Below, piece by piece: positions 1 through 64,000 of a DNA stretch of 64,000 bases. Positions within the stretch are counted from its first letter, which is position 1; the number at the start of each line of letters is the position of its first letter. Origin of the DNA: Mayamaea pseudoterrestris (Eukaryota); assembly GCA_027923505.1 (NCBI GenBank), contig BROI01000017.1, forward strand, positions 434,001 to 498,000, in the 5' to 3' direction. The position numbers were made by a program, and so were the translations under genes. Below the pieces are notes generated by a model. The model had not been told where the DNA came from. It saw nothing but the letters and a program-made list of their open reading frames with translations, and did no database searches.

Positions 1-1028
1 GTAGGAAGAGTTGATTGTTGACATGACGACGCTAGTTTCTGTTGTAAAGGAACTCTAATTGAAGAGTAACTTGGCTTTGGCTTGTATACTATGATCCTTG
101 CAGCTTTTGTGGAATGAACGTCGAAGTGTGATGCTTGCCTTGCTGCGAATGCAATCCTTCCAAGGTCATTTTCCGGTCACGCTCAGCGCGCCATTCTTAA
201 GTAGAAGCGAGACGGTCATTAATCGTGTTTTATAAATGACTGACTTTGAAAATGCTCAGACTTACAGTTAGCTATCGTTTGTGCGCTGCATTCGCTTGCT
301 TGTCCTCCTTTCTGTAACAAACTCACGTATATAAAAGCGCAAAGACAAACTCGGGGGTTGAACTTGCGTGGAAAGTGTACACTATCGGTAGTTATTTCTA
401 ATAGGCTTGCAACTGCAAATTGCTGGCTGCAATGGTCGCCTGAATTTAAAGACTACCATATTTTTTATGTTCCTACTTCTTATACATCCTCCAGACTTGC
501 GTTTGCAACAACAGGCAAAAATTGGCTGAGCGAAGGGCCTCCTGCAGGTACTTCAAGCCAGACTGGCTTGCCTAGCAACTTTGATAGCAAAAGCAGTGAT
601 ATAGCTGCAGCTATATTCGTTTAAACATAAGCCACAACCCACATATTGCATGACCAATGCTGAAACATTTCGCCGTATCGGTTGGGTAGCTAAAGGTGTG
701 ACAGTCGACTACGGTAGCCTCCCAGCTCCAGCAACCTCCAATGGACGAAGCCAATGCAGCCACTGGCAATGCAATGATGCGCGCCAAGGTATTCGACGCC
801 AGCCGATCCATGAAATTCAAATACATAGACAACGGCAATGTCAGTTTGCGTCTTGACGTTTCGTATTTAGACAGCGTGACGAACCATCCAAGCGTGACAG
901 TCACGTTACCTCCAATGTCGGTTCGTCCTGATTTTCGCTGGGAACGATTTGCATTGTCACACTTTCTCTCCTGCATTGTGTTTTTTTGCCTCCACCAACC
1001 TTGGATCATCCATTCATCCATTACAGAC

Positions 1029-1724
1029 ATGACCATGACCAACACTTCTCCAGAAGCAGAAGACGACCGCATTCAACGCAAGCGCCATGCCGCCAAGCTC
1101 CGTCAACGTCGCTGCCGCGAAAAGAAGCGACTCATGGCCACCAACAAAGCAACGCCCATGGTTGCGACGGCCGTGTCGCGCCGCAAGAGTCTTCGCACGG
1201 TGGAAGCAGTGTCGTCGTCGTCATCGCCAACGACTGCAACCATGGATCCCTACGATCATCATCATCACCACCAAGCCATGTATCAGCAGCAGCAGTTTCA
1301 TGAGCACGAATGGAATCTTCATCACCACCAGCAGCCTCACTACATTCACCCCAACTACACCATGACATTTTTGCCGCATCCCCGCCGCTTGGAGATTCCC
1401 GACGCTGCGCGTTGGTCGTCTCCAATGCTCGTTAGCGACAACGATGACAGCGTCATTGAAGCAAGCATTGGATGCAGTCGCCGATCGTCACTGTCATCGT
1501 CCAATGACACTGAATCATCGAATACACCAACCTCAGTCTTGGATACGCATGAGGAAGCTGCCATTCGCGCCATGCTGTCGCTGTCGTCAAGCAGTAGTAT
1601 TCACTCGGATGCAGACTCGGCTGCCAGTGACGAAAGTGTGCAAGGTGGTGGTAGCGATGCAACCGAGTGGACAACAACGAATTTGCCATGCGACTCTCCA
1701 GTCCATGAAACGCTGGCACTATAA
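1029..1724 (+). CDS. Putative transcription factor with a bZIP-like basic region, His/Gln-rich and Ser-rich tail
   Basis: Part of ORF 741..1724, with a likely start at ATG 1029. Basic segment RIQRKRHAAKLRQRRCREKKR resembles a bZIP basic region; no clear leucine zipper follows. Confidence 0.6.
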   Translation: MTMTNTSPEAEDDRIQRKRHAAKLRQRRCREKKRLMATNKATPMVATAVSRRKSLRTVEAVSSSSSPTTATMDPYDHHHHHQAMYQQQQFHEHEWNLHHHQQPHYIHPNYTMTFLPHPRRLEIPDAARWSSPMLVSDNDDSVIEASIGCSRRSSLSSSNDTESSNTPTSVLDTHEEAAIRAMLSLSSSSSIHSDADSAASDESVQGGGSDATEWTTTNLPCDSPVHETLAL

Positions 1725-2609
1725 GAATCAATGGAGTTCAATTCCTTCTTCGTGTGAAAAAAGGCTCTATAATTAAAGTGTACTCGTTGCTGGTTTCAGA
1801 TGCATGTCACCTGTGCTACCGCAACAGCGCAAGTTTGGCGTACCAAATGAGTCTACTCTTGTCCTTGCCTGCAAATGTGATTAACTAAACAGGTTTTTTA
1901 CTGTCCTCTATGTGTCTTTTGGCTATGGTATGGAACTGTATCGTAGTGCAGCTGGAGGCTGGCGTCAACAGCGATACGAGGCAGACTGAGGCTACCGGTA
2001 CACCGCCAATTTATCTATTCTGATAGCGATTGGACATTGGCATGATTATCTCGTATATGCCAATACAGTGCCGTAGATATCGCAGCCAGCTCCGGTAGTC
2101 TGACATATCGTAGTCCACCGCCATATATTCATACAGCTTGAAACTGATCCGATACATTGTTTCAGATCGAAATGATCCTATTGCTTGCTGTAATATAGGT
2201 AAACGCTGAATATACATTATTGTGGGTAACGTTGGTCAGAAGCGAAGTGGTATATTGTCGCCCGTTACACTGTTAACCAAGACGAGGCAAGGTGGATAGC
2301 TATCATCGCACCGGTAACAAGTTATCGTACCGGTACTAAAACGCACGGACGTCTTTGCGTGGACGACGACGATGCGCGAACGAGTTGATGGACCATGATC
2401 CTTGATGCATGTCAACACACATGACTGCACTAAGACACTCTCCATCACAGTGTAAACGAAACGCTGTGAAGCATTACTGGTTTTCTGGTCTAAGTAGTTA
2501 TCCCAAAAGAAGCTGTAGAGGAATTCTATTTGTGACAACGCGCACAAGCAAGCAGCCGCGTGCACTTCACTCTTAGGCTCTAGCCCTACAACCGTATACA
2601 CTAAACAAA

Positions 2610-4301
2610 ATGAGCCTGAATGGTATATCGAGGGCAAGATTACGGAGAAAGTCAAACCTATGCATGCATAAACAGGTTGAATCCAATTCTCTATCCGTTA
2701 TTTCAGCCGTCGTTAGGCTTTCATTACTTGTTTGCCTGATGTTTTTGCAACAATCATCATGCTGTCACGCCTTTGTGGTACAAGATTTACTGATTGCAGA
2801 TGTTTCGAATCAGAAGCGAGTGAGACGAAAAGGCTACAGAGTAACAAGCATTCCCTACTTTACCTTTTTGGCGGCGGCTAGCCACGGCGACGACTTTGGA
2901 GAACCATCGACTCGCAATGCAACCTCCAATCCGTCACTGGATAGCAGTAGCAGCAAAACAGTTTCGTCGTCATCACCCGATGTTAATTTGCAACTTTTGC
3001 AGAAGCGCATGACGCAACTCGAGTCGCTGGTAGCGTCGCAGGCTGTGCGCATCAAGCGACTGCAGGATGAAACCAAGATGCTGCGCGATCAAACGGAAAC
3101 CTTTGCCCAAGTCATTCAAATGTTGCGGCAGGCTGGATTAAAAACAAATGACAATAATGATAACGACGATAAAGTTACAAATGATTCACATGAAGATGCA
3201 GCCGCTGCTGTGGAACGAACCGAAACAACCAAGCAGTTTCTCGAGTCGATTGACGATTCCGAAATCTTTGGCAAGGCACCCTCCTCGGTCATGGAGGCGG
3301 CCGACGCTGCCGGCGCCGCCATTCTCGCCGGCGTCCTGGCCGGAAAGAAGCGACTCTTGGTCGATGTGCGCGACGCCGAACTTCATGCTGACGTGGAAAC
3401 CTTGGTGCAGTTTATTGAATTGGCCATTTTGCCCGTGGCGGCGGGTTTGGAGGGAATGAATACCAAGCGGAATCGACTCAAGGTGGTGTTTCCAACGGTC
3501 AGTCAGCTACTGGAGTATCGAAAGCGCATGGCACTGTCTGCGCCGGAAGTTGTCGCGCTGAGTACTCTGGGATTTGATCCAGTGGAGCAGCGAGATAATT
3601 TGGTGGTGATTATTGCTCCATCACCGGATGACGAGGAAGGCTTGACTGCCATGAATGAGCTGCTAGAGCCGACGAGTATAGACTCGCAACATATTGATCA
3701 GCCACTTGTTGTCTTGAACCATCACATGGTTCCGCTCTCTGGACCGACTGCCAAGTATGAGGTGGCCTATCACCTTCGACTACTTTCGGTGCAATTTGTG
3801 TCTGGCGAGGACGTTCCCGACGAAGTTTCAGAAGCATTGCAACCACCCAGTTTGAATGAAACTAGCAATGCGACAACGACTACAGAAGCTGACATGTACG
3901 ATGCCGCCGTGGAAGCGGCCATGGAACATGCCAAGGCAGTCGGCGCCAGCCATGGAGTGACGCGAGCCATGGTGATTCGAGCGTTTCCTCAACCGTGGCA
4001 CGTATTTGTCGACTTATCACCGGATACGGACGCAGACTTTGAGGTGGCGGCGACCTTTGATGAGGAGCCGACGCAGGATGATGTGAATCGTGCCATTGTC
4101 GAGTGTCTGGAAGGCAGCGAGGAGGAGGATGAACTTGTTGCGCAGCAAATGCAGCAGGCGCTCGAGAATGGACAACTTGATAGAGTTACTGAAATGCTTG
4201 GAAGCATGGGACTGGACTTTTTTGACGAGTCGGGATCTGAAGAGGATGACGATGACGAGGAGGGCGAAACTTGGGATTTATACGGAGAAGACAGTGTTTG
4301 A
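2610..4301 (+). CDS. Plastid-targeted DUF1995 (LPA3-like) domain protein with an N-terminal coiled coil
   Basis: 563-aa ORF; alternative start at 2664. Hydrophobic signal ending CHA-FV (ASAF-like); motifs KRLLVDV, AYHLRLL and VIRAFPQPWHVFVD resemble DUF1995; acidic C-terminus. Confidence 0.65.
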   Translation: MSLNGISRARLRRKSNLCMHKQVESNSLSVISAVVRLSLLVCLMFLQQSSCCHAFVVQDLLIADVSNQKRVRRKGYRVTSIPYFTFLAAASHGDDFGEPSTRNATSNPSLDSSSSKTVSSSSPDVNLQLLQKRMTQLESLVASQAVRIKRLQDETKMLRDQTETFAQVIQMLRQAGLKTNDNNDNDDKVTNDSHEDAAAAVERTETTKQFLESIDDSEIFGKAPSSVMEAADAAGAAILAGVLAGKKRLLVDVRDAELHADVETLVQFIELAILPVAAGLEGMNTKRNRLKVVFPTVSQLLEYRKRMALSAPEVVALSTLGFDPVEQRDNLVVIIAPSPDDEEGLTAMNELLEPTSIDSQHIDQPLVVLNHHMVPLSGPTAKYEVAYHLRLLSVQFVSGEDVPDEVSEALQPPSLNETSNATTTTEADMYDAAVEAAMEHAKAVGASHGVTRAMVIRAFPQPWHVFVDLSPDTDADFEVAATFDEEPTQDDVNRAIVECLEGSEEEDELVAQQMQQALENGQLDRVTEMLGSMGLDFFDESGSEEDDDDEEGETWDLYGEDSV

Positions 4302-4394
4302 TCAAAAGCGCGTTTAAAATTTATATTGCAAAAGTAACAAAAGTCTTGAAAACGTGATAAAATGTGAGAGTCTGGCGCGAAGATGATACACCTG

Positions 4395-6261
4395 TTAAAC
4401 GTTGCTGTCCAGCTCGCCCTCGCCGTTTGACCTTGACTCTCTGGATCGAGAGAAGCGCGACGCCGATCGACGAGTAGATTTTGAAGCTACTGATCCTTCT
4501 CTTTTGCGAGGGCCAGTTCCAGACCCATCGGCGTTTGGTTCCTGGTATTGACGAAACTCGTTGATGATCCTTTCCTTCAATGCTTCGTGGTCTTCCTCTT
4601 GAGCGTGAGCATACGCTGCATCAAGACCAGCAAGCTCTTCGATAGTATGGACGCGCATCCATCCCATGTTGTTTAACACGAGGAAAAATGGGAACATCAA
4701 AAATGCAGTCCAAGACACAATAAAAACAATAGCTGTAATCTGGCATGCGAACAAGCTTGCGTCAAATTTAAGCTGTCCAATAGAGTAGAGAAGGCCGACG
4801 TGATTGGAATGTCCAAATGCTGCTTCCATCTTGCGTGGCGAGGAAAGTAAGCCGGCGACAATCAGTCCCCAGAAGCCGCCTCCGCCATGCACAGGAATTG
4901 CTAAACCAGATGTGAGTGCAAGCACATGCAACCATAAGCACAGCGACAGCTCCACTTACCATCCACAGCGTCGTCGATACGCAGACGAATGAGTAGCTTC
5001 GACAGTCCCAAGTAAACCCAGCCTGCGACCATTCCTGTAATGATAGCTGCCCAGGGCTCCAAAGTGGCACATCCGGCAGTGCTGTCACGGAGTGAGTGGA
5101 AATTGTACTAGTGTGAGCTAAATGTGAATGAAAGAAATCGCACGCAAGCACTTTTAAAAACATCAGTACTTACACAGCAGCGAGCCCAGTAAGAGTTCCA
5201 TTGATAGTCTTTGTAATATCAATGGAGATTTCTTCATTAAACATGTAGTTGAGCCACATGTTGAAACACAAGGTGCTAATGGCGGCCGCCCCACCCGCAA
5301 GGGCCGTGTTGCTCACGGCCGAGCTCGCAACCGCACTCGGACTGACTGCCGTTGTCAGTCGGACGGCCGGTCCCATGTTGAATCCCAGCCATCCGACCCA
5401 CAAGATGAGGCATCCCAATGTCTGCAACGAAATGGAATGTCCAGCAATATCGCGTGGACGATCCAACGGCTCACCTTTGGAGTTGTGGAAGCGACCTCTT
5501 CGAGCACCAAGAATCAACGTGGCAATGAGAGCCGTAGTGCCTCCCGTTAAATGGATGACCCCACTCCCAGAAAAGTCAAGCACTCCAATTCCAAGCAATG
5601 GGTCCTCAGCCGTCCGGCTCAAAAATCCATTGACTGACCAAATGCTGTGGACAATAATGGGATAGACAAAGGCAACCATGAACAGACTGTAAGCCACATA
5701 GGCGCTCATCCTGGAACGCTCCGCCAAGGTTCCTGCAATAATGGTGACGCAAGTAGCCGAAAAAGAGTATTCAAAGAACCAGTCCGTCAAGTTGATGTCT
5801 CCTGTCATGAAAAAGTTTTGCGTGCCGGCAAAGGTTTTGCCGTTGGATACATCTCCACCTCCATAGGCAAAGGCGAAACCAAACGTGTACCACGCAATGG
5901 CTGCGCCGCAGGCATCCAGCAAGTTCTTGAGGAGAGTATTGGAAACATTCTTGCGTCTCACGCATCCTGCACAAAGCATGGCAAATCCGACCTGTCAAAC
6001 GGCAAACGGGAAAGAATGCATCTGGTGAGCCTATTGATACCAAGCTACCGGTAGTCAACTCAAGCATACGACACGAGCACATACCTGCATCATAAAGACT
6101 AAAAACCCGCATATCAATACAATAAAGTTTTTGATTTCCGTCTCGTTGGTCATTTGCTTGGTTTCCAAGCCGCTGGTCACGCATCGCATGACGTTCGTGA
6201 CATTGCGCGCGCCGTACTCCTCGAGGCACTGGCTGAAAAGCACCGATCCAGTCTCCTCCAT
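4395..6261 (-). CDS. AMT1: Ammonium transporter (AMT1 family), 4 exons: 6261-6085, 5991-5174, 5081-4960, 4900-4395
   Basis: Splicing three GT-AG introns (93, 92 and 59 bp) restores FMMQVGFAML, GLAAVTAGCA and IDDAVDAIPVHG. Also DFSGSGVIHLTGG and WVGWLGFN; both pore histidines are present. Confidence 0.95.
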
Positions 6262-6685
6262 GCTAATGATGAATGAAGGCTTGTCTCAATTCAGAAACCG
6301 TGGGATCAGAGTGGAGACTGATGGTGGAGGAAAAGGAGATGGTATGATGGCATCTCGCACGAATTGGAGGGTGACGGATCATTGAAATGACCCAAGTCAC
6401 AGTCGAAAAACGTCAAAAGACACTTTCGAAGCAAAAGGGCTATTCCAACTTCAATGGAAACGCAAGTACGTTCGGATGAAACACGGACAAAATGACCATG
6501 ACAAGCTTACGTTTCTGTCGTCACAAACTCATAATTCAGGCTGCACTCGTCAATTGCCATATGACATGCCGTGTCTACACGCAAATCACACAAGAATGGT
6601 GCCAACATCATTATTCGTAATGTGCTACAAGATGGTAACCATAGGCTGCAATGTGACTGATGAGAACTTATAGGTGAAAAAGCAA

Positions 6686-7501
6686 CTAACCACCATCATT
6701 GTCGTCGCAAGACGATCTGAATACCGAAGCAAGCACGAACCCAACCATGTCCCATTCTGATTCATAGAATGGGAAGCACATTAAGAGAAAGAAAGCTGTT
6801 GATTCGTCCATTTTACCGCCGTACGCCTTTATTAAATCGGCTAACACTTCAGGATCCATTCCTGCCATATATCGATCGCAGTCCATCTCCTCCACGCTAT
6901 CTTCACCACCAGCTTGTGTACCACCTATCTTGGCTCGTTTCTGTTCATGTTCCAAATCTTTAGTGTCGTCATGCACATCTGCGTCACTTTCAATATCTGA
7001 CCATCCATTTTCTTCGTCCTCCATGTCAATTGCCGGTCTTTGTGATGGATGTCTACCTGCTGCCATGACTTGTACCCAGAGCAATTTTCGATTGCTTTCG
7101 CATAAATTTGTTGAAAGGTCAATGGAGTATGTCAGCAATGTGCCTAGTTCGTCTGTCGCTTCCCGCTCGAACAGAAAATTAAGCTTAGATGTCGACGGCG
7201 TTGATGCCGCTCCGCCTTTTCGAACATCTATTTCCACTTGCGCCTGTATTCTGACATAGTCGTGTCTTGTTCTGACGCAGTCATAGTCGATGACCTGTAT
7301 ACTTTTGCTTATCAGTTCAATATCCAAGTCTTGAAAGGCACGAAAGGGATCTTCGAATAACTTTTGTCGAACGCGTTCAGTTTGATAAAGTAGCTCCGCT
7401 TGCTCCTTTGCTGCTCGATAAACGTCTACTGCCAATTGACTTGACGAAGCACTTGCTAATGCAATTAGTTGCTCATTAACTTTGGACGACAGGGATGACA
7501 T
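6686..7501 (-). CDS. Hypothetical protein
   Basis: Single long ORF between two genes (ATG at 7501) with protein-like composition; no recognised domain. Confidence 0.6.
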   Translation of the reverse strand: MSSLSSKVNEQLIALASASSSQLAVDVYRAAKEQAELLYQTERVRQKLFEDPFRAFQDLDIELISKSIQVIDYDCVRTRHDYVRIQAQVEIDVRKGGAASTPSTSKLNFLFEREATDELGTLLTYSIDLSTNLCESNRKLLWVQVMAAGRHPSQRPAIDMEDEENGWSDIESDADVHDDTKDLEHEQKRAKIGGTQAGGEDSVEEMDCDRYMAGMDPEVLADLIKAYGGKMDESTAFFLLMCFPFYESEWDMVGFVLASVFRSSCDDNDGG

Positions 7502-7786
7502 GGGAGGCCAAACGGGCAAGCTTGCAAAGCGATAAAGTAAGTTTCAAAACTTGGGTGTCGGAAATGAATGGCTTGCAGTGCCAAAAGAATTCACAAAACA
7601 GCTATTCGGAACTTTCGACAATTCTATTATATTGCCCCTGTGGAGGACGTTTGTCACGATCAAATCAAACACAGTAATTATAGTATCTAAACGGGCAATC
7701 AGGAAGAAGTAGCACATTGTTTACGGCAAAATTTTAGTATTTTAGTAGGTTGACAAGACTTCAGTGTATTTGTAGCAACACTTTGG

Positions 7787-9139
7787 TTATTGCTCCGCAA
7801 ACGGCGTCCGCGAGAAATGAATATTTCTCCATCCCTTAATTCCCTGATGAGACCAGATTCGCTTCTCGCGCATCCGCACACCCTGTATTACTCGCTCGTA
7901 GCCAACAGCAACTTGCTTGCCCGAAATGACGTCTAGTTGCGCCTTGACAATGCTTCCAATTGCCACTGGTTCGCCTTCCTGCTCGCGCATAACGTTCACT
8001 GGACTCTTTAAGTCAAACCATTGGTCGTCGCACAAGGCTTGGTAGCGAGCAACGTCGCCCGACTGCACGGCATCGAGCAGCGCAGCATTCGCCGTCAAAA
8101 CGTCGTGCTTGATCAACTGGTTCAACGCCTGCTGACTCGCTACCCAAACGTCGGCGAGCGGACAGTCGCCGCAAATATCCACAACCGTCCATGGACAATC
8201 TTTCGTCTTGGAAATTTGCTTCAGCGAGTTAATGACTGGCGTTGTTTCGGTAGCAAACGTGTTGAAGCGCTTTTTGACGCTGCTCAAGTTGTCATCGGCG
8301 CGACCAGAATCCTTGCCACGCTTTAAAATACGTTGCTCCAACACATTTAGCGGACACGTATACACCAAGACTGACCAAAGGACGGCGACATCTTGCATGA
8401 CAGTAATCCATCCCTTCAAGTTGTCAAAGTTTCGTGGAAAGCCATCAACTAGAAACAAAATATCATTTCCCAATTCCAGCGCCTTTTCCTGCATGGCTTG
8501 CTGCAACAAACCCAGCGACACTTGAACGGGAACAATGCTTCCATGCACCAACGCATCGTCCAAAATTTCCTTGTAAACACTCGGAGGATCCGTCTTGGCT
8601 TGCTCCCGCCGCAGCAAGTCGCCGACGGAAAAGTGAACGACTGGAAAATGTTCCGACATGAGCGCCGACTGCGTGCCCTTGCCGGCGCCGGGGCCGCCGA
8701 GTATAAAGATGACTTTGAATATATTTGTTTTTGATGCAAGTGCAGCAGAATCATCTTGCGCTGTTGCTAATTGTTTCTCTTGTCGTGAGGAAGGCACTTT
8801 CGTTTCTTGGTACAGAATTCCACCGAATTCCTTGACTGGAAACTGAGGTCTGGATAGGAGAGCGACAATCTCCGGCTCTAAAACGCCAAAAGCTTCATTA
8901 TTAACATGTATGGAAGATGTAGACGAAGATATCGATGCATAAAGTGCGCTGCTGCTTGGAGTAGCTGGTTGATGGCGACTGTCCGATGTCAAAGCTGCCC
9001 CTCCTCGATAGGCAAAAATGTGATTGCTGCTTCGTTGGATCGCCTGACGCGAGCGAAGAGGAAGATTCTTAGACACCCAAGCTCTACTAGACGCCACAAA
9101 CATGGAAGCGAGCATAGGTATTGCCCGAGCGATTCTCAT
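7787..9139 (-). CDS. UMP-CMP kinase (adenylate kinase family) with a targeting peptide and a C-terminal CaMKII-association/NTF2-like domain
   Basis: Motifs VIFILGGPGAGKGTQS, HFSVGDLLRRE, FLVDGFPRNFDN and RGKDSGRADDN. N-terminus MRIARAIPMLASMFVASSRA-W looks like a signal peptide with an ASAF-like W. Confidence 0.88.
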   Translation of the reverse strand: MRIARAIPMLASMFVASSRAWVSKNLPLRSRQAIQRSSNHIFAYRGGAALTSDSRHQPATPSSSALYASISSSTSSIHVNNEAFGVLEPEIVALLSRPQFPVKEFGGILYQETKVPSSRQEKQLATAQDDSAALASKTNIFKVIFILGGPGAGKGTQSALMSEHFPVVHFSVGDLLRREQAKTDPPSVYKEILDDALVHGSIVPVQVSLGLLQQAMQEKALELGNDILFLVDGFPRNFDNLKGWITVMQDVAVLWSVLVYTCPLNVLEQRILKRGKDSGRADDNLSSVKKRFNTFATETTPVINSLKQISKTKDCPWTVVDICGDCPLADVWVASQQALNQLIKHDVLTANAALLDAVQSGDVARYQALCDDQWFDLKSPVNVMREQEGEPVAIGSIVKAQLDVISGKQVAVGYERVIQGVRMREKRIWSHQGIKGWRNIHFSRTPFAEQ

Positions 9140-9381
9140 GGTGGAAGGATTGATTGCTGGTTCAAGAATGATCGTGATGTTTGCGTTGTTGGTGGCTCGC
9201 AAGTCGCAGAGCAACTCAGCTTAGTACCGATGCGATAAATATCGTTCACTATGAGTGAGTAACGCTGCGATGCGATTCGATGCGTGACCTTCGCGCGGAA
9301 ACGCGAATGTTCCGCTGATCGTTTCCGACGTTCCTGGATCTCTTTCGCAAGCTGCAGTTTCTTCACCTCGCTCAAGTCACC

Positions 9382-10308
9382 ATGATGATGATCCGCAACC
9401 TCTTCTTCCTAGCTTGTGTCTCCTTGTGCGTCTTACCAATCATGGCGTACGCCAATCCGCATCCCCACCGCGGCAAGCTTCGCCCTTTTGCCATAAGTGA
9501 GTCATCAAGTGGAACCATTGACGCGAAGGGCGTCATTCTGAACGAATCAGTTTTGAAGCAAGGGCTTCCATGCTTCACAACAACCACTAGTCTCGAGGAA
9601 GAAGGCCGTCCGATGGTTGTTCAAGACATTCATGCACCCGTCAGTGTCGTTTGGAACCGCATCCTCGACTTTAGCTCCTACTCTTCCATGGTGCCAAACA
9701 CTGTTGAGTCGACGGTGTACAAGCGCGAAAGCCTTGAGCATCATGACAATCTCGTTCCGCCGCCGCGCGAGCGTACCTTTGTCCGCCTCCGAATGGGACT
9801 ACCAATGCTGCACAAGAAGATTCAGTTTCACATTAATCATTTGCATGACGTTCCTCGCAAGATTGTCACTTGGACGTTGGACTATGATCAGGCGAGCGAC
9901 ATTGATGACACTGTTGGCATGTGGCATGTTGTGCCGCATCCGGAGCGTCCCAAGGAATGGAGTCGCGTCTTTTATAGTGTCGAGATGCGCATGTTTTCGT
10001 GGGTACCAAAGATGGTGACGAACAAGTTGGTCAAGCCGGAAAAGGTGTTGACGGATGCCGTCACGTGGGTCAAGGCGGCGAGCTTGGCGAAAGTTGCACT
10101 GGGAGAGGGTCGCAGTGACGAGCAGATGAAGGAAGGTTTGGTGAAGGAAAGTGTGCCATCTGGCGAGCGAGTTCCGGTGAGTTTCGAATCGTCTCAAGCA
10201 ATTGCTTTACGCCCCATGTTTGGGCGCTTGAAACTGGCCCTTGTACGGTCTCTTGTGGTGCTTGTTGCTTACATGATATTCACTCGCTTATTGACAAAGA
10301 TGTGGTAA
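9382..10308 (+). CDS. Secreted or membrane START/SRPBCC (polyketide cyclase-like) domain protein
   Basis: Signal peptide; motifs DIHAPVSVVWNRILDFSSYSSMVP and WTLDY...DIDDTVGMWHV; C-terminal hydrophobic helix. Confidence 0.75.
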   Translation: MMMIRNLFFLACVSLCVLPIMAYANPHPHRGKLRPFAISESSSGTIDAKGVILNESVLKQGLPCFTTTTSLEEEGRPMVVQDIHAPVSVVWNRILDFSSYSSMVPNTVESTVYKRESLEHHDNLVPPPRERTFVRLRMGLPMLHKKIQFHINHLHDVPRKIVTWTLDYDQASDIDDTVGMWHVVPHPERPKEWSRVFYSVEMRMFSWVPKMVTNKLVKPEKVLTDAVTWVKAASLAKVALGEGRSDEQMKEGLVKESVPSGERVPVSFESSQAIALRPMFGRLKLALVRSLVVLVAYMIFTRLLTKMW

Positions 10309-10531
10309 ATTGAGAAAGAGGCGACTTGGATCGACATTGTTATATAACGCTTGGATGTTGTCCAAGCTGCTTTACCTGGCAGCGACGATGGACTCATACA
10401 ACGCCACGAGGCAATCATGACGATACATATATAGCTCAGTGGAACAAGTAAATTAAATAGAATATAGTTGGAGTATGTGTTTGTATACAAGGAAAAACGA
10501 ACCATTATGAAGTACGTAACCTTCGTCGCAT

Positions 10532-12052
10532 CTATTCACTGTCAATGCGCCGTAGACCCGAGTCAATGTGATATTCATAGGACGGTAGCATGGTCGCTGC
10601 CCCAAGCACTGTCAGTTCCGTCTGCAAGACACTATCCGGAATGGCAAGCTTCTTTGGACCGTCGCCGCCCATGAGCATGGCGAGGGTGCTTGACACGGCA
10701 TCCTGCACTTGATGCGTCTTGGAGCCACCTCCAACCACCAAGACGTGATCAATATCAGCCGGCATTTTGCGGCCCTCCTCCAACACTTGCGTCACCAGGG
10801 ATTGAAAGAGCGATGAAACAGTGGTAGGTACTGGCATATGGGGCGAGAGGACGCGTAGGTCCCCAAAATCCACAGCCAAGTCCTTGTTCACATGCTCATT
10901 CATTGCTTGCTCCACAACGATTCGTGACATTGTCGTGTCCAAATGATGATTCTTGGGATCAGGAAACAAGTATGGTACATGTATTGCGGCGCGTGTCTTG
11001 TTGGACAGCTCCATGATAGCCAGTCGAGCCTGCGTTTGCAGGGCCGAAAGCGAACGAGCGTCGTGCAGTTCAATCGGAGCGTCCTTGAGTAGAAGTTCGA
11101 CAAGTATTTGAATGTAGGTTTCACCTCCCCATGGTATCGATAGCGAGCCAAGGACGATATCCTTTTGCACGATTGATATTTGCGTCACCATACCTCCAAC
11201 ATCCACCACGAGAAACGTCTTGGCTTTCTTGATCTTTTCGTCGTCCGTCGGCAGAATGCCACGAGTCTGCGCACCCCAAATGGCGGCCACTGGGTTTGGC
11301 AGAAAAGTGGCTTGATTGTCTGGAAGAACATTGTCAAAAGCATCAACGAACGGGTCTTGGAAGTGCACTGGAACTGTCACGATCTTTCGTAGCGGCTCGT
11401 CCGTCTTTACATTTCTGTAGTCCAACATTTCAATCGCCTCCTTGATTGCAGGTGAAACCGCTTCATACACCACTTCTCCAGCGTTTGATTCCGTCAAGGA
11501 AATCCATGGCATTTGCACTAAACTCGCTTCATCTCCTTCCGTCGCGTAGTAGAAGCGTTCCAAGGCTGCGCGTCCTCGTATCACATGCGTTCCATCGTTG
11601 ACAATGCCATTGAAAAAGGCGCGATCACCTTCTCGACTCACAACGACACTTGGTTGCGGATGACTCGTCGCCAGTTTGCAGTAGACGCTTCCCAAGTCAA
11701 TGGCCATTGCTTTGGAAACTTGTTCGGTTGGATTGGTCCGTGCCAATTGCTTTTCGTACTGCTCGAGCTGCCACTGATACTCGTCCCAGTCCTCATCCAT
11801 GCGACGCAGTGCCTTGACGGAGTAGACACCAATGCCAACGACGGCGCCTGCGGCAATGAGAGGAAGTATTTCGTTGCGACGAGTGGAATGGAAGGATCGG
11901 AGTGATTGAGATTGATCATGCCGACGGCGGGCTGCGCGAGAAGGTTCGTCATTCTTCTCGTCGAGTGAATGTTGTCGCGCATCTATCAAGGCAGCTTGAC
12001 ATGATGCAGATGTACGTCTTTGGTTTGCTGTTAGTATTGTTCGTCGTAGCAT
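10532..12052 (-). CDS. Divergent Hsp70-like protein (nucleotide-binding domain only) with a probable mitochondrial presequence and TM helix
   Basis: Motifs AIDLGS, VTVPVHF, NPVAAI, VVDVGG, WGGE, IHVPYL, VLVVGGGSK and TVLGAA occur in Hsp70 NBD order. Arg-rich N-terminus MLRRTILTANQRR; TM segment ILPLIAAGAVVGIGVYSV. Confidence 0.8.
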   Translation of the reverse strand: MLRRTILTANQRRTSASCQAALIDARQHSLDEKNDEPSRAARRRHDQSQSLRSFHSTRRNEILPLIAAGAVVGIGVYSVKALRRMDEDWDEYQWQLEQYEKQLARTNPTEQVSKAMAIDLGSVYCKLATSHPQPSVVVSREGDRAFFNGIVNDGTHVIRGRAALERFYYATEGDEASLVQMPWISLTESNAGEVVYEAVSPAIKEAIEMLDYRNVKTDEPLRKIVTVPVHFQDPFVDAFDNVLPDNQATFLPNPVAAIWGAQTRGILPTDDEKIKKAKTFLVVDVGGMVTQISIVQKDIVLGSLSIPWGGETYIQILVELLLKDAPIELHDARSLSALQTQARLAIMELSNKTRAAIHVPYLFPDPKNHHLDTTMSRIVVEQAMNEHVNKDLAVDFGDLRVLSPHMPVPTTVSSLFQSLVTQVLEEGRKMPADIDHVLVVGGGSKTHQVQDAVSSTLAMLMGGDGPKKLAIPDSVLQTELTVLGAATMLPSYEYHIDSGLRRIDSE

Positions 12053-12255
12053 TGTAGTTGGAATGTGTGATTTAGCAGCATCTCCATCATCATGGTGAAT
12101 GGATGAGCATGGCGCGCCCATCGAAAATGTGACGTCACATACGAGTACCGGACCGACGTCATGTTGCGAGCGAGCCGGCCAAAAGTGACGGTTGCCTCGT
12201 CTTCTCGCCCACATTCAAACAATCGGCCTCCCACGCATCCAGAGCAACAGTCACC

Positions 12256-15200
12256 ATGGTTCGTCAAGCAGTTGCGCAGCCGCGGCGGTCCAACCGACGT
12301 CGTTCCTCATGCGCAGCCAGTGGCGGTATCTTGGCAGCGCTGGAAAATAGTCGCGTCAAGGCAAGTGACGACGATGACAGTGAGTCGGCAACACCAGTCA
12401 AAGTCAAGCCGTCGCGCACCTTGAAAGCAATTCGCGTGAAACAAGACGAATCTGTGTCGTCTAAATCAGATAGTAGTAGTAGCAGCAGTAGTAGTAGCAG
12501 CAGTGCTAGTAAAAAGTTCTTGCCAATCAACAAGAAGACGAAGAAGAACGAGGCCGAGTCGTCTTCGGATGACGACGACAGCAGCATCGAGACGCCTCCG
12601 AAACCAAAGGCGATCCGCATGAACAAGAATGATGACATTTCATCCCTCGATGAAGCATCATCCAACGACGAGGACGAGTCTGACGACGATGAATCCGAGC
12701 AAGACGATTTGACATTATCGGACAAGGAAGATAAAGAGAGCGACGAAGATGATACTGTATTTCATGAGCGAAATAAAGTCGATGCATCTGACGAGGAGGA
12801 GGAGGAGGAGGACGATGACGACGAAGTCATTCATCTCTCCAAACGTCATCAAGACAAGCTGAACAAGAATGTGTTTGACGATTTGGAGAGTGACGACGAG
12901 GAGCTTTCCGAGCTTGAATTGGCCGAGTCGGAAGACGAGTACGATCCTGACGCCACTGACGACGACGTTTCGGAGGATGCGGCAGAACTGTACGAGGTGG
13001 ATGAACTAGCTTGCATGATTGCGGAGAAGTTAAAGTTCTCCAAATTGGCTGCGGAAATTGACACAGGCAAAACTTTGTCAACCAAATCTGCTCTTGTGAC
13101 GTCTGGCGGCAAGTTTAAGGAAACAACATTGAAAAAGAATGCAACTGCTACGCATACCATTTCTCCCGCAAAACGCCATGAAAGCGACGATGAGCAAAGT
13201 CTGAGAACGGCCAAACTATTATCTATCAGCCCAAAAGAAGCTCGTTGCAGAAACGGTGATTCCACTTCCATCGCCAAGCCCTCGCGCGAAAGAAAAAAGG
13301 TTGCGACAGTCGCCGCCATGAACACGGATGACGAAGAAGCCGACACGAGTACAGTCGTGGAACACGCGAGCCGCAAGAAAAAGCCAGCTGGACGAAGAAT
13401 TAGTCGAGTTGCGCCAGTCAAAGTCAAGGCTGTGCGACGAAAGAAGGCAGCCGCGACAAAGGCGACGAGCGACCAGTTGAAGCCAACGCGGCGTGGTCGT
13501 CTACAAAAGATGAAGCCTAAAAAAGTTGCTCATAGTCCTGTTGACGACGTTCACTCATTGTCGTCGGAGGATGATTCGGAAGAATGCAACACTGAGTCTG
13601 AACAGGAAACGCCTGCAAAAGCCAAACATCGAGGACGCAATGCTCGACGTTCCATGGCTCTCGACGCTGAAACATCTGGTAGCTTGAGCTCGTCCGAAGT
13701 GTCGCGTGTTCTTCGCGAGGAGGCGGCTGCCAGAGACTTTTGCGATTTGGAAGATCACGACAGTGAAGCGGCTGCGGACCTGTCCATGAATGATAATGGC
13801 AGCATCACCACTGGTGCGGTTTGCCATGATGGTCTCGACTTGATGGCTTTGAAGGGCGAAGATGACTGTTGCGACGGTATTGCCATGGATGCCGATGACG
13901 AAAATGAAAGCGTATTGATGGCGCAAGTTTTGTCAGACGATGATGGCGTCGATGACGAAGATATCGCAATGGCCGAAGTGTGCAGTGACGATGACGACGA
14001 TAGTCTCGAAGCATCATATCTCAGCAATGGCCAAGGGGCTGATTTCTCGAGTAGTCCTTCAGCCGGACAGCGCAGCGATTCAATGCAAACATCACCCGAA
14101 GTCACACAGCCTGAAACGGAAATCCGAGCGCTGGATTATCTCAGGAGTGACGATGTAATAAGTCATGATCTGAAGTTACGAGTGACTACGCCTCCATCCT
14201 CACCACTCTTACATGAATCTGTGGTTTCTACGTCGAGACAAGTAGACAGTCTCGCCGAAGAAGGACCGGCAGCCGTCGAAACTCATGAGTTTGATGATCA
14301 TGACATGCAACTACAGGCTTTACCTGACCTAGCACTCGCCTTGGTCGATGCACAGCAACCAGCAAAGCTTGAACAGGAAAGGCTTCATGATGATGTCAAC
14401 GCCATGAATAACGAATTCGAGACGACCGCAAGAAGAGGTCACGTTGAGATGGTCAATGATGGAGGAGTCCATCTCGACCACCCTCGCTCATTCAGCAGTG
14501 CAGTCAATGATTATCAGCCTATTGTCTGCGCTGAGACGAGTGATGGCGCAATGGCCATGTCAGACTCGCCATGTCTAGAAAAGTCAATTGACGAACGGGT
14601 CGACAGCAAACCTGGCTTTTCTGCTGCGTCTCCAACAGAGTATCATATCAGCGACGACGTGCAATCAATCCATACGCAAATTCCTTTTCAAGAGAAGATA
14701 GACCACAACGATTTTTTAGCCTATCTTGCACGCAACAATCAACTATTGACAGAGTCGTTGGTGCTTGTCGATGGGAGTGAGGAGGCAATGGAGACTTTAT
14801 CGAGCAATATTGGAAAATCAAGCCATACTATTTCATTTCTTGACCAAATTAACAATTGCCGTCTTCTCGAATCTTTGTCGGAGCCGGCAAAGTTCGTGGA
14901 TCATGAGAACAATCAACGTTTGGCCGCCACTTTTCGTCGTGCCGAGGACGCGACGAATGATCAATTTGCAGCGAGCAACGTCTCACGTAATTCAAGCAAT
15001 GATGATGTAGTGCGCATGGTCAACTGCTGTGCTTTTGCCACATCGAACGCATCAGGAGGCATCTCGGATGATATTGACGCTCTAAACTTTGTTTTGCAAA
15101 GATGTACACTTGACGCTGCAGACGACCACAGTCGTGCTGAAAATCTCAAGACCGACTTCCATTTGCAAGAAACGTCAACGACGGGAGACCATTTCGGAGA

Positions 15201-16938
15201 AAAACCAAGCGATCCCGCCTTTATAATGCCTTTGAATAATGAGGACACCTCCAAGAGCGGTAGCGTTGGTTGCGAAGGGTCTTTATCCCTTCATTTGCTA
15301 CAAGAAGGCGAGGCGGAGATGACACAGGTAGGCTCGCCTGACAAAGCCACTTTACTGATTGAGGATGCACCGCTGCAGGAAATCGATCCGCCGGTGCCTC
15401 CTTGCACAGTTCTTTGTTTGAACAGCAATGTACCTGCAGGAGACAGCGTCTCTCCAATAAAGTCGCCTAGGCTGGTGAATTTCCATAAGTCGGTGGCGTG
15501 GCAAGCGAATGATCAATCCACTATTTCAGCCAACGGAAATGCGAGCCTAGAAATATCATTATCGCCTTCAGAGCTGTTTCACAAAAATTCTCTTTACGTA
15601 TCTGCCGAAAGTTCTCAAGGAGTCGAATTGACCGACAAAGAGAATTGCAGACCTCTGCAAAGCTCAAGTCTTGCCGAAAATAAAAGTCGGCGTCGTCGCG
15701 AGGGATCTATCATGAAATGGTCGTTAGGCACGAAGATTGGTTCCGGTGCATTCGGTGTCGTCCACATTGGAATGAACACGCAGACGGGCAGTCTTCTGGC
15801 TATCAAAATTGTGGCGCTGGACGATAAAGTGGTCAAGGACGTCCGCAGTGAAATCAACATGCTTCGCTCCTTCAAGCATGTGAATATTGTGCAATACCTG
15901 GGAGCGGAGAATGTCGATGGCCAGCTTCATATTTTCCAGGAGTGGGTCGCCGGAGGAAGCATAACAGGAATGTTAGTAAAGTTTGGGGCGTTTCCTCTAG
16001 CCGTTGTGCGCAATTATCTGTCGCAAGCCTTGGAAGGACTCTCCTATCTTCATGATCATAAGATCATGCATCGCGATATCAAGGGAGCTAATATTCTTGT
16101 CAGCGACGGAGGAGTCGTAAAGCTAGCTGATTTTGGGGCGAGCAAAGAACTCTTAAACGACATGATGCTCTCTCATACGATGCGCGGAACACCCTATTTT
16201 ATGGCACCGGAAGTTTTTGAAGAGAAGTACAACTTTAAAGCCGACATTTGGAGTATCGGTTGTGTTGGGTTTCAGATGTTTACGGCCAATCCTCCGTGGA
16301 AGCACTTTGGCACGACAAATCCGGTTGCACTTTTTAACAAGGTCAAGCGCCACGGTGGTCCACCTCCATTGACTACGCCTGCATCGTCACTAGATATAGA
16401 CATCGAGGTTGCTCGGTTTCGTGCTCTTCTTGAGCGGACCTTTCAATTTGAACCCATGGAACGTCCTAGCGCCCGAGATATGCTAGACGACCCTTTCTTT
16501 TTGCACTCCGACAACTATTTGGACGACGAGCACTCAACAAGCTATTCGCTCTTCAGTCCATGCTCCATTGGATCACGAGGCCAGCGATCACCAAAGGGAA
16601 TGAATATCGAAAGTCCTGCTTTTCCCCGCCAAAGCGTCGGCCGCATAAAGAGTGGATGTCCGCCACGTTCACCTTTCCTTTCTCCCCCACTTCCTAAACG
16701 GCAAAGTCTCAGTGTCGGCTCTGCGATGTGCTCTCCAAAGCCTGACGTTGCGGAATGGCCAACATGGGCCCGTGAACACCACGGAAAGGCTTGTTCACCA
16801 GTCGCTAAGCGCAGTGCCGTTGCTGAAATGTCATTTGGAAGCCTTGGATACTCGGCCAGCACTCTTGACAAAACGGAAGCGTCCACAGCTACTGACTCGA
16901 GCTCTCTCGCTGGAGTATCGTTTGTCTTGTCTAAATAG
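12256..16938 (+). CDS. MAP kinase kinase kinase (STE11/NPK1-like) with a long acidic disordered N-terminus
   Basis: 1560-aa ORF; kinase domain at about 15718-16500 with IGSGAFG, AIK, IFQEWVAGGS, HRDIKGANIL, DFG and GTPYFMAPE. Confidence 0.92.
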   Translation: MVRQAVAQPRRSNRRRSSCAASGGILAALENSRVKASDDDDSESATPVKVKPSRTLKAIRVKQDESVSSKSDSSSSSSSSSSSASKKFLPINKKTKKNEAESSSDDDDSSIETPPKPKAIRMNKNDDISSLDEASSNDEDESDDDESEQDDLTLSDKEDKESDEDDTVFHERNKVDASDEEEEEEDDDDEVIHLSKRHQDKLNKNVFDDLESDDEELSELELAESEDEYDPDATDDDVSEDAAELYEVDELACMIAEKLKFSKLAAEIDTGKTLSTKSALVTSGGKFKETTLKKNATATHTISPAKRHESDDEQSLRTAKLLSISPKEARCRNGDSTSIAKPSRERKKVATVAAMNTDDEEADTSTVVEHASRKKKPAGRRISRVAPVKVKAVRRKKAAATKATSDQLKPTRRGRLQKMKPKKVAHSPVDDVHSLSSEDDSEECNTESEQETPAKAKHRGRNARRSMALDAETSGSLSSSEVSRVLREEAAARDFCDLEDHDSEAAADLSMNDNGSITTGAVCHDGLDLMALKGEDDCCDGIAMDADDENESVLMAQVLSDDDGVDDEDIAMAEVCSDDDDDSLEASYLSNGQGADFSSSPSAGQRSDSMQTSPEVTQPETEIRALDYLRSDDVISHDLKLRVTTPPSSPLLHESVVSTSRQVDSLAEEGPAAVETHEFDDHDMQLQALPDLALALVDAQQPAKLEQERLHDDVNAMNNEFETTARRGHVEMVNDGGVHLDHPRSFSSAVNDYQPIVCAETSDGAMAMSDSPCLEKSIDERVDSKPGFSAASPTEYHISDDVQSIHTQIPFQEKIDHNDFLAYLARNNQLLTESLVLVDGSEEAMETLSSNIGKSSHTISFLDQINNCRLLESLSEPAKFVDHENNQRLAATFRRAEDATNDQFAASNVSRNSSNDDVVRMVNCCAFATSNASGGISDDIDALNFVLQRCTLDAADDHSRAENLKTDFHLQETSTTGDHFGEKPSDPAFIMPLNNEDTSKSGSVGCEGSLSLHLLQEGEAEMTQVGSPDKATLLIEDAPLQEIDPPVPPCTVLCLNSNVPAGDSVSPIKSPRLVNFHKSVAWQANDQSTISANGNASLEISLSPSELFHKNSLYVSAESSQGVELTDKENCRPLQSSSLAENKSRRRREGSIMKWSLGTKIGSGAFGVVHIGMNTQTGSLLAIKIVALDDKVVKDVRSEINMLRSFKHVNIVQYLGAENVDGQLHIFQEWVAGGSITGMLVKFGAFPLAVVRNYLSQALEGLSYLHDHKIMHRDIKGANILVSDGGVVKLADFGASKELLNDMMLSHTMRGTPYFMAPEVFEEKYNFKADIWSIGCVGFQMFTANPPWKHFGTTNPVALFNKVKRHGGPPPLTTPASSLDIDIEVARFRALLERTFQFEPMERPSARDMLDDPFFLHSDNYLDDEHSTSYSLFSPCSIGSRGQRSPKGMNIESPAFPRQSVGRIKSGCPPRSPFLSPPLPKRQSLSVGSAMCSPKPDVAEWPTWAREHHGKACSPVAKRSAVAEMSFGSLGYSASTLDKTEASTATDSSSLAGVSFVLSK

Positions 16939-17020
16939 CAATATCACAATGCGCGCAGATATTTAAAATCACAGTAGTTAATTTACAAATTATCAAAGAC
17001 ACATAAACGCCGAGAAAAGG

Positions 17021-18012
17021 CTACATGATTGCACCTGTTTCATCCAATCGATTACCAAATCCATCCGTTTCGTCTTCATCCGCATCATTGCTACGTCCCA
17101 TTTTGTTTAAAATAGAAATATCACCAATCGAGTGCGTCGACATGCCTCGTTTAAAATCCGCAAACAAATTCGAGTCAATCGACGAGACAGACATGAGCGA
17201 ATGACCCGATCCTCGATCCAGCTTATTGTTGCCACCGCCCAATGCACTACTTCGATCCACCACCTTGACGGTGGTTGGTTTAAGTAAATGGTTCGATAGT
17301 GATCCAGCCGCCTGTGGTTTCAAGTGATGATCCACCAACGACTTGCCGTCCGTCATGGTGGACAAGTTGGAATACAAACTCAAGCTACTTTCCACCATGT
17401 GAAAGTCGGGCATGCCATCTCCCATGCTGTGACTGTGATTGGAACTGGCCGGCATTGAAGAAGCATTCTTGTTGTGATTCGAGTATTGACCGCCGGGGTT
17501 GTACTTCATGCGCGCGTACACGCGACGCCGATCCTGCGCCAACTTGTCCTCCAACGAATTGGCTCTCAATGGCGCTGGGTGACCGCTAATGTTCATGTCA
17601 TCCGACTCGTCGTCAAGGTTGCTCACGGATTGCTGCTGCTGGCGATCCAGTATTGGCTGCTGCGGTTGCGGCGGTTGGTAATATTCGCTTGATACTGCAG
17701 CTGGTGGCGGAGCTACCGCAACTTGATGCTCAACTACCGGCAATGGGTCCAAGCTGCTTCCCACGAGACTCTTGTCTGGTGATCCAACCGATGAAAACTG
17801 CGAAAGCATGGATAGTTCCGAAGTGGACGTTCGGTGGTCCTGCTCGGGAGGGAGCAGTTGTTGCTGCGACAAGTTGAGTTGTTGCTGCGAAAGGCTCAAC
17901 TGATGCTGTTGTTGCTGCTGTTGTTGAAGTTGCTGTTGGTAGAGTTGTTGATGCTGCTGATACATTTGCTGCTGCGACTGCAAGTGCGGATGCTGCACCC
18001 GCGAGCAATCAT

Positions 18013-18044
<32 letters not shown>

Positions 18045-18909
18045 TGCAAATGTTCCTCCTGCGCATGCAAGTCTCGCAGACTGAGTCGCTTGAACAACTC
18101 CTCATGCATGGACATGCGCTGACGAGTATCCGGAATGACTGGTGGTTCCTGCCCCTGCCGCAGGACGGCATGCTGCGCCGCCGCCACGGCCACTTGCTGC
18201 GTTTGGCTTTGCACGTGCATTTGATGGAGTGGATGTTGTTGCTGCTGCGACGACTGCACCACGGGCGCCGGTGGAGGCATTTGCATCAAACTTGGGTCGG
18301 CCACCAAGCCTACCTGTTCGGGATATAATCCGGGATGTCCGTACTGACTCTCCATGGCGGCGACGCCTCCCATTTCGACAATCTTTTGGCGCAGCTTGGG
18401 CTGGCCTTCGCGGAGCGCCTGCGATGTCTTTTCAATCGCCTTCTTGTCGCCTGTGAAATAATATACATTGATTGAGAAATATGACACGTGATTAATGCTC
18501 AATGCTTGATGACTGTCAGATATGCTAATGCTTCCAGTCTCTGCTTGAGCCTTAATGCAGCTTCCATTCCCAAAGCAACCACTACATGTTTCAACTCACC
18601 AATATCATACCAACTCGTTTCCGTCTCCTTTTCTAAAAACCTTCCCTTTTGTTCTCGAATCGCCGCGACAATGGACCGACTGATTTTAAGCTTTTCGGTC
18701 TTGAGGCACGTCGTGTAGAGTCCCTTGTTCAAATTGACGAGCCGTCGATAGGTTTGATTGCCCGGATGGCGCAAGGCAGCCCCACCGCGACCGCACAGAA
18801 CGTCGCTGTCAAAGAGTGTGGTAATGTTTTTGGTGGGAGGCGTCGTCAGCAAGTCGCTGCTCGTGAGACTGCTCGTGCTGTCGTGAAAGTTTAACGCGGA
18901 GTTTGACAT
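17021..18909 (-). CDS. DUF6824 domain protein with a poly-Gln region, 2 exons (18909-18600, 18450-17021)
   Basis: DVLCGRGG...HPGNQTYR...SIVAAIREQKGRFL...WYDIG joins DKKAIEKTSQALRE across a 149-bp GTGAGT..CAG intron. This family is expanded in diatoms. Confidence 0.9.
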
Positions 18910-19487
18910 GATTTGCTGTTGTTGGTTGTGACTCGTGCTTTGCCAAGCTTCAAGCAAATGATCTCCAATTGAGCGATTTGTCCTAGAAACTTGTAACGTC
19001 AAGGACCAGCAGTATCAATGATTCGTGCCAAGAAAGGTGCTGCCTATCGTATGAATGTTGTTGCGTGTGTTGTTCTTCATCACCATGGTGACGCGAAAAC
19101 GGACGGTCACGCTTCCGACCGCCCCTGCGCGCCAAAATGACCGGGTCATTTTGGGTGAGTGTCATGATGCTGATTGCAGCTGCAAAAGTAGGTGGACTGA
19201 TGATCGGAAACAATTCATAAATATGGTAGTTTCTATCTGTTTATAACACATTCGCGGGGCGGGGAGGTGGTAGGATCAATGGTTTTACAATGCCTGCAAC
19301 GAACTTCTGCGCGCTCCGCGCGCACAAAGATTGCCAAACAGCAGACGCAGTATACTAAATCAACTGGCCCGGGGTAGAGGGTGTCGCAGAACCACCGGCC
19401 ATTTATGGAGTAGACTACAAGAACGCCAAGAAGTACGGCATGTCGCACCAAGTTACACCCACTGATGTCGTGTAGCATGTCCGGATA

Positions 19488-19640
19488 TTATATCCTACCA
19501 CAATTAGTATAAGTTTTACTATCCTCCGAAGCAATGTTACGTATTTCATCCTGTTCGCGCAACGTCCAGTCTCCTTGTTGCAACAACATGGTCCAAAACG
19601 ACGAGACGGCAGCGTCGCAGGCCGCAACGTTCCCATCGTT

Positions 19641-19671
<31 letters not shown>

Positions 19672-20567
19672 TGCGCCAAGACTTGTTTTCGTATTTCATT
19701 TGACAGCCGCGCATGCTGGGGATGCCATGCAGCCACGAATTGGACGCATCGCCTTCGCAGCACCAAGTCGACTTGATGTGATTTCGTGGCCAGTGTTTGG
19801 AGCTGCTCCTCTCGCTTTTTGGCAGCCTGCTCTGCTAGCGAAGGTAGTGGTATGACTATACCAATTCCAGTGTGAATGAAACTTTTGATAAAGGCCATGG
19901 TTGCTGTCAGGGCATCGTTGGTGTCGTCCTCACGCACGCGCAAACATGCAGACTCCCAATAGGGCGCCGGACTGCATTTGCCAGGAGCCTCAAAGCGACT
20001 AGCCATGGTGCGAATGACAGATGCGGGTACAATCCGAGTTGCTTCTCGCGCCTGATTTCGTTCCAGACAAGTGTCAAGACTGGTGTCAAGATGGACGACG
20101 CCAAAGTGAATTGTTTCGTTGCTTGTCGATGCAGCTAGTGCTTGCTGACACGTCTTGTAAATCTGTTTTCGCATGGAAGTCAAGTAAAAGTTATCATCCA
20201 AAAGGATCAATTGAGCCGTTGGTTTTTGTTTTCCAGAAGATGTATCACTCGTTGAGGCAGCAACAAGGTTTGTCAACAGGGCGATGGATAGTTGCTCTAG
20301 TGCCTTTGTTCGAGACAAGCGCCACGCCTGAAGCTGCGCATCATTGTAGGTAGTTTGATCTGATCCATTCTTGTCGTATTTAACATCAAATTCATAAAGT
20401 TGCTTTTGGACGTTGTCGTATTCAATCACTTGACATGACAAAATCATTGATGCATCCTCGTCAATTTGTTCTTGACATCGTTCGGCAATGCTCCGACACA
20501 ATCGACTCTTTCCAGATCCAGGCAAGCCACAGACTGCAAGTACAACAATGTCGATCGTCTTTGACAT
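19488..20567 (-). CDS. PSTK: L-seryl-tRNA(Sec) kinase (PSTK/KTI12 family P-loop kinase)
   Basis: Motifs VCGLPGSGKS, LILLDDNFYLTSMR, LDTCLERNQAR and FEAP...WE. Confidence 0.78.
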
Positions 20568-20833
20568 GTGCAAGAAAATGATACAGTGATGCCTTGCTCT
20601 ATCTTAATAAGGGCAAAACAAAGCATGTTCCATTCGACCTTTGACAGTAAATAAATAATGCGACGAGTCACGTTGCGACGTTTGTCTCACTTTGTGACGT
20701 TTGTCTTGAGTCACGTTTACAAATAAATTGTGTCACACCGCGCGAGCCAGTCCGGCTTCTAAAACCGTTCCCATTGGAGGTCGGAAGAAGAACAACTGTG
20801 GATCCACAAACACTACCAAAACCTTGCGCAACC

Positions 20834-21429
20834 ATGGCTGCCCTTGCTGCTGCACCCTCCTCCATCAGCCACTTTGCCTTGGCGCAAAAGGAAACGAATC
20901 AAAATGTGTTCTTTCGCTTCGTTGATGGGACGGTACGTCGTTAGAATGTAGCTCCATTGACGTGTCCTGCATGGATTCGTTCACTCATTCATCACTCCCC
21001 TTGCTCCATCGCCCTCATTGACCATGCCACCGAATGGAATCAACTCACGTACCGAAAATACAGACACTATGTCTCTGGCTAGATCCTCTCCTTGACATTT
21101 TCACCATTAAGCAAAAGCTACTAAAGCACCAGCGCGCCACTGGCGTTGCAGCACCACTCTCGGCCACGTTTGCTTCGCAAGACTTGGTGTTTGTTTGCAA
21201 CGGCAAGCCACTCAACGAACACTTTCTGCTGGCGGACTATCAGTTGCCTCCGAATGTTACCATTCACGTGAGCTACCGCAACAAAGGAGGTTGCTTTTTG
21301 GTTTCCTTGTCGGTGCTGACCATTATTTTCTGGTCCATCATTGGATCGCCCTGCACGTGCGGTCTGAGTCTGTTGTTGGTGCCGCTGCTGCTGCCACTGC
21401 TGTTTATTCTGCCGTGCTTCTTCTTGTAG
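20834..21429 (+). CDS. Ubiquitin-like domain protein with a C-terminal hydrophobic, Cys-rich membrane tail; 2 exons (20834-20932, 21064-21429)
   Basis: A 131-bp GTACGT..CAG intron joins NVFFRFVDGT to TLCLWLDP..IKQKL. The domain continues LVFVCNGKPL..LADYQL..TIHVSYRNKGG, followed by 45 mostly hydrophobic residues. Confidence 0.78.
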
Positions 21430-21644
21430 AATGAGAAAGGTGTTACATGGAGCATGAACTTGTTCGAGGTTCCGACCATTGGTAGAGGTAGAGGCGATAG
21501 ACATGAAAAATAAAAAAGTGAAAGCACAGTATGGATGTACGAACGATGCAGTCAGCAGTTAATTATAGCCAAGTTAATCGGTTCATCATTGTCCCTATGA
21601 CAATTGTCTATTTCCAACTTTACTACAATCCTCCCATGGCCCGT

Positions 21645-22518
21645 CTATGGTTCAATCAAACCAATGCCTCCAACGTGACGCTTGTACACCACGGCAATCT
21701 TGTTCGTCGCCTCGTTGAGAAAAATGTAGAAATCGTGATCCACATAGTCCAGCGCAAAGACTGCTTCATCCACACTAATCGGATGTTTCAAATCAAACGA
21801 ATTTATTTTGACCACTTCCTTTTTATCGAAATCCTCAAACTCTTCCGGTTCCGGCGGCGCTTCCGTCTCCATTTGCTCCAACTCCTCAAAGGCTTGCAGC
21901 AAGTCGTCACTCATGCTGGCGCCGCCGTGCCAGCCGGCGGTGCGACGCTGCTTGTATTTCAGCAACTTGCGATTGAGGGCGTGCGACACCGCGTCAATGG
22001 ACGAGTACATGTCGGAGCTTTCGGCCTTGGAGACAATGGTGGTGCCCTTGAGGTTGGTCACGACTTCGACGCGGTGGGAGTCTTCGTACTGATAATGATA
22101 GTTATTGTGAAGAAGTTAGAGAGAGGAGTCAATGTTGGAGTTGCAATCTCGCGCAAGACAGTTTATATAGCAATCATTCTTTCTCCATATTACTTACCTT
22201 TGGATTCTTGCTGACACTGAGAATGACGTCACACTCCTTGACCATGTTGTTGCCCGACAGCTTGTTGACCACATTGCCAATGCGCTTTTGCACATGCTCC
22301 ATGAGCGCGTCCGTGACTTGCACGTTGCGGCCACTGACAATGAGTGGCACGGCAGCTGATGATGATTCGGGGGGACTCGCGTCGGAGGAAGCGGTGGAAC
22401 GTAGTGGCGCAGCAGCTACATGTCTTGAAGTAGTAGTAGTAGTAGTAATTGGACCAGGCAGTAGGCAAAAGGCATTGGACGCCGCCACGAGCGATAGCAG
22501 CAGCGATAGAAGCAGCAT
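21645..22518 (-). CDS. PSRP1: Plastid ribosome hibernation factor PSRP1/long HPF (S30EA family), 2 exons (22518-22198, 22088-21645)
   Basis: Signal peptide ending ASNA-F; motifs IVSGRNVQVTDALMEHV, DMYSSIDAV..LNRKL and KHPISVDEAVFALDYVDHDFYIF..VVYKR..GIGLIEP; 109-bp GT-AG intron. Confidence 0.92.
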
Positions 22519-22621
22519 GTTGGCTTGATGTTTGTGTGAGGCAGCGGCAAGCAGCTTCGTCCAATCCGATCCGTCGCGATCCTTTGCTCGTGTCAACTTC
22601 AGTACCGCTGCGAATCAGGCC

Positions 22622-22666
22622 GTGACGTCATCAAAGGTGTGTGACGTCATCAAAGTGTGTGACGTG
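22622..22666. promoter_or_regulatory. Tandem TGACGT(CA) elements in a bidirectional promoter
   Basis: TGACGTCA at 22623 and 22642 and TGACGT at 22660, within an 18-19 bp direct repeat between divergent start codons at 22518 and 22781. Confidence 0.5.
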
Positions 22667-22780
22667 GGTTTCTTCCTTTCGCCTCGTGATGCAGTCGCGA
22701 GATTTCGAAACTCCACTTGTGGAGGTTCACAAACAGGTTCAAGGAATCTTCCTCATCATCCTTCACTATATGCATCAACC

Positions 22781-23866
22781 ATGCCCAGACAAGAGCAGAG
22801 GCGGTTACTTGGTTGTCTAGCTATTGCAGCGGCATGTTTCGGCACCACAAACGCCTTTACCAGTCATCCATATGGCATCATAAAATGTCGGGGCCATTGC
22901 CAAAATAGTTTGACATCCTCATCAATGATTCTGAGAGTCTCCAAGAGCAGTATTACGGAACGACCAAAGACAATATCCAAACAAGGTTCTAAAGCAGACA
23001 TTAATGTTCCATTTTACCAGCAACTGATACCGCGACATGGAGGAGGAGAGCACCACAACGCCGCATCGAAACATCAACATGTGCACGAACAAGTCGACTC
23101 GTCATCATTGACTGAATCTTCTCCACCTTTTGACAAGTCAACGTTAGTCATTGGCGCTGGTCTCTTGGCAGTCGCAGCAACCATCTTGGGCGGTGTTGCT
23201 TTACAACATTATCACATTGACTTGTCACAACTCGTCACATGGTGTCAGCAACTGTTGGCGCACCCCCAGGAAACCCTGCAAGCTGGCGTGGACGCCATGC
23301 AGGCCATGGGACCACTGGGTGTGGTGGCGTTTGGATTCGTGTACTGCCTGGCCGAAGTGCTGGCCGTGCCGGCCACGCCCCTCACACTCTCCGCTGGCTA
23401 CTTGTTTGGACTAGTGCAAGGGACAACGGTCGTGCTACTGGCCGCCACGTGCGCGGCGTGCATTGCCTTTTTCATTGGCAAAACCTTTCTGCGGACATGG
23501 GTCGAACAAGTGTTACAGCAAAATCCAAAGTTCGCCAAGCTCGACAAGGCCATTGGCCGCGAGGGCTTCAAGCTCTTGCTACTGGTGCGGCTGTCGCCGC
23601 TCTTTCCCTTTGCGCTGAGTAACTATTTGTATGGCGCCTCGTCGGTTGATTTTGCATCCTACTTTTGGGGCACGCTGCTGGGGTTTGCGCCCGGCACCAT
23701 TGCCTACGTGTACGCGGGCATGGTGGGCAAGGCGCTGACACTAAGTGGTGGTGCTGGTGGTGAGCCCTGGTATGTGTACGCGGGCGGCTTTGGGGTGCTG
23801 GCAGTGCTGTTAAAGTTGGCGTCGGATGTGGCGTCGGAGATTGTGCAGGCCATTGATGATGAATAA
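22781..23866 (+). CDS. Plastid-targeted TVP38/TMEM64 (DedA/VTT, SNARE-associated) membrane protein
   Basis: Signal peptide ending TNA-F; motifs PATPLTLSAGYLFG, LLVRLSPLFPFALSNYLYG and YFWGTLLGFAPGT. Confidence 0.9.
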   Translation: MPRQEQRRLLGCLAIAAACFGTTNAFTSHPYGIIKCRGHCQNSLTSSSMILRVSKSSITERPKTISKQGSKADINVPFYQQLIPRHGGGEHHNAASKHQHVHEQVDSSSLTESSPPFDKSTLVIGAGLLAVAATILGGVALQHYHIDLSQLVTWCQQLLAHPQETLQAGVDAMQAMGPLGVVAFGFVYCLAEVLAVPATPLTLSAGYLFGLVQGTTVVLLAATCAACIAFFIGKTFLRTWVEQVLQQNPKFAKLDKAIGREGFKLLLLVRLSPLFPFALSNYLYGASSVDFASYFWGTLLGFAPGTIAYVYAGMVGKALTLSGGAGGEPWYVYAGGFGVLAVLLKLASDVASEIVQAIDDE

Positions 23867-24081
23867 TAGATATGGGATGATGCGCCTTGCCAAGCCTCCA
23901 GAGGTGCAACTCCTTTCAATCCATTTGACTCTTTTTGCGTGTTCACCCATGCACCTCGGTTTTTCAAATCTACTAGAATGATACACTCACACTTTAAACA
24001 CGCTTACATATAAACTACATTTTTAGTCCAAATTACTTTGATAATTTGTCAGTACTATTATTGCATCAGGCGCAGTATCGC

Positions 24082-25608
24082 TTAATTCATTGGCTCGGCG
24101 GCACCTTGGACAGCAGCAGTCGCTCCAGCCACACCACTCGTCGCAGCAGTCGCACCATTACTATTCTTGGCACCAACTACATTGGTATGATTGGTGGTTT
24201 CATCCGTTTCGGCGGTAGTCGTCGTTCCATTCTCCTCCGAAATGCTGCAGGATTGCTGATGTCCACCGATCCGCCAGTCCCAACTGGCGCACTGCTTGCT
24301 GCAGTAAAAGACCGACTGACATTTGCCGCACGACTTCATCTTACTACTACCACTCTCCGACAAGAGTCGCTCCGAAACGCCGCAGGCGTGACACAGTACA
24401 TCATGCTCGAGCGTCGAAGCGTCCGCCGCCGCCGCACCCGCCCAACCCAAGTATTGCTCCGTCTCGCGCTTACACAGCGCCGCCTTGGCGGGCGGCGTAT
24501 CCTTGCAAAACTTGTGATGCAGTCCCATGATATTGTCGCAATACTCCATGCACGCCTCGCTGCAGTAGTGAAAGTACCAGCACGACTGGCAGCGAAACGA
24601 GTGTGGACTTTGTGGCGTTTCCACATGGCCGCAGGCCGGGGCGCTGCATTTCGCAAAGTACTTCCAGCGCTGGGGCGCCTGGTCCTCCGTGTACCGCATG
24701 AAGCGGACGGAGAAGAACTTGCACTGCATCGAGTTGCGGGCGTTGCGGAGAATGGTGGTTTGGTCGTGCAATATACTGTCGCACGGTAAACGCAAGACGG
24801 GACCCGTGAGACAGCAACGAGCCTCGAGGCCTTTCAAAACATCCTCCCATCCACCAAGCATGTTCCAGTCCTTGTCCAAAATGTCCAGCATGGCGCATCG
24901 TCTCAAAATGGGAATGAATTTTTCCGGATCAATGGGAATACTAAAATCATAGAGGGTATCCCACGACTCGCAGGCGACCGCCGCCAAAAACTCCTTGCCC
25001 TCAAAGTGAATAATGGTTTGCCGCATGTCCGTCTTGTGGTGCGGGCAGCTCTCCGCCAGCCGCGGCAGCAGCTGCAGTGTTTGATACACCAATTGCAGCA
25101 AGTCTGGCACATGCTGCTTCCACTTTGCGTCGGAGCTACTGAGCATGCTGCCAATGGTATGATGCATAATGAAATTAATCTTGTAGCGAGCCAACTTGAG
25201 TTGATCCTTCATGAAACGCTGATCGCTGCTTTGCACCGACTCCTTTTTCCACAAGGCGCTGCTCGCGAGTAGCGTACTCAATACCGTCTGCTGCCAAATT
25301 TGATATAGATCCTTGACGAGCTGCTTTTGCGCGCGCGACTCCTCCAAAAAGTGTTGGAGCAGCACCATGAGCTCGTCGTCCTCCTGGTACTCGAGCTGCA
25401 GATAAGCTTCGCCGTCCATGTCGCGGCGCAAGTCGCAGTCGCGGAGCCACTGGAGGGAATCTAAATCGTTATTATTGTTTGAGAGTGATGGTGCTGGTGA
25501 TGCTGTAGCTGTATTAGCTGTAGCTGACGCTGCAGTAGTGTCCTTTTTGTTGTTGCTCGCCTTGGGCTTGCTGCTGCCGCCGCCATACTTTTTCTTCGAC
25601 TTGGCCAT
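24082..25608 (-). CDS. Protein with two MYND-type zinc fingers
   Basis: CSAPAC..FRCQSC..YCSEAC..HHKFC and CHAC..SCGKC..FYCSKQC..DW..HQQSC. Confidence 0.85.
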   Translation of the reverse strand: MAKSKKKYGGGSSKPKASNNKKDTTAASATANTATASPAPSLSNNNNDLDSLQWLRDCDLRRDMDGEAYLQLEYQEDDELMVLLQHFLEESRAQKQLVKDLYQIWQQTVLSTLLASSALWKKESVQSSDQRFMKDQLKLARYKINFIMHHTIGSMLSSSDAKWKQHVPDLLQLVYQTLQLLPRLAESCPHHKTDMRQTIIHFEGKEFLAAVACESWDTLYDFSIPIDPEKFIPILRRCAMLDILDKDWNMLGGWEDVLKGLEARCCLTGPVLRLPCDSILHDQTTILRNARNSMQCKFFSVRFMRYTEDQAPQRWKYFAKCSAPACGHVETPQSPHSFRCQSCWYFHYCSEACMEYCDNIMGLHHKFCKDTPPAKAALCKRETEQYLGWAGAAAADASTLEHDVLCHACGVSERLLSESGSSKMKSCGKCQSVFYCSKQCASWDWRIGGHQQSCSISEENGTTTTAETDETTNHTNVVGAKNSNGATAATSGVAGATAAVQGAAEPMN

Positions 25609-25986
25609 GATGCCAAGACTTGATAATCAAGTCTATTAGTAAATGAAGTAGGGAATCAGAAGTAAAATATGCTTTATAGTCAAGCAAAACGATGCTGCAG
25701 CAGCTCGACGCCGACTCGACCATGCCCAGCGATGATGGAATGATGATGCTCATCTCGTGGTTTACGGACCGCTCGATGGCATCAGCCGGTTTTTGTAGTC
25801 GTTCCGGTACTCACGTTCTGTCGTGCCATCAGCTCGCAAAAGTCACCATGGCGACAGAGATGAAGACTGTTACTTTGTAAAAGCATGTCTGTCTCTGTAG
25901 AACAACTTGATCGTAAATAGCTGCAGAAAGGATGCCTCGCTGACTTTTTAGAGAGCAGCTGTTTGCAGCGCCTGCGTGTCACACGA

Positions 25987-27975
25987 ATGAAGGTGCGCCG
26001 TTTTCGCCTTGTTTCTTGCATCTGCCTGATGCTCGGTGCACTGGCAGCACTGGCGAGTCTGGCCTTACTACTGCAGACGTCCTATCATGTGTATCAAAGT
26101 AATGATGGAATGGCAAACACTTTTGACGCGGAGATGGAGCTGCATCTGCGGCAAAACATTCGACGCGAGGCAATCACCTTCGCCAACGCGACGGCAACTA
26201 GCAGTACAGCTTTTGTCACTGCGCCGCCGCACCACCAATCATCCGTCGATACAAGAGACGAATCTCATTGCTACAGTCTCAACTCCCAAGCATGGCTCGA
26301 CGGACCGCGGCTAGGAAATTTGCAGGATTCATCACTGATTGATCTAGACTTGTTTTCAAGTGACAGTGGCAGCGTCACTTATCTGCAACGCTTGCTGGGT
26401 CAATCCGTTTGCGCCGAATATTCAAGGTTTCGCAACATGCAAGACTTGCAGCAGCTGCAATACACGACGGACATCAATGCCACCATTCACGCTTGGACCA
26501 TTCGTCTCGCATACTGGGCCATGCACTACCATCAATCGAAACATGCGTTACTGGAAGCCACACACCGCCACGCAAACTGCCCTTTGACGTCATCAATAGA
26601 CATTGGTACATACGACTACGAATGCGTCAACGCCAAGTACATTGTCGCGTCACTCGCCAACGTTGGTCTCGGCGCCAACGTGCGCGGCGGCATGGTCTAC
26701 GGCTACTTGGCGGGCTTGATTTCAGATCGGGTGGTAGTCTTTGTGAATGACTTGGCGAATGCGAGTCACAAGTTTTTGCGGCGGCCGTGGGCGCTCGTGT
26801 CGTGTGATGGTGATAATGGCAATGGCACGGATACTAGTAGACATCGTCGCCGCGACGCACAGTGTTTCTTCATGCCAAGCACGCCGTGCGTCTTGACGCA
26901 CGCTGACATTCAACAGGCGTATGCATTGACCAATAAAGAGACACAGAAACTTGTCAAGCAAGGCATACCGCCCGTCGGCCATGAGCAAGACAAGGTATGG
27001 TACATGAAACTGGGCTTTACACCATTGACGGCAACTCCAGTCAAGGCGGCGGAGCGATTGCGAAAATATGCGTCTTTGATAATTCAACAGTACTTGCTAC
27101 CACGTGCCAATGCTTCGGACGAACATTACCACGCGCTACAAACCATGTTGCATCAAGCGGCGGACAATATGTTGCGCCACGACGAGCCGCGCCAAGGTTA
27201 CAATTACGGTGCCGCCAACGTCAAAATACACCACGCCCTGGTGGTCTACGCCATGCGACCCCGACGTGACAAGGCAGCACGAATCAAGCAGCAATTGGAG
27301 AATCTTTTGAGGAGTCACAATGTGCAACCGGAAACATCGTTTGGATTGCCAATCCGTGGTGAGTATGCTTACTGCGACGACAACGTTTCGTTGGCCAAAT
27401 GTCATCCTCTCACGCTTGTCCCTCGTTTGCCATATTGAAACACAGCGTCCGACAAGTGCGTAAAAGAGAGCGAGTGCCTTTCCTTTGAGCAGCACATGCA
27501 AGCGACGTCGCTTGTTTGGGCCGACTTTAATTCAAACACATCACGGAACGACAGCACAAAGCCATTAATTCTGTTCACAACTGAATCAACCGCCATAGTG
27601 CAAGATCAAATCAACTTTACGACCAATCACCCAGACTTTCCGTTCCGCATCGTCTCCAACACGTACGACGTGACTCCCAACACGGGCTTTATTACAAACG
27701 CAGAAGCGGGAGCTACGAGCAGCGCTGACGATATTCTGCTGTCAGCCGTGACCTCGCTGCAGCTTCAGCTGCAGGCGCGCGTGACGCTTGGAAACTGCTG
27801 CTCCAACTTTCACACCATGTTGGCAGACTTGCTGGCTGCGGGATGCGGAGCTGCCTCGCAAAATGATTTTCACTGCTTTCAGGAGCTAGAGGATCCGAAC
27901 CTTCGAATATGTTGCGGATGGTTCAAAAACTGCAAGGAAGACAAGCTCCGCGCTGTCGAAGCAAACAATTTTTAG
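25987..27975 (+). CDS. Type II membrane glycosyltransferase, alpha-1,6-fucosyltransferase (GT23)-like; 2 exons (25987-27358, 27446-27975)
   Basis: N-terminal TM helix; motif VGLGAN; an 87-bp intron joins FGLPIR to ASDKC, similar to the GT23 motif HVRRTDK; also LFTTE and GNCCSNFH. Confidence 0.7.
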
Positions 27976-28157
27976 ATGTTTGATGCACGCAGTGTGAAGC
28001 TGGCTTACGAATCTCTGCTATAAGGTAAAGTACCACTAAAAAAGTTTTATCATGTGGTAACTATACTCAAATAAATACTATTTCCCAGATCCACATCGCT
28101 TTTTCAAGTTGAGCCATCAGCCACGCCGACATCCTCGGACGCATTCTGCTATATAAC

Positions 28158-29258
28158 TTAATTGTTCGGGGAAGTTTCTGACTCACTAGACTCGTCGTTG
28201 GCGCTGCTCAGTACAGTCTTGTCCGTTTCCAACACTTCCATGGCGACGTCCAACTGTTCATTTTTGTCATCTGTATCCATATCATCGCTGTCGGCTTCAC
28301 AAGGTTTACTTAGCTCTTCTTGCGCCATCTTAACGGAATATTCGCTTTTGAAAGTGCGCGAATAAACATCATCGCCGTCAACACCTGTGCTTTCATCCGC
28401 CTTATCAGCATCTTCACTTTCCTCGTCGACCCACAAGACTGAATCATCGCCTTCAATCAGAACTCCTGGCGAAGGAATAGACACCTTGGCATCCGCATCC
28501 AGACCCATGCTCAACCGAATCTTCTTCTCCTGCCGCATGCGATGCTGGCAGTTAGCAGTAAATGTTTTCCATGCCATCAACTCGTCCGTAACTGGATCCT
28601 CCATCACATACGGAAAAAGACGGTGCAAATTTTGATAGTGAAGCACAATTTTCGGGCATACTGCAGTCAACAATGGCGGCGCCCCTTCCACTAATGGCGT
28701 CTTTACAAATTCCTCGCGACCCGTGACACTTCGTTCATCGCAATCTGCTATAATCGCAGACGTTACGACTGCCACAAACATCGAGGCAGTCACATCAACA
28801 AACCAGCCAGATGCGTTTAACGAGAGAGAATCAAGCCGAAGCTTTACGTTGCCAGGATTTGTAGTCGTATGAGAGTGGAGAAGTGTATTGCCGCCATTAA
28901 AGAAACGTGATCCACCGACACTACCGTTGGCCTTGATCATTGCTCCATTGATCTCGGCAGCCCGAAAGCGCCGCGCGCATCCGAGCGCTACACTTCCTGC
29001 GAAAATACCTTGAAGCATTTCGGTTTTTTTAATTGTTCTAAAAAATGCCCGTGGGGAAGGGTACGTAGGGTCTGGCTCTTCTAGTTCAAGAGGCGTGCTA
29101 AATCCGTTCCAGTCCAATATTTCATCCACACGCCGACAGAGAGCACGGCTGACAATCATCTCGCCGAGGCGACGGTCGGCGGGAACCTTGGGTTGTCCTT
29201 CCTGGTCGAGATTGCTCTTTTCGCATTGACGTTGCGGAGTGGATTGTAAGTTGCCCAT
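28158..29258 (-). CDS. Hypothetical protein, possibly N-myristoylated
   Basis: Long ORF; ATG 29258 gives MGNLQS (MGxxxS motif); two hydrophobic segments and an acidic tail. Confidence 0.6.
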   Translation of the reverse strand: MGNLQSTPQRQCEKSNLDQEGQPKVPADRRLGEMIVSRALCRRVDEILDWNGFSTPLELEEPDPTYPSPRAFFRTIKKTEMLQGIFAGSVALGCARRFRAAEINGAMIKANGSVGGSRFFNGGNTLLHSHTTTNPGNVKLRLDSLSLNASGWFVDVTASMFVAVVTSAIIADCDERSVTGREEFVKTPLVEGAPPLLTAVCPKIVLHYQNLHRLFPYVMEDPVTDELMAWKTFTANCQHRMRQEKKIRLSMGLDADAKVSIPSPGVLIEGDDSVLWVDEESEDADKADESTGVDGDDVYSRTFKSEYSVKMAQEELSKPCEADSDDMDTDDKNEQLDVAMEVLETDKTVLSSANDESSESETSPNN

Positions 29259-29724
29259 CTTAACAAGAACTGTATCGTGAAGTGGAGGAAGTTTTTTGAG
29301 CTTTCGCAGCAGCACGCTTTATTTGTGTTAAAAAGTGAAGATGGAGCTTGCTGCGCATCATCAAAACATCGATCACATTCACGATCCATCATCCCTGTCG
29401 TGACAGCCGTTAACACGACAGCTCCCAACTGTCCGGTCCCATCGCCAGCATGACTTGATACAACGCCCGTGGCAAGGCGATCGTGATTGTTAGCACGATC
29501 AACGGCACACCTTTCGCAGGTTGTCACGTTCTCATTATTTTCTCATCGAAAACGACGTCGTTTCATCTCCACAAATGGTCGTACCGGCACACATAACTGA
29601 ACATTCATTCGTGCATTAGATAGGACCACTCTTTGTTCCAGTGTCAAGACGGACTGCATCATGAATTCTCGAGGCGCGCCGTTCGATCTTTTTCCTTGGC
29701 AAGCTGTCACAAGTCGCAATCACC

Positions 29725-31407
29725 ATGGTGCAAGCACTCTTATTCCTACCACTAGCACTCTTGCTTGTCTCCGCCTCCTGCATCCGTCAATATCGAGGAA
29801 TTGATGTCTTGAAAAAGAATCGAAAACATAAAAAGCTGCTGCATCTACGACATCATGTTACAGCCGTAACTACAACATCAAGCAGCCGCCATTCATATTC
29901 CTCCGAAACAGTCCAAGAATTGTATTTGACGCAGCGCCTTGATCATTTTTCACCCGTCGATGCGCGAACGTTTCAGCAGCGATACTTCTACTCCAACGTG
30001 TTTGCCGAAAAGGTACACAATGGCACCTCGACAAAGCCGACGCTGGCGCTCCTGTGCGTCGGAGGCGAAGGACCGCCGCTCGACGAAAGCGTCTTGGTGG
30101 ACTCGGTGCACTGCTCTGGCGACATGCTGGAGTTTGCCAAGATTGTCAATGAGGAATATTCAATTCACTTGTATGCGCTAGAGCATCGCTACTATGGAGA
30201 GTCCTTTCCAGAGTTTGCCTGGAATGAATCGCCAGTGACAAACGAAAATCTAGTGTATCTGTCGTCAAAGCAAGCGGTGCAAGACATTGGCCATTTCATT
30301 ACTACTCGAAACACCAAACTGCCAAAATCAACCATTTGGATTGCCTTTGGCGGCTCCTATCCTGGCATGCTGGCGGCATGGTCTCGCCTCAAGCTGCCTC
30401 ACTTGATTAGCATGGCAGTTTCCAACTCGGCTCCCGTCCAAGTTGTATTGGACTTTGTCGCCTACAATGCTCACGTCGCCAAGGAATGGGCCAATCCTCA
30501 AGTGGGAGGCTCGGAGCAATGTTTGCGCATCATGCAGCAAGGCTACGTCGAACTGGAAGTTGCCATTGACGCTGCCTCCACCAATCAAACGTTACGTCAA
30601 GACATTGCCTCGGCCTTTCACTTGTGCGACTCGGAAGCACTATTGAATCGCAAGAATCTTCAGCTTTTACTGGGCGACGATTTGTATCCGTTTAGTGTGC
30701 AGGAGAATGATCCATCCTGCGAAAAGGACTTGTGCAACATTCGCAAAGTCTGTCGGGCACTCGTCGACCAAGTTCAATCGAAAAATGCCACCAATTCAAC
30801 GACGAAGAACATGGACGCGCTTTCCTGGATGGTGCAGCAGCATGGTCATGTCGATTCGTGCATCGATATAAGCTATGACAACTTGATCGAGCTGTACGCT
30901 GACGCGGATGGAGAGTACAGCTTGGACATTCGACCATGGCTCTGGCAGACGTGCGCTGAAGTAGGCTTCTACCAAACATGCGAGCGCAATGCCTCATGTC
31001 CATTTGGACAAGGCTGGCACCCGCTCAGCCAAGACTTGGAGATGTGTCAGGCTGCGTTTGGAATTTCTCCGCATCAGGTTGCCCAAAATGTTCAAAGTAC
31101 GCTTGAATACTACAGTGGCTGGAACATGCAGGCTACCAACATCTTGAGCGTCACCGGCGCCGTCGATCCTTGGTCGGAGCAGGCGCTGCAAAAGTCTCGC
31201 AGTAGCATAGATCTACCCGTCTACAGCGTCCCCAAGGCGTCGCACCATTTCTGGACGCACCCGGTCAATGCGACGGATGGTAAGGAAGTCAACCTTGCAC
31301 GTTCCATTATATTTTCAACGCTCAAAAAGTGGATCGATGAGGTTTTAATAAAACAAACGGAGAATGGCAATTTCAAGGTGATGAATGATGCAGCTGCGGA
31401 GATGTAG
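29725..31407 (+). CDS. Serine carboxypeptidase family S28 (PRCP/thymus-specific serine protease-like), secreted
   Basis: Signal peptide; motifs TQRLDHF, FQQRYF, LEHRYYGES, FGGSYPGMLAAW (nucleophile), WQTCAEVGFYQT, DPW and ASHH. Confidence 0.93.
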   Translation: MVQALLFLPLALLLVSASCIRQYRGIDVLKKNRKHKKLLHLRHHVTAVTTTSSSRHSYSSETVQELYLTQRLDHFSPVDARTFQQRYFYSNVFAEKVHNGTSTKPTLALLCVGGEGPPLDESVLVDSVHCSGDMLEFAKIVNEEYSIHLYALEHRYYGESFPEFAWNESPVTNENLVYLSSKQAVQDIGHFITTRNTKLPKSTIWIAFGGSYPGMLAAWSRLKLPHLISMAVSNSAPVQVVLDFVAYNAHVAKEWANPQVGGSEQCLRIMQQGYVELEVAIDAASTNQTLRQDIASAFHLCDSEALLNRKNLQLLLGDDLYPFSVQENDPSCEKDLCNIRKVCRALVDQVQSKNATNSTTKNMDALSWMVQQHGHVDSCIDISYDNLIELYADADGEYSLDIRPWLWQTCAEVGFYQTCERNASCPFGQGWHPLSQDLEMCQAAFGISPHQVAQNVQSTLEYYSGWNMQATNILSVTGAVDPWSEQALQKSRSSIDLPVYSVPKASHHFWTHPVNATDGKEVNLARSIIFSTLKKWIDEVLIKQTENGNFKVMNDAAAEM

Positions 31408-31854
31408 GCACATATTACTCTAGTGTCACGTCAATATACAAGCTTTAGCGTTTTACAATACATTTGGCGCAGCATCGATATGCAAAGTTACTTCTTTCCG
31501 ACAATAATCATGATGGTCTTGTATTGTCGCATAACTACTTTACACCCTTTGCACAGCATCACTCCTGGATGGCTCTTAGTAGACTAAATGGTTGTCGTCT
31601 AACCTCAACTGATGACAAATTTTACTCCTGTACATCATTGTGAGACTATTTGCAAGGGACCTCTTTTCCTAGGCTTCAAGTGATAGAAGTCATGACATCA
31701 GAGATTCAAACAAAGAGCCATCTCCTTGTACTAAAACAGATTTACTAGACAGGTGCCCCAGAACCCTGGTATGTGAACGGAGAGAAGTTGTCTCCAGGCC
31801 CAAGGTATCACACAGCATCAGTACCTCTCTAGCCATATCTCAGGTGGTCCTAGT

Positions 31855-34800
31855 GGCAATGTTTCATGATTTAGAAAGTGCAGTGGATTCATCTTTAGCC
31901 CTTATAGTCTCTGAGTTCTGCCAGTAGGACCACCAGAATTTTGTGGCCCCATGCATGTCCACAGTAGCTGGCTGCCATGACACACTCCAAACGCCAGACA
32001 CGTATTGCTAGCTGGCAGCTGACAGGCATTGTTTCATGATCTAGAAAGTGCAATACATTCATCAGTATCATGCAGTCTCCAAGTTCTGCCAGTAGGACTG
32101 CCTGAATTTTGTGGCTCCAGGCTTGTCCACAGTACCTGGCTGCCATGACCCACTCCAACGGCCAGCGAGGTATACAATGATAGCTGGCAGATTACAGGCA
32201 TTGTTTCATGATGTCAAAAGTTCAATGCATTCATCACTAGCCCATGTAGTCTCCAAGTTCTGCGACAGGGACTGCCAGAATTTCGTGTCCCCAGGCTTGT
32301 CCACAGTAGCTGGCTGCTATAACCCACTCCGACAGCCAGTTGACAGGCATTGTTTGATGGGGCAATGCAAACATCACTAGCCCAACTAGTCTCCAAGTTC
32401 TGCAACAGGGACTGCCAGAATTTCATGTCCCCAGGCTTGTCCACAATAGCTGAGTGCCATAACCCACTCCAACAGCCAGAAAGATATAAATTGATAGCTG
32501 GCAGTTGACAGGCATTGTTTCAGAATGTCAGATGTGCAATGCATTCTTCACGAGTCTTTGCAGTCTTCAAGTTCTGCCAGTAGGACTGCCTGCATTTTTT
32601 GTGGTCCCAGGCTCCTTCACAGTTGGTGGCTGCCATGACCCTCTCCAATGGCCAGAGAGGTATACCTTCATAGCTTGCAGTTGACAGGCATTGTTTCATG
32701 ATGTAGAAAGTGCAATGCATTTATCACTTGCCCATGCAGTCTCCAAGATCTGCCAGTAGGATTGCCAGAATTTCATGTCCCCATGCTTGTCCACAGTAGC
32801 TGGCTGCCATGACCCACTCCAACAGCCAGAAAGGTGTAAATTGATTGGCGGCAGTTGACAGGCATTGTTTCATGATGTCAAAAGTGCAATGCATTCATCA
32901 ATAGCCCATGTAGTCTCCAAGTTCTGTGACAGGGACTGCCAGAAATATGTGTCCCCAGGCTTGTCCACAGCAGCTGGCTGCCATAACCCACTCCAGCAGC
33001 CAGCAAGGTGAAAATTTATAGCTGGCAGTTGACAGGCATTGTTTGATGATGTCAGAAGTTCAATGCATTTATCATTAACCCATGTAGTCTCCGAGTCCTG
33101 TGACAGGGACTGCCAGAATTTCGTGTCCCTAGGCTTGTCCACAGTAGCTGGCTGCCATAAACCACTCCGACAGCCAGAGAGGTGTAAATTGATAGCTGGC
33201 AGTTGACAGGCATGGTTTGATGATGTCAAAAATGCAATGCATTCATCACTAGCCCATGTAGTCTTAAAGTTCTGCCACAGGGACTGCCAGAAATTCGTGT
33301 CCCCAGGCTTGTCCACAGCAGCTGGCTGCCATAACCCACTCCAACAGCCAGAAAGGTGTAAAATGATACTTGACAGTTGACAGGCATGGTTTGATGATGT
33401 CAAAAGTTCAATGCATTCATCACTAGCCCATGTAGTCTCCAAGTCCTGCAACATGGACTGCCAGAATTTCATGTCCCAGGCTTGTCCACAGTAGCTGGCT
33501 GCCATGACCCACTCCAACAGCCAGAGAGGTGTAAATTGATAGCTGGCAGTTGACAGGCATTGTTTGATGATGTCAAAAGTGCAATGCATTCATCACTAGC
33601 CCATGTAGTCTCCAAGTTCTGCGACAGGGACTGCCAGAATTTCATGTCCCCAGGCTTGTCCACAGTAGCTGGCTGGCATGACCCTCTCCAACCGCCAGAC
33701 ACATATACATTGCTAGCTGGCAGTTGACAGGCATTGTTTCATGATGTCAAAAGTGCATTGCACTCATCATTAGCCCATGTTGTCTTCAAGTTCTGTGACA
33801 GGGACTGCCAGAATTTCGTGTCCCCAGGCTTGTCCACAGTAGCTAGCTGCCATAACCCACTCCAACAGCCAGCAAGGTGTAAATTGATAGCTGGCAGTTG
33901 ACAGGCATTGTTTGATGATGTCAAAAGTGCAATGCATTCATCACTAGCCCATGTAGTCTCCAAGTTCTGTGACAGGGACTGCCAGAATTTCGTGTCCCCA
34001 GGCTTGTCCACAGTAGCTGGCTGCCATAACCCACTCCAGCAGCCAGCAAGGTGTAAATTGATAGCTGGCAGTTGACAGGTATTGTTTGATGATGTCAAAA
34101 ATACAATGCATTCATCAATAGCCCATGTAGTCTCAAAGTTCTGCCACAGGGACTGCCAGAAATTCGTGTCCCCAGGCTTGTCCACAGTAGCTGGCTGCCA
34201 TAACCCACTCCAGCAGCCAGAGAGGTGTAACTTTATAGCTGGCAGTTGACAGGCATTGTTTGATGATGTCAAAAGGTTAATGCATTCATCACTAGCCCAT
34301 GTAGTCTCCAAGTTCTAAGACAGGGACTGCCAGAATTTTGCATCCCCAGTCTTGTCCACAGTAGCTGGCTGGCATGACCCTCTCCAACCGCCAGACACAT
34401 ATACATTGCTAGCTGGCAGTTGACAGGCATTGTTTGATGATGTCAAAAGGTTAATGCAATCATCACTAGCCCATGTAGTCTCTAAGTTCTGCGACAGGGA
34501 ATGCCAGAATTTCGTGTCCCCAGGCTTGTCCACAGTAGCTGGCTGCCATAACCCACTCCAACAGCCAGAGAGGTGTAAATTGATAGGTGGCAGTTGACAG
34601 GCATTGTTTCAGGATGTCAAAAATGCAATGCATTCATTATAGCCCATGTAGTCTTCAAGTTCTGTGACAGGGACTGCCAGAATTTCGTGTCCCTGGGCTT
34701 GTCCATAGCAGCTGGCTGCCATAACCCACTCCAACAGCCAGAAAGGTGTAAAGTGATAGCTGGCAGTTGACAGGCATGGTTTGATGATGTCAACAGTTCA

Positions 34801-37800
34801 ATGCATCCATCACTAGCCCATGTAGTCTCCAAGTCCTGCGACAGGGACTGCCAGAATTTTGTGTCCCTGGCTTGTCCACAGTAGCTGGCTGCCATGACCC
34901 ACTCCAGCAGCCAGCAAGGTGTAAATTGATAACTGGCAGTTGACAGGCATTGTTTGATGATGTCAAAAGTGCAATGCATTCATCATTAGCCCATGTAGTC
35001 TCCAAGTTCTGTGACAGGGACTGCCAGAATTTCGTGTCCCCAGGCTTGTCCACAGTAGCTGGCTGCCATAACCCACTCCAGCAGCCAGCAATGTGTAAAT
35101 TGATAGCTGGCAGTTGACAGGCATTGTTTGATGATGTCAAAAGTTCAATGCATTCATACGAGGCTAACTAGTCTTCAAGTCCTGCGACAGGGACTGCCAG
35201 AATTTCGTGTCCCTAGGTTTGTCCACAGTAGCTGGCTGCCATAACCCACTCCAGCAGCCAGCAAGGTGTAAATTTATAGCTGGCAGTTGACAGGCATTGT
35301 TTGATGATGTCAAAAGGTTAATGCATTCATCACTAGCCCATGTAGTCTCCAAGTTCTGTGACAGGGACTGCCAGAATTTCTTGTCCCTGGCTTGTCCACA
35401 GCAGCTGGCTGCCATAAACCACTCCAACAGCCAGAGAGGTGTAAATTGATACTTGGCAGTTGACAGGCATGGTTTGATGATGTCAAAAATACAATGCATT
35501 CATCAATAGCCCATGTAGTCTTAAAGTTCTGCCACAGGGACTGCCAGAAATTCGTGTCCCCAGGCTTGTCCACAGTAGCTGGCTGCCATAACCCACTCCA
35601 ACAGCCAGAGAGGTGTAAATTGATAGCTGGCAGTTGACAGGCATGGTTTGATGATGTCAAAAATGCAATGCATTTATTATTAACCCATGTAGTCTTAAAG
35701 TTCCGTGACAGGAACTGCCAGAATTTCGTGTCCCCAGGCTTGTCCACAGCAGCTGGCTGCCATAACCCACTCCAGCAGCCAGCAATGTGTAAATTGATAG
35801 CTGGCAGTTGACATGCATTGTTTCATGATGTCAAAAATACAATGCATTCATCAATAGCCCATGTAGTCTCAAAGTTCTGCCACAGGGACTGCCAGAAATT
35901 CGTTTCCCAAGGTTTGTCCACAGTAGCTGGCTGCCATAACCCGCTCCAAGAGCCAGAGAGGTGTAAATTGATAGCTGGCAGTTGACAGGCATGGTTTGAT
36001 GATGTCAAAAATGCAATGCATTTATTATTAACCCATGTAGTCTTAAAGTTCCGTGACAGGAACTGCCAGAATTTTGTGTCCCTAGGCTTGTCCACAGTAG
36101 CTGGCTGCCATAACCCACTCCAGCAGCCAGTAAGATGTAAATTGATAGCTGGCAGTTGACAGGCATTGTTCCATGATGTCAAAAAAGCAATGCATTCATC
36201 ATTAGCCCATGTAATCTTAATGTTCAGTGACAGGAACTGCCAGAATTCTGTGTCCCTAGGCTTGTCCACAGTAGCTGGCTGCCATGACCCACTCCAGCAG
36301 CCAGCAAGGTGTAAATTGATAGCTGGCAGTTGACAGGCATTGTTTGATGATGTCAAAAGTGCAATGCATTCATCACTAGCCCATGTAGTCTCCAAGTTCT
36401 GCGACAGGGACTGCCAGAATTTCGTGTCCCCAGGCTTGTCCACAGTAGCTGGCTGCCATAACCCACTCCGACAGCCAGAGAGGTGTAAATTGATAGCCTG
36501 GCAGTTGACAGGCATTGTTTGATGATGTCAAAAGTTCAATGCATTCATCACTAGCCCATGTAGTCTCCAAGTTCTGCGACAGGGACTGCCAGAATTTCGT
36601 GTCCCTAGGCTTGTCCACAGTAGCTGGCTGCCATAACCCACTCCAACAGCCAGAGAGGTGTAAATTGATAGGGAGTTGACAGGGTCTTGAGCGTTTGATT
36701 TCAATGCATTCATCACTAGCCCATGTAGTCTCCAAGTTCTGCAACAGGGACTGCCAGAATTTCGTGTCCCCAGGCTTGTCCACAGTAGCTGGCTGCCATA
36801 ACCCACTCCAACAGCCAGAGAGGTGTAAATTGATAGCTGGCAGTTGACAGGCATTGTTTCATGATGTCAAAAGTGCAATGCATTCATCACTAGCCCATGT
36901 AGTCTCCAAGTTCTGTGACAGGGACTGCCAGAATTTCGTGTCCCCAGGCTTGTCCACAGTAGCTGGCTGCCATAACCCACTCCAACAGCCAGCAAGGTGT
37001 AAATTGATAGCTGGCAGTTGACAGGCATTGTTTTAGGATGTCAAAAGTGCAATGCATTCATTACTAGCCCATGTAGTCTCCATGTCCTGCGACAGGGACT
37101 GCCAGAATTTCGTGTCCCAGGCTTGTCCACAGTAGCTGGCTGCCATAACCCACTCCAGCAGCCAGAGAGGTAGAAATTGATTGCTGGCAGTTGACAGGCA
37201 TTGTTTCATGATGTCAAAAGTGCAATCCATTCAGCACTAGTCCATGTAGTCTCCAAGTTCAGCGACAGGGACTGCCTGAATTTCATGTCCCCAGGCTTGT
37301 CCACAGTAGCTGGCTGCCATAACCCACTCCAGCAGCCAGCGAGGTGTAAATTGATTGCTGGCAGTTGACAGGCATTGTTTCATGATGTCAAAAGTGCAAT
37401 GCATTCATCACTAGCCCATGTAGTCTCCAAGTTCAGTGACAGGGACTGCCAGAATTTCGTGTCCCCAGGCTTGTCCACAGTAGCTGGCTGCCATAACCCA
37501 CTCCAGCAGCCAGCAAGGTATAAATTGATAGCTGGCAGTCATTGTTCAGGTGTCAAAAGTGCAATGCATTCACACTAGCTGGTCTCAGTTGACAGGGACT
37601 GCCAGAATTTGTCCAGCAGCTGGCTGCCATGTCTCCAAAGCAATACGGCTGGCATTGATTGGCAGTTGACAGGCATTGTTTCAAGATGTCAAAAGTGCAA
37701 TGCATTCATACTAGCCCAACTAGTCTTCAAGTTCTGCGACAGGGACTGCCAGAATTTCGTGTCCTTCGGCTTGTCCACAGTAGCTGGCTGCCATAACCCA

Positions 37801-38677
37801 CTCCAGCAGCCAGAGAGGTGTTAATTGATAGCTGGCAGTTGACAGGCATTGTTTGATGATGTCAAAAGTGCAATGCATTCATCATTAGCCCATGTAGTCC
37901 CCAAGTTCTGCAACAGGGACTGCCAGAATTTCGTGTCCCCAGGATTGTCTACAGTAGCTGGCTGCCATAACCCACTCCAACAGCCAGCGAGGTGAAGTTT
38001 ATAGCTGGCAGTTGACAGGCATTGTTTCATGATGTCAAAATGGCAATGCATTCATCACTAGCCCAACTAGTCTCCAAGTTCTGTGACAGGAACTGCCAGA
38101 ATTTCGTGTCCCTAGGCTTGTCCACAGTAGCTGGCTGCCATAACCCACTCCAACAGCCAGAGAGGTGTTAATTGATAGCTGGCAGTTGACAGGCATTGTT
38201 TCAGGATGTCAAAAGTGCATTGCATTCATCACTAGCCCATGTAGTCTTCAAGTTCTGTGACAGGGACTGCCAGAATTTCGTGTCCCTAGGCTTGTCCACA
38301 GCAGCTGGCTGCCATAACCCACTCCAGCAGCCAGAAAGGTGTAAATTGATAGCTGGCAGTTGACAGGCATTGTTTGATGATGTCAAAAGTTCAATGCATT
38401 CATCACTAGCCCAACTAGTCTCCACGTTCTGTGACAGGGACTGCCAGAATTTCGTGTCCCAGGCTTGTCCACAGTAGCTGGCTGCCATACCCACTCCAGC
38501 ACCAGAATTTCGTTTCCCCAGGCTTGTCCACAGCAGCTGGCTGCCATAACCAACTCCAGCAGCCAGAAAGGTGTAAATTGATAGCTGGCAGTTGACAGGC
38601 AATGTTTCATGATGTCAAAAATGCAATGCAATCATCATTAGCCCATTTAGTCTCCAAGTTCTGCGACAGGAACTGCC
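31855..38677. repeat. Satellite array A: about 39 tandem copies of a 174-bp unit (some 173 bp)
   Basis: For example CACAGTAGCT recurs at 36781 and 36955 (174 bp apart). Left copies are diverged and the right end is abrupt. The unit contains GCTGGCTGC..GCAGCCAGC, TTGACA..TGTCAA and GGGAC..GTCCC inverted repeats. Confidence 0.95.
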
Positions 38678-39158
38678 TGATTTATGCCGTCTTGGATGGT
38701 TTGGAGACGCACAGTCAAGATTTAGAGCTTGTGATGCTGGCTGTTGCGTTGCTCATATACATGGGCGCTCAATTTTTCTACCCTGATGGCTTGTTATAAT
38801 GGGAATGCTGCACCTTTTTGTGCATTTTATTCTTTGCAAGCACTTGGACTGCACACACATACAGGTGGAGGTGCTCTTTTTGCTGGGAAACTTGAGTTGC
38901 AACGTGGCACTGGCTAACACCATGACTCAAGTGGGTGCCATTTCTGCCATTATTGAAAGTCTAAATATCCATTGGCAAGATCCCAAAGTGAGCGAAGGTG
39001 GAGCGTTGGCCTTGTACAAGCTATCCAAGTGGAGCACATTGCACAAGCACTTGATTCTGGAGCATGGAGGGTATGCGTTTGCCTTGTGTATCTTCAAGAC
39101 GCATCCCGATGGCCGCGTTGGATGCGCCGCCATGGTGGCACTGGATTTGTTAATTTAA
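38678..39158 (+). pseudogene. 5'-truncated, frameshifted armadillo-repeat gene fragment
   Basis: IYAVLDGLETHSQDLELVMLAVALL, then a frame change near 38799, then LFLLGNLS..VGAISAIIESLNIH..VSEGGALALYKL..LILEHGG. These are ARM-like repeats starting directly at the satellite junction. Confidence 0.6.
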
Positions 39159-39498
39159 TGGAAATTTAGTTGAGATGGAAGAGCAATGCATAGGTGGATA
39201 ATATATGCTATGCTGTCCAATCTGTTGGGCCGACAACAAAATAAATTTTGTAGTTCAGCATTCCTGCTCATCAGTAATAATGCCACAGGTTATTAGTCAT
39301 AATCTGTGCACAGTATGTATGCTAGGCTACAAGAAGGAAGCAGGTATGAATAGCACAAGCAATAGCTAACGGCCCGCGTCACTCAACCGCTCGCGGTGCG
39401 ACAGTCAATTTTTGATCGCGGGCCGCTCATCGATTCGTTTCCATTTTCCAGATCCATATACTCATCGCATCTTGCTACATTTCACTTTCATTACAACC

Positions 39499-40830
39499 AT
39501 GTCTCCCTTTCATCAGCCAAAGGACTCTTCCATTATAGTCGCAGCCGTCGAAGGCGGCGGCTCGTCCTTCAAAGTCGCCGTTTGTCGCTTGGTCGAATCA
39601 CCCGACGCAGTTCCAATCATTCTTCACCGCACGGAAATTCCATCCGATTCCAACCATCCCCACCACACGCTGCAGGCATGCGCTTCCTTTCTGCGCCGGC
39701 ACAAGCCAATGGAAGGATACAGCGCGCTTGGACTTGCTTGCTTTGGGCCGCTCGGTGTCAACGCCAACGACGCGCAACACTATGGATGCATTTTGAAAAC
39801 GAGCCCCAAGGTGCCGTGGCGCGGTGTCAACGTATTGCAACCGCTATTGGAGGCTTGTCAGGATGACGAGGAATTTGAGGAGGGACTGAAGCAGTATAAT
39901 ACGAATAGAGTCAACACTGGCGACTCGCAGCAGCAGCAGCAACATGGTCGACTCGCCGTTGCCGTGGAGACGGATGTCAACGCCCCCGCCATGGCCGAGT
40001 TTCAATCGGCGCGGAGGCAGCAACTACCAAACATTACCAGCACGGCCTACGTTACCGTCGGAACGGGCGTGGGCGTCGGACTCGTCGTCAATAACCAGTG
40101 TGTCCATGGACGCATGCATCCGGAGGGTGGGCATGTGGCGGTGCGGCCGCTCGAACGTGACGCGTTTCCGGGCTACTCGTGGGGCACGGAGCATTGTCCC
40201 TACTTTGGCAAGCATACCGTGGAAGGCTTGGCCTGCAGTGTGGCACTTATGGAGCGACTGGAGTGGATGGATAAGAATGGAACGGAAAAGCAGTCTGCAG
40301 CATCAGGTACAAGTGGAGAAAAGCAGCTGCAAGAGGAGCAGCAGCAGCAGCAGCCAGCCAAACCACTCGAGCCGATGCAGTATGATTTAAAGTCCATTCA
40401 AGACAATGACCACGAAATTTGGGACCACGCGGCCAACGCCTTGGCCAACTGCTGCGTCACACTCATTCTCATGACCAGCATGGAGCGCATTGTACTCGGC
40501 GGCGGAATTATGGAGCGACCCGGCTTGCTGCGCAAGATTCGGGAGCGGACGCGTCACTTGATGAACGGCTATGTTGACTTGCCGGAAAACTTGTCGGAAA
40601 TGATTGTCACGTCCGAGTATGGAGCGGATGCGGGCTTGGTGGGAGCCATGGTGCTGGCGCGCGATGCGTACCACAAGAGTCAGCGTGGAACAGTGGAGCA
40701 AGGTGAAGACAGACGACGCAAGCAAGTGGCGTATGGCGAGGGTATAAAGCATGGAGTCATTGTTGGAGCATTAGTGGCTGGACTCGTGGCCAAGTATGTT
40801 GTCTGGCCATCAAGACGATCCAAGTGGTAG
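39499..40830 (+). CDS. ROK-family fructokinase-like sugar kinase with a C-terminal tail anchor
   Basis: Motifs AVEGGGSSF, GLACFGPL, ETDVNAPAMAE, YVTVGTGVGVG, HPEGGH, ERIVLGGGIM and AGLVGA. Confidence 0.88.
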   Translation: MSPFHQPKDSSIIVAAVEGGGSSFKVAVCRLVESPDAVPIILHRTEIPSDSNHPHHTLQACASFLRRHKPMEGYSALGLACFGPLGVNANDAQHYGCILKTSPKVPWRGVNVLQPLLEACQDDEEFEEGLKQYNTNRVNTGDSQQQQQHGRLAVAVETDVNAPAMAEFQSARRQQLPNITSTAYVTVGTGVGVGLVVNNQCVHGRMHPEGGHVAVRPLERDAFPGYSWGTEHCPYFGKHTVEGLACSVALMERLEWMDKNGTEKQSAASGTSGEKQLQEEQQQQQPAKPLEPMQYDLKSIQDNDHEIWDHAANALANCCVTLILMTSMERIVLGGGIMERPGLLRKIRERTRHLMNGYVDLPENLSEMIVTSEYGADAGLVGAMVLARDAYHKSQRGTVEQGEDRRRKQVAYGEGIKHGVIVGALVAGLVAKYVVWPSRRSKW

Positions 40831-40989
40831 ACAGACAATTGTACGAGTAAGAACTGAATGGCTTGATATATTTATGTTTATATTGTATGTTGTAAGGAAT
40901 TGAGGTGATCCGAGGGTTCGATGTCATTCTTTCTTTTCCTCCATCGTTGCGCGCAACGCCCAATGGTTATTCTGCTATCGGCGCTGCTT

Positions 40990-42483
40990 TTAGATTTGAG
41001 CTCCAGCCGCGAAGGCATCCGCAAGGTCGTCAACTTCGGCAGCATCCACCTGTTCAGCAGCAGCCTCCTCCTTCTTTGGCGCTGGCTGATGCAAAAAGGC
41101 TTCCTCGTCCTCGTCGGAAATAATGACGGTGGAATACATATTACGGATGCGTTCCAAAACATCCTCGTCAATGTCGTCTTCATTATTCTCCTTGAGAAAG
41201 AGCTGCTCGAGGGACGGAATCTGATTGTCCGCCAAGCATTCAAAACCATCCGCTTCAAAGTCATTTTGATCCAGCACGAGCGTCTTGAGCACTGGACAAG
41301 CAGGTTCTCCATCTGCAGCCGACAAGACTGCCATTAAACTCGCGAGACCGTCGTCGCCAATTTCGTTGGTATCAAGCTTCAAGTACTCGAGGCGGGTTTG
41401 CGGACTGACGCGCAACCACTCGACCAAGTATTCAACACCTTCTGCTCCCATTTCCACATTCTCCAAATCCAAATGCACCAACTGCGCGCCCGAAATGGTC
41501 AAGGCGTCAAACACTAGTTGCGTCCCTTCCGCGTAAAGCTCACCATCCGACAAGACAAGTTTCGACAATCGCTTGGCATGCTTCAAGACTTGGCAAAGTA
41601 ACTCGACCGGCTCGTCCTCGTCGTCATCGTTGCGACCCGGCATGAACTGACAGTCATTCAACAGCAACTCCTCTAACAATACTTCACCACCATTCTCGTT
41701 AGTGACAGTATTGACCATTTGCGCCAAACCCCGACACAGGTAGCGCGTCCCCTGCTGGAGCGGCCGACTCCCTCCGTACTTGCACGCCGTGAGCGCCACA
41801 CAGTGCGGCAAAAGGCGCGTGCCAAGCTCCATGGCGCCTCCGCTTCCCAACTGGTTGCGTCCAATGTCCAAAATTTTGAGCTGCTTGGCAATGGGAAGCA
41901 GGAGCGGAATGAGCGGGTCGGATACAATTTCTACTGATAGCCCAAGATTGTTCAAGTAAATTTCCTCCAAGCGAGACTGATGAACGACTTGAAGAATTTG
42001 CTGCCGACTAGTTTCATTGTTTTCGTCGACACCGCTTCCATTCGCAGCCGCAGCATTCGCCCCAAACAGTGGCGCCAAAACCAGCAAGCCGCGGCTTCCA
42101 ATCGCGTTATCGTTCAAGTCCAAGACGCGCAGGGGCGACGCGCCAAAAATTTCCGCTAGAATCCCAAACGTTTTCAAGCCAAGCTCCGTCTGCTTGAGCG
42201 AGGCAATCACGTCGTCCACCAGTAACACTTGCACCGCCGCCGCAATGGACTTGAGAAACGGCTGCAGTTTCAACAAAATGTCGGGATGCCAGACGCGCTT
42301 GCCAATGTTGACGCAAGTGACTGGAGTGTGAGAGTGAGCAGCATTGTCAATGAGACTTTGCCAGCTGGCCAGCAACTGCTCCGTCTCGTCCGCCGTGACG
42401 AGGTCTTCGCGACAGCCAGGAGCTGATAGCGTCAAGCCGATACTATTCATATCGCCGTTATGATTATTATTGTTGTCGGCCAT
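40990..42483 (-). CDS. RANGAP1: Ran GTPase-activating protein (RI-like LRR)
   Basis: Motifs DDVIASL, LDLNDNAIGSRG, YLNNLGLS, GRNQLGSGGA and GSRP; RI-type LRRs and an acidic C-terminal tail. Confidence 0.8.
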   Translation of the reverse strand: MADNNNNHNGDMNSIGLTLSAPGCREDLVTADETEQLLASWQSLIDNAAHSHTPVTCVNIGKRVWHPDILLKLQPFLKSIAAAVQVLLVDDVIASLKQTELGLKTFGILAEIFGASPLRVLDLNDNAIGSRGLLVLAPLFGANAAAANGSGVDENNETSRQQILQVVHQSRLEEIYLNNLGLSVEIVSDPLIPLLLPIAKQLKILDIGRNQLGSGGAMELGTRLLPHCVALTACKYGGSRPLQQGTRYLCRGLAQMVNTVTNENGGEVLLEELLLNDCQFMPGRNDDDEDEPVELLCQVLKHAKRLSKLVLSDGELYAEGTQLVFDALTISGAQLVHLDLENVEMGAEGVEYLVEWLRVSPQTRLEYLKLDTNEIGDDGLASLMAVLSAADGEPACPVLKTLVLDQNDFEADGFECLADNQIPSLEQLFLKENNEDDIDEDVLERIRNMYSTVIISDEDEEAFLHQPAPKKEEAAAEQVDAAEVDDLADAFAAGAQI

Positions 42484-42763
42484 AATGACAGAAAGAGGAG
42501 AAGCTCTTGATGGTGATGAAGGGGACGAGGCTCTTTGATGAATGACTTTGCCGCAAAAATGAGCGGAGCAACGGCTGCCAACGCTTTCGGGGGTCGACGA
42601 GGGGGTGAGACGAATCGACTCGGGGGCTGCCTCCGCTGACTTAGGGTTTGGGGTTTATTTTTCGAAATCCAGATGGCGACATCCCCGTCAAACCGTTGAG
42701 TGAATGCTCTTGTTGCTGTTGTAGTAAGTCATCGAACAGTTCTTATATATATTGACAGATAGC

Positions 42764-43204
42764 ATGGCCAAGACGGACGAAACGGAAAAGGCGGGTGGCC
42801 GTCGTCGCCGCAGTCGCGGTCCGCGCAAGTCGGGAGGTGGTGACACGGATGCACCAGCTGCTTCCGAAACCAAGGGAACGAACCGACGCGGAAGCAAGGA
42901 CACCAAGCAAGTACCAGTCAAAAAGGGAGGAGGATCGGCCGCCAAAGCAAGCGGGAGTGCGCCGAAAAAGGGCAAGGGAGCGGCTGCTGGCGGCGGCGGC
43001 AAGAAGACAAAAAAGCCGGCGCGCGAAAAGGAGGAGAGCAAAACGGCCGAGCAATTGGATGCGGAAATGAATGACTACTTTCTGAAAAAGGATGAAAAAT
43101 TGGGATCAAAGAAGCTGGATGAAGATATGGATGCGTACTGGGAGAAGAAAAAGTCGGGGGAAACAAAGGATGGTGCAGCTGCTGATCCAGAGGCAGCTGC
43201 TTGA
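42764..43204 (+). CDS. Chtop/FoP C-terminal duplication domain protein (basic, Gly-rich N-terminus)
   Basis: Tandem motifs KTAEQLDAEMNDYF and KKLDEDMDAYW. Confidence 0.75.
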   Translation: MAKTDETEKAGGRRRRSRGPRKSGGGDTDAPAASETKGTNRRGSKDTKQVPVKKGGGSAAKASGSAPKKGKGAAAGGGGKKTKKPAREKEESKTAEQLDAEMNDYFLKKDEKLGSKKLDEDMDAYWEKKKSGETKDGAAADPEAAA

Positions 43205-43619
43205 ATGTCACGTGATAGCTGCTTGTGACTTGGTTTACAAATTCGGATTATGAGCTACTTTAACGAAATTAACTCTTAAATGACCGGTAGTTGCAGGAAT
43301 TATGTAGACTGGCGCGGCGATGAAACCTTGAAACAGTCGCCTTGCATTGTAGTTGTAGAATGCGGTTGTAGTTACGCAATCAATCATTGATCAGAGCTGC
43401 TCTTGCAGATTTATCAAGGTTGCATCAGCAACTTTAAAAAATGAATAGCAAGCAAGTTATTTATCGTTTATATAGCTAGACTGTGGATGAAAGGAGAATA
43501 CATTAAAGGTGGCGCGCTCGGAGGATTTGGCGTTGATATTGTAGCGTCTCATGTCTCATTGTAGAATGGTCGTAATTCAAATACATCATCGAACAAGTGT
43601 ATCCAAAGAGACCTTTTGT

Positions 43620-44105
43620 TTACCATCCATCATCAGCTTCCTCTGTCAGTCGCTTCTTGGCCTCCTCCGTCATTTCTAAATCTTCTCCCTTGGCACTCGC
43701 CGACTCCTTGAGCGCCTGTTCCAACTGACTCGTCAACGATCCCAAGTCATCCACCGACGATACTTCCATGTCTTCCAGCAAACCACCGGCAATGCTCGTC
43801 GCCATGCGATCCGATAGTCCGCCTCCGCGCTCCTTGGCGCGCTCGCCTTGGGCTTCGGTGAAGGCCACCAAGCCAATGCCAGCGACCAATCCGGCAACGG
43901 CGACTCCAGCTCCCAGCAAGATTTGGTCGTCAACCATGGATAGTGATGATCCTGTACTTGATTGTCGTTTACTTGTTGCTGTATGGTCTGGAAATCGGCT
44001 GGGCGATGACGAGGCGAGTTGTCGGTGATTCTTGTTGGCGACAAAGGCAAATCCAGAAGCTTGCTCCGCCAGCAAAAGTGAGCTTGTCAATAGAAGTAGC
44101 TTCAT
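43620..44105 (-). CDS. Plastid-targeted single-TM protein of unknown function
   Basis: Signal peptide ending ASG-FAF, a Ser-rich transit peptide and TM segment ILLGAGVAVAGLVAGIGLVAF. Confidence 0.72.
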   Translation of the reverse strand: MKLLLLTSSLLLAEQASGFAFVANKNHRQLASSSPSRFPDHTATSKRQSSTGSSLSMVDDQILLGAGVAVAGLVAGIGLVAFTEAQGERAKERGGGLSDRMATSIAGGLLEDMEVSSVDDLGSLTSQLEQALKESASAKGEDLEMTEEAKKRLTEEADDGW

Positions 44106-44428
44106 GGTATTGTCTGGGACTATAATATGGGTCTGTTAGTCTCTTATGCAAAGATAGAATGAGGTTGAAAGAGTTGCGTTGGTCGCGGATTGCAGCTTGC
44201 ATCAGTTGACGATGGAACGAGTCGTTCGAAGCAACGTCATCGTCGGAACGAGTCGGAGCGGCACCGGATCGGGCGCGCCGCGAGCGAGGCGAGCTCATCT
44301 TTTGCTGCTCGCCGCGTCGATTTAGATGATGGCCGTGGACCATCCGACCAATGTAAACGGGTGAAACGAAGAGGACCAGCAACTAATGCAGAGGCTCTAC
44401 AAGCATCCAAAAGACTCCTTATATCCAT

Positions 44429-46732
44429 ATGTCATCCAAGGATCAACCCGAAAGCAAGACAATGGAATCATCCAAGGAACAAAGCGGCTGCAGCCTCATG
44501 ATTCCTTCACACACCAGCAACGATGCGCTCCAAAGCATGCTCGACCGTTTGGCTGCTTCCAACCTTTCCAACTATGTTGAAATTCCAATGATTTGCGTGC
44601 TGGGTGGAACGAGCTCGGGCAAGAGCAGTCTTTTGTCGAGTCTTTCGGGTGTTGAACTTCCGAGCTCGCACACGCTGACAACACGATGCCCCGTTCTTTT
44701 GCAAACGACGCGAGGAGTCAAGCAACAAGCACGAATTCGGATTCAGTGGAAAAAGAGCTACAATGGCAATCATCAGCGACCAGAATATCCAGTCCGCGTC
44801 ATTGAAAAAGATGACTGGCACATGATTCCAACAATGTTGCTGGAAGCCCAAGACTTTATTCTTCAGCAGTATGTGCCAATGAAAAAGGAAATTGCGTCCG
44901 ACCTAATCACGCTTCACATTCAAGGTCCCGACTATGCTCGCTTGTCTTTACTGGACTTGCCTGGTTTAGTCTACACCAAGGCGGAACATGAAGACCGCCA
45001 CATGATTCGCGACATTCAATCGCTCCTGGACGAGTATTTGAACAGTCCACGCTGCATTCTATTAGCCGTTGTTCCAGCCAATGTTGACTTTCACAATTCC
45101 ACCGTCATGGCCGAAGCCTTGCTGCGCGACGCCAGGACGGAGCGGACCATTCCAGTCATTACCAAACCAGACTTGATCGATCCAGGCGCCGAAGGTCAAG
45201 TGGCCGACTTGCTGCTGGGAGAAAAAGTGACCTTTTCCTTGGGTTTTCACATGGTCAAGGGGCGAGGACAAGCGGCGCTGGATCGGCAAGATTCAATTGA
45301 TGATGGACTCGAAGATGAGGAGCGTTTCTTTGAGTCTGTGGAACCGTGGAGAAGCATTGTTGACCGGAGTTTGTTGGGAACAAGTAACTTGCGCGACAAG
45401 TTGGCCGCCTTGCAGATGAATCATACGCGACGACAAATTCCTGGCATTGTCAAGGAAATTCGCGACAAGCAGCGAGCTGCGTCGGAGACTCTCAAAGCCA
45501 TGGGTGTTCCTCTCACAAGTGCGTATGATCGCCGTCGATACTTTCAGGATGTTTGTCACGCAATTGTTTCACGATTAGAGGCCACTGTGAGCGGCAAGGG
45601 TCGGCTACCGGCGCACCAGCTTTCGGCAGCCGCCCAGCTCCATCAAGCGGCGAGTGATTTTGTGGAGCATATTCAACAAAGCTCGCTGGGCATGGTTGGG
45701 CAGGTGGCGGAAGGAGCGCCCGTCCTTGTCCTGCATCCACGAGGAATTGTCCGCGGCGAAGTTGTGCATTTGGAAAAAGACTTTGCATGCGTAGATCGTG
45801 TGGACGATGCGGATGCAGAATCTGATGTTTTGTTTGAGTCCATCGGCTTACAGCCGTCGGAAGAAATGGTAGAGGAAGATACGGTATGGTCGGACGGGTC
45901 CAAAATTTGCATCGCAAGGAAGGAGCACCAATATGACACACTCCGAAAAATTCCAATCCAACAAATCCAATCCGATTCTAGTTGGTTAACGAAGAAAATA
46001 CAAGAAAATAGAACTGAGGATTTGCCATGTTTTCTCAACGCTGATACCTTTAAATCCATTGTCGCTGACTTTATTGACGACGATTGGAAGCCGCACTGTT
46101 TAAATCTGCTCGAGAAAACACAACACATGTTGACTGAGGCCGTTCACGACGCAATTGGATACGCCTTTGCGAGCGAACGCTATCTGAACCTTCGCTTCTT
46201 GATCGAACATCAGTGCCGCCTTGCAGTCGACACTCTGGCAGAATCTGTTACGCAGCAACTCTTGTCACATTTAGATGCGGAGAAACATCCGTTCACATCG
46301 CAGGCGGATGACCTGTTCAAACACATTGCCGAAGGACGGCAGGCTCAAATAAAGCGAGATCTTGAAGCTGCATTGCGAGTCGACCAAGATGAAGTATTTG
46401 GCACGCAGGATATCAAAGTAATCATTGACAAGGTTTTCCAGCGCGGAATGCAGCGGTCAATGGATGAATACTTGGCAGAAGAGATGGAACTAATTTTGAA
46501 ATCTTACGGCAGCGTTGCAACCAAGCGAATCTTGGATCGTGTTCCAATGATTTGCTGGGAGTTTACCCGATCGCTTACAGCATCAGTCAGGGACTCATTG
46601 TGGTCGGTCAAAGACGAGGCACTCGAGGATTGCATGCAAGAAAGTCCTGGTTTCGCCTACAAGTATGCAAGAGCATCCGAGGAGCTGGAAGAGTTAAACA
46701 AGGCAATTGACATTTTGCAGTCGCTTATTTAG
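44429..46732 (+). CDS. Mx-like dynamin-family GTPase
   Basis: G1 [10 protein letters not shown]2 TRCP, G3 DLPG, G4 [15 protein letters not shown] is Mx-like; stalk motif [11 protein letters not shown]-like C-terminus. The start may instead be 44462. Confidence 0.88.
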
Positions 46733-48829
46733 CATTGTCAACACTCCCATTGCCGTTGTCCTGCATTCGTAGCAATTCTGCGTAACGCCCACCTTTGCGC
46801 GCAAGCTCTTCATGTGTCCCTCGCTCCACCACCTTTCCTTCGTGCATGACAATGATCTCATCACAATCTTGAATAGTACTAAGCCGATGAGCAATTATAA
46901 TCGTAGTTCTGTCTTTGCCCACAGACTTTAAATTCGCCATTATATCCGTTTCTGTCTGACTATCCAACGACGACGTCGGTTCATCAGCCAATAGTATGGG
47001 CGAATCTTTTAAAATGGCTCGGGCGATTGCCACACGCTGTTTCTCGCCGCCAGATAGCTTAAGTCCGCGCTCGCCGACAATAGTATCGTAGCCTAACGGA
47101 AAGGACATGATTGTATCATGTATTCTCGCCTTTCGCGCTGCCTCTTGAATATCCTCAAACGACGCATCAAAGTCGCCGTACTGAATATTCGCCGCAATCG
47201 TGTCATGGAACAAAACTATATCCTGCGGTACAACCGCAATTGCCTTTTGGATTGACTCCTTGGTCAAATCTCGAACGTCATGTCCGCCTAGACGGACGCT
47301 CCCCTTGTCAACATCATAGAAACGATACAGTAGACGGAGAATGGTTGACTTTCCGCAACCGGATGATCCGCAAAAGGCAACCGTCTTTCCAGGTTCAATT
47401 GAAATGGTTGTTCCATTTAAGATAGGACGTGCATTGGCGGCGGTTGGGTATGCAAAGTGAACGTTGTCGAGTTCGATGGACGTGCTCATGACTGCCGGAT
47501 CATACGCAATGGCATCTTTCCGATCAACAATCATCGGCTTGGTATCCTTAAGCTGAAACATGTTTTCCATGTCAATCAAGCTCTGCTTGACTTGATTGTA
47601 GACGGAACCAATGAAGAACAAAGGTACACTCAGTTGAAACAACAACCCATTCACCAACACCAAGTCACCAACCGTGGCCGTTCCCTCGACTATTTGCTGC
47701 GCCGATAGCCACATGACACTCGTCAAACCTGCCGAAAAAATGACCGATTGCCCAAAGTTCAAAAAACTGAGCGAGTTTTGCACCTTGAGTGCTTCCGCCT
47801 GCAGCCCCTGCAGACTGGCTTCGTATCGCGCCACTTCATGTTGTCGCGCGTTAAAGTATTGCACCGTTTCGTAGTTGATGAGCGAGTCCACGACGCGGGA
47901 AGTGGCTTGGTTTTCGAGTCGATTCATCTCCCGACGAAACTTGGTCCGCCATGATGTGACTGCGACAGTGAATCCAACGTAGGAGGTGATTGTTCCTAAC
48001 ACAACGACGCTGTGCGTGGTCCCAAAGTTGTACGCCATGAGGCCAGAAACGAGGCTGACTTCAAGTACAGTCGGAACGACTGGGGATATAGGGAAGGAAA
48101 TTGTTGAAGGATTGTGTTGAGTATCAGCAATGAATCAGTCATCACTGCATACTTATTCTGTGACATACCATTGAACACTAGCGCATTCAGTACGAACGAA
48201 ATACTCCGCTGCCCCCGATCTAGTACTCGCGAGACTTGTCCTGTACTTCTTGATACATGATACTGCATATCTAATCGCAGTACATGGTCAAACACACTTC
48301 GACCAACATTCTTTATGGTTTCCTGCGCCACGTGCGCAAAGAGGGCGTTGCGCCACTCCTGGAGGCCACTGGCGGCGGCGCGTGAAACGCCGTAGCCCAG
48401 CAGTAGAGCGACTGGCATGCCAGCCATGGCAATGTTTGTATCCATGGTTGCTGCATTACTCGCCGCCATATTTATACTCTCCGGCGACAATGCATCCACC
48501 AAGTATTTCAGCAGAAACGGCACTTGAATCGTCACGGCCTTGCCTCCCACCATTAATCCAATGCTCCAAAGGACGCGTCGCTTGTGCAGCTTGATCCGTT
48601 GCTGCTCCGTTTCATTGTTTTCTGCTTCCTTGACCGACGGCCACACATGCTGGAGCAGCGTTCGAAAGATGCGAAGATTGGTTTCGCGTTCGCTGGCGAG
48701 CGGCGTCTCAACGAAAGCGTTTGGGCCGTGAGTGTGACTAGTGCTGAGCCAGCGGGAATTGAGTCCTTTGATAAATTGTGCTCGATAAAGAAGTCGAGGA
48801 TGTTGCCGTAACAGTATTTGGTAATGCAT
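46725..48829 (-). CDS. ATM1: Mitochondrial ABC half-transporter ATM1/ABCB7, 2 exons (48829-48169, 48079-46725)
   Basis: Motifs [31 protein letters not shown] (joined across an 89-bp intron), [38 protein letters not shown] and IAHRLSTI. Confidence 0.95.
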
Positions 48830-49093
48830 ATTCCAAGGTAGTTTAGAAGCTTGAGCGACGAAGGTGCAGGCGATTTTGAATTCCTTGGAACGAGCGATGG
48901 TCGCGACGATCCGCAGCCAGAAACGATGCGACAGTAAAAAGAGTACCGGTGAGAAACTTGGAGATAACCGGTGCGATATTCTAGCCGGCCTCTCGCCCAT
49001 TCTCCGTTCAACAAAACGTAATGCAAGAGCCTCTCCACTCGCCATTCATAGCTAATGTACCATAGTAGGCTCGTGCAGTAACACTTTTGCAAG

Positions 49094-49799
49094 ATGGAGA
49101 ACAAAAAGAGAGCCCGCGAAGCTGAACCAATTGTCGCAGTCGTTGAGAAACGAACGCGATCAGCCTTGGCAGCGGCGCAGCCGGAGGAACGTAACGACGC
49201 GCTGCAGCAGCAGCGGCAAATGGAACAGGAGCAAGGAAAGCGTGAGTAGTGTATAGCGATGGAAAATCGATTCATGTCGTCTCTTGCGCAAACATGTTTC
49301 ATGTGCTCATTCCATTTCTTTCGTCGCCCATTCTGCAGTCCACGGACTCTCCGACACGTACGTGGAACTCGCCAGCAACATTGTCTTGTATGAGCAAGAC
49401 CAGCTTGGCCCCTATGGCTACAACGCGGCGGAAAACTCGTGGCCCCTGCAGTGCGTTTCAACCCTGGAATACATTAAATCCAAGCTACGGCGAGGCAGCG
49501 TTATGGAACGCTGGTCGCCGCTGGAGATTGCCACCTTTGAGGCATCCATGGCTGTATACGGAAAGGTCTTTGATAAGATCCAAAAGGAAGTCAAGACGAA
49601 ATCGTGCAAGGAAATTGTAGACTTTTACTATGTTTGGAAAAAGACGAAACACTATGAGCGATGGAAATTGGAGTATGTTCCGCCGTATTTGGACGTTTCG
49701 GATAACGAAGAGGAGGTTGCGACTGAAGGAGACGGTCCAGACAAGGAGGATGGTAACGGCAAGACCAATGCCAGGCGTGGTGGAAAGGTGAACAAGTAA
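49094..49799 (+). CDS. SANT-domain (MIER/ELM2-SANT-like) nuclear protein, 2 exons (49094-49241, 49339-49799)
   Basis: WSPLEIATFEASMAVYGKVFDKIQKEVKTKSCKEIVDFYYVWKK; in-frame 97-bp GTGAGT..CAG intron. Confidence 0.85.
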
Positions 49800-50159
49800 G
49801 GCTTGCGATGTGAGATGGTGCGACGAGTGGTATGGGGATTTGCACTTTGCACGTCGAAGGGAGCGTATGTAACGATTCTCTCGAGTTTATTCGACGTGCT
49901 TTTAAAGGTGCATAGCAAATTGTAAATCTATATGGATTATTAGTCTTGTATTGCCTATGCAGAGTGAGTTGCTCTTGGCAACGTGCACAATTAGATTGTG
50001 CCACTTGTAATACCCCCAGCCTCGAAGAGGTCCCAATTAATGCTTCCTGGCTCCGTCGAGATCAATTACAGGATGACAGAAGGACTCATTGAAAAGACTT
50101 CGTCGCAATTCGAGTAGAATCAGTAATGTTGCGCGCATTCTTCATTCGTCATGCGAGGA

Positions 50160-50411
50160 CTACCGTTGATCAACATTATTTGCAGTTGTCGTCGGCACTC
50201 GACCTAGTTCGCTTTCTTCCTCCTCCTTCATTTTCCGTCGCATTATTCGTAACCGCTCCTTGTCTCGCTCCACGCCAGCCCGCATGACTGCCTTGTCTCG
50301 AACCTGCGCATAATTATTGTAGGCAACGCTTCCAACGAAGAGTGTGGACGTGACAATGAGCGTCAAGGCAGCGCCTCCTCGCGGCAAGATTGATATTGGT
50401 TTTCGTGACAT
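50160..50411 (-). CDS. PET117: Cytochrome c oxidase assembly factor PET117-like
   Basis: Short protein with a hydrophobic helix followed by YAQVRDKAVMRAGVERDKERL, the PET117 pattern. Confidence 0.72.
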   Translation of the reverse strand: MSRKPISILPRGGAALTLIVTSTLFVGSVAYNNYAQVRDKAVMRAGVERDKERLRIMRRKMKEEEESELGRVPTTTANNVDQR

Positions 50412-50624
50412 TGTAATTGTAGATATAAGCGTGTTAGTTTAATGAATCTCTAGATATCTTCTACATATATAAATTTGTGGGAGTCAATGCAAAGAAATCG
50501 CCATCGTGCTGCGGTGGTGTGTGGCACAAATAAATAAAAATCCGTCCTGCGACGCAATGCGGCGAGACTGTCGCACCGGTGTTTACGTGCATTAAGAAAC
50601 TACCGGTACGACGTAGGTAAATCT

Positions 50625-53600
50625 GCACATTCAACAAGTTGTTGAATGTGCTAGCAGTGCACCATGCTTTGGCTACAGGATCATCAGCCTTGCCTGCTAA
50701 GCCATCCAACCTGTTTCCTATGATGTTGGATGACATTTTGGTCCAATGCTGGGGTGACTATCACCCCAATATCCACCAGCCTGGCTGCCATGGTGAGACT
50801 CGGCAGATCCAATAACTTGTAGGATCTGCCAGTGGTGCACCTCAACTGGTACACAGACCACCAGAATGCCTGCAGACCCAAGAATATCAAAACCCAAATG
50901 CATATGATACAATTGGACCAATAGTTATGTCAATTGTGGTGTGGAACGCAGCATGGTGCCATTAAATTCCGCACTTCAACAAGTTGTTGAATGTGCTAGC
51001 AGTACATCATGCTTTGGCTACAGGATCATCAGCCTTGCCTGCTAAGCCATCCAACCTGTTTTTATGATGTTGGATGACATTTTGATCAAATGCTGGGGTG
51101 ACTATCACCCCAATATCCACCAGCCTGGCTGCCATGGTGAGACTCGGCAGATCCAATAACTTGTTGGATCTGCCAGTGGTGCACCTCAACTGGTACACAG
51201 ACCACCAGAATGGTCTGCAGACCCAAGGATATAAAAACCAAAATGCATATGATACAATTGGACCAATAGTCTTGCCAATTGTGGTGTGGAACGCAGCATG
51301 GTGCCACGAAACTCCGCACATTCAACAAGTTGTTGAATGTGCTAGCAGTGCACCATGCTTTGGCTACAGGATCATCAGCCTTGCCTGCTAAGCCATCCAA
51401 CCTGTTTCCTATGATGTTGGATGACTTTTTATCCAAGGCTGAGTGACTATCACCCCAATATCCACCAGCCTGGCTGCCATGGTGAGACTCGGCAGATCCA
51501 ATAACTTGTTGGATCTGCCAGTGGTGCACCTCAACTGGTACACAGACCTCCAGAATGGCCTGCAGACCCAAGAATATTAAAACCCAAATACATATGATAC
51601 AATTGGACCAATAGTCATGTCAATTGTGGTGTGGAACGCAGCATGGTGCCACGAAACTCCGCACATTCAACAAGTTGTTGAATGTGCTAGCAGTGCACCA
51701 TGCTTTGGCTACAGGATCATCAGCCTTGCCTGCTAAGCCATCCAACCTGTTTCCTATGATGTTGGATAACATTTTTATCCACTGCTGGGGTGACTATCAC
51801 CCCAATATCCACCAGCCTGGCTGCCATGGTGAGACTCGGCAGATCCAATAACTTGTTGGATCTGCCAGTGGTGCACCTCAACTGGTACACAGACCACCAG
51901 AATGGTCTGCAGACCCAAGGATATAAAAACCAAAATGCATATGATAAAATTGGACCAAAAGTCATGCCAATTGTGGTGTGGAACGCGGCATGGTGCCACA
52001 AAACTCGGCACATTCAACAAGTTGTTGAATGTGCTAGCAGTGCACCATGCTTCGGCTACAGGATCATCAGCCTTGCCTGCTAGGCCATCCAACCTGTTTC
52101 CTATGATGTTGGATGACTTTTTATCCAAGGCTGAGTGACTATCACCCCAATATCCACCAGCCTGGCTGCCATGGTGAGACTCGGCAGATCCAATAACTTG
52201 TTGGATCTGCCAGTGGTGCACCTCAACTGGTACACAGACCACCAGAATGGCCTGCAGACCCAAGAATATCAAAACCAAAATACATATGATACAATTGGAC
52301 CAATAATCATGTCAATTGTGGTGTGGAACGCAGCATTGTGCCACAAAACTCCGCACATTCAACAAGTTGTTGAATGTGCTAGCAGTGCACCATGCTTTGG
52401 CTACAGGATCATCAGCCTTGCCTGCTAAGCCATCCAACCTGTTTCCTATGATGTTGGATGACATTTTGATCCAAGGCTGGGGTGACTATCACCCCAATAT
52501 CCACCAGCCTGGCTGCCATGGTGAGACTCGGCAGATCCAATAACTTGTTGGATCTGCCAGTGGTGCACCTCAACTGGTACACAGACCACCAGAATGGCCT
52601 GCAGACCCAAGAATATCAAAACCAAAATACATATGATACAATTGGACCAATAGTCATGCCAATTGTGGTGTGGAACGCAGCATTGTGCCACCACACTCCG
52701 CACATTCAACAAGTTGTTGAATGTGCTAGCAGTGCACCATGCTTTGGCTACAGGATCATCAGCCTTGCCTGCTAAGCCATCCAACCTGTTTCCTATGATG
52801 TTAGATGACATTTTTATCCAAGGCTGGGTTGATTATCACCCCAATATCCACCAGCCTGGCTGCCATGGTGAGACTCGGCAGATCCAATAACTTGTTGGAT
52901 CTGCCAGTGGTGCACCTCAGCTGGTACACAGACCACCAGAATGGCCTGCAGACCCAAGAATATAAAACCCCAAATGCATATGATACAATTGGACCAATAG
53001 TCACGTCAATTGTGGTGTGGAACGCAGCATTGTGCTGCGAAACTCCGCACATTCAACAAGTTGTTGAATGTGCTAGCAGTGCACCATGCTTTGGCTACAG
53101 GATCATCAGCCTTGCCTGCTAAGCCATCCAACCTGTTTCCTATGATGTTGGATGACATTTTGATCCAATGCTGGGGTGACTATCACCCCAATATCCACCA
53201 GCCTGGCTGCCATGGTGAGACTTGGCAGATCCAATAACTTGTTGGATCTGCCAGTGGTGCACCTCAGCTGGTACACAGACCTCCAGAATGGCCTGCAGAC
53301 CCAAGAATATCAAAACCAAAATACATATGATACAATTGGACCAATAGTCATGCCAATTGTGGTGTGGAACGCAGCATTGTGCCACGAAACTCCGCACATT
53401 CAACAAGTTGTTGAATGTGCTAGCAGTGCACCATGCTTTGGCTACAGGATCATCAGCCTTGCCTGCTAAGCCATCCAACCTGTTTCCTATGATGTTGGAT
53501 GACATTTTTATCCAAGGCTGGGTGACTATCACCCCAATATCCACCAGCCTGGCTGCCATGGTGAGACTCGGCAGATCCAATAACTTGTTGGATCTGCCAG

Positions 53601-56600
53601 TGGTGCACCTCAGCTGGTACACAGACCTCCAGAATGGCCTGCAGACCCAAGAATATTAAAACCAAAATACATATGATACAATTGGACCAATAGTCATGTC
53701 AATTGTGGTGTGGAACGCAGCATTGTGCCACGAAACTCCGCACATTCAACAAGTTGTTGAATGTGCTAGCAGTGCACCATGCTTTGGCTACAGGATCATC
53801 AGCCTTGCCTGCTAAGCCATCCAACCTGTTTCCTATGATGTTGGATGACATTTTGATCAAATGCTGGGGTGACTATCACCCCAATATCCACCAGCCTGGC
53901 TGCCATGGTGAGACTCGGCAGATCCAATAACTTGTTGGATCTGCCAGTGGTGCCCCTCAACTGGTACACAGACCACCAGAATGGCCTGCAGACCCAAGGA
54001 TATGAAAACCAAAATGTATATGATACAATTGGACCAATAGTCATGTCAATTGTGGTGTGGAACGCAGCATGGTGCTGCGAAACTCTGCACATTCAACAAG
54101 TTGTTGAATGTGCTAGCAGTGCACCATGCTTTGGCTACAGGATCATCAGCCTTGCCTGCTAAGCCATCCAACCTGTTTCCTATGATGTTGGATGACATTT
54201 TGATCCAAGGCTGGGGTGACTATCACCCCAATATCCACCAGCCTGGCTGCCATGGTGAGACTCGGCAGATCCAATAACTTGTTGGATCTGCCAGTGGTGC
54301 ACCTCAACTGGTACACAGACCTCCAGAATGGCCTGCAGACCCAAGAATATCAAAACCAAAATACATATGATACAATTGGACCAATAGTCATGTCAATTGT
54401 GGTGTGGAACGCAGCATTGTGCCACGAAACTCCGCACATTCAACAAGTTGTTGAATGTGCTAGCAGTGCACCATGCTTTGGCTACAGGATCATCAGCCTT
54501 GCCTGCTAAGCCATCCAACCTGTTTCCTATGATGTTGGATGACATTTTTATCCAAGGCTGGGTTGATTATCACCCCAATATCCACCAGCCTGGCTGCCAT
54601 GGTGAGACTCGGCAGATCCAATAACTTGTTGGATCTGCCAGTGGTGCACCTCACGGGCGACGCCAGTGTGCAGACCAAGAATATTGCACATCCATCCAAT
54701 GACTGGGCTGGTGCAGAATGGCCTGCAGCCCAAGAATATACCACATATGATACAATTGGACCAATAGTCATTCAATTGTGTGTTGAATGTGCCAGCACTC
54801 AAGTTATGCAGTGCACCATGCTTTGGCTACAGGATCATCAGCCTTGCCTGCTAGGCCATCCATCCTGTTTCCTCTGATGTTGGATGACATTTTTTCCAAG
54901 GCTGGGTGACTATCACCCCAATATCCACCAGCCTGGCTGCCATGGTGAGACTCGGCAGATCCAATAACTTGTTGGATCTGCCAGTGGTGCACCTCAACTG
55001 GTACACAGACCTCCAGAATGGCCTACAGACCCAGGAAATCAAAACCCAAATGCATATGATACAATTGGACCAATAGTCATGCCAATTGTGGTGTGGAACG
55101 CAGCATTGTGCCGCGAAACTCCGCACATTCAACAAGTTGTTGAATGTGCTAGCAGTGCACCATGTTTTGGCTACAGGATCATCAGCCTTGCCTGCTAAGC
55201 CATCCAACCTGTTTCCTATGATGTTGGATGACTTTTTTCCAAGGCTGGGTGACTATCACCCCAATATCCACCAGCCTGGCTGCCATGGTGAGACTCGGCA
55301 GATCCAATAACTTGTTGGATCTGCCAGTGGTGCACCTCAACTGGTACACAGACCACCAGAATGGCCTGCAGACCCAAGAATATAAAAACCAAAATGCATA
55401 TGATACAATTGGACCAATAGTCATGTCAATTGTGGTGTGGAACGCAGCATGGTGCCATGAAACTCCGCACATTCAACAAGTTGTTGAATGTGCTAGCAGT
55501 GCACCATGCTTTGGCTACAGGATCATCAGCCTTGCCTGCTAAGCCATCCAACCTGTTTCCTATGATGTTGGATGACATTTTGATCAAATGCTGGGGTGAC
55601 TATCACCCCAATATCCACCAGCCTGGCTGCCATGGTGAGACTCGGCAGATCCAATAACTTGTTGGATCTGCCAGTGGTGCACCTCAACTGGTACACAGAC
55701 CACCAGAATGGCCTGCAGACCCAAGAATATCAAAACCAAAATACATATGATACAATTGGACCAATAGTCATGTCAATTGTGGTGTGGAACGCAGCATTGT
55801 GCCACGAAACTCCGCACATTCAACAAGTTGTTGAATGTGCTAGCAGTGCACCATGCTTTGGCTACAGGATCATCAGCCTTGCCTGCTAAGCCATCCAACC
55901 TGTTTCCTATGATGTTGGATGACATTTTGATCCAAGGCTGGGGTGACTATCACCCCAATATCCACCAGCCTGGCTGCCATGGTGAGACTCGGCAGATCCA
56001 ATAACTTGTTGGATCTGCCAGTGGTGCACCTCAACTGGTACACAGACCTCCAGAATGGCCTGCAGACCCAAGAATATCAAAACCAAAATACATATGATAC
56101 AATTGGACCAATAGTCATGTCAATTGTGGTGTGGAACGCAGCATGGTGCCACGAAACTCCGCACATTCAACAAGTTGTTGAATGTGCTAGCAGTGCACCA
56201 TGCTTTGGCTACAGGATCATCAGCCTTGCCTGCTAAGCCATCCAACCTGTTTCCTATGATGTTCAATGACATTTAGATCCAAGGCTGGGGTGACTATCAC
56301 CCCAATATCCACCAGCCTGGCTGCCATGGTGAGACTCGGCAGATCCAATAACTTGTTGGATCTGCCAGTGGTGCACCTCAACTGGTACACAGACCACCAG
56401 AATGGCCTGCAGACCCAAGAATATCAAAACCAAAATACATATGATACAATTGGACCAATAGTCATGTCAATTGTGGTGTGGAACGCAGCATTGTGCCACG
56501 AAACTCCGCACATTCAACAAGTTGTTGAATGTGCTAGCAGTGCACCATGCTTTGGCTACAGGATCATCAGCCTTGCCTGCTAAGCCATCCAACCTGTTTC

Positions 56601-58075
56601 CTATGATGTTGGATAACTTTTTTCCAAGGCTGGGTGACTATCACCCCAATATCCACCAGCCTGGCTGCCATGGTGAGACTCGGCAGATCCAATAACTTGT
56701 TGGATCTGCCAGTGGTGCACCTCAACTGGTACACAGACCTCCAGAATGGCCTGCAGACCCAAGAATATCAAAACCAAAATACATATGATACAATTGGACC
56801 AATAGTCATGTCAATTGTGGTGTGGAACGCAGCATGGTGCCACGAAACTCCGCACATTCAACAAGTTGTTGAATGTGCTAGCAGTGCACCATGCTTTGGC
56901 TACAGGATCATCAGCCTTGCCTGCTAAGCCATCCAACCTGTTTCCTATGATGTTGGATGACATTTTGATCAAATGCTGGGGTGACTATCACCCCAATATC
57001 CACCAGCCTGGCTGCCATGGTGAGACTCGGCAGATCCAATAACTTGTTGGATCTGCCAGTGGTGCACCTCAGCTGGTACACAGACTCCAGAATGGCCTGC
57101 AGACCCAAAAATATTAAAACCTTAATATATATGATACAATTGGACCAATAGTCATGTCAATTGTGGTGTGGAACACTGCATTGTGCCACGAAACTCTGCA
57201 CATTCAACAAGTTGTTGAATGTGCTAGCAGTGCACCATGCTTTGGCTACAGGATCATCAGCCTTGCCTGCTGAGCCATCCACCTGTTTCCTATGATGTTG
57301 GATGACATTTTTTTAAGGCTGCGTGACTATCACCCCAATATCCACCAGCCTGGCTGCCATGGTGAGACTCGGCAGATCCAATAACTTGTTGGATCTGCCA
57401 GTGGTGCACCTCAACTGGTACACAGACAACCAGAATGGCCTGCAGACCAAAGAATATCAAAACCAAAATACATATGATACAATTGGACCAATAGTCATGC
57501 CAATTGTGGTGTGGAACGCAGCATGGTGCCATGAAACTCCGCACATTCAACAAGTTGTTGAATGTGCTAGCAGTGCACCATGCTTTGGCTACAGGATCAT
57601 CAGCCTTGCCTGTTAAGCCATCCAACCTTTTTCCTATGATGTTGGATGACTTTTTTTCCAAGGCTGGGTGACTATCACCCCAATATCCACCAGCCTGGCT
57701 GCCATGGTGAGACTCGGCAGATCCAATAACTTGTTGGATCTGCCAGTGGTGCACCTCAGCTGGTACACAGACCACCAGAATGGCCTGCAGACCCAAGAAT
57801 ATAAAACCCCAAATGCATATGATACAATTGGACCAATAGTCATGTCAATTGTGGTGTGGAACGCAGCATTGTGCCGCGAAACTCCGCGCATTCAACAAGT
57901 TGTTGAATGTGCCAGCAGTGCACCATGCTGTGGCTACAGGATCATCAGCCTTGCCTGCTAAGCCATCCAACCTGTTTCCTATGATGTTGTATGACATTTT
58001 TATCCAAGGCTGGGGTGCCTATCACCCCAATATCCACCAGCCTGGCTGCCATTGTGAGACTCGGCAGATCCAATA
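50625..58075. repeat. Satellite array B: about 21.5 tandem copies of a 345-347-bp unit (dimer of 178+169 bp)
   Basis: Identical ORF starts recur at 52135/52482, 53869/54216 and 55596/55943 (347 bp apart); multiple palindromes per unit. Confidence 0.96.
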
Positions 58076-60820
58076 TTGCTACTTCTCCAGGCTTAGTATA
58101 GTCCAATACCATGCCGAGGTAGTCGTGCACTTTTCCGCGTGACTTATTCATTGGAGTCTCCTTGCCAAACTCCTCATCCATCTGCGCGATGAACTCATCC
58201 ACTACGCTCACGTCGACGTGCGAAATCTTAAATCGTCCACGTGCCATCCGGTGATTTGCTTCCCATTGACAATCTTGTTGCACACACACGATCGTACGGT
58301 TCTTCTCGAAGCCCCACTCAAGCAATTTTGCGGACAACTTCTCCCAGAATAGTCGCGCTGCTCGAAGCGTACCATAAAGCGCCATGAGTAATTCAACATA
58401 CATGACTTTTCGCCATTCTCCATTGTGACGCAAGGCTCGTACATCTCGCGATCAATTTCCAACAGTAGCTCCACCATCTTCCCAGTGAAACGAACGTGCA
58501 CCAACTCATCCATTTCCGCTTGCATGAAAGCACCCGGTACATCAACCACAGCAACCTCGCGCCCTTCCATAGCGTCAATGATAGCTGTCAGAAAGATGGC
58601 CTCTGTCGCTATCGTTGGAGATTGCTGCGTCTTCCTTTGCAGTGTATACTGTTGTGCGTCCATCCGCGCATCCGCGTCCCTTCACAGTCCCGCATCTCTT
58701 GCGCTTGAGAAACATCAAATACGCCAGAGCGTCCTTGCGCTGCTGCCGGAGTCAGAGTGCATTGGGGGACTGCCTTCATGACGTGCCTGTCGTGTAGCTG
58801 CTGCATTTCCTTGCGCACTGCCTCCACTCCAGCATCGCCAAAAGCCTTTAAACCTTGTCGCATATTCATCTGTGCCGTGACGAGTGGCTCCGACACTTCC
58901 TCTGCAGCGTCGAGCGTGAACAAATGAGCGAACGAGCGAGGTTTGTGGCGCGCACGCAGGCCATACCGACCAGTGGCGTGGGCCATAGCGCGCATCGCAA
59001 TCCTCTTCGTCTGCAGCAGCTGGCACTCCTTCAATTTCGCCTTCATCGGGCACTCCTTCAATTTCGCCATCATCCACGGCTGGCGCGTCGTCAAGTTCGC
59101 CGTCAATGGCCTCACCACCTCGTCGTTCGGCACTCCTTCGATTGCGCCGTCAGCACCATCGTCGTCGTCGTCGTCGTCATCGGTCGCATTCACTCCTTCG
59201 CTTCCGCCGCAGAGTCGTCGTCACCGCGAGAAGCGTCGTCATCATAATCAGAGTCATCATCATCCTCGGCGTCATCTTCGTGCCACATGACTGGCTCAGC
59301 AGCCTCCGCAACACGGTGGCGGTCCATGAACACGATGCCCGGATTGGCCTTCTGTTGACGAAGCGAGACGATGCACGCGGGCCAATGACATCATCAGGCA
59401 TGGGCAAAGGCGTAGCGTGCCCACGATTCAGAACTTTGCCCGAAGACAAACTGAGGAAATAAAACCCACCCTGCACATTACCAGTCGGGCGCAGAGCCAG
59501 CGCACCGATCGTGCGCGCCTGCATGTCATTGCTGTGCGACTCATGCGTTTGCACATACTGACCAAATTCATACTTGCAATGCCGATTAAAGTCAACTGTC
59601 TGACCAGTCACAATAGTGCGTGGACTGAGATCCTTCGAAATGCCACGCTCGTTCGGAAACGCATTCAACCAAAACACGGCAGACTTCGTCATTTCGATAA
59701 CCAAGCGTGCCTTCACCGGCTTAAATGGCAACGTGTTGTATGTCGGGCGCACCCGTTCTTTCACGACACGGATAAAACGTTCAATTTCGCCAACGTGTTC
59801 ATCCTCAGATGTCGCATTGAGCGCCACTCCGAGATCAGCCAACGCGCCAAGCATTGAGCGAACTCCCATTCCTTCAGAGCCGCGACGACACGGAACCCAC
59901 CGCGTGCGTAAATCTTCAACACAGACTCGATTGCCTTCAACATAACCGGAAGCGTACGGTTTTGAATCACCTCAACCGTAGCAAAACGAATGCTGCGGGA
60001 GAACGTCACCAACATAGGGACTTTGTTGATATACATGATGTCAGCACAAAGAGTAACGTCTCGATAGCGACTCATGATAGCCGGTGGAAGCTGCTCAACA
60101 ATCGCAGGCTCACCAGATGCGACGCGCGACGCGTCGTCTTTCCTTTTAACGAGCCAACATCTGGTCCAAAGATGTGCTCAGCAGCCAGGATGTGGCCCGT
60201 CACAGGACAGTTCGGCAACTGATTGCTAGTAACGATGCGCAGGTAATCCTTGAGGCTTGGCCGTCCAATTTGATTTGCAGTTCCCTAGCTCTAACAGCGC
60301 GTAAATAGTCATCATTGGTGTAGTTAGTACGGTTATCGTCTACCGTAGTCAACATCGCTCCATCCTTGACATCGCTGCGCTTGCCCTTCGAAAAGCTCGC
60401 AAACATACAGCCCAGAGTCAGTCTCGACAAACTCGCGCTTACCATCCGGCTTCTCCACAACGAACATTGATCGATCCACGCCGTGCAGAGATACCCACGG
60501 TAAACTTTTGCGGACTTGGCGCCAAAACTCAAAATGTCGCCAGTCCCTGCGGATACCACCACACCGGACCATAGCCCTCCAGGTCGCCCATCATGTTCGT
60601 CCTTACTGTACCAGCGTTGCACTTGATCACCATCCACGTTGGCACCGGGCGAATGTTCGTCAGCATCTTGGCGTTGCAGAACAGATCCACTGTCGACTGA
60701 TTGTCCAAGAGCACAGCCTTCTTCGAGATGTTCACCTTCGGCGGCTGCGCGAACATGTATCCGACCTCATCGTCGTCATCGCTTTCTTCCTCGCTACCCA
60801 GCGTGAAGTGCTGCGCCCCA

Positions 60821-61999
60821 CTAGCCTCTGCAGCCGGCGCACTCTCCGTAGACTCCGTTCTCGTGAGGACAGTCTCGCTGCACATGACCAACCTGTTGAC
60901 AGGTCCAGCATCTGGGAGGGTCACGCGCTGTACCAGTCGTGTGAAACGCCACGCCCTCGTTCGTTGGCAACGTGGCTTCTCCATCCGCATGCTCACGACG
61001 CTGCATGATGTTGTATGCATCGTGGATCGTCAACGGGAAGTTGTCGTGCCCGTCGAGGTAGCAGTTGCGCAAGTGCTTGCAATACCCAGCGTATTCGCCC
61101 GTTGCGCCACGCACGAAAAGCATCGCAAGCTCGAGCTCTTCGGCGGCCTTGATATCCTCCTTGTTCGCCTTGTTACGATTGTCATCCTGTGCAGGGTGGA
61201 ACGCCACAAGCTCGTTGTGCATCGTGACGCCAACCGCCTTCTCCACGTCTGCCAGCGTGACCGTGCTTTCGTAATATTTCTGCAGACTTTCGCGCGCCCG
61301 AGTACGTCCGAACAACTCAGCTTGAATGTCCACGACTTGATCCACAAGTTTGCAGCGCCCTTCGTACGTATGCGAGATCTCCTTGATAATCGCCAGCAAC
61401 TTAATTCCGTCCGTGTCCTCCTCGGCGTCTCGGAACTTGGCGTGCGACTTGACACGATCCTTCATACGCTCCGTGCATTGTCCATGCAACACGGCGTAGA
61501 GACCAGCGAGGAAGTCGGAGTATACACGCACGCGCTCGACATGCTCTTTCTTGTCGGCCTTGTATTCCTCGAGCATTATGGACCAGTCCGAGTCCGTCGT
61601 GTCGGCATCCTTCGTTGGACGTGCAGGCTCGTCAGGAATCTCCAGTTCCACGTTGCGCATGCCCTTGAGCAGCTCCTTGGTATATTTCTTGTAGGAGCGC
61701 CCGACGAAAGTGATGATCTCGTTCGTCGTACGGATGAATCCATCGGGATCGCGCGAACCGTTATAGTCGTAGATGAATCCAGCGAGCGTCGGCTCGCTTC
61801 CTTGGAAATTTCCACTCGGCGCACGACTCGGTCCGTTGAGTCTGTTACCATTGCCTTGATTCCCGGAACGATTCCCAGCACGATTCCCACGACGATAATG
61901 ACGGTTGCGTCGGTTTCCTTCGCTTGCTGGCGGAGCGGGAGGTGCACCTCCACCGCTCGACGCCGCTCCTGTCGTCGGAGTATTGCTCGTCGAAGACAT
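60821..61999 (-). CDS. Copia gag ORF with a CCHC zinc knuckle
   Basis: 392-aa ORF with LHGQCTERMKDRV..DGIKLL, LRNCYLDGHDNFPLTI and a CX2CX4HX4C knuckle. Confidence 0.85.
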   Translation of the reverse strand: MSSTSNTPTTGAASSGGGAPPAPPASEGNRRNRHYRRGNRAGNRSGNQGNGNRLNGPSRAPSGNFQGSEPTLAGFIYDYNGSRDPDGFIRTTNEIITFVGRSYKKYTKELLKGMRNVELEIPDEPARPTKDADTTDSDWSIMLEEYKADKKEHVERVRVYSDFLAGLYAVLHGQCTERMKDRVKSHAKFRDAEEDTDGIKLLAIIKEISHTYEGRCKLVDQVVDIQAELFGRTRARESLQKYYESTVTLADVEKAVGVTMHNELVAFHPAQDDNRNKANKEDIKAAEELELAMLFVRGATGEYAGYCKHLRNCYLDGHDNFPLTIHDAYNIMQRREHADGEATLPTNEGVAFHTTGTARDPPRCWTCQQVGHVQRDCPHENGVYGECAGCRG

Positions 62000-62379
62000 G
62001 TCTTTTCACTCGCTTCTTGGAGAAAATGTTGGATCTAGAATATATCTTGCGCGCCCTTGAAGCGACACTAATGATTAAGCAGAACAGAGTCAATAAAACC
62101 ACTTTACTTATTTTCTCCAAGAAGTGATCGTCCTCGATCCACTCCTTCGGTTGCCGCTTACCGCGCTTACTTAAATGTGACCGTCTTCGTGACGTCACCG
62201 CTGCCGCTTCGGTTTGGGTTCTCATCCATGCTCAACACGTCGGATCGCTAGCGACGACAGACGATAGGCTATTTGCGACGCATTGGCCAGCTCGAAAAAA
62301 GCGGAAGAAGCATCCTCGCCATTGATCAAAATGTTTGGAAAGATGAGTGGTTCTATGTCGGAGTTGTGGGCCATAACGG

Positions 62380-62508
62380 TGATTGGAGATACTTGATTTG
62401 TCGTCGATGTAAACGAGCGAGTTGAATGATGGGCGGTGCATAATATATTATGGTCGACCGTCAATAAGAACAGTGTCGTTCCGGTATTTAGAGCATGCCG
62501 TTGAGACA
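62380..62508 (-). repeat. Candidate short 5' LTR (TGTCTC...AATCA), followed by a PBS-like sequence
   Basis: On the minus strand it starts TG (62508; alternatively 62515) and ends CA (62380). It contains the palindromic TATA-like CATAATATATTATG and is followed by CCGTTATGGCCCA. No second copy exists in the window to confirm it. Confidence 0.45.
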
Positions 62509-62685
62509 TATTACAACGAACTGTGGTGCGACCTACCGGTACGTTGACGGTAGCCTATCCTCTGTCCAAACTCACAGTCAAACCAAGCTGAGCAATCCTC
62601 AATTTACCTACTATAGGAAGCATCAGCATTGTTAGTGGTTACTTCAAAGTGAACCTTTCACTGGTAGGCAGGATGTGATTCAGCA

Positions 62686-64000
62686 CTGGTGACAAGTTGT
62701 CACCAAAGACATTGCCATCCCCTGAGACACCAGCCAAGCTTACCATCTTGTAGCGCAGCCTGAAAAAGGATGTTGGCACCATTCTGGTGTAATTTGGCAC
62801 CTACAGGGCCTGCTGTAGGGGCGTTTGAATGTCATGGCATCTGCGGGCTGAGACTGGTGACAAGTTGTCACCAAATATATTGCCATCCCCTGAGACACCA
62901 GCCAAGCTTACCATCTTGTAGCGCAGCCTATATAATGATGTTGGCACCATTCTGGTGTGATTTGGGCACCTACCGGGCTTGCTGTAGGTGTGTCTGAAAG
63001 TCATGGCATCTGCAGGCAGAGACTGGTGACAAGTTGTAGCAAATACCATGCAGTCCCCTGAGACACCATCTGAAGGCTGGGACTGGTGACAAGTTGTCAG
63101 CAAATACCATGCAGTCCCCTGAGACAAAGCCAGGCATACCATCTTGTAGCGCATCCCATTTAATGATGTGGCACCATTCTGGTGTCATTTGGGTGTATCC
63201 ATGGCCTGCTGTAGGGGCATTTGAATGTCAAGGCATCTGCAGGCTGAGACTGGTGACAAGTTGTCACCAAATACATTGCCGTCCCCTGAGACAAATGCCA
63301 GGCATACCATCTTGTTGTGTAGCCTCAATTATGATGTTGGCACCATTCTGGTGTCATTTGGGTGTATACATGGCCTGCTGTAGGAGCATTTGAATGTCAA
63401 GGCATCTGCGGGCTGAGACTGGTGACAAGTTGTCACCAAATACATTGCAATCCCATGAGACACCCGCCAAGCTTACCATCTTGTAGCGCAGCTAGAAACT
63501 GATGTTGGCACCATTCTGGGGTAAGTTTGGCACCTACAGGGCCTGCTGTAGGGGCGTTTGAATGTCATGGCATCTGCAGGCTGAGACTGGTGACAAGTTG
63601 TCACCAAATACATTGCCATCCCCTGAGACACCAGCCAAGCTTACCATCTTGTAGCGCAGCCTATAAAATGATGTTGGCACCATTCTGGTGTAATTTGGGC
63701 ACCTACAGGGCCTGCTGTAGGGGCATTTGAATGTCATGGCATCTGCGGGCTGAGACTGGTGACAAGTTGTCACCAAATACATTGCCATCCCCTGAGACAC
63801 CAGCCAAGCTTACCATGATGTAGCACAGCCGGAAAAATGATGTTGGCACCATTGTGGTGTAATTTGGGCACCTACAGGGCCTGCTGTAGGGGCGTTTGAA
63901 TGTCATGGCATCTGTCGGCTTAGACTGGTGACAAGTTGTCACCAAATACATTGCCATCCCCTGAGACACCAGCCAAGCTTACCATGTTGTAGCGCAGCCT
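62686..64000. repeat. Satellite array C: at least 7 copies of a 167-169-bp unit plus one 60-bp partial copy; runs off the window
   Basis: CTGGTGACAAG recurs at 62686, 62854, 63023, 63083, 63250, 63419, 63587, 63756 and 63925. Confidence 0.93.

Follow-up and report, generated by a model that had tools for sequence, protein, structure and literature searches.

The window examined here comprises 64,000 nucleotides of nuclear DNA from a pennate diatom, a eukaryotic context with compact genes. It holds an array of a satellite with a 347-bp repeat unit, a degenerate retrotransposon and arrays of two further satellites with units of 174 bp and 169 bp, the latter termed here family C (Table 1). A TRF search recovers the 347-bp satellite as one single array (50625–58075, period 347, 21.5 copies, 93% matches). 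The array runs head to tail and is non-coding; the unit length of 347 is not divisible by 3, and no Pfam domain scores above threshold in its ORFs of at most 168 aa (one array ORF scanned), nor in an ORF of up to 239 aa in the 174-bp array. An apparent sub-period of ~81 bp within the 347-bp unit was rejected, its gapless self-match (z ~3 among 346 offsets) not being significant.

Table 1. Positions of the satellite features and of the adjoining retrotransposon, in window coordinates.
Feature	Position	Strand	Evidence
347-bp satellite array, 21.5 units, each of an A half (178 bp) and a B half (169 bp)	50619..58075	.	TRF, monomer alignment and consensus; ends by consensus alignment
Module A, 44 nt	52348..52391	+	String exact at 15 places in the window
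Palindrome A, perfect 13-bp arms, central G	52353..52379	.	19 copies in perfect-palindrome scan; ssDNA -12.4 kcal/mol, z -4.8
Right-hand flank of module A; homologous stretch behind module B at 52570-52615	52392..52437	+	28/44 aligned columns identical
Hairpin CATCCAAC / GTTGGATG, 8-bp stem, 14-nt loop	52431..52460	+	-6.0 kcal/mol, z -3.7; 0/200 shuffles as good
Hairpin GGGGTGA / TCACCCC, 7-bp stem, 3-nt loop	52479..52495	+	-8.0 kcal/mol, z -5.1; 0/200 shuffles as good
Module B, 44 nt, 34/44 identical to module A	52526..52569	+	String exact at 18 places
Palindrome B, 14-bp arms, central C, T:G at third pair from centre	52530..52558	.	Pair counts; ssDNA -13.0 kcal/mol, z -5.5
Weak hairpin ACAATTG / CAATTGT	52638..52666	+	-5.7 kcal/mol, z -1.75; 7/200 shuffles as good
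Degenerate Ty1/copia retrotransposon, truncated within its reverse transcriptase, precisely at the junction with the satellite	58076..62005	-	zf-CCHC above threshold, RVT_2 below
169-bp satellite, family C	62685..64000, runs off window	.	TRF; 7 perfect 19-nt palindrome copies; start mapped

In three public runs, 346, 73 and 35 contigs fall on one 347-bp unit, and one contig, in one run, falls on unique flank; by contig counts, depth not being equal to copy number, the satellite is present in high copy beyond this locus. All three satellites show a low CpG observed/expected ratio of 0.15–0.20, compared with 1.07–1.09 in genes. The satellite DNA here is thus high-copy and CpG-depleted, and it is probably methylated.

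Each half of the 347-bp unit starts with a polar module that consists of GA(A/G)ACT, a palindrome of 27 or 29 bp and GTGCACC. The two 44-mers quoted in the first-pass annotation of this DNA are both present as described (34/44 identical, starts at 52348 and 52526), and the centres it placed at 52366, 52544 and 52713, spaced 178 and 169 apart, are those given by the module starts. Such near-equal spacing fits a dimer of ~174-bp monomers. Alignment of modules A and B reaches z values of 7–13, as expected of two homologous sub-monomers. The proposal of a dimer hinged on the halves being similar outside the palindrome module, and this similarity is found: over positions 45–90 of the halves (alignment in Table 1) only 4 of 2000 shuffles reach the observed score (p=0.002), and over the whole remainder beyond the right arm 11 of 1000 are as good. 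From position 91 to the end the similarity of A and B is not significant (137/2000 and 476/2000 shuffles), and the two halves do not align over their last ~85 nt. The modules are 77% identical and change more slowly than the remaining monomer. On this alignment evidence, two diverged copies of a ~174-bp monomer, joined head to tail, make up the 347-bp unit.

Palindromes A and B are predicted to form strong hairpins on both strands, and in ssDNA folding none of 200 shuffles folds as well as either. The whole 347-bp unit is hairpin-rich (z -5.7, 0/100 shuffles as good), so that an excess of dyad symmetry and predicted non-B DNA characterizes both the unit and its palindromes. Three further hairpins had been proposed at the outset, two of which (52431–52460 and 52479–52495) outperform all 200 shuffles, whereas the third (52638–52666) is weak and is matched by 7 of 200. 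All array variants within the first of these hairpins break pairs. An ‘inside-out' palindrome suspected in a rearranged unit at 54776 was not confirmed by an inverted-repeat search. The 347-bp array is a dyad-bearing higher-order satellite, that is, an ordinary kind of element in a lineage whose satellites are undescribed.

The ten differences between modules A and B lie at module positions 5, 9, 12, 16, 19, 26, 29, 33, 36 and 37. Pair 9/29 reads C:G in module A against G:C in module B, pair 12/26 reads T:A against C:G, position 16 is the source of the T:G wobble in B, and position 19, the centre itself, is G in A and C in B. The compensatory swaps, flipped centre and wobble that had been read from the sequence are therefore all present. 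Two features had been missed: positions 5/33, an unpaired C/T in A, form a fourteenth G:C pair in B, and positions 36/37 read CA in A and TG in B, the two dinucleotides into which a single CpG decays; the intact CG occurs in public contigs. Random substitution of A keeps 14 of 14 pairs in a fraction of 1.0e-4 to 4.8e-4 of 1,000,000 simulations, and the symmetry is accordingly non-random (P = 1e-4 to 5e-4).

The 22 A and 22 B copies form two nearly invariant types, with a change on both sides in two pairs only, both of them on the A/B split. Covariation in a larger alignment, the check that the first-pass annotation had called for, is not significant in these copies; a count of two pairs is reached by 319 of 500 shuffles, the alignment having no power here, and significant covariation on several independent lineages is not seen among the 44 sequences. 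Arm variants within a type are all one-sided in the array, as are those of at least 5% share in the public contigs of the three runs. One of them, a pair-breaking T>G at 50825, accounts for 5%, 13% and 2% of depth in the three runs, and further one-sided pair-breakers in the array comprise an AT-to-AA change, seen in one unit, and the loss of 1 nt from an arm of a second unit. At the wobble position the T coexists with a pair-restoring C (22%, 37% and 42% of depth in the three runs) and so looks like a later one-sided change. Since covariation is confined to the A/B split and arm variants are one-sided, selection and arm-to-arm template switching are inseparable on these data.

The module is also found apart from the unit described here. 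Some public contigs match only module A (50625–50663) or only module B (50786–50849) and then diverge into other sequence. Family C, the palindrome of which (TGGTGACAA-G-TTGTCACCA) is preceded by GAGAC, shares with the 347-bp modules the 5′ GAGACT and the palindrome core ACAAGTTGT; outside the module it is unalignable to the halves (A–C 354/1000 and B–C 23/1000 shuffles, uncorrected). The neighbouring 174-bp satellite forms a 6.8-kb array that is equally CpG-poor and shows no dyad excess (z -0.14), which indicates that dyads are not needed for array building here; an interrupted palindrome considered in this family finds no support in the same analysis. Compared as consensus sequences, neither the 174-bp nor the 169-bp family shows significant homology to the A or B half (|z| <=1.3), and cross-family BLAST returns 11–13-mers only. 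A palindrome-like site at ~31781 (GGAGAGAAGTTGTCTCC), resembling that of family C with one more swapped pair, was set aside, as an estimated one such match or so is expected by chance in 64 kb. A metagenome scan with the ten variable positions left free gave three single non-tandem matches with unrelated flanks, about the level of chance, and scans of viral contigs with this pattern and with the family-C module gave 0 matches each.

The explanation that we favour, tentatively and with a confidence somewhat short of even, is that the palindromes are structure-forming DNA dyads whose symmetry is maintained by template switching or repair together with homogenisation, and which are also points of breakage and joining. 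They would be cis-acting dyads that extrude as hairpins or cruciforms, rather than RNA or coding elements. A change in one arm would be copied to the other by replication template switching or by hairpin-templated repair, and homogenisation of the array would then spread the corrected unit. Template switching has been described as a way in which stems can be created and repaired in one event (PMC8794818). We infer that such structures form in vivo and that the template-switch step takes place, possibly with some benefit to the cell.

The dyads may in addition be preferred break and join points. At one end the boundary of the 347-bp array precedes palindrome A by 6 nt, at the other it precedes the palindrome B centre by 2 nt, and the start of family C lies 2 nt ahead of that family's palindrome; this coincidence was noticed post hoc, with a rough chance estimate of ~0.006 for three of three. 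The boundary near the B centre is a genuine rearrangement joint with the interior of the copia reverse transcriptase. The copia element has 200 relatives, most of which bear RVT_2, and its alignment to P0121 breaks off at base 58077, which corresponds to residue 1177 of 1477. Within the array, palindromes are also ~10-fold less variable than the rest, as counted over 20 of 22 units with two rearranged units left out: variant cells amount to 3/1104 in palindromes versus 161/5684 elsewhere, and variable sites to 3/56 versus 63/291 (p=0.0027). Array ends at dyads and least variability at the same places would both follow from a role in breakage and joining.

The same symmetry could be a neutral by-product, with palindromes that have no role, arms matched by template switching or hairpin repair, and a low variability that merely reflects recent amplification of one unit. 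This view draws on a documented mechanism (PMC8794818) and agrees with the one-sidedness of all within-type variants and with a 174-bp family that thrives without dyads. Moreover, if only those sites are counted at which a variant reaches a 5% share in public contigs, palindromes (5/56) are not less variable than the rest (32/291; p=0.81). However, copying between arms preserves symmetry and not sequence, yet the module has retained the identity given above while the second parts of the halves are unalignable. No double change occurs in any palindrome pair of the array, although 22% of other sites are variable, and the module turns up again beside other flanks and, in part, in family C. We consider a purely neutral origin rather unlikely.

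The module could also be the binding site of a sequence-specific dimeric protein, used once per monomer in heterochromatin or at the centromere by analogy with the CENP-B box. There is indeed one conserved module per ~174 bp, invariant in most copies; its flanks ACTC and GTGCACC are invariant, 10 of 13 arm positions of the inner core are common to A and B, and the core and 5′ GAGACT extend to family C. A dimer that reads bases, however, needs no complementarity at positions that it does not contact, and the flanks are asymmetric. No candidate protein has been found, a Myb-like ORF beside the array falling below threshold, and a protein-binding box is on balance unlikely.

The array ends at palindromes could alternatively mean that the palindromes represent the termini of a mobile element, either abutted or subterminal (foldback or MITE-like, or else a hairpin for a rolling-circle nickase), and that amplification, in tandem or by rolling circle, was initiated and terminated at the hairpin. 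The polar motif that adjoins the hairpin, the several flank contexts of the modules and a solo, decayed family-C monomer at ~6500–6700 would all suit such an origin. Against it, neither target-site duplications at the array ends nor solo dispersed 347-bp units were found in the 64-kb window, so that within this window the combination typical of MITE, foldback or Helitron elements is lacking. Unit ends taken from centre to centre match at only 10 of 13 positions, whereas the palindromes themselves are perfect, and a partial ORF survey of the window revealed no transposase or Rep gene tied to the satellite. Transposon termini are quite improbable. A function at the RNA level, with satellite transcripts folding into hairpins such as small-RNA precursors or a ribozyme-like motif, is more improbable still: the plus strand tolerates the T:G wobble as well as two G:T states, but equally many transition variants wobble on the minus strand only, stems of 13–14 bp are short for dicing, and no Rfam family reaches threshold in 50000–53500 (best 26 bits against a cutoff of 70).

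Structure-forming dyads, as favoured above, could also carry a more specific role, for which the prospects are slim. The module (GAGACT, a dyad with core ACAAGTTGT, and GTGCACC) would be the functional element of satellite-based regional centromeres in this raphid diatom lineage, with one short array cluster per ~1-Mb chromosome and selection for cruciform formation, hence the co-variation of arms. The centromeres of Phaeodactylum tricornutum are short, AT-rich and low in GC and are not known to contain satellites; the arrays here, at 47–50% GC, differ from them, and the centromere type would, if this reading were true, be quite unlike. In the literature searched, descriptions of diatom centromeres concern only P. 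tricornutum (bioRxiv 10.1101/096016), and papers on diatom satellite DNA were not found. The paper that describes the genome of the nearest named species does not use the words tandem, satellite or centromere in its main text, and diatom satellite DNA is essentially undescribed. Arrays that mark centromeres would be relevant for artificial chromosomes in diatoms.

Several known systems share parts of this organization. In alpha-satellite dimers, two diverged monomers are homogenised as one unit; the 347-bp satellite likewise joins two monomers in one repeat unit, but its halves are far more diverged and align only over their first ~90 nt. The CENP-B box and the 19-bp box of Meloidogyne are short conserved satellite boxes that occur once per monomer. 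The module described here resembles them as a short conserved motif present once per monomer and common to different satellite families of one genome, and differs in that the conserved feature includes base-pair complementarity besides sequence. Template-switch mutations were reportedly treated by Loytynoja and Goldman in 2017 (PMC5453318). As in a later study of template-switch hairpins (Monttinen and Loytynoja 2022, PMC8794818), A and B differ by compensated changes of several bases and by extension of a perfect stem, which a single replication event could explain; unlike the RNA genes and human mutation clusters of template-switch studies, the stem here lies in non-coding satellite DNA. The centromeric satellites described by Kasinathan and Henikoff (2018, PMC5889037) are rich in dyad symmetry, with dyads of <10 bp that were linked to mapped centromeres. 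The present satellite shares with those their nucleosome-scale tandem monomers, short dyads and predicted non-B DNA, whereas its arms are 13–14 bp long, one dyad dominates each monomer, and its arrays, only ~7 kb long, lie among normal genes. Set beside these systems, the locus is a compact and tractable case, with two homologous palindromes of defined paired differences, a polymorphic wobble and array ends at dyads, and it could test what keeps satellite dyads: DNA structure, a binding protein or a replication error process alone.

The 347-bp satellite unit consists of two halves, A and B, each headed by a 44-nt palindrome-bearing module. The module sequences given in the first-pass annotation are found exactly 15 times (A) and 18 times (B), including at 52348 and 52526, and share 34 of 44 letters; the centres it placed at 52366, 52544 and 52713, with spacings of 178 and 169 bp, are likewise correct. 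For comparison of the halves, the consensus was divided at the modules into an A half of 178 nt and a B half of 169 nt, and significance was assessed by shuffling. Similarity between A and B declines with distance from the module: the first 44 nt give z values of 7.4 to 12.9 (0 of 1,000 shuffles as good), positions 45–90 are identical in 28 of 44 aligned columns (4 of 2,000) and all sequence past the right arm is matched by 11 of 1,000 shuffles. No significant similarity is seen at positions 91–130 (137 of 2,000), in the tail (476 of 2,000) or in the 30 nt that precede each module (774 of 2,000). The halves are therefore alike outside the palindrome, with homology reaching approximately the first 90 nt of each. 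The earlier proposal of a diverged dimer is borne out over this region but not over positions 91–130 or the tail, and duplication of the whole monomer is the probable origin, near-equal spacing favouring a duplicated monomer over a small internal duplication. Two adjacent rearranged units lie at 54429–55117, where other sequence stands in for the variable stretch of a B half, and the palindrome A that follows is missing its left arm and has gained 13 nt past the right arm.

Satellite arrays, palindromes and neighbouring features (window coordinates)
Feature	Position	Strand	Description
174-bp satellite	31855–38683		~38 units; 347-bp two-unit period near its end (37660–38506)
ORF with Myb-like/DUF7952 match	49284–49799	+	match below threshold; just left of 347-bp array
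PET117 homologue	50160–50411	-	~200 nt from start of 347-bp array
347-bp satellite	50625–58075		Tandem Repeats Finder: single array, period 347, 21.5 copies, 93% matches; ends 50619 and 58075 by alignment to derived consensus
Palindrome A	52353–52379		13-bp perfect arms, central G
Palindrome B	52530–52558		14-bp arms, central C, one T:G
Ty1/copia element	58076–62005	-	degenerate, frameshifted; zf-CCHC above threshold, RVT_2 below
Family C, 169-bp satellite	62685–64000		continues past window end; 337-bp two-unit period

The 347-bp array is one of three satellite arrays (174-bp, 347-bp and the 169-bp family C) inside 32 kb, with ordinary genes between arrays at 38.7–50.6 kb. An ORF survey of the window revealed tightly packed long ORFs for typical eukaryotic proteins (among them dynamin, KTI12, MYND finger, protein kinase, S28 peptidase and DUF1995 proteins); this is not prokaryotic DNA. 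The named relatives of the dynamin are all diatoms (Fragilaria, Seminavis and Synedra; 46–48% identity), and protein relatives point to a raphid pennate diatom neighbourhood.

The ten differences between modules A and B largely preserve pairing across the palindrome centre. Positions 9/29 and 12/26 are full swaps, the central base (position 19) is flipped and position 16 gives the T:G wobble, all as first described; B has an extra pair at 5/33 compared with A, and positions 36/37 differ as TG and CA, the two outcomes of decay of a single CpG. When A was substituted at random, 14 of 14 pairs survived in 4.8e-4 of cases for ten changes in 44 nt, and in 1.0e-4 for eight changes confined to the 29-nt span, with 1,000,000 simulations behind each figure. 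Folded as single strands, both palindromes are predicted at -12.4 to -13.1 kcal/mol whichever strand is taken, beating 200 of 200 shuffles, and the entire 347-bp unit folds with a z value of -5.7. Two of the three smaller hairpins that had been reported also beat all shuffles, but the third (ACAATTG) is weak.

Covariation does not hold in a larger alignment, because the array's A and B copies (22 of each) are nearly invariant and leave nothing more to align. Pairing is found in 96% of cells across 9 distinct module variants, and in 27–38.5% once partners are slid; two-sided change is confined to 2 pairs, each on the A/B split, a count that 319 of 500 shuffles also attain. Covariation thus rests on a single A/B split. 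Variants inside either type all affect just one side: A-to-G changes that leave G:T, AT-to-AA, the loss of 1 nt from an arm, and a single rearranged unit. The smaller hairpins follow the same pattern, and single units show the intermediate states G/T, C/C and T/T at pair 5/33. Such one-sidedness, together with the dyad-free 174-bp family, speaks for a purely neutral upkeep of the dyads. This explanation loses weight, however, since the module changes slowly compared with the remainder of the monomer. In 20 of the 22 units, the two rearranged ones being left out, 3 of the 1,104 palindrome cells are variant against 161 of 5,684 elsewhere, and 3 of the 56 palindrome sites are variable against 63 of 291 (p=0.0027).

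The satellite is also present in contigs of three public sequencing runs with three different organism labels (346, 73 and 35 contigs on a single unit), the unique flank being covered in just one of them; a fourth run has no contigs on the window. This evidence consists of assembled contigs, which lose rare variants and whose depth does not equal copy number. Against the constraint seen within the array, palindromes are not poorer in these contigs when sites are counted whose variants have a share of 5% or more (5 of 56, against 32 of 291 elsewhere). No variants are listed at that share anywhere in palindrome A, or in pairs 9/29 and 12/26 of palindrome B. In the three runs the pair-restoring C stands in place of the wobble T at 22%, 37% and 42% of depth, the centre of palindrome B changes from C to G at 6% in one run, and the pair-breaking 50825 T>G reaches 5%, 13% and 2%; several neighbouring variant pairs are CpG/TpG/CpA alternatives. 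Some contigs match solely 50625–50663 (module A) or 50786–50849 (module B) and run on both sides into other sequence, so that modules occur in more monomer types than the A and B seen here; some of these flanks look like flanks of the other module type. In one run, a 635-nt contig follows the left flank 50102–50602 with 6 differences and then diverges from the window for 134 nt; in that organism the locus may have a different array junction or may lack the array.

The A and B halves show no significant similarity to the 174-bp consensus or to that of the 169-bp family. Family C units start with GAGACT, as found before palindrome B, followed by a perfect 19-nt palindrome whose core, ACAAGTTGT, is that of palindrome A; by rough estimate, the chance of sharing both is near 1e-5. 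Homology between the palindromes would mean five additional outer pairs that differ, all of them compensated. Family C has a modest dyad excess (z -2.2) and one-sided array variants, and the 174-bp family has no dyad or hairpin excess (z -0.14). A solo decayed family C monomer lies at ~6500–6700 on the minus strand (82% identity over 67 nt, E 4e-13), its palindrome reduced to the outer arms.

Three of the array ends coincide with dyads. The 347-bp array starts 6 nt ahead of palindrome A and ends 2 nt ahead of the centre of palindrome B, and family C starts 2 nt ahead of its palindrome; the ends of the 174-bp array are not at dyads. We estimate the chance of three of three ends at dyads as ~0.006 for a coincidence noticed post hoc. 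The copia polyprotein, read from base 58077 on the minus strand, has 200 relatives; the alignment with a relative of 1477 residues breaks off at residue 1177, exactly at the satellite joint. The right end of the 347-bp array is a true rearrangement joint. Breakage at a palindrome tip is the outcome expected of hairpin or cruciform processing. Over 59% of its length, the retrotransposon ORF matches a protein from Mayamaea pseudoterrestris at up to 97% identity.

Measured over 31969–38568, 50620–58075 and 62682–64000, the CpG observed/expected ratio is 0.15 in the 174-bp family and 0.19 and 0.20 in the other two satellites, with TpG+CpA at 1.7–1.8. CpG is at 1.07–1.09 in the genes between the arrays and at 1.27 in the copia remnant. 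This sharp contrast between satellites and genes is a probable signature of long-standing, targeted cytosine methylation of the arrays.

We favour a higher-order satellite whose dyads are putative cis-acting DNA structures. Arm matching would be upheld by templated copying from one arm to the other, a process described for the stems of RNA genes in PMC8794818; the dyad sequence would be kept by constraint or preferential homogenisation, and the dyads might double as break and join points. A putative dimeric protein bound at the palindromes, their origin from a transposon and a putative RNA role are each less likely.

A literature search found no study of diatom satellites, and the main text of PMC9724779 does not mention satellites. 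The nearest framework is that of centromeric dyad-symmetry satellites (PMC5889037), of which the present array would be a candidate member. Higher-order dimers, conserved satellite boxes and template-switch repair are already known; the novelty lies in the lineage and in how cleanly one unit pairs two homologous dyads.
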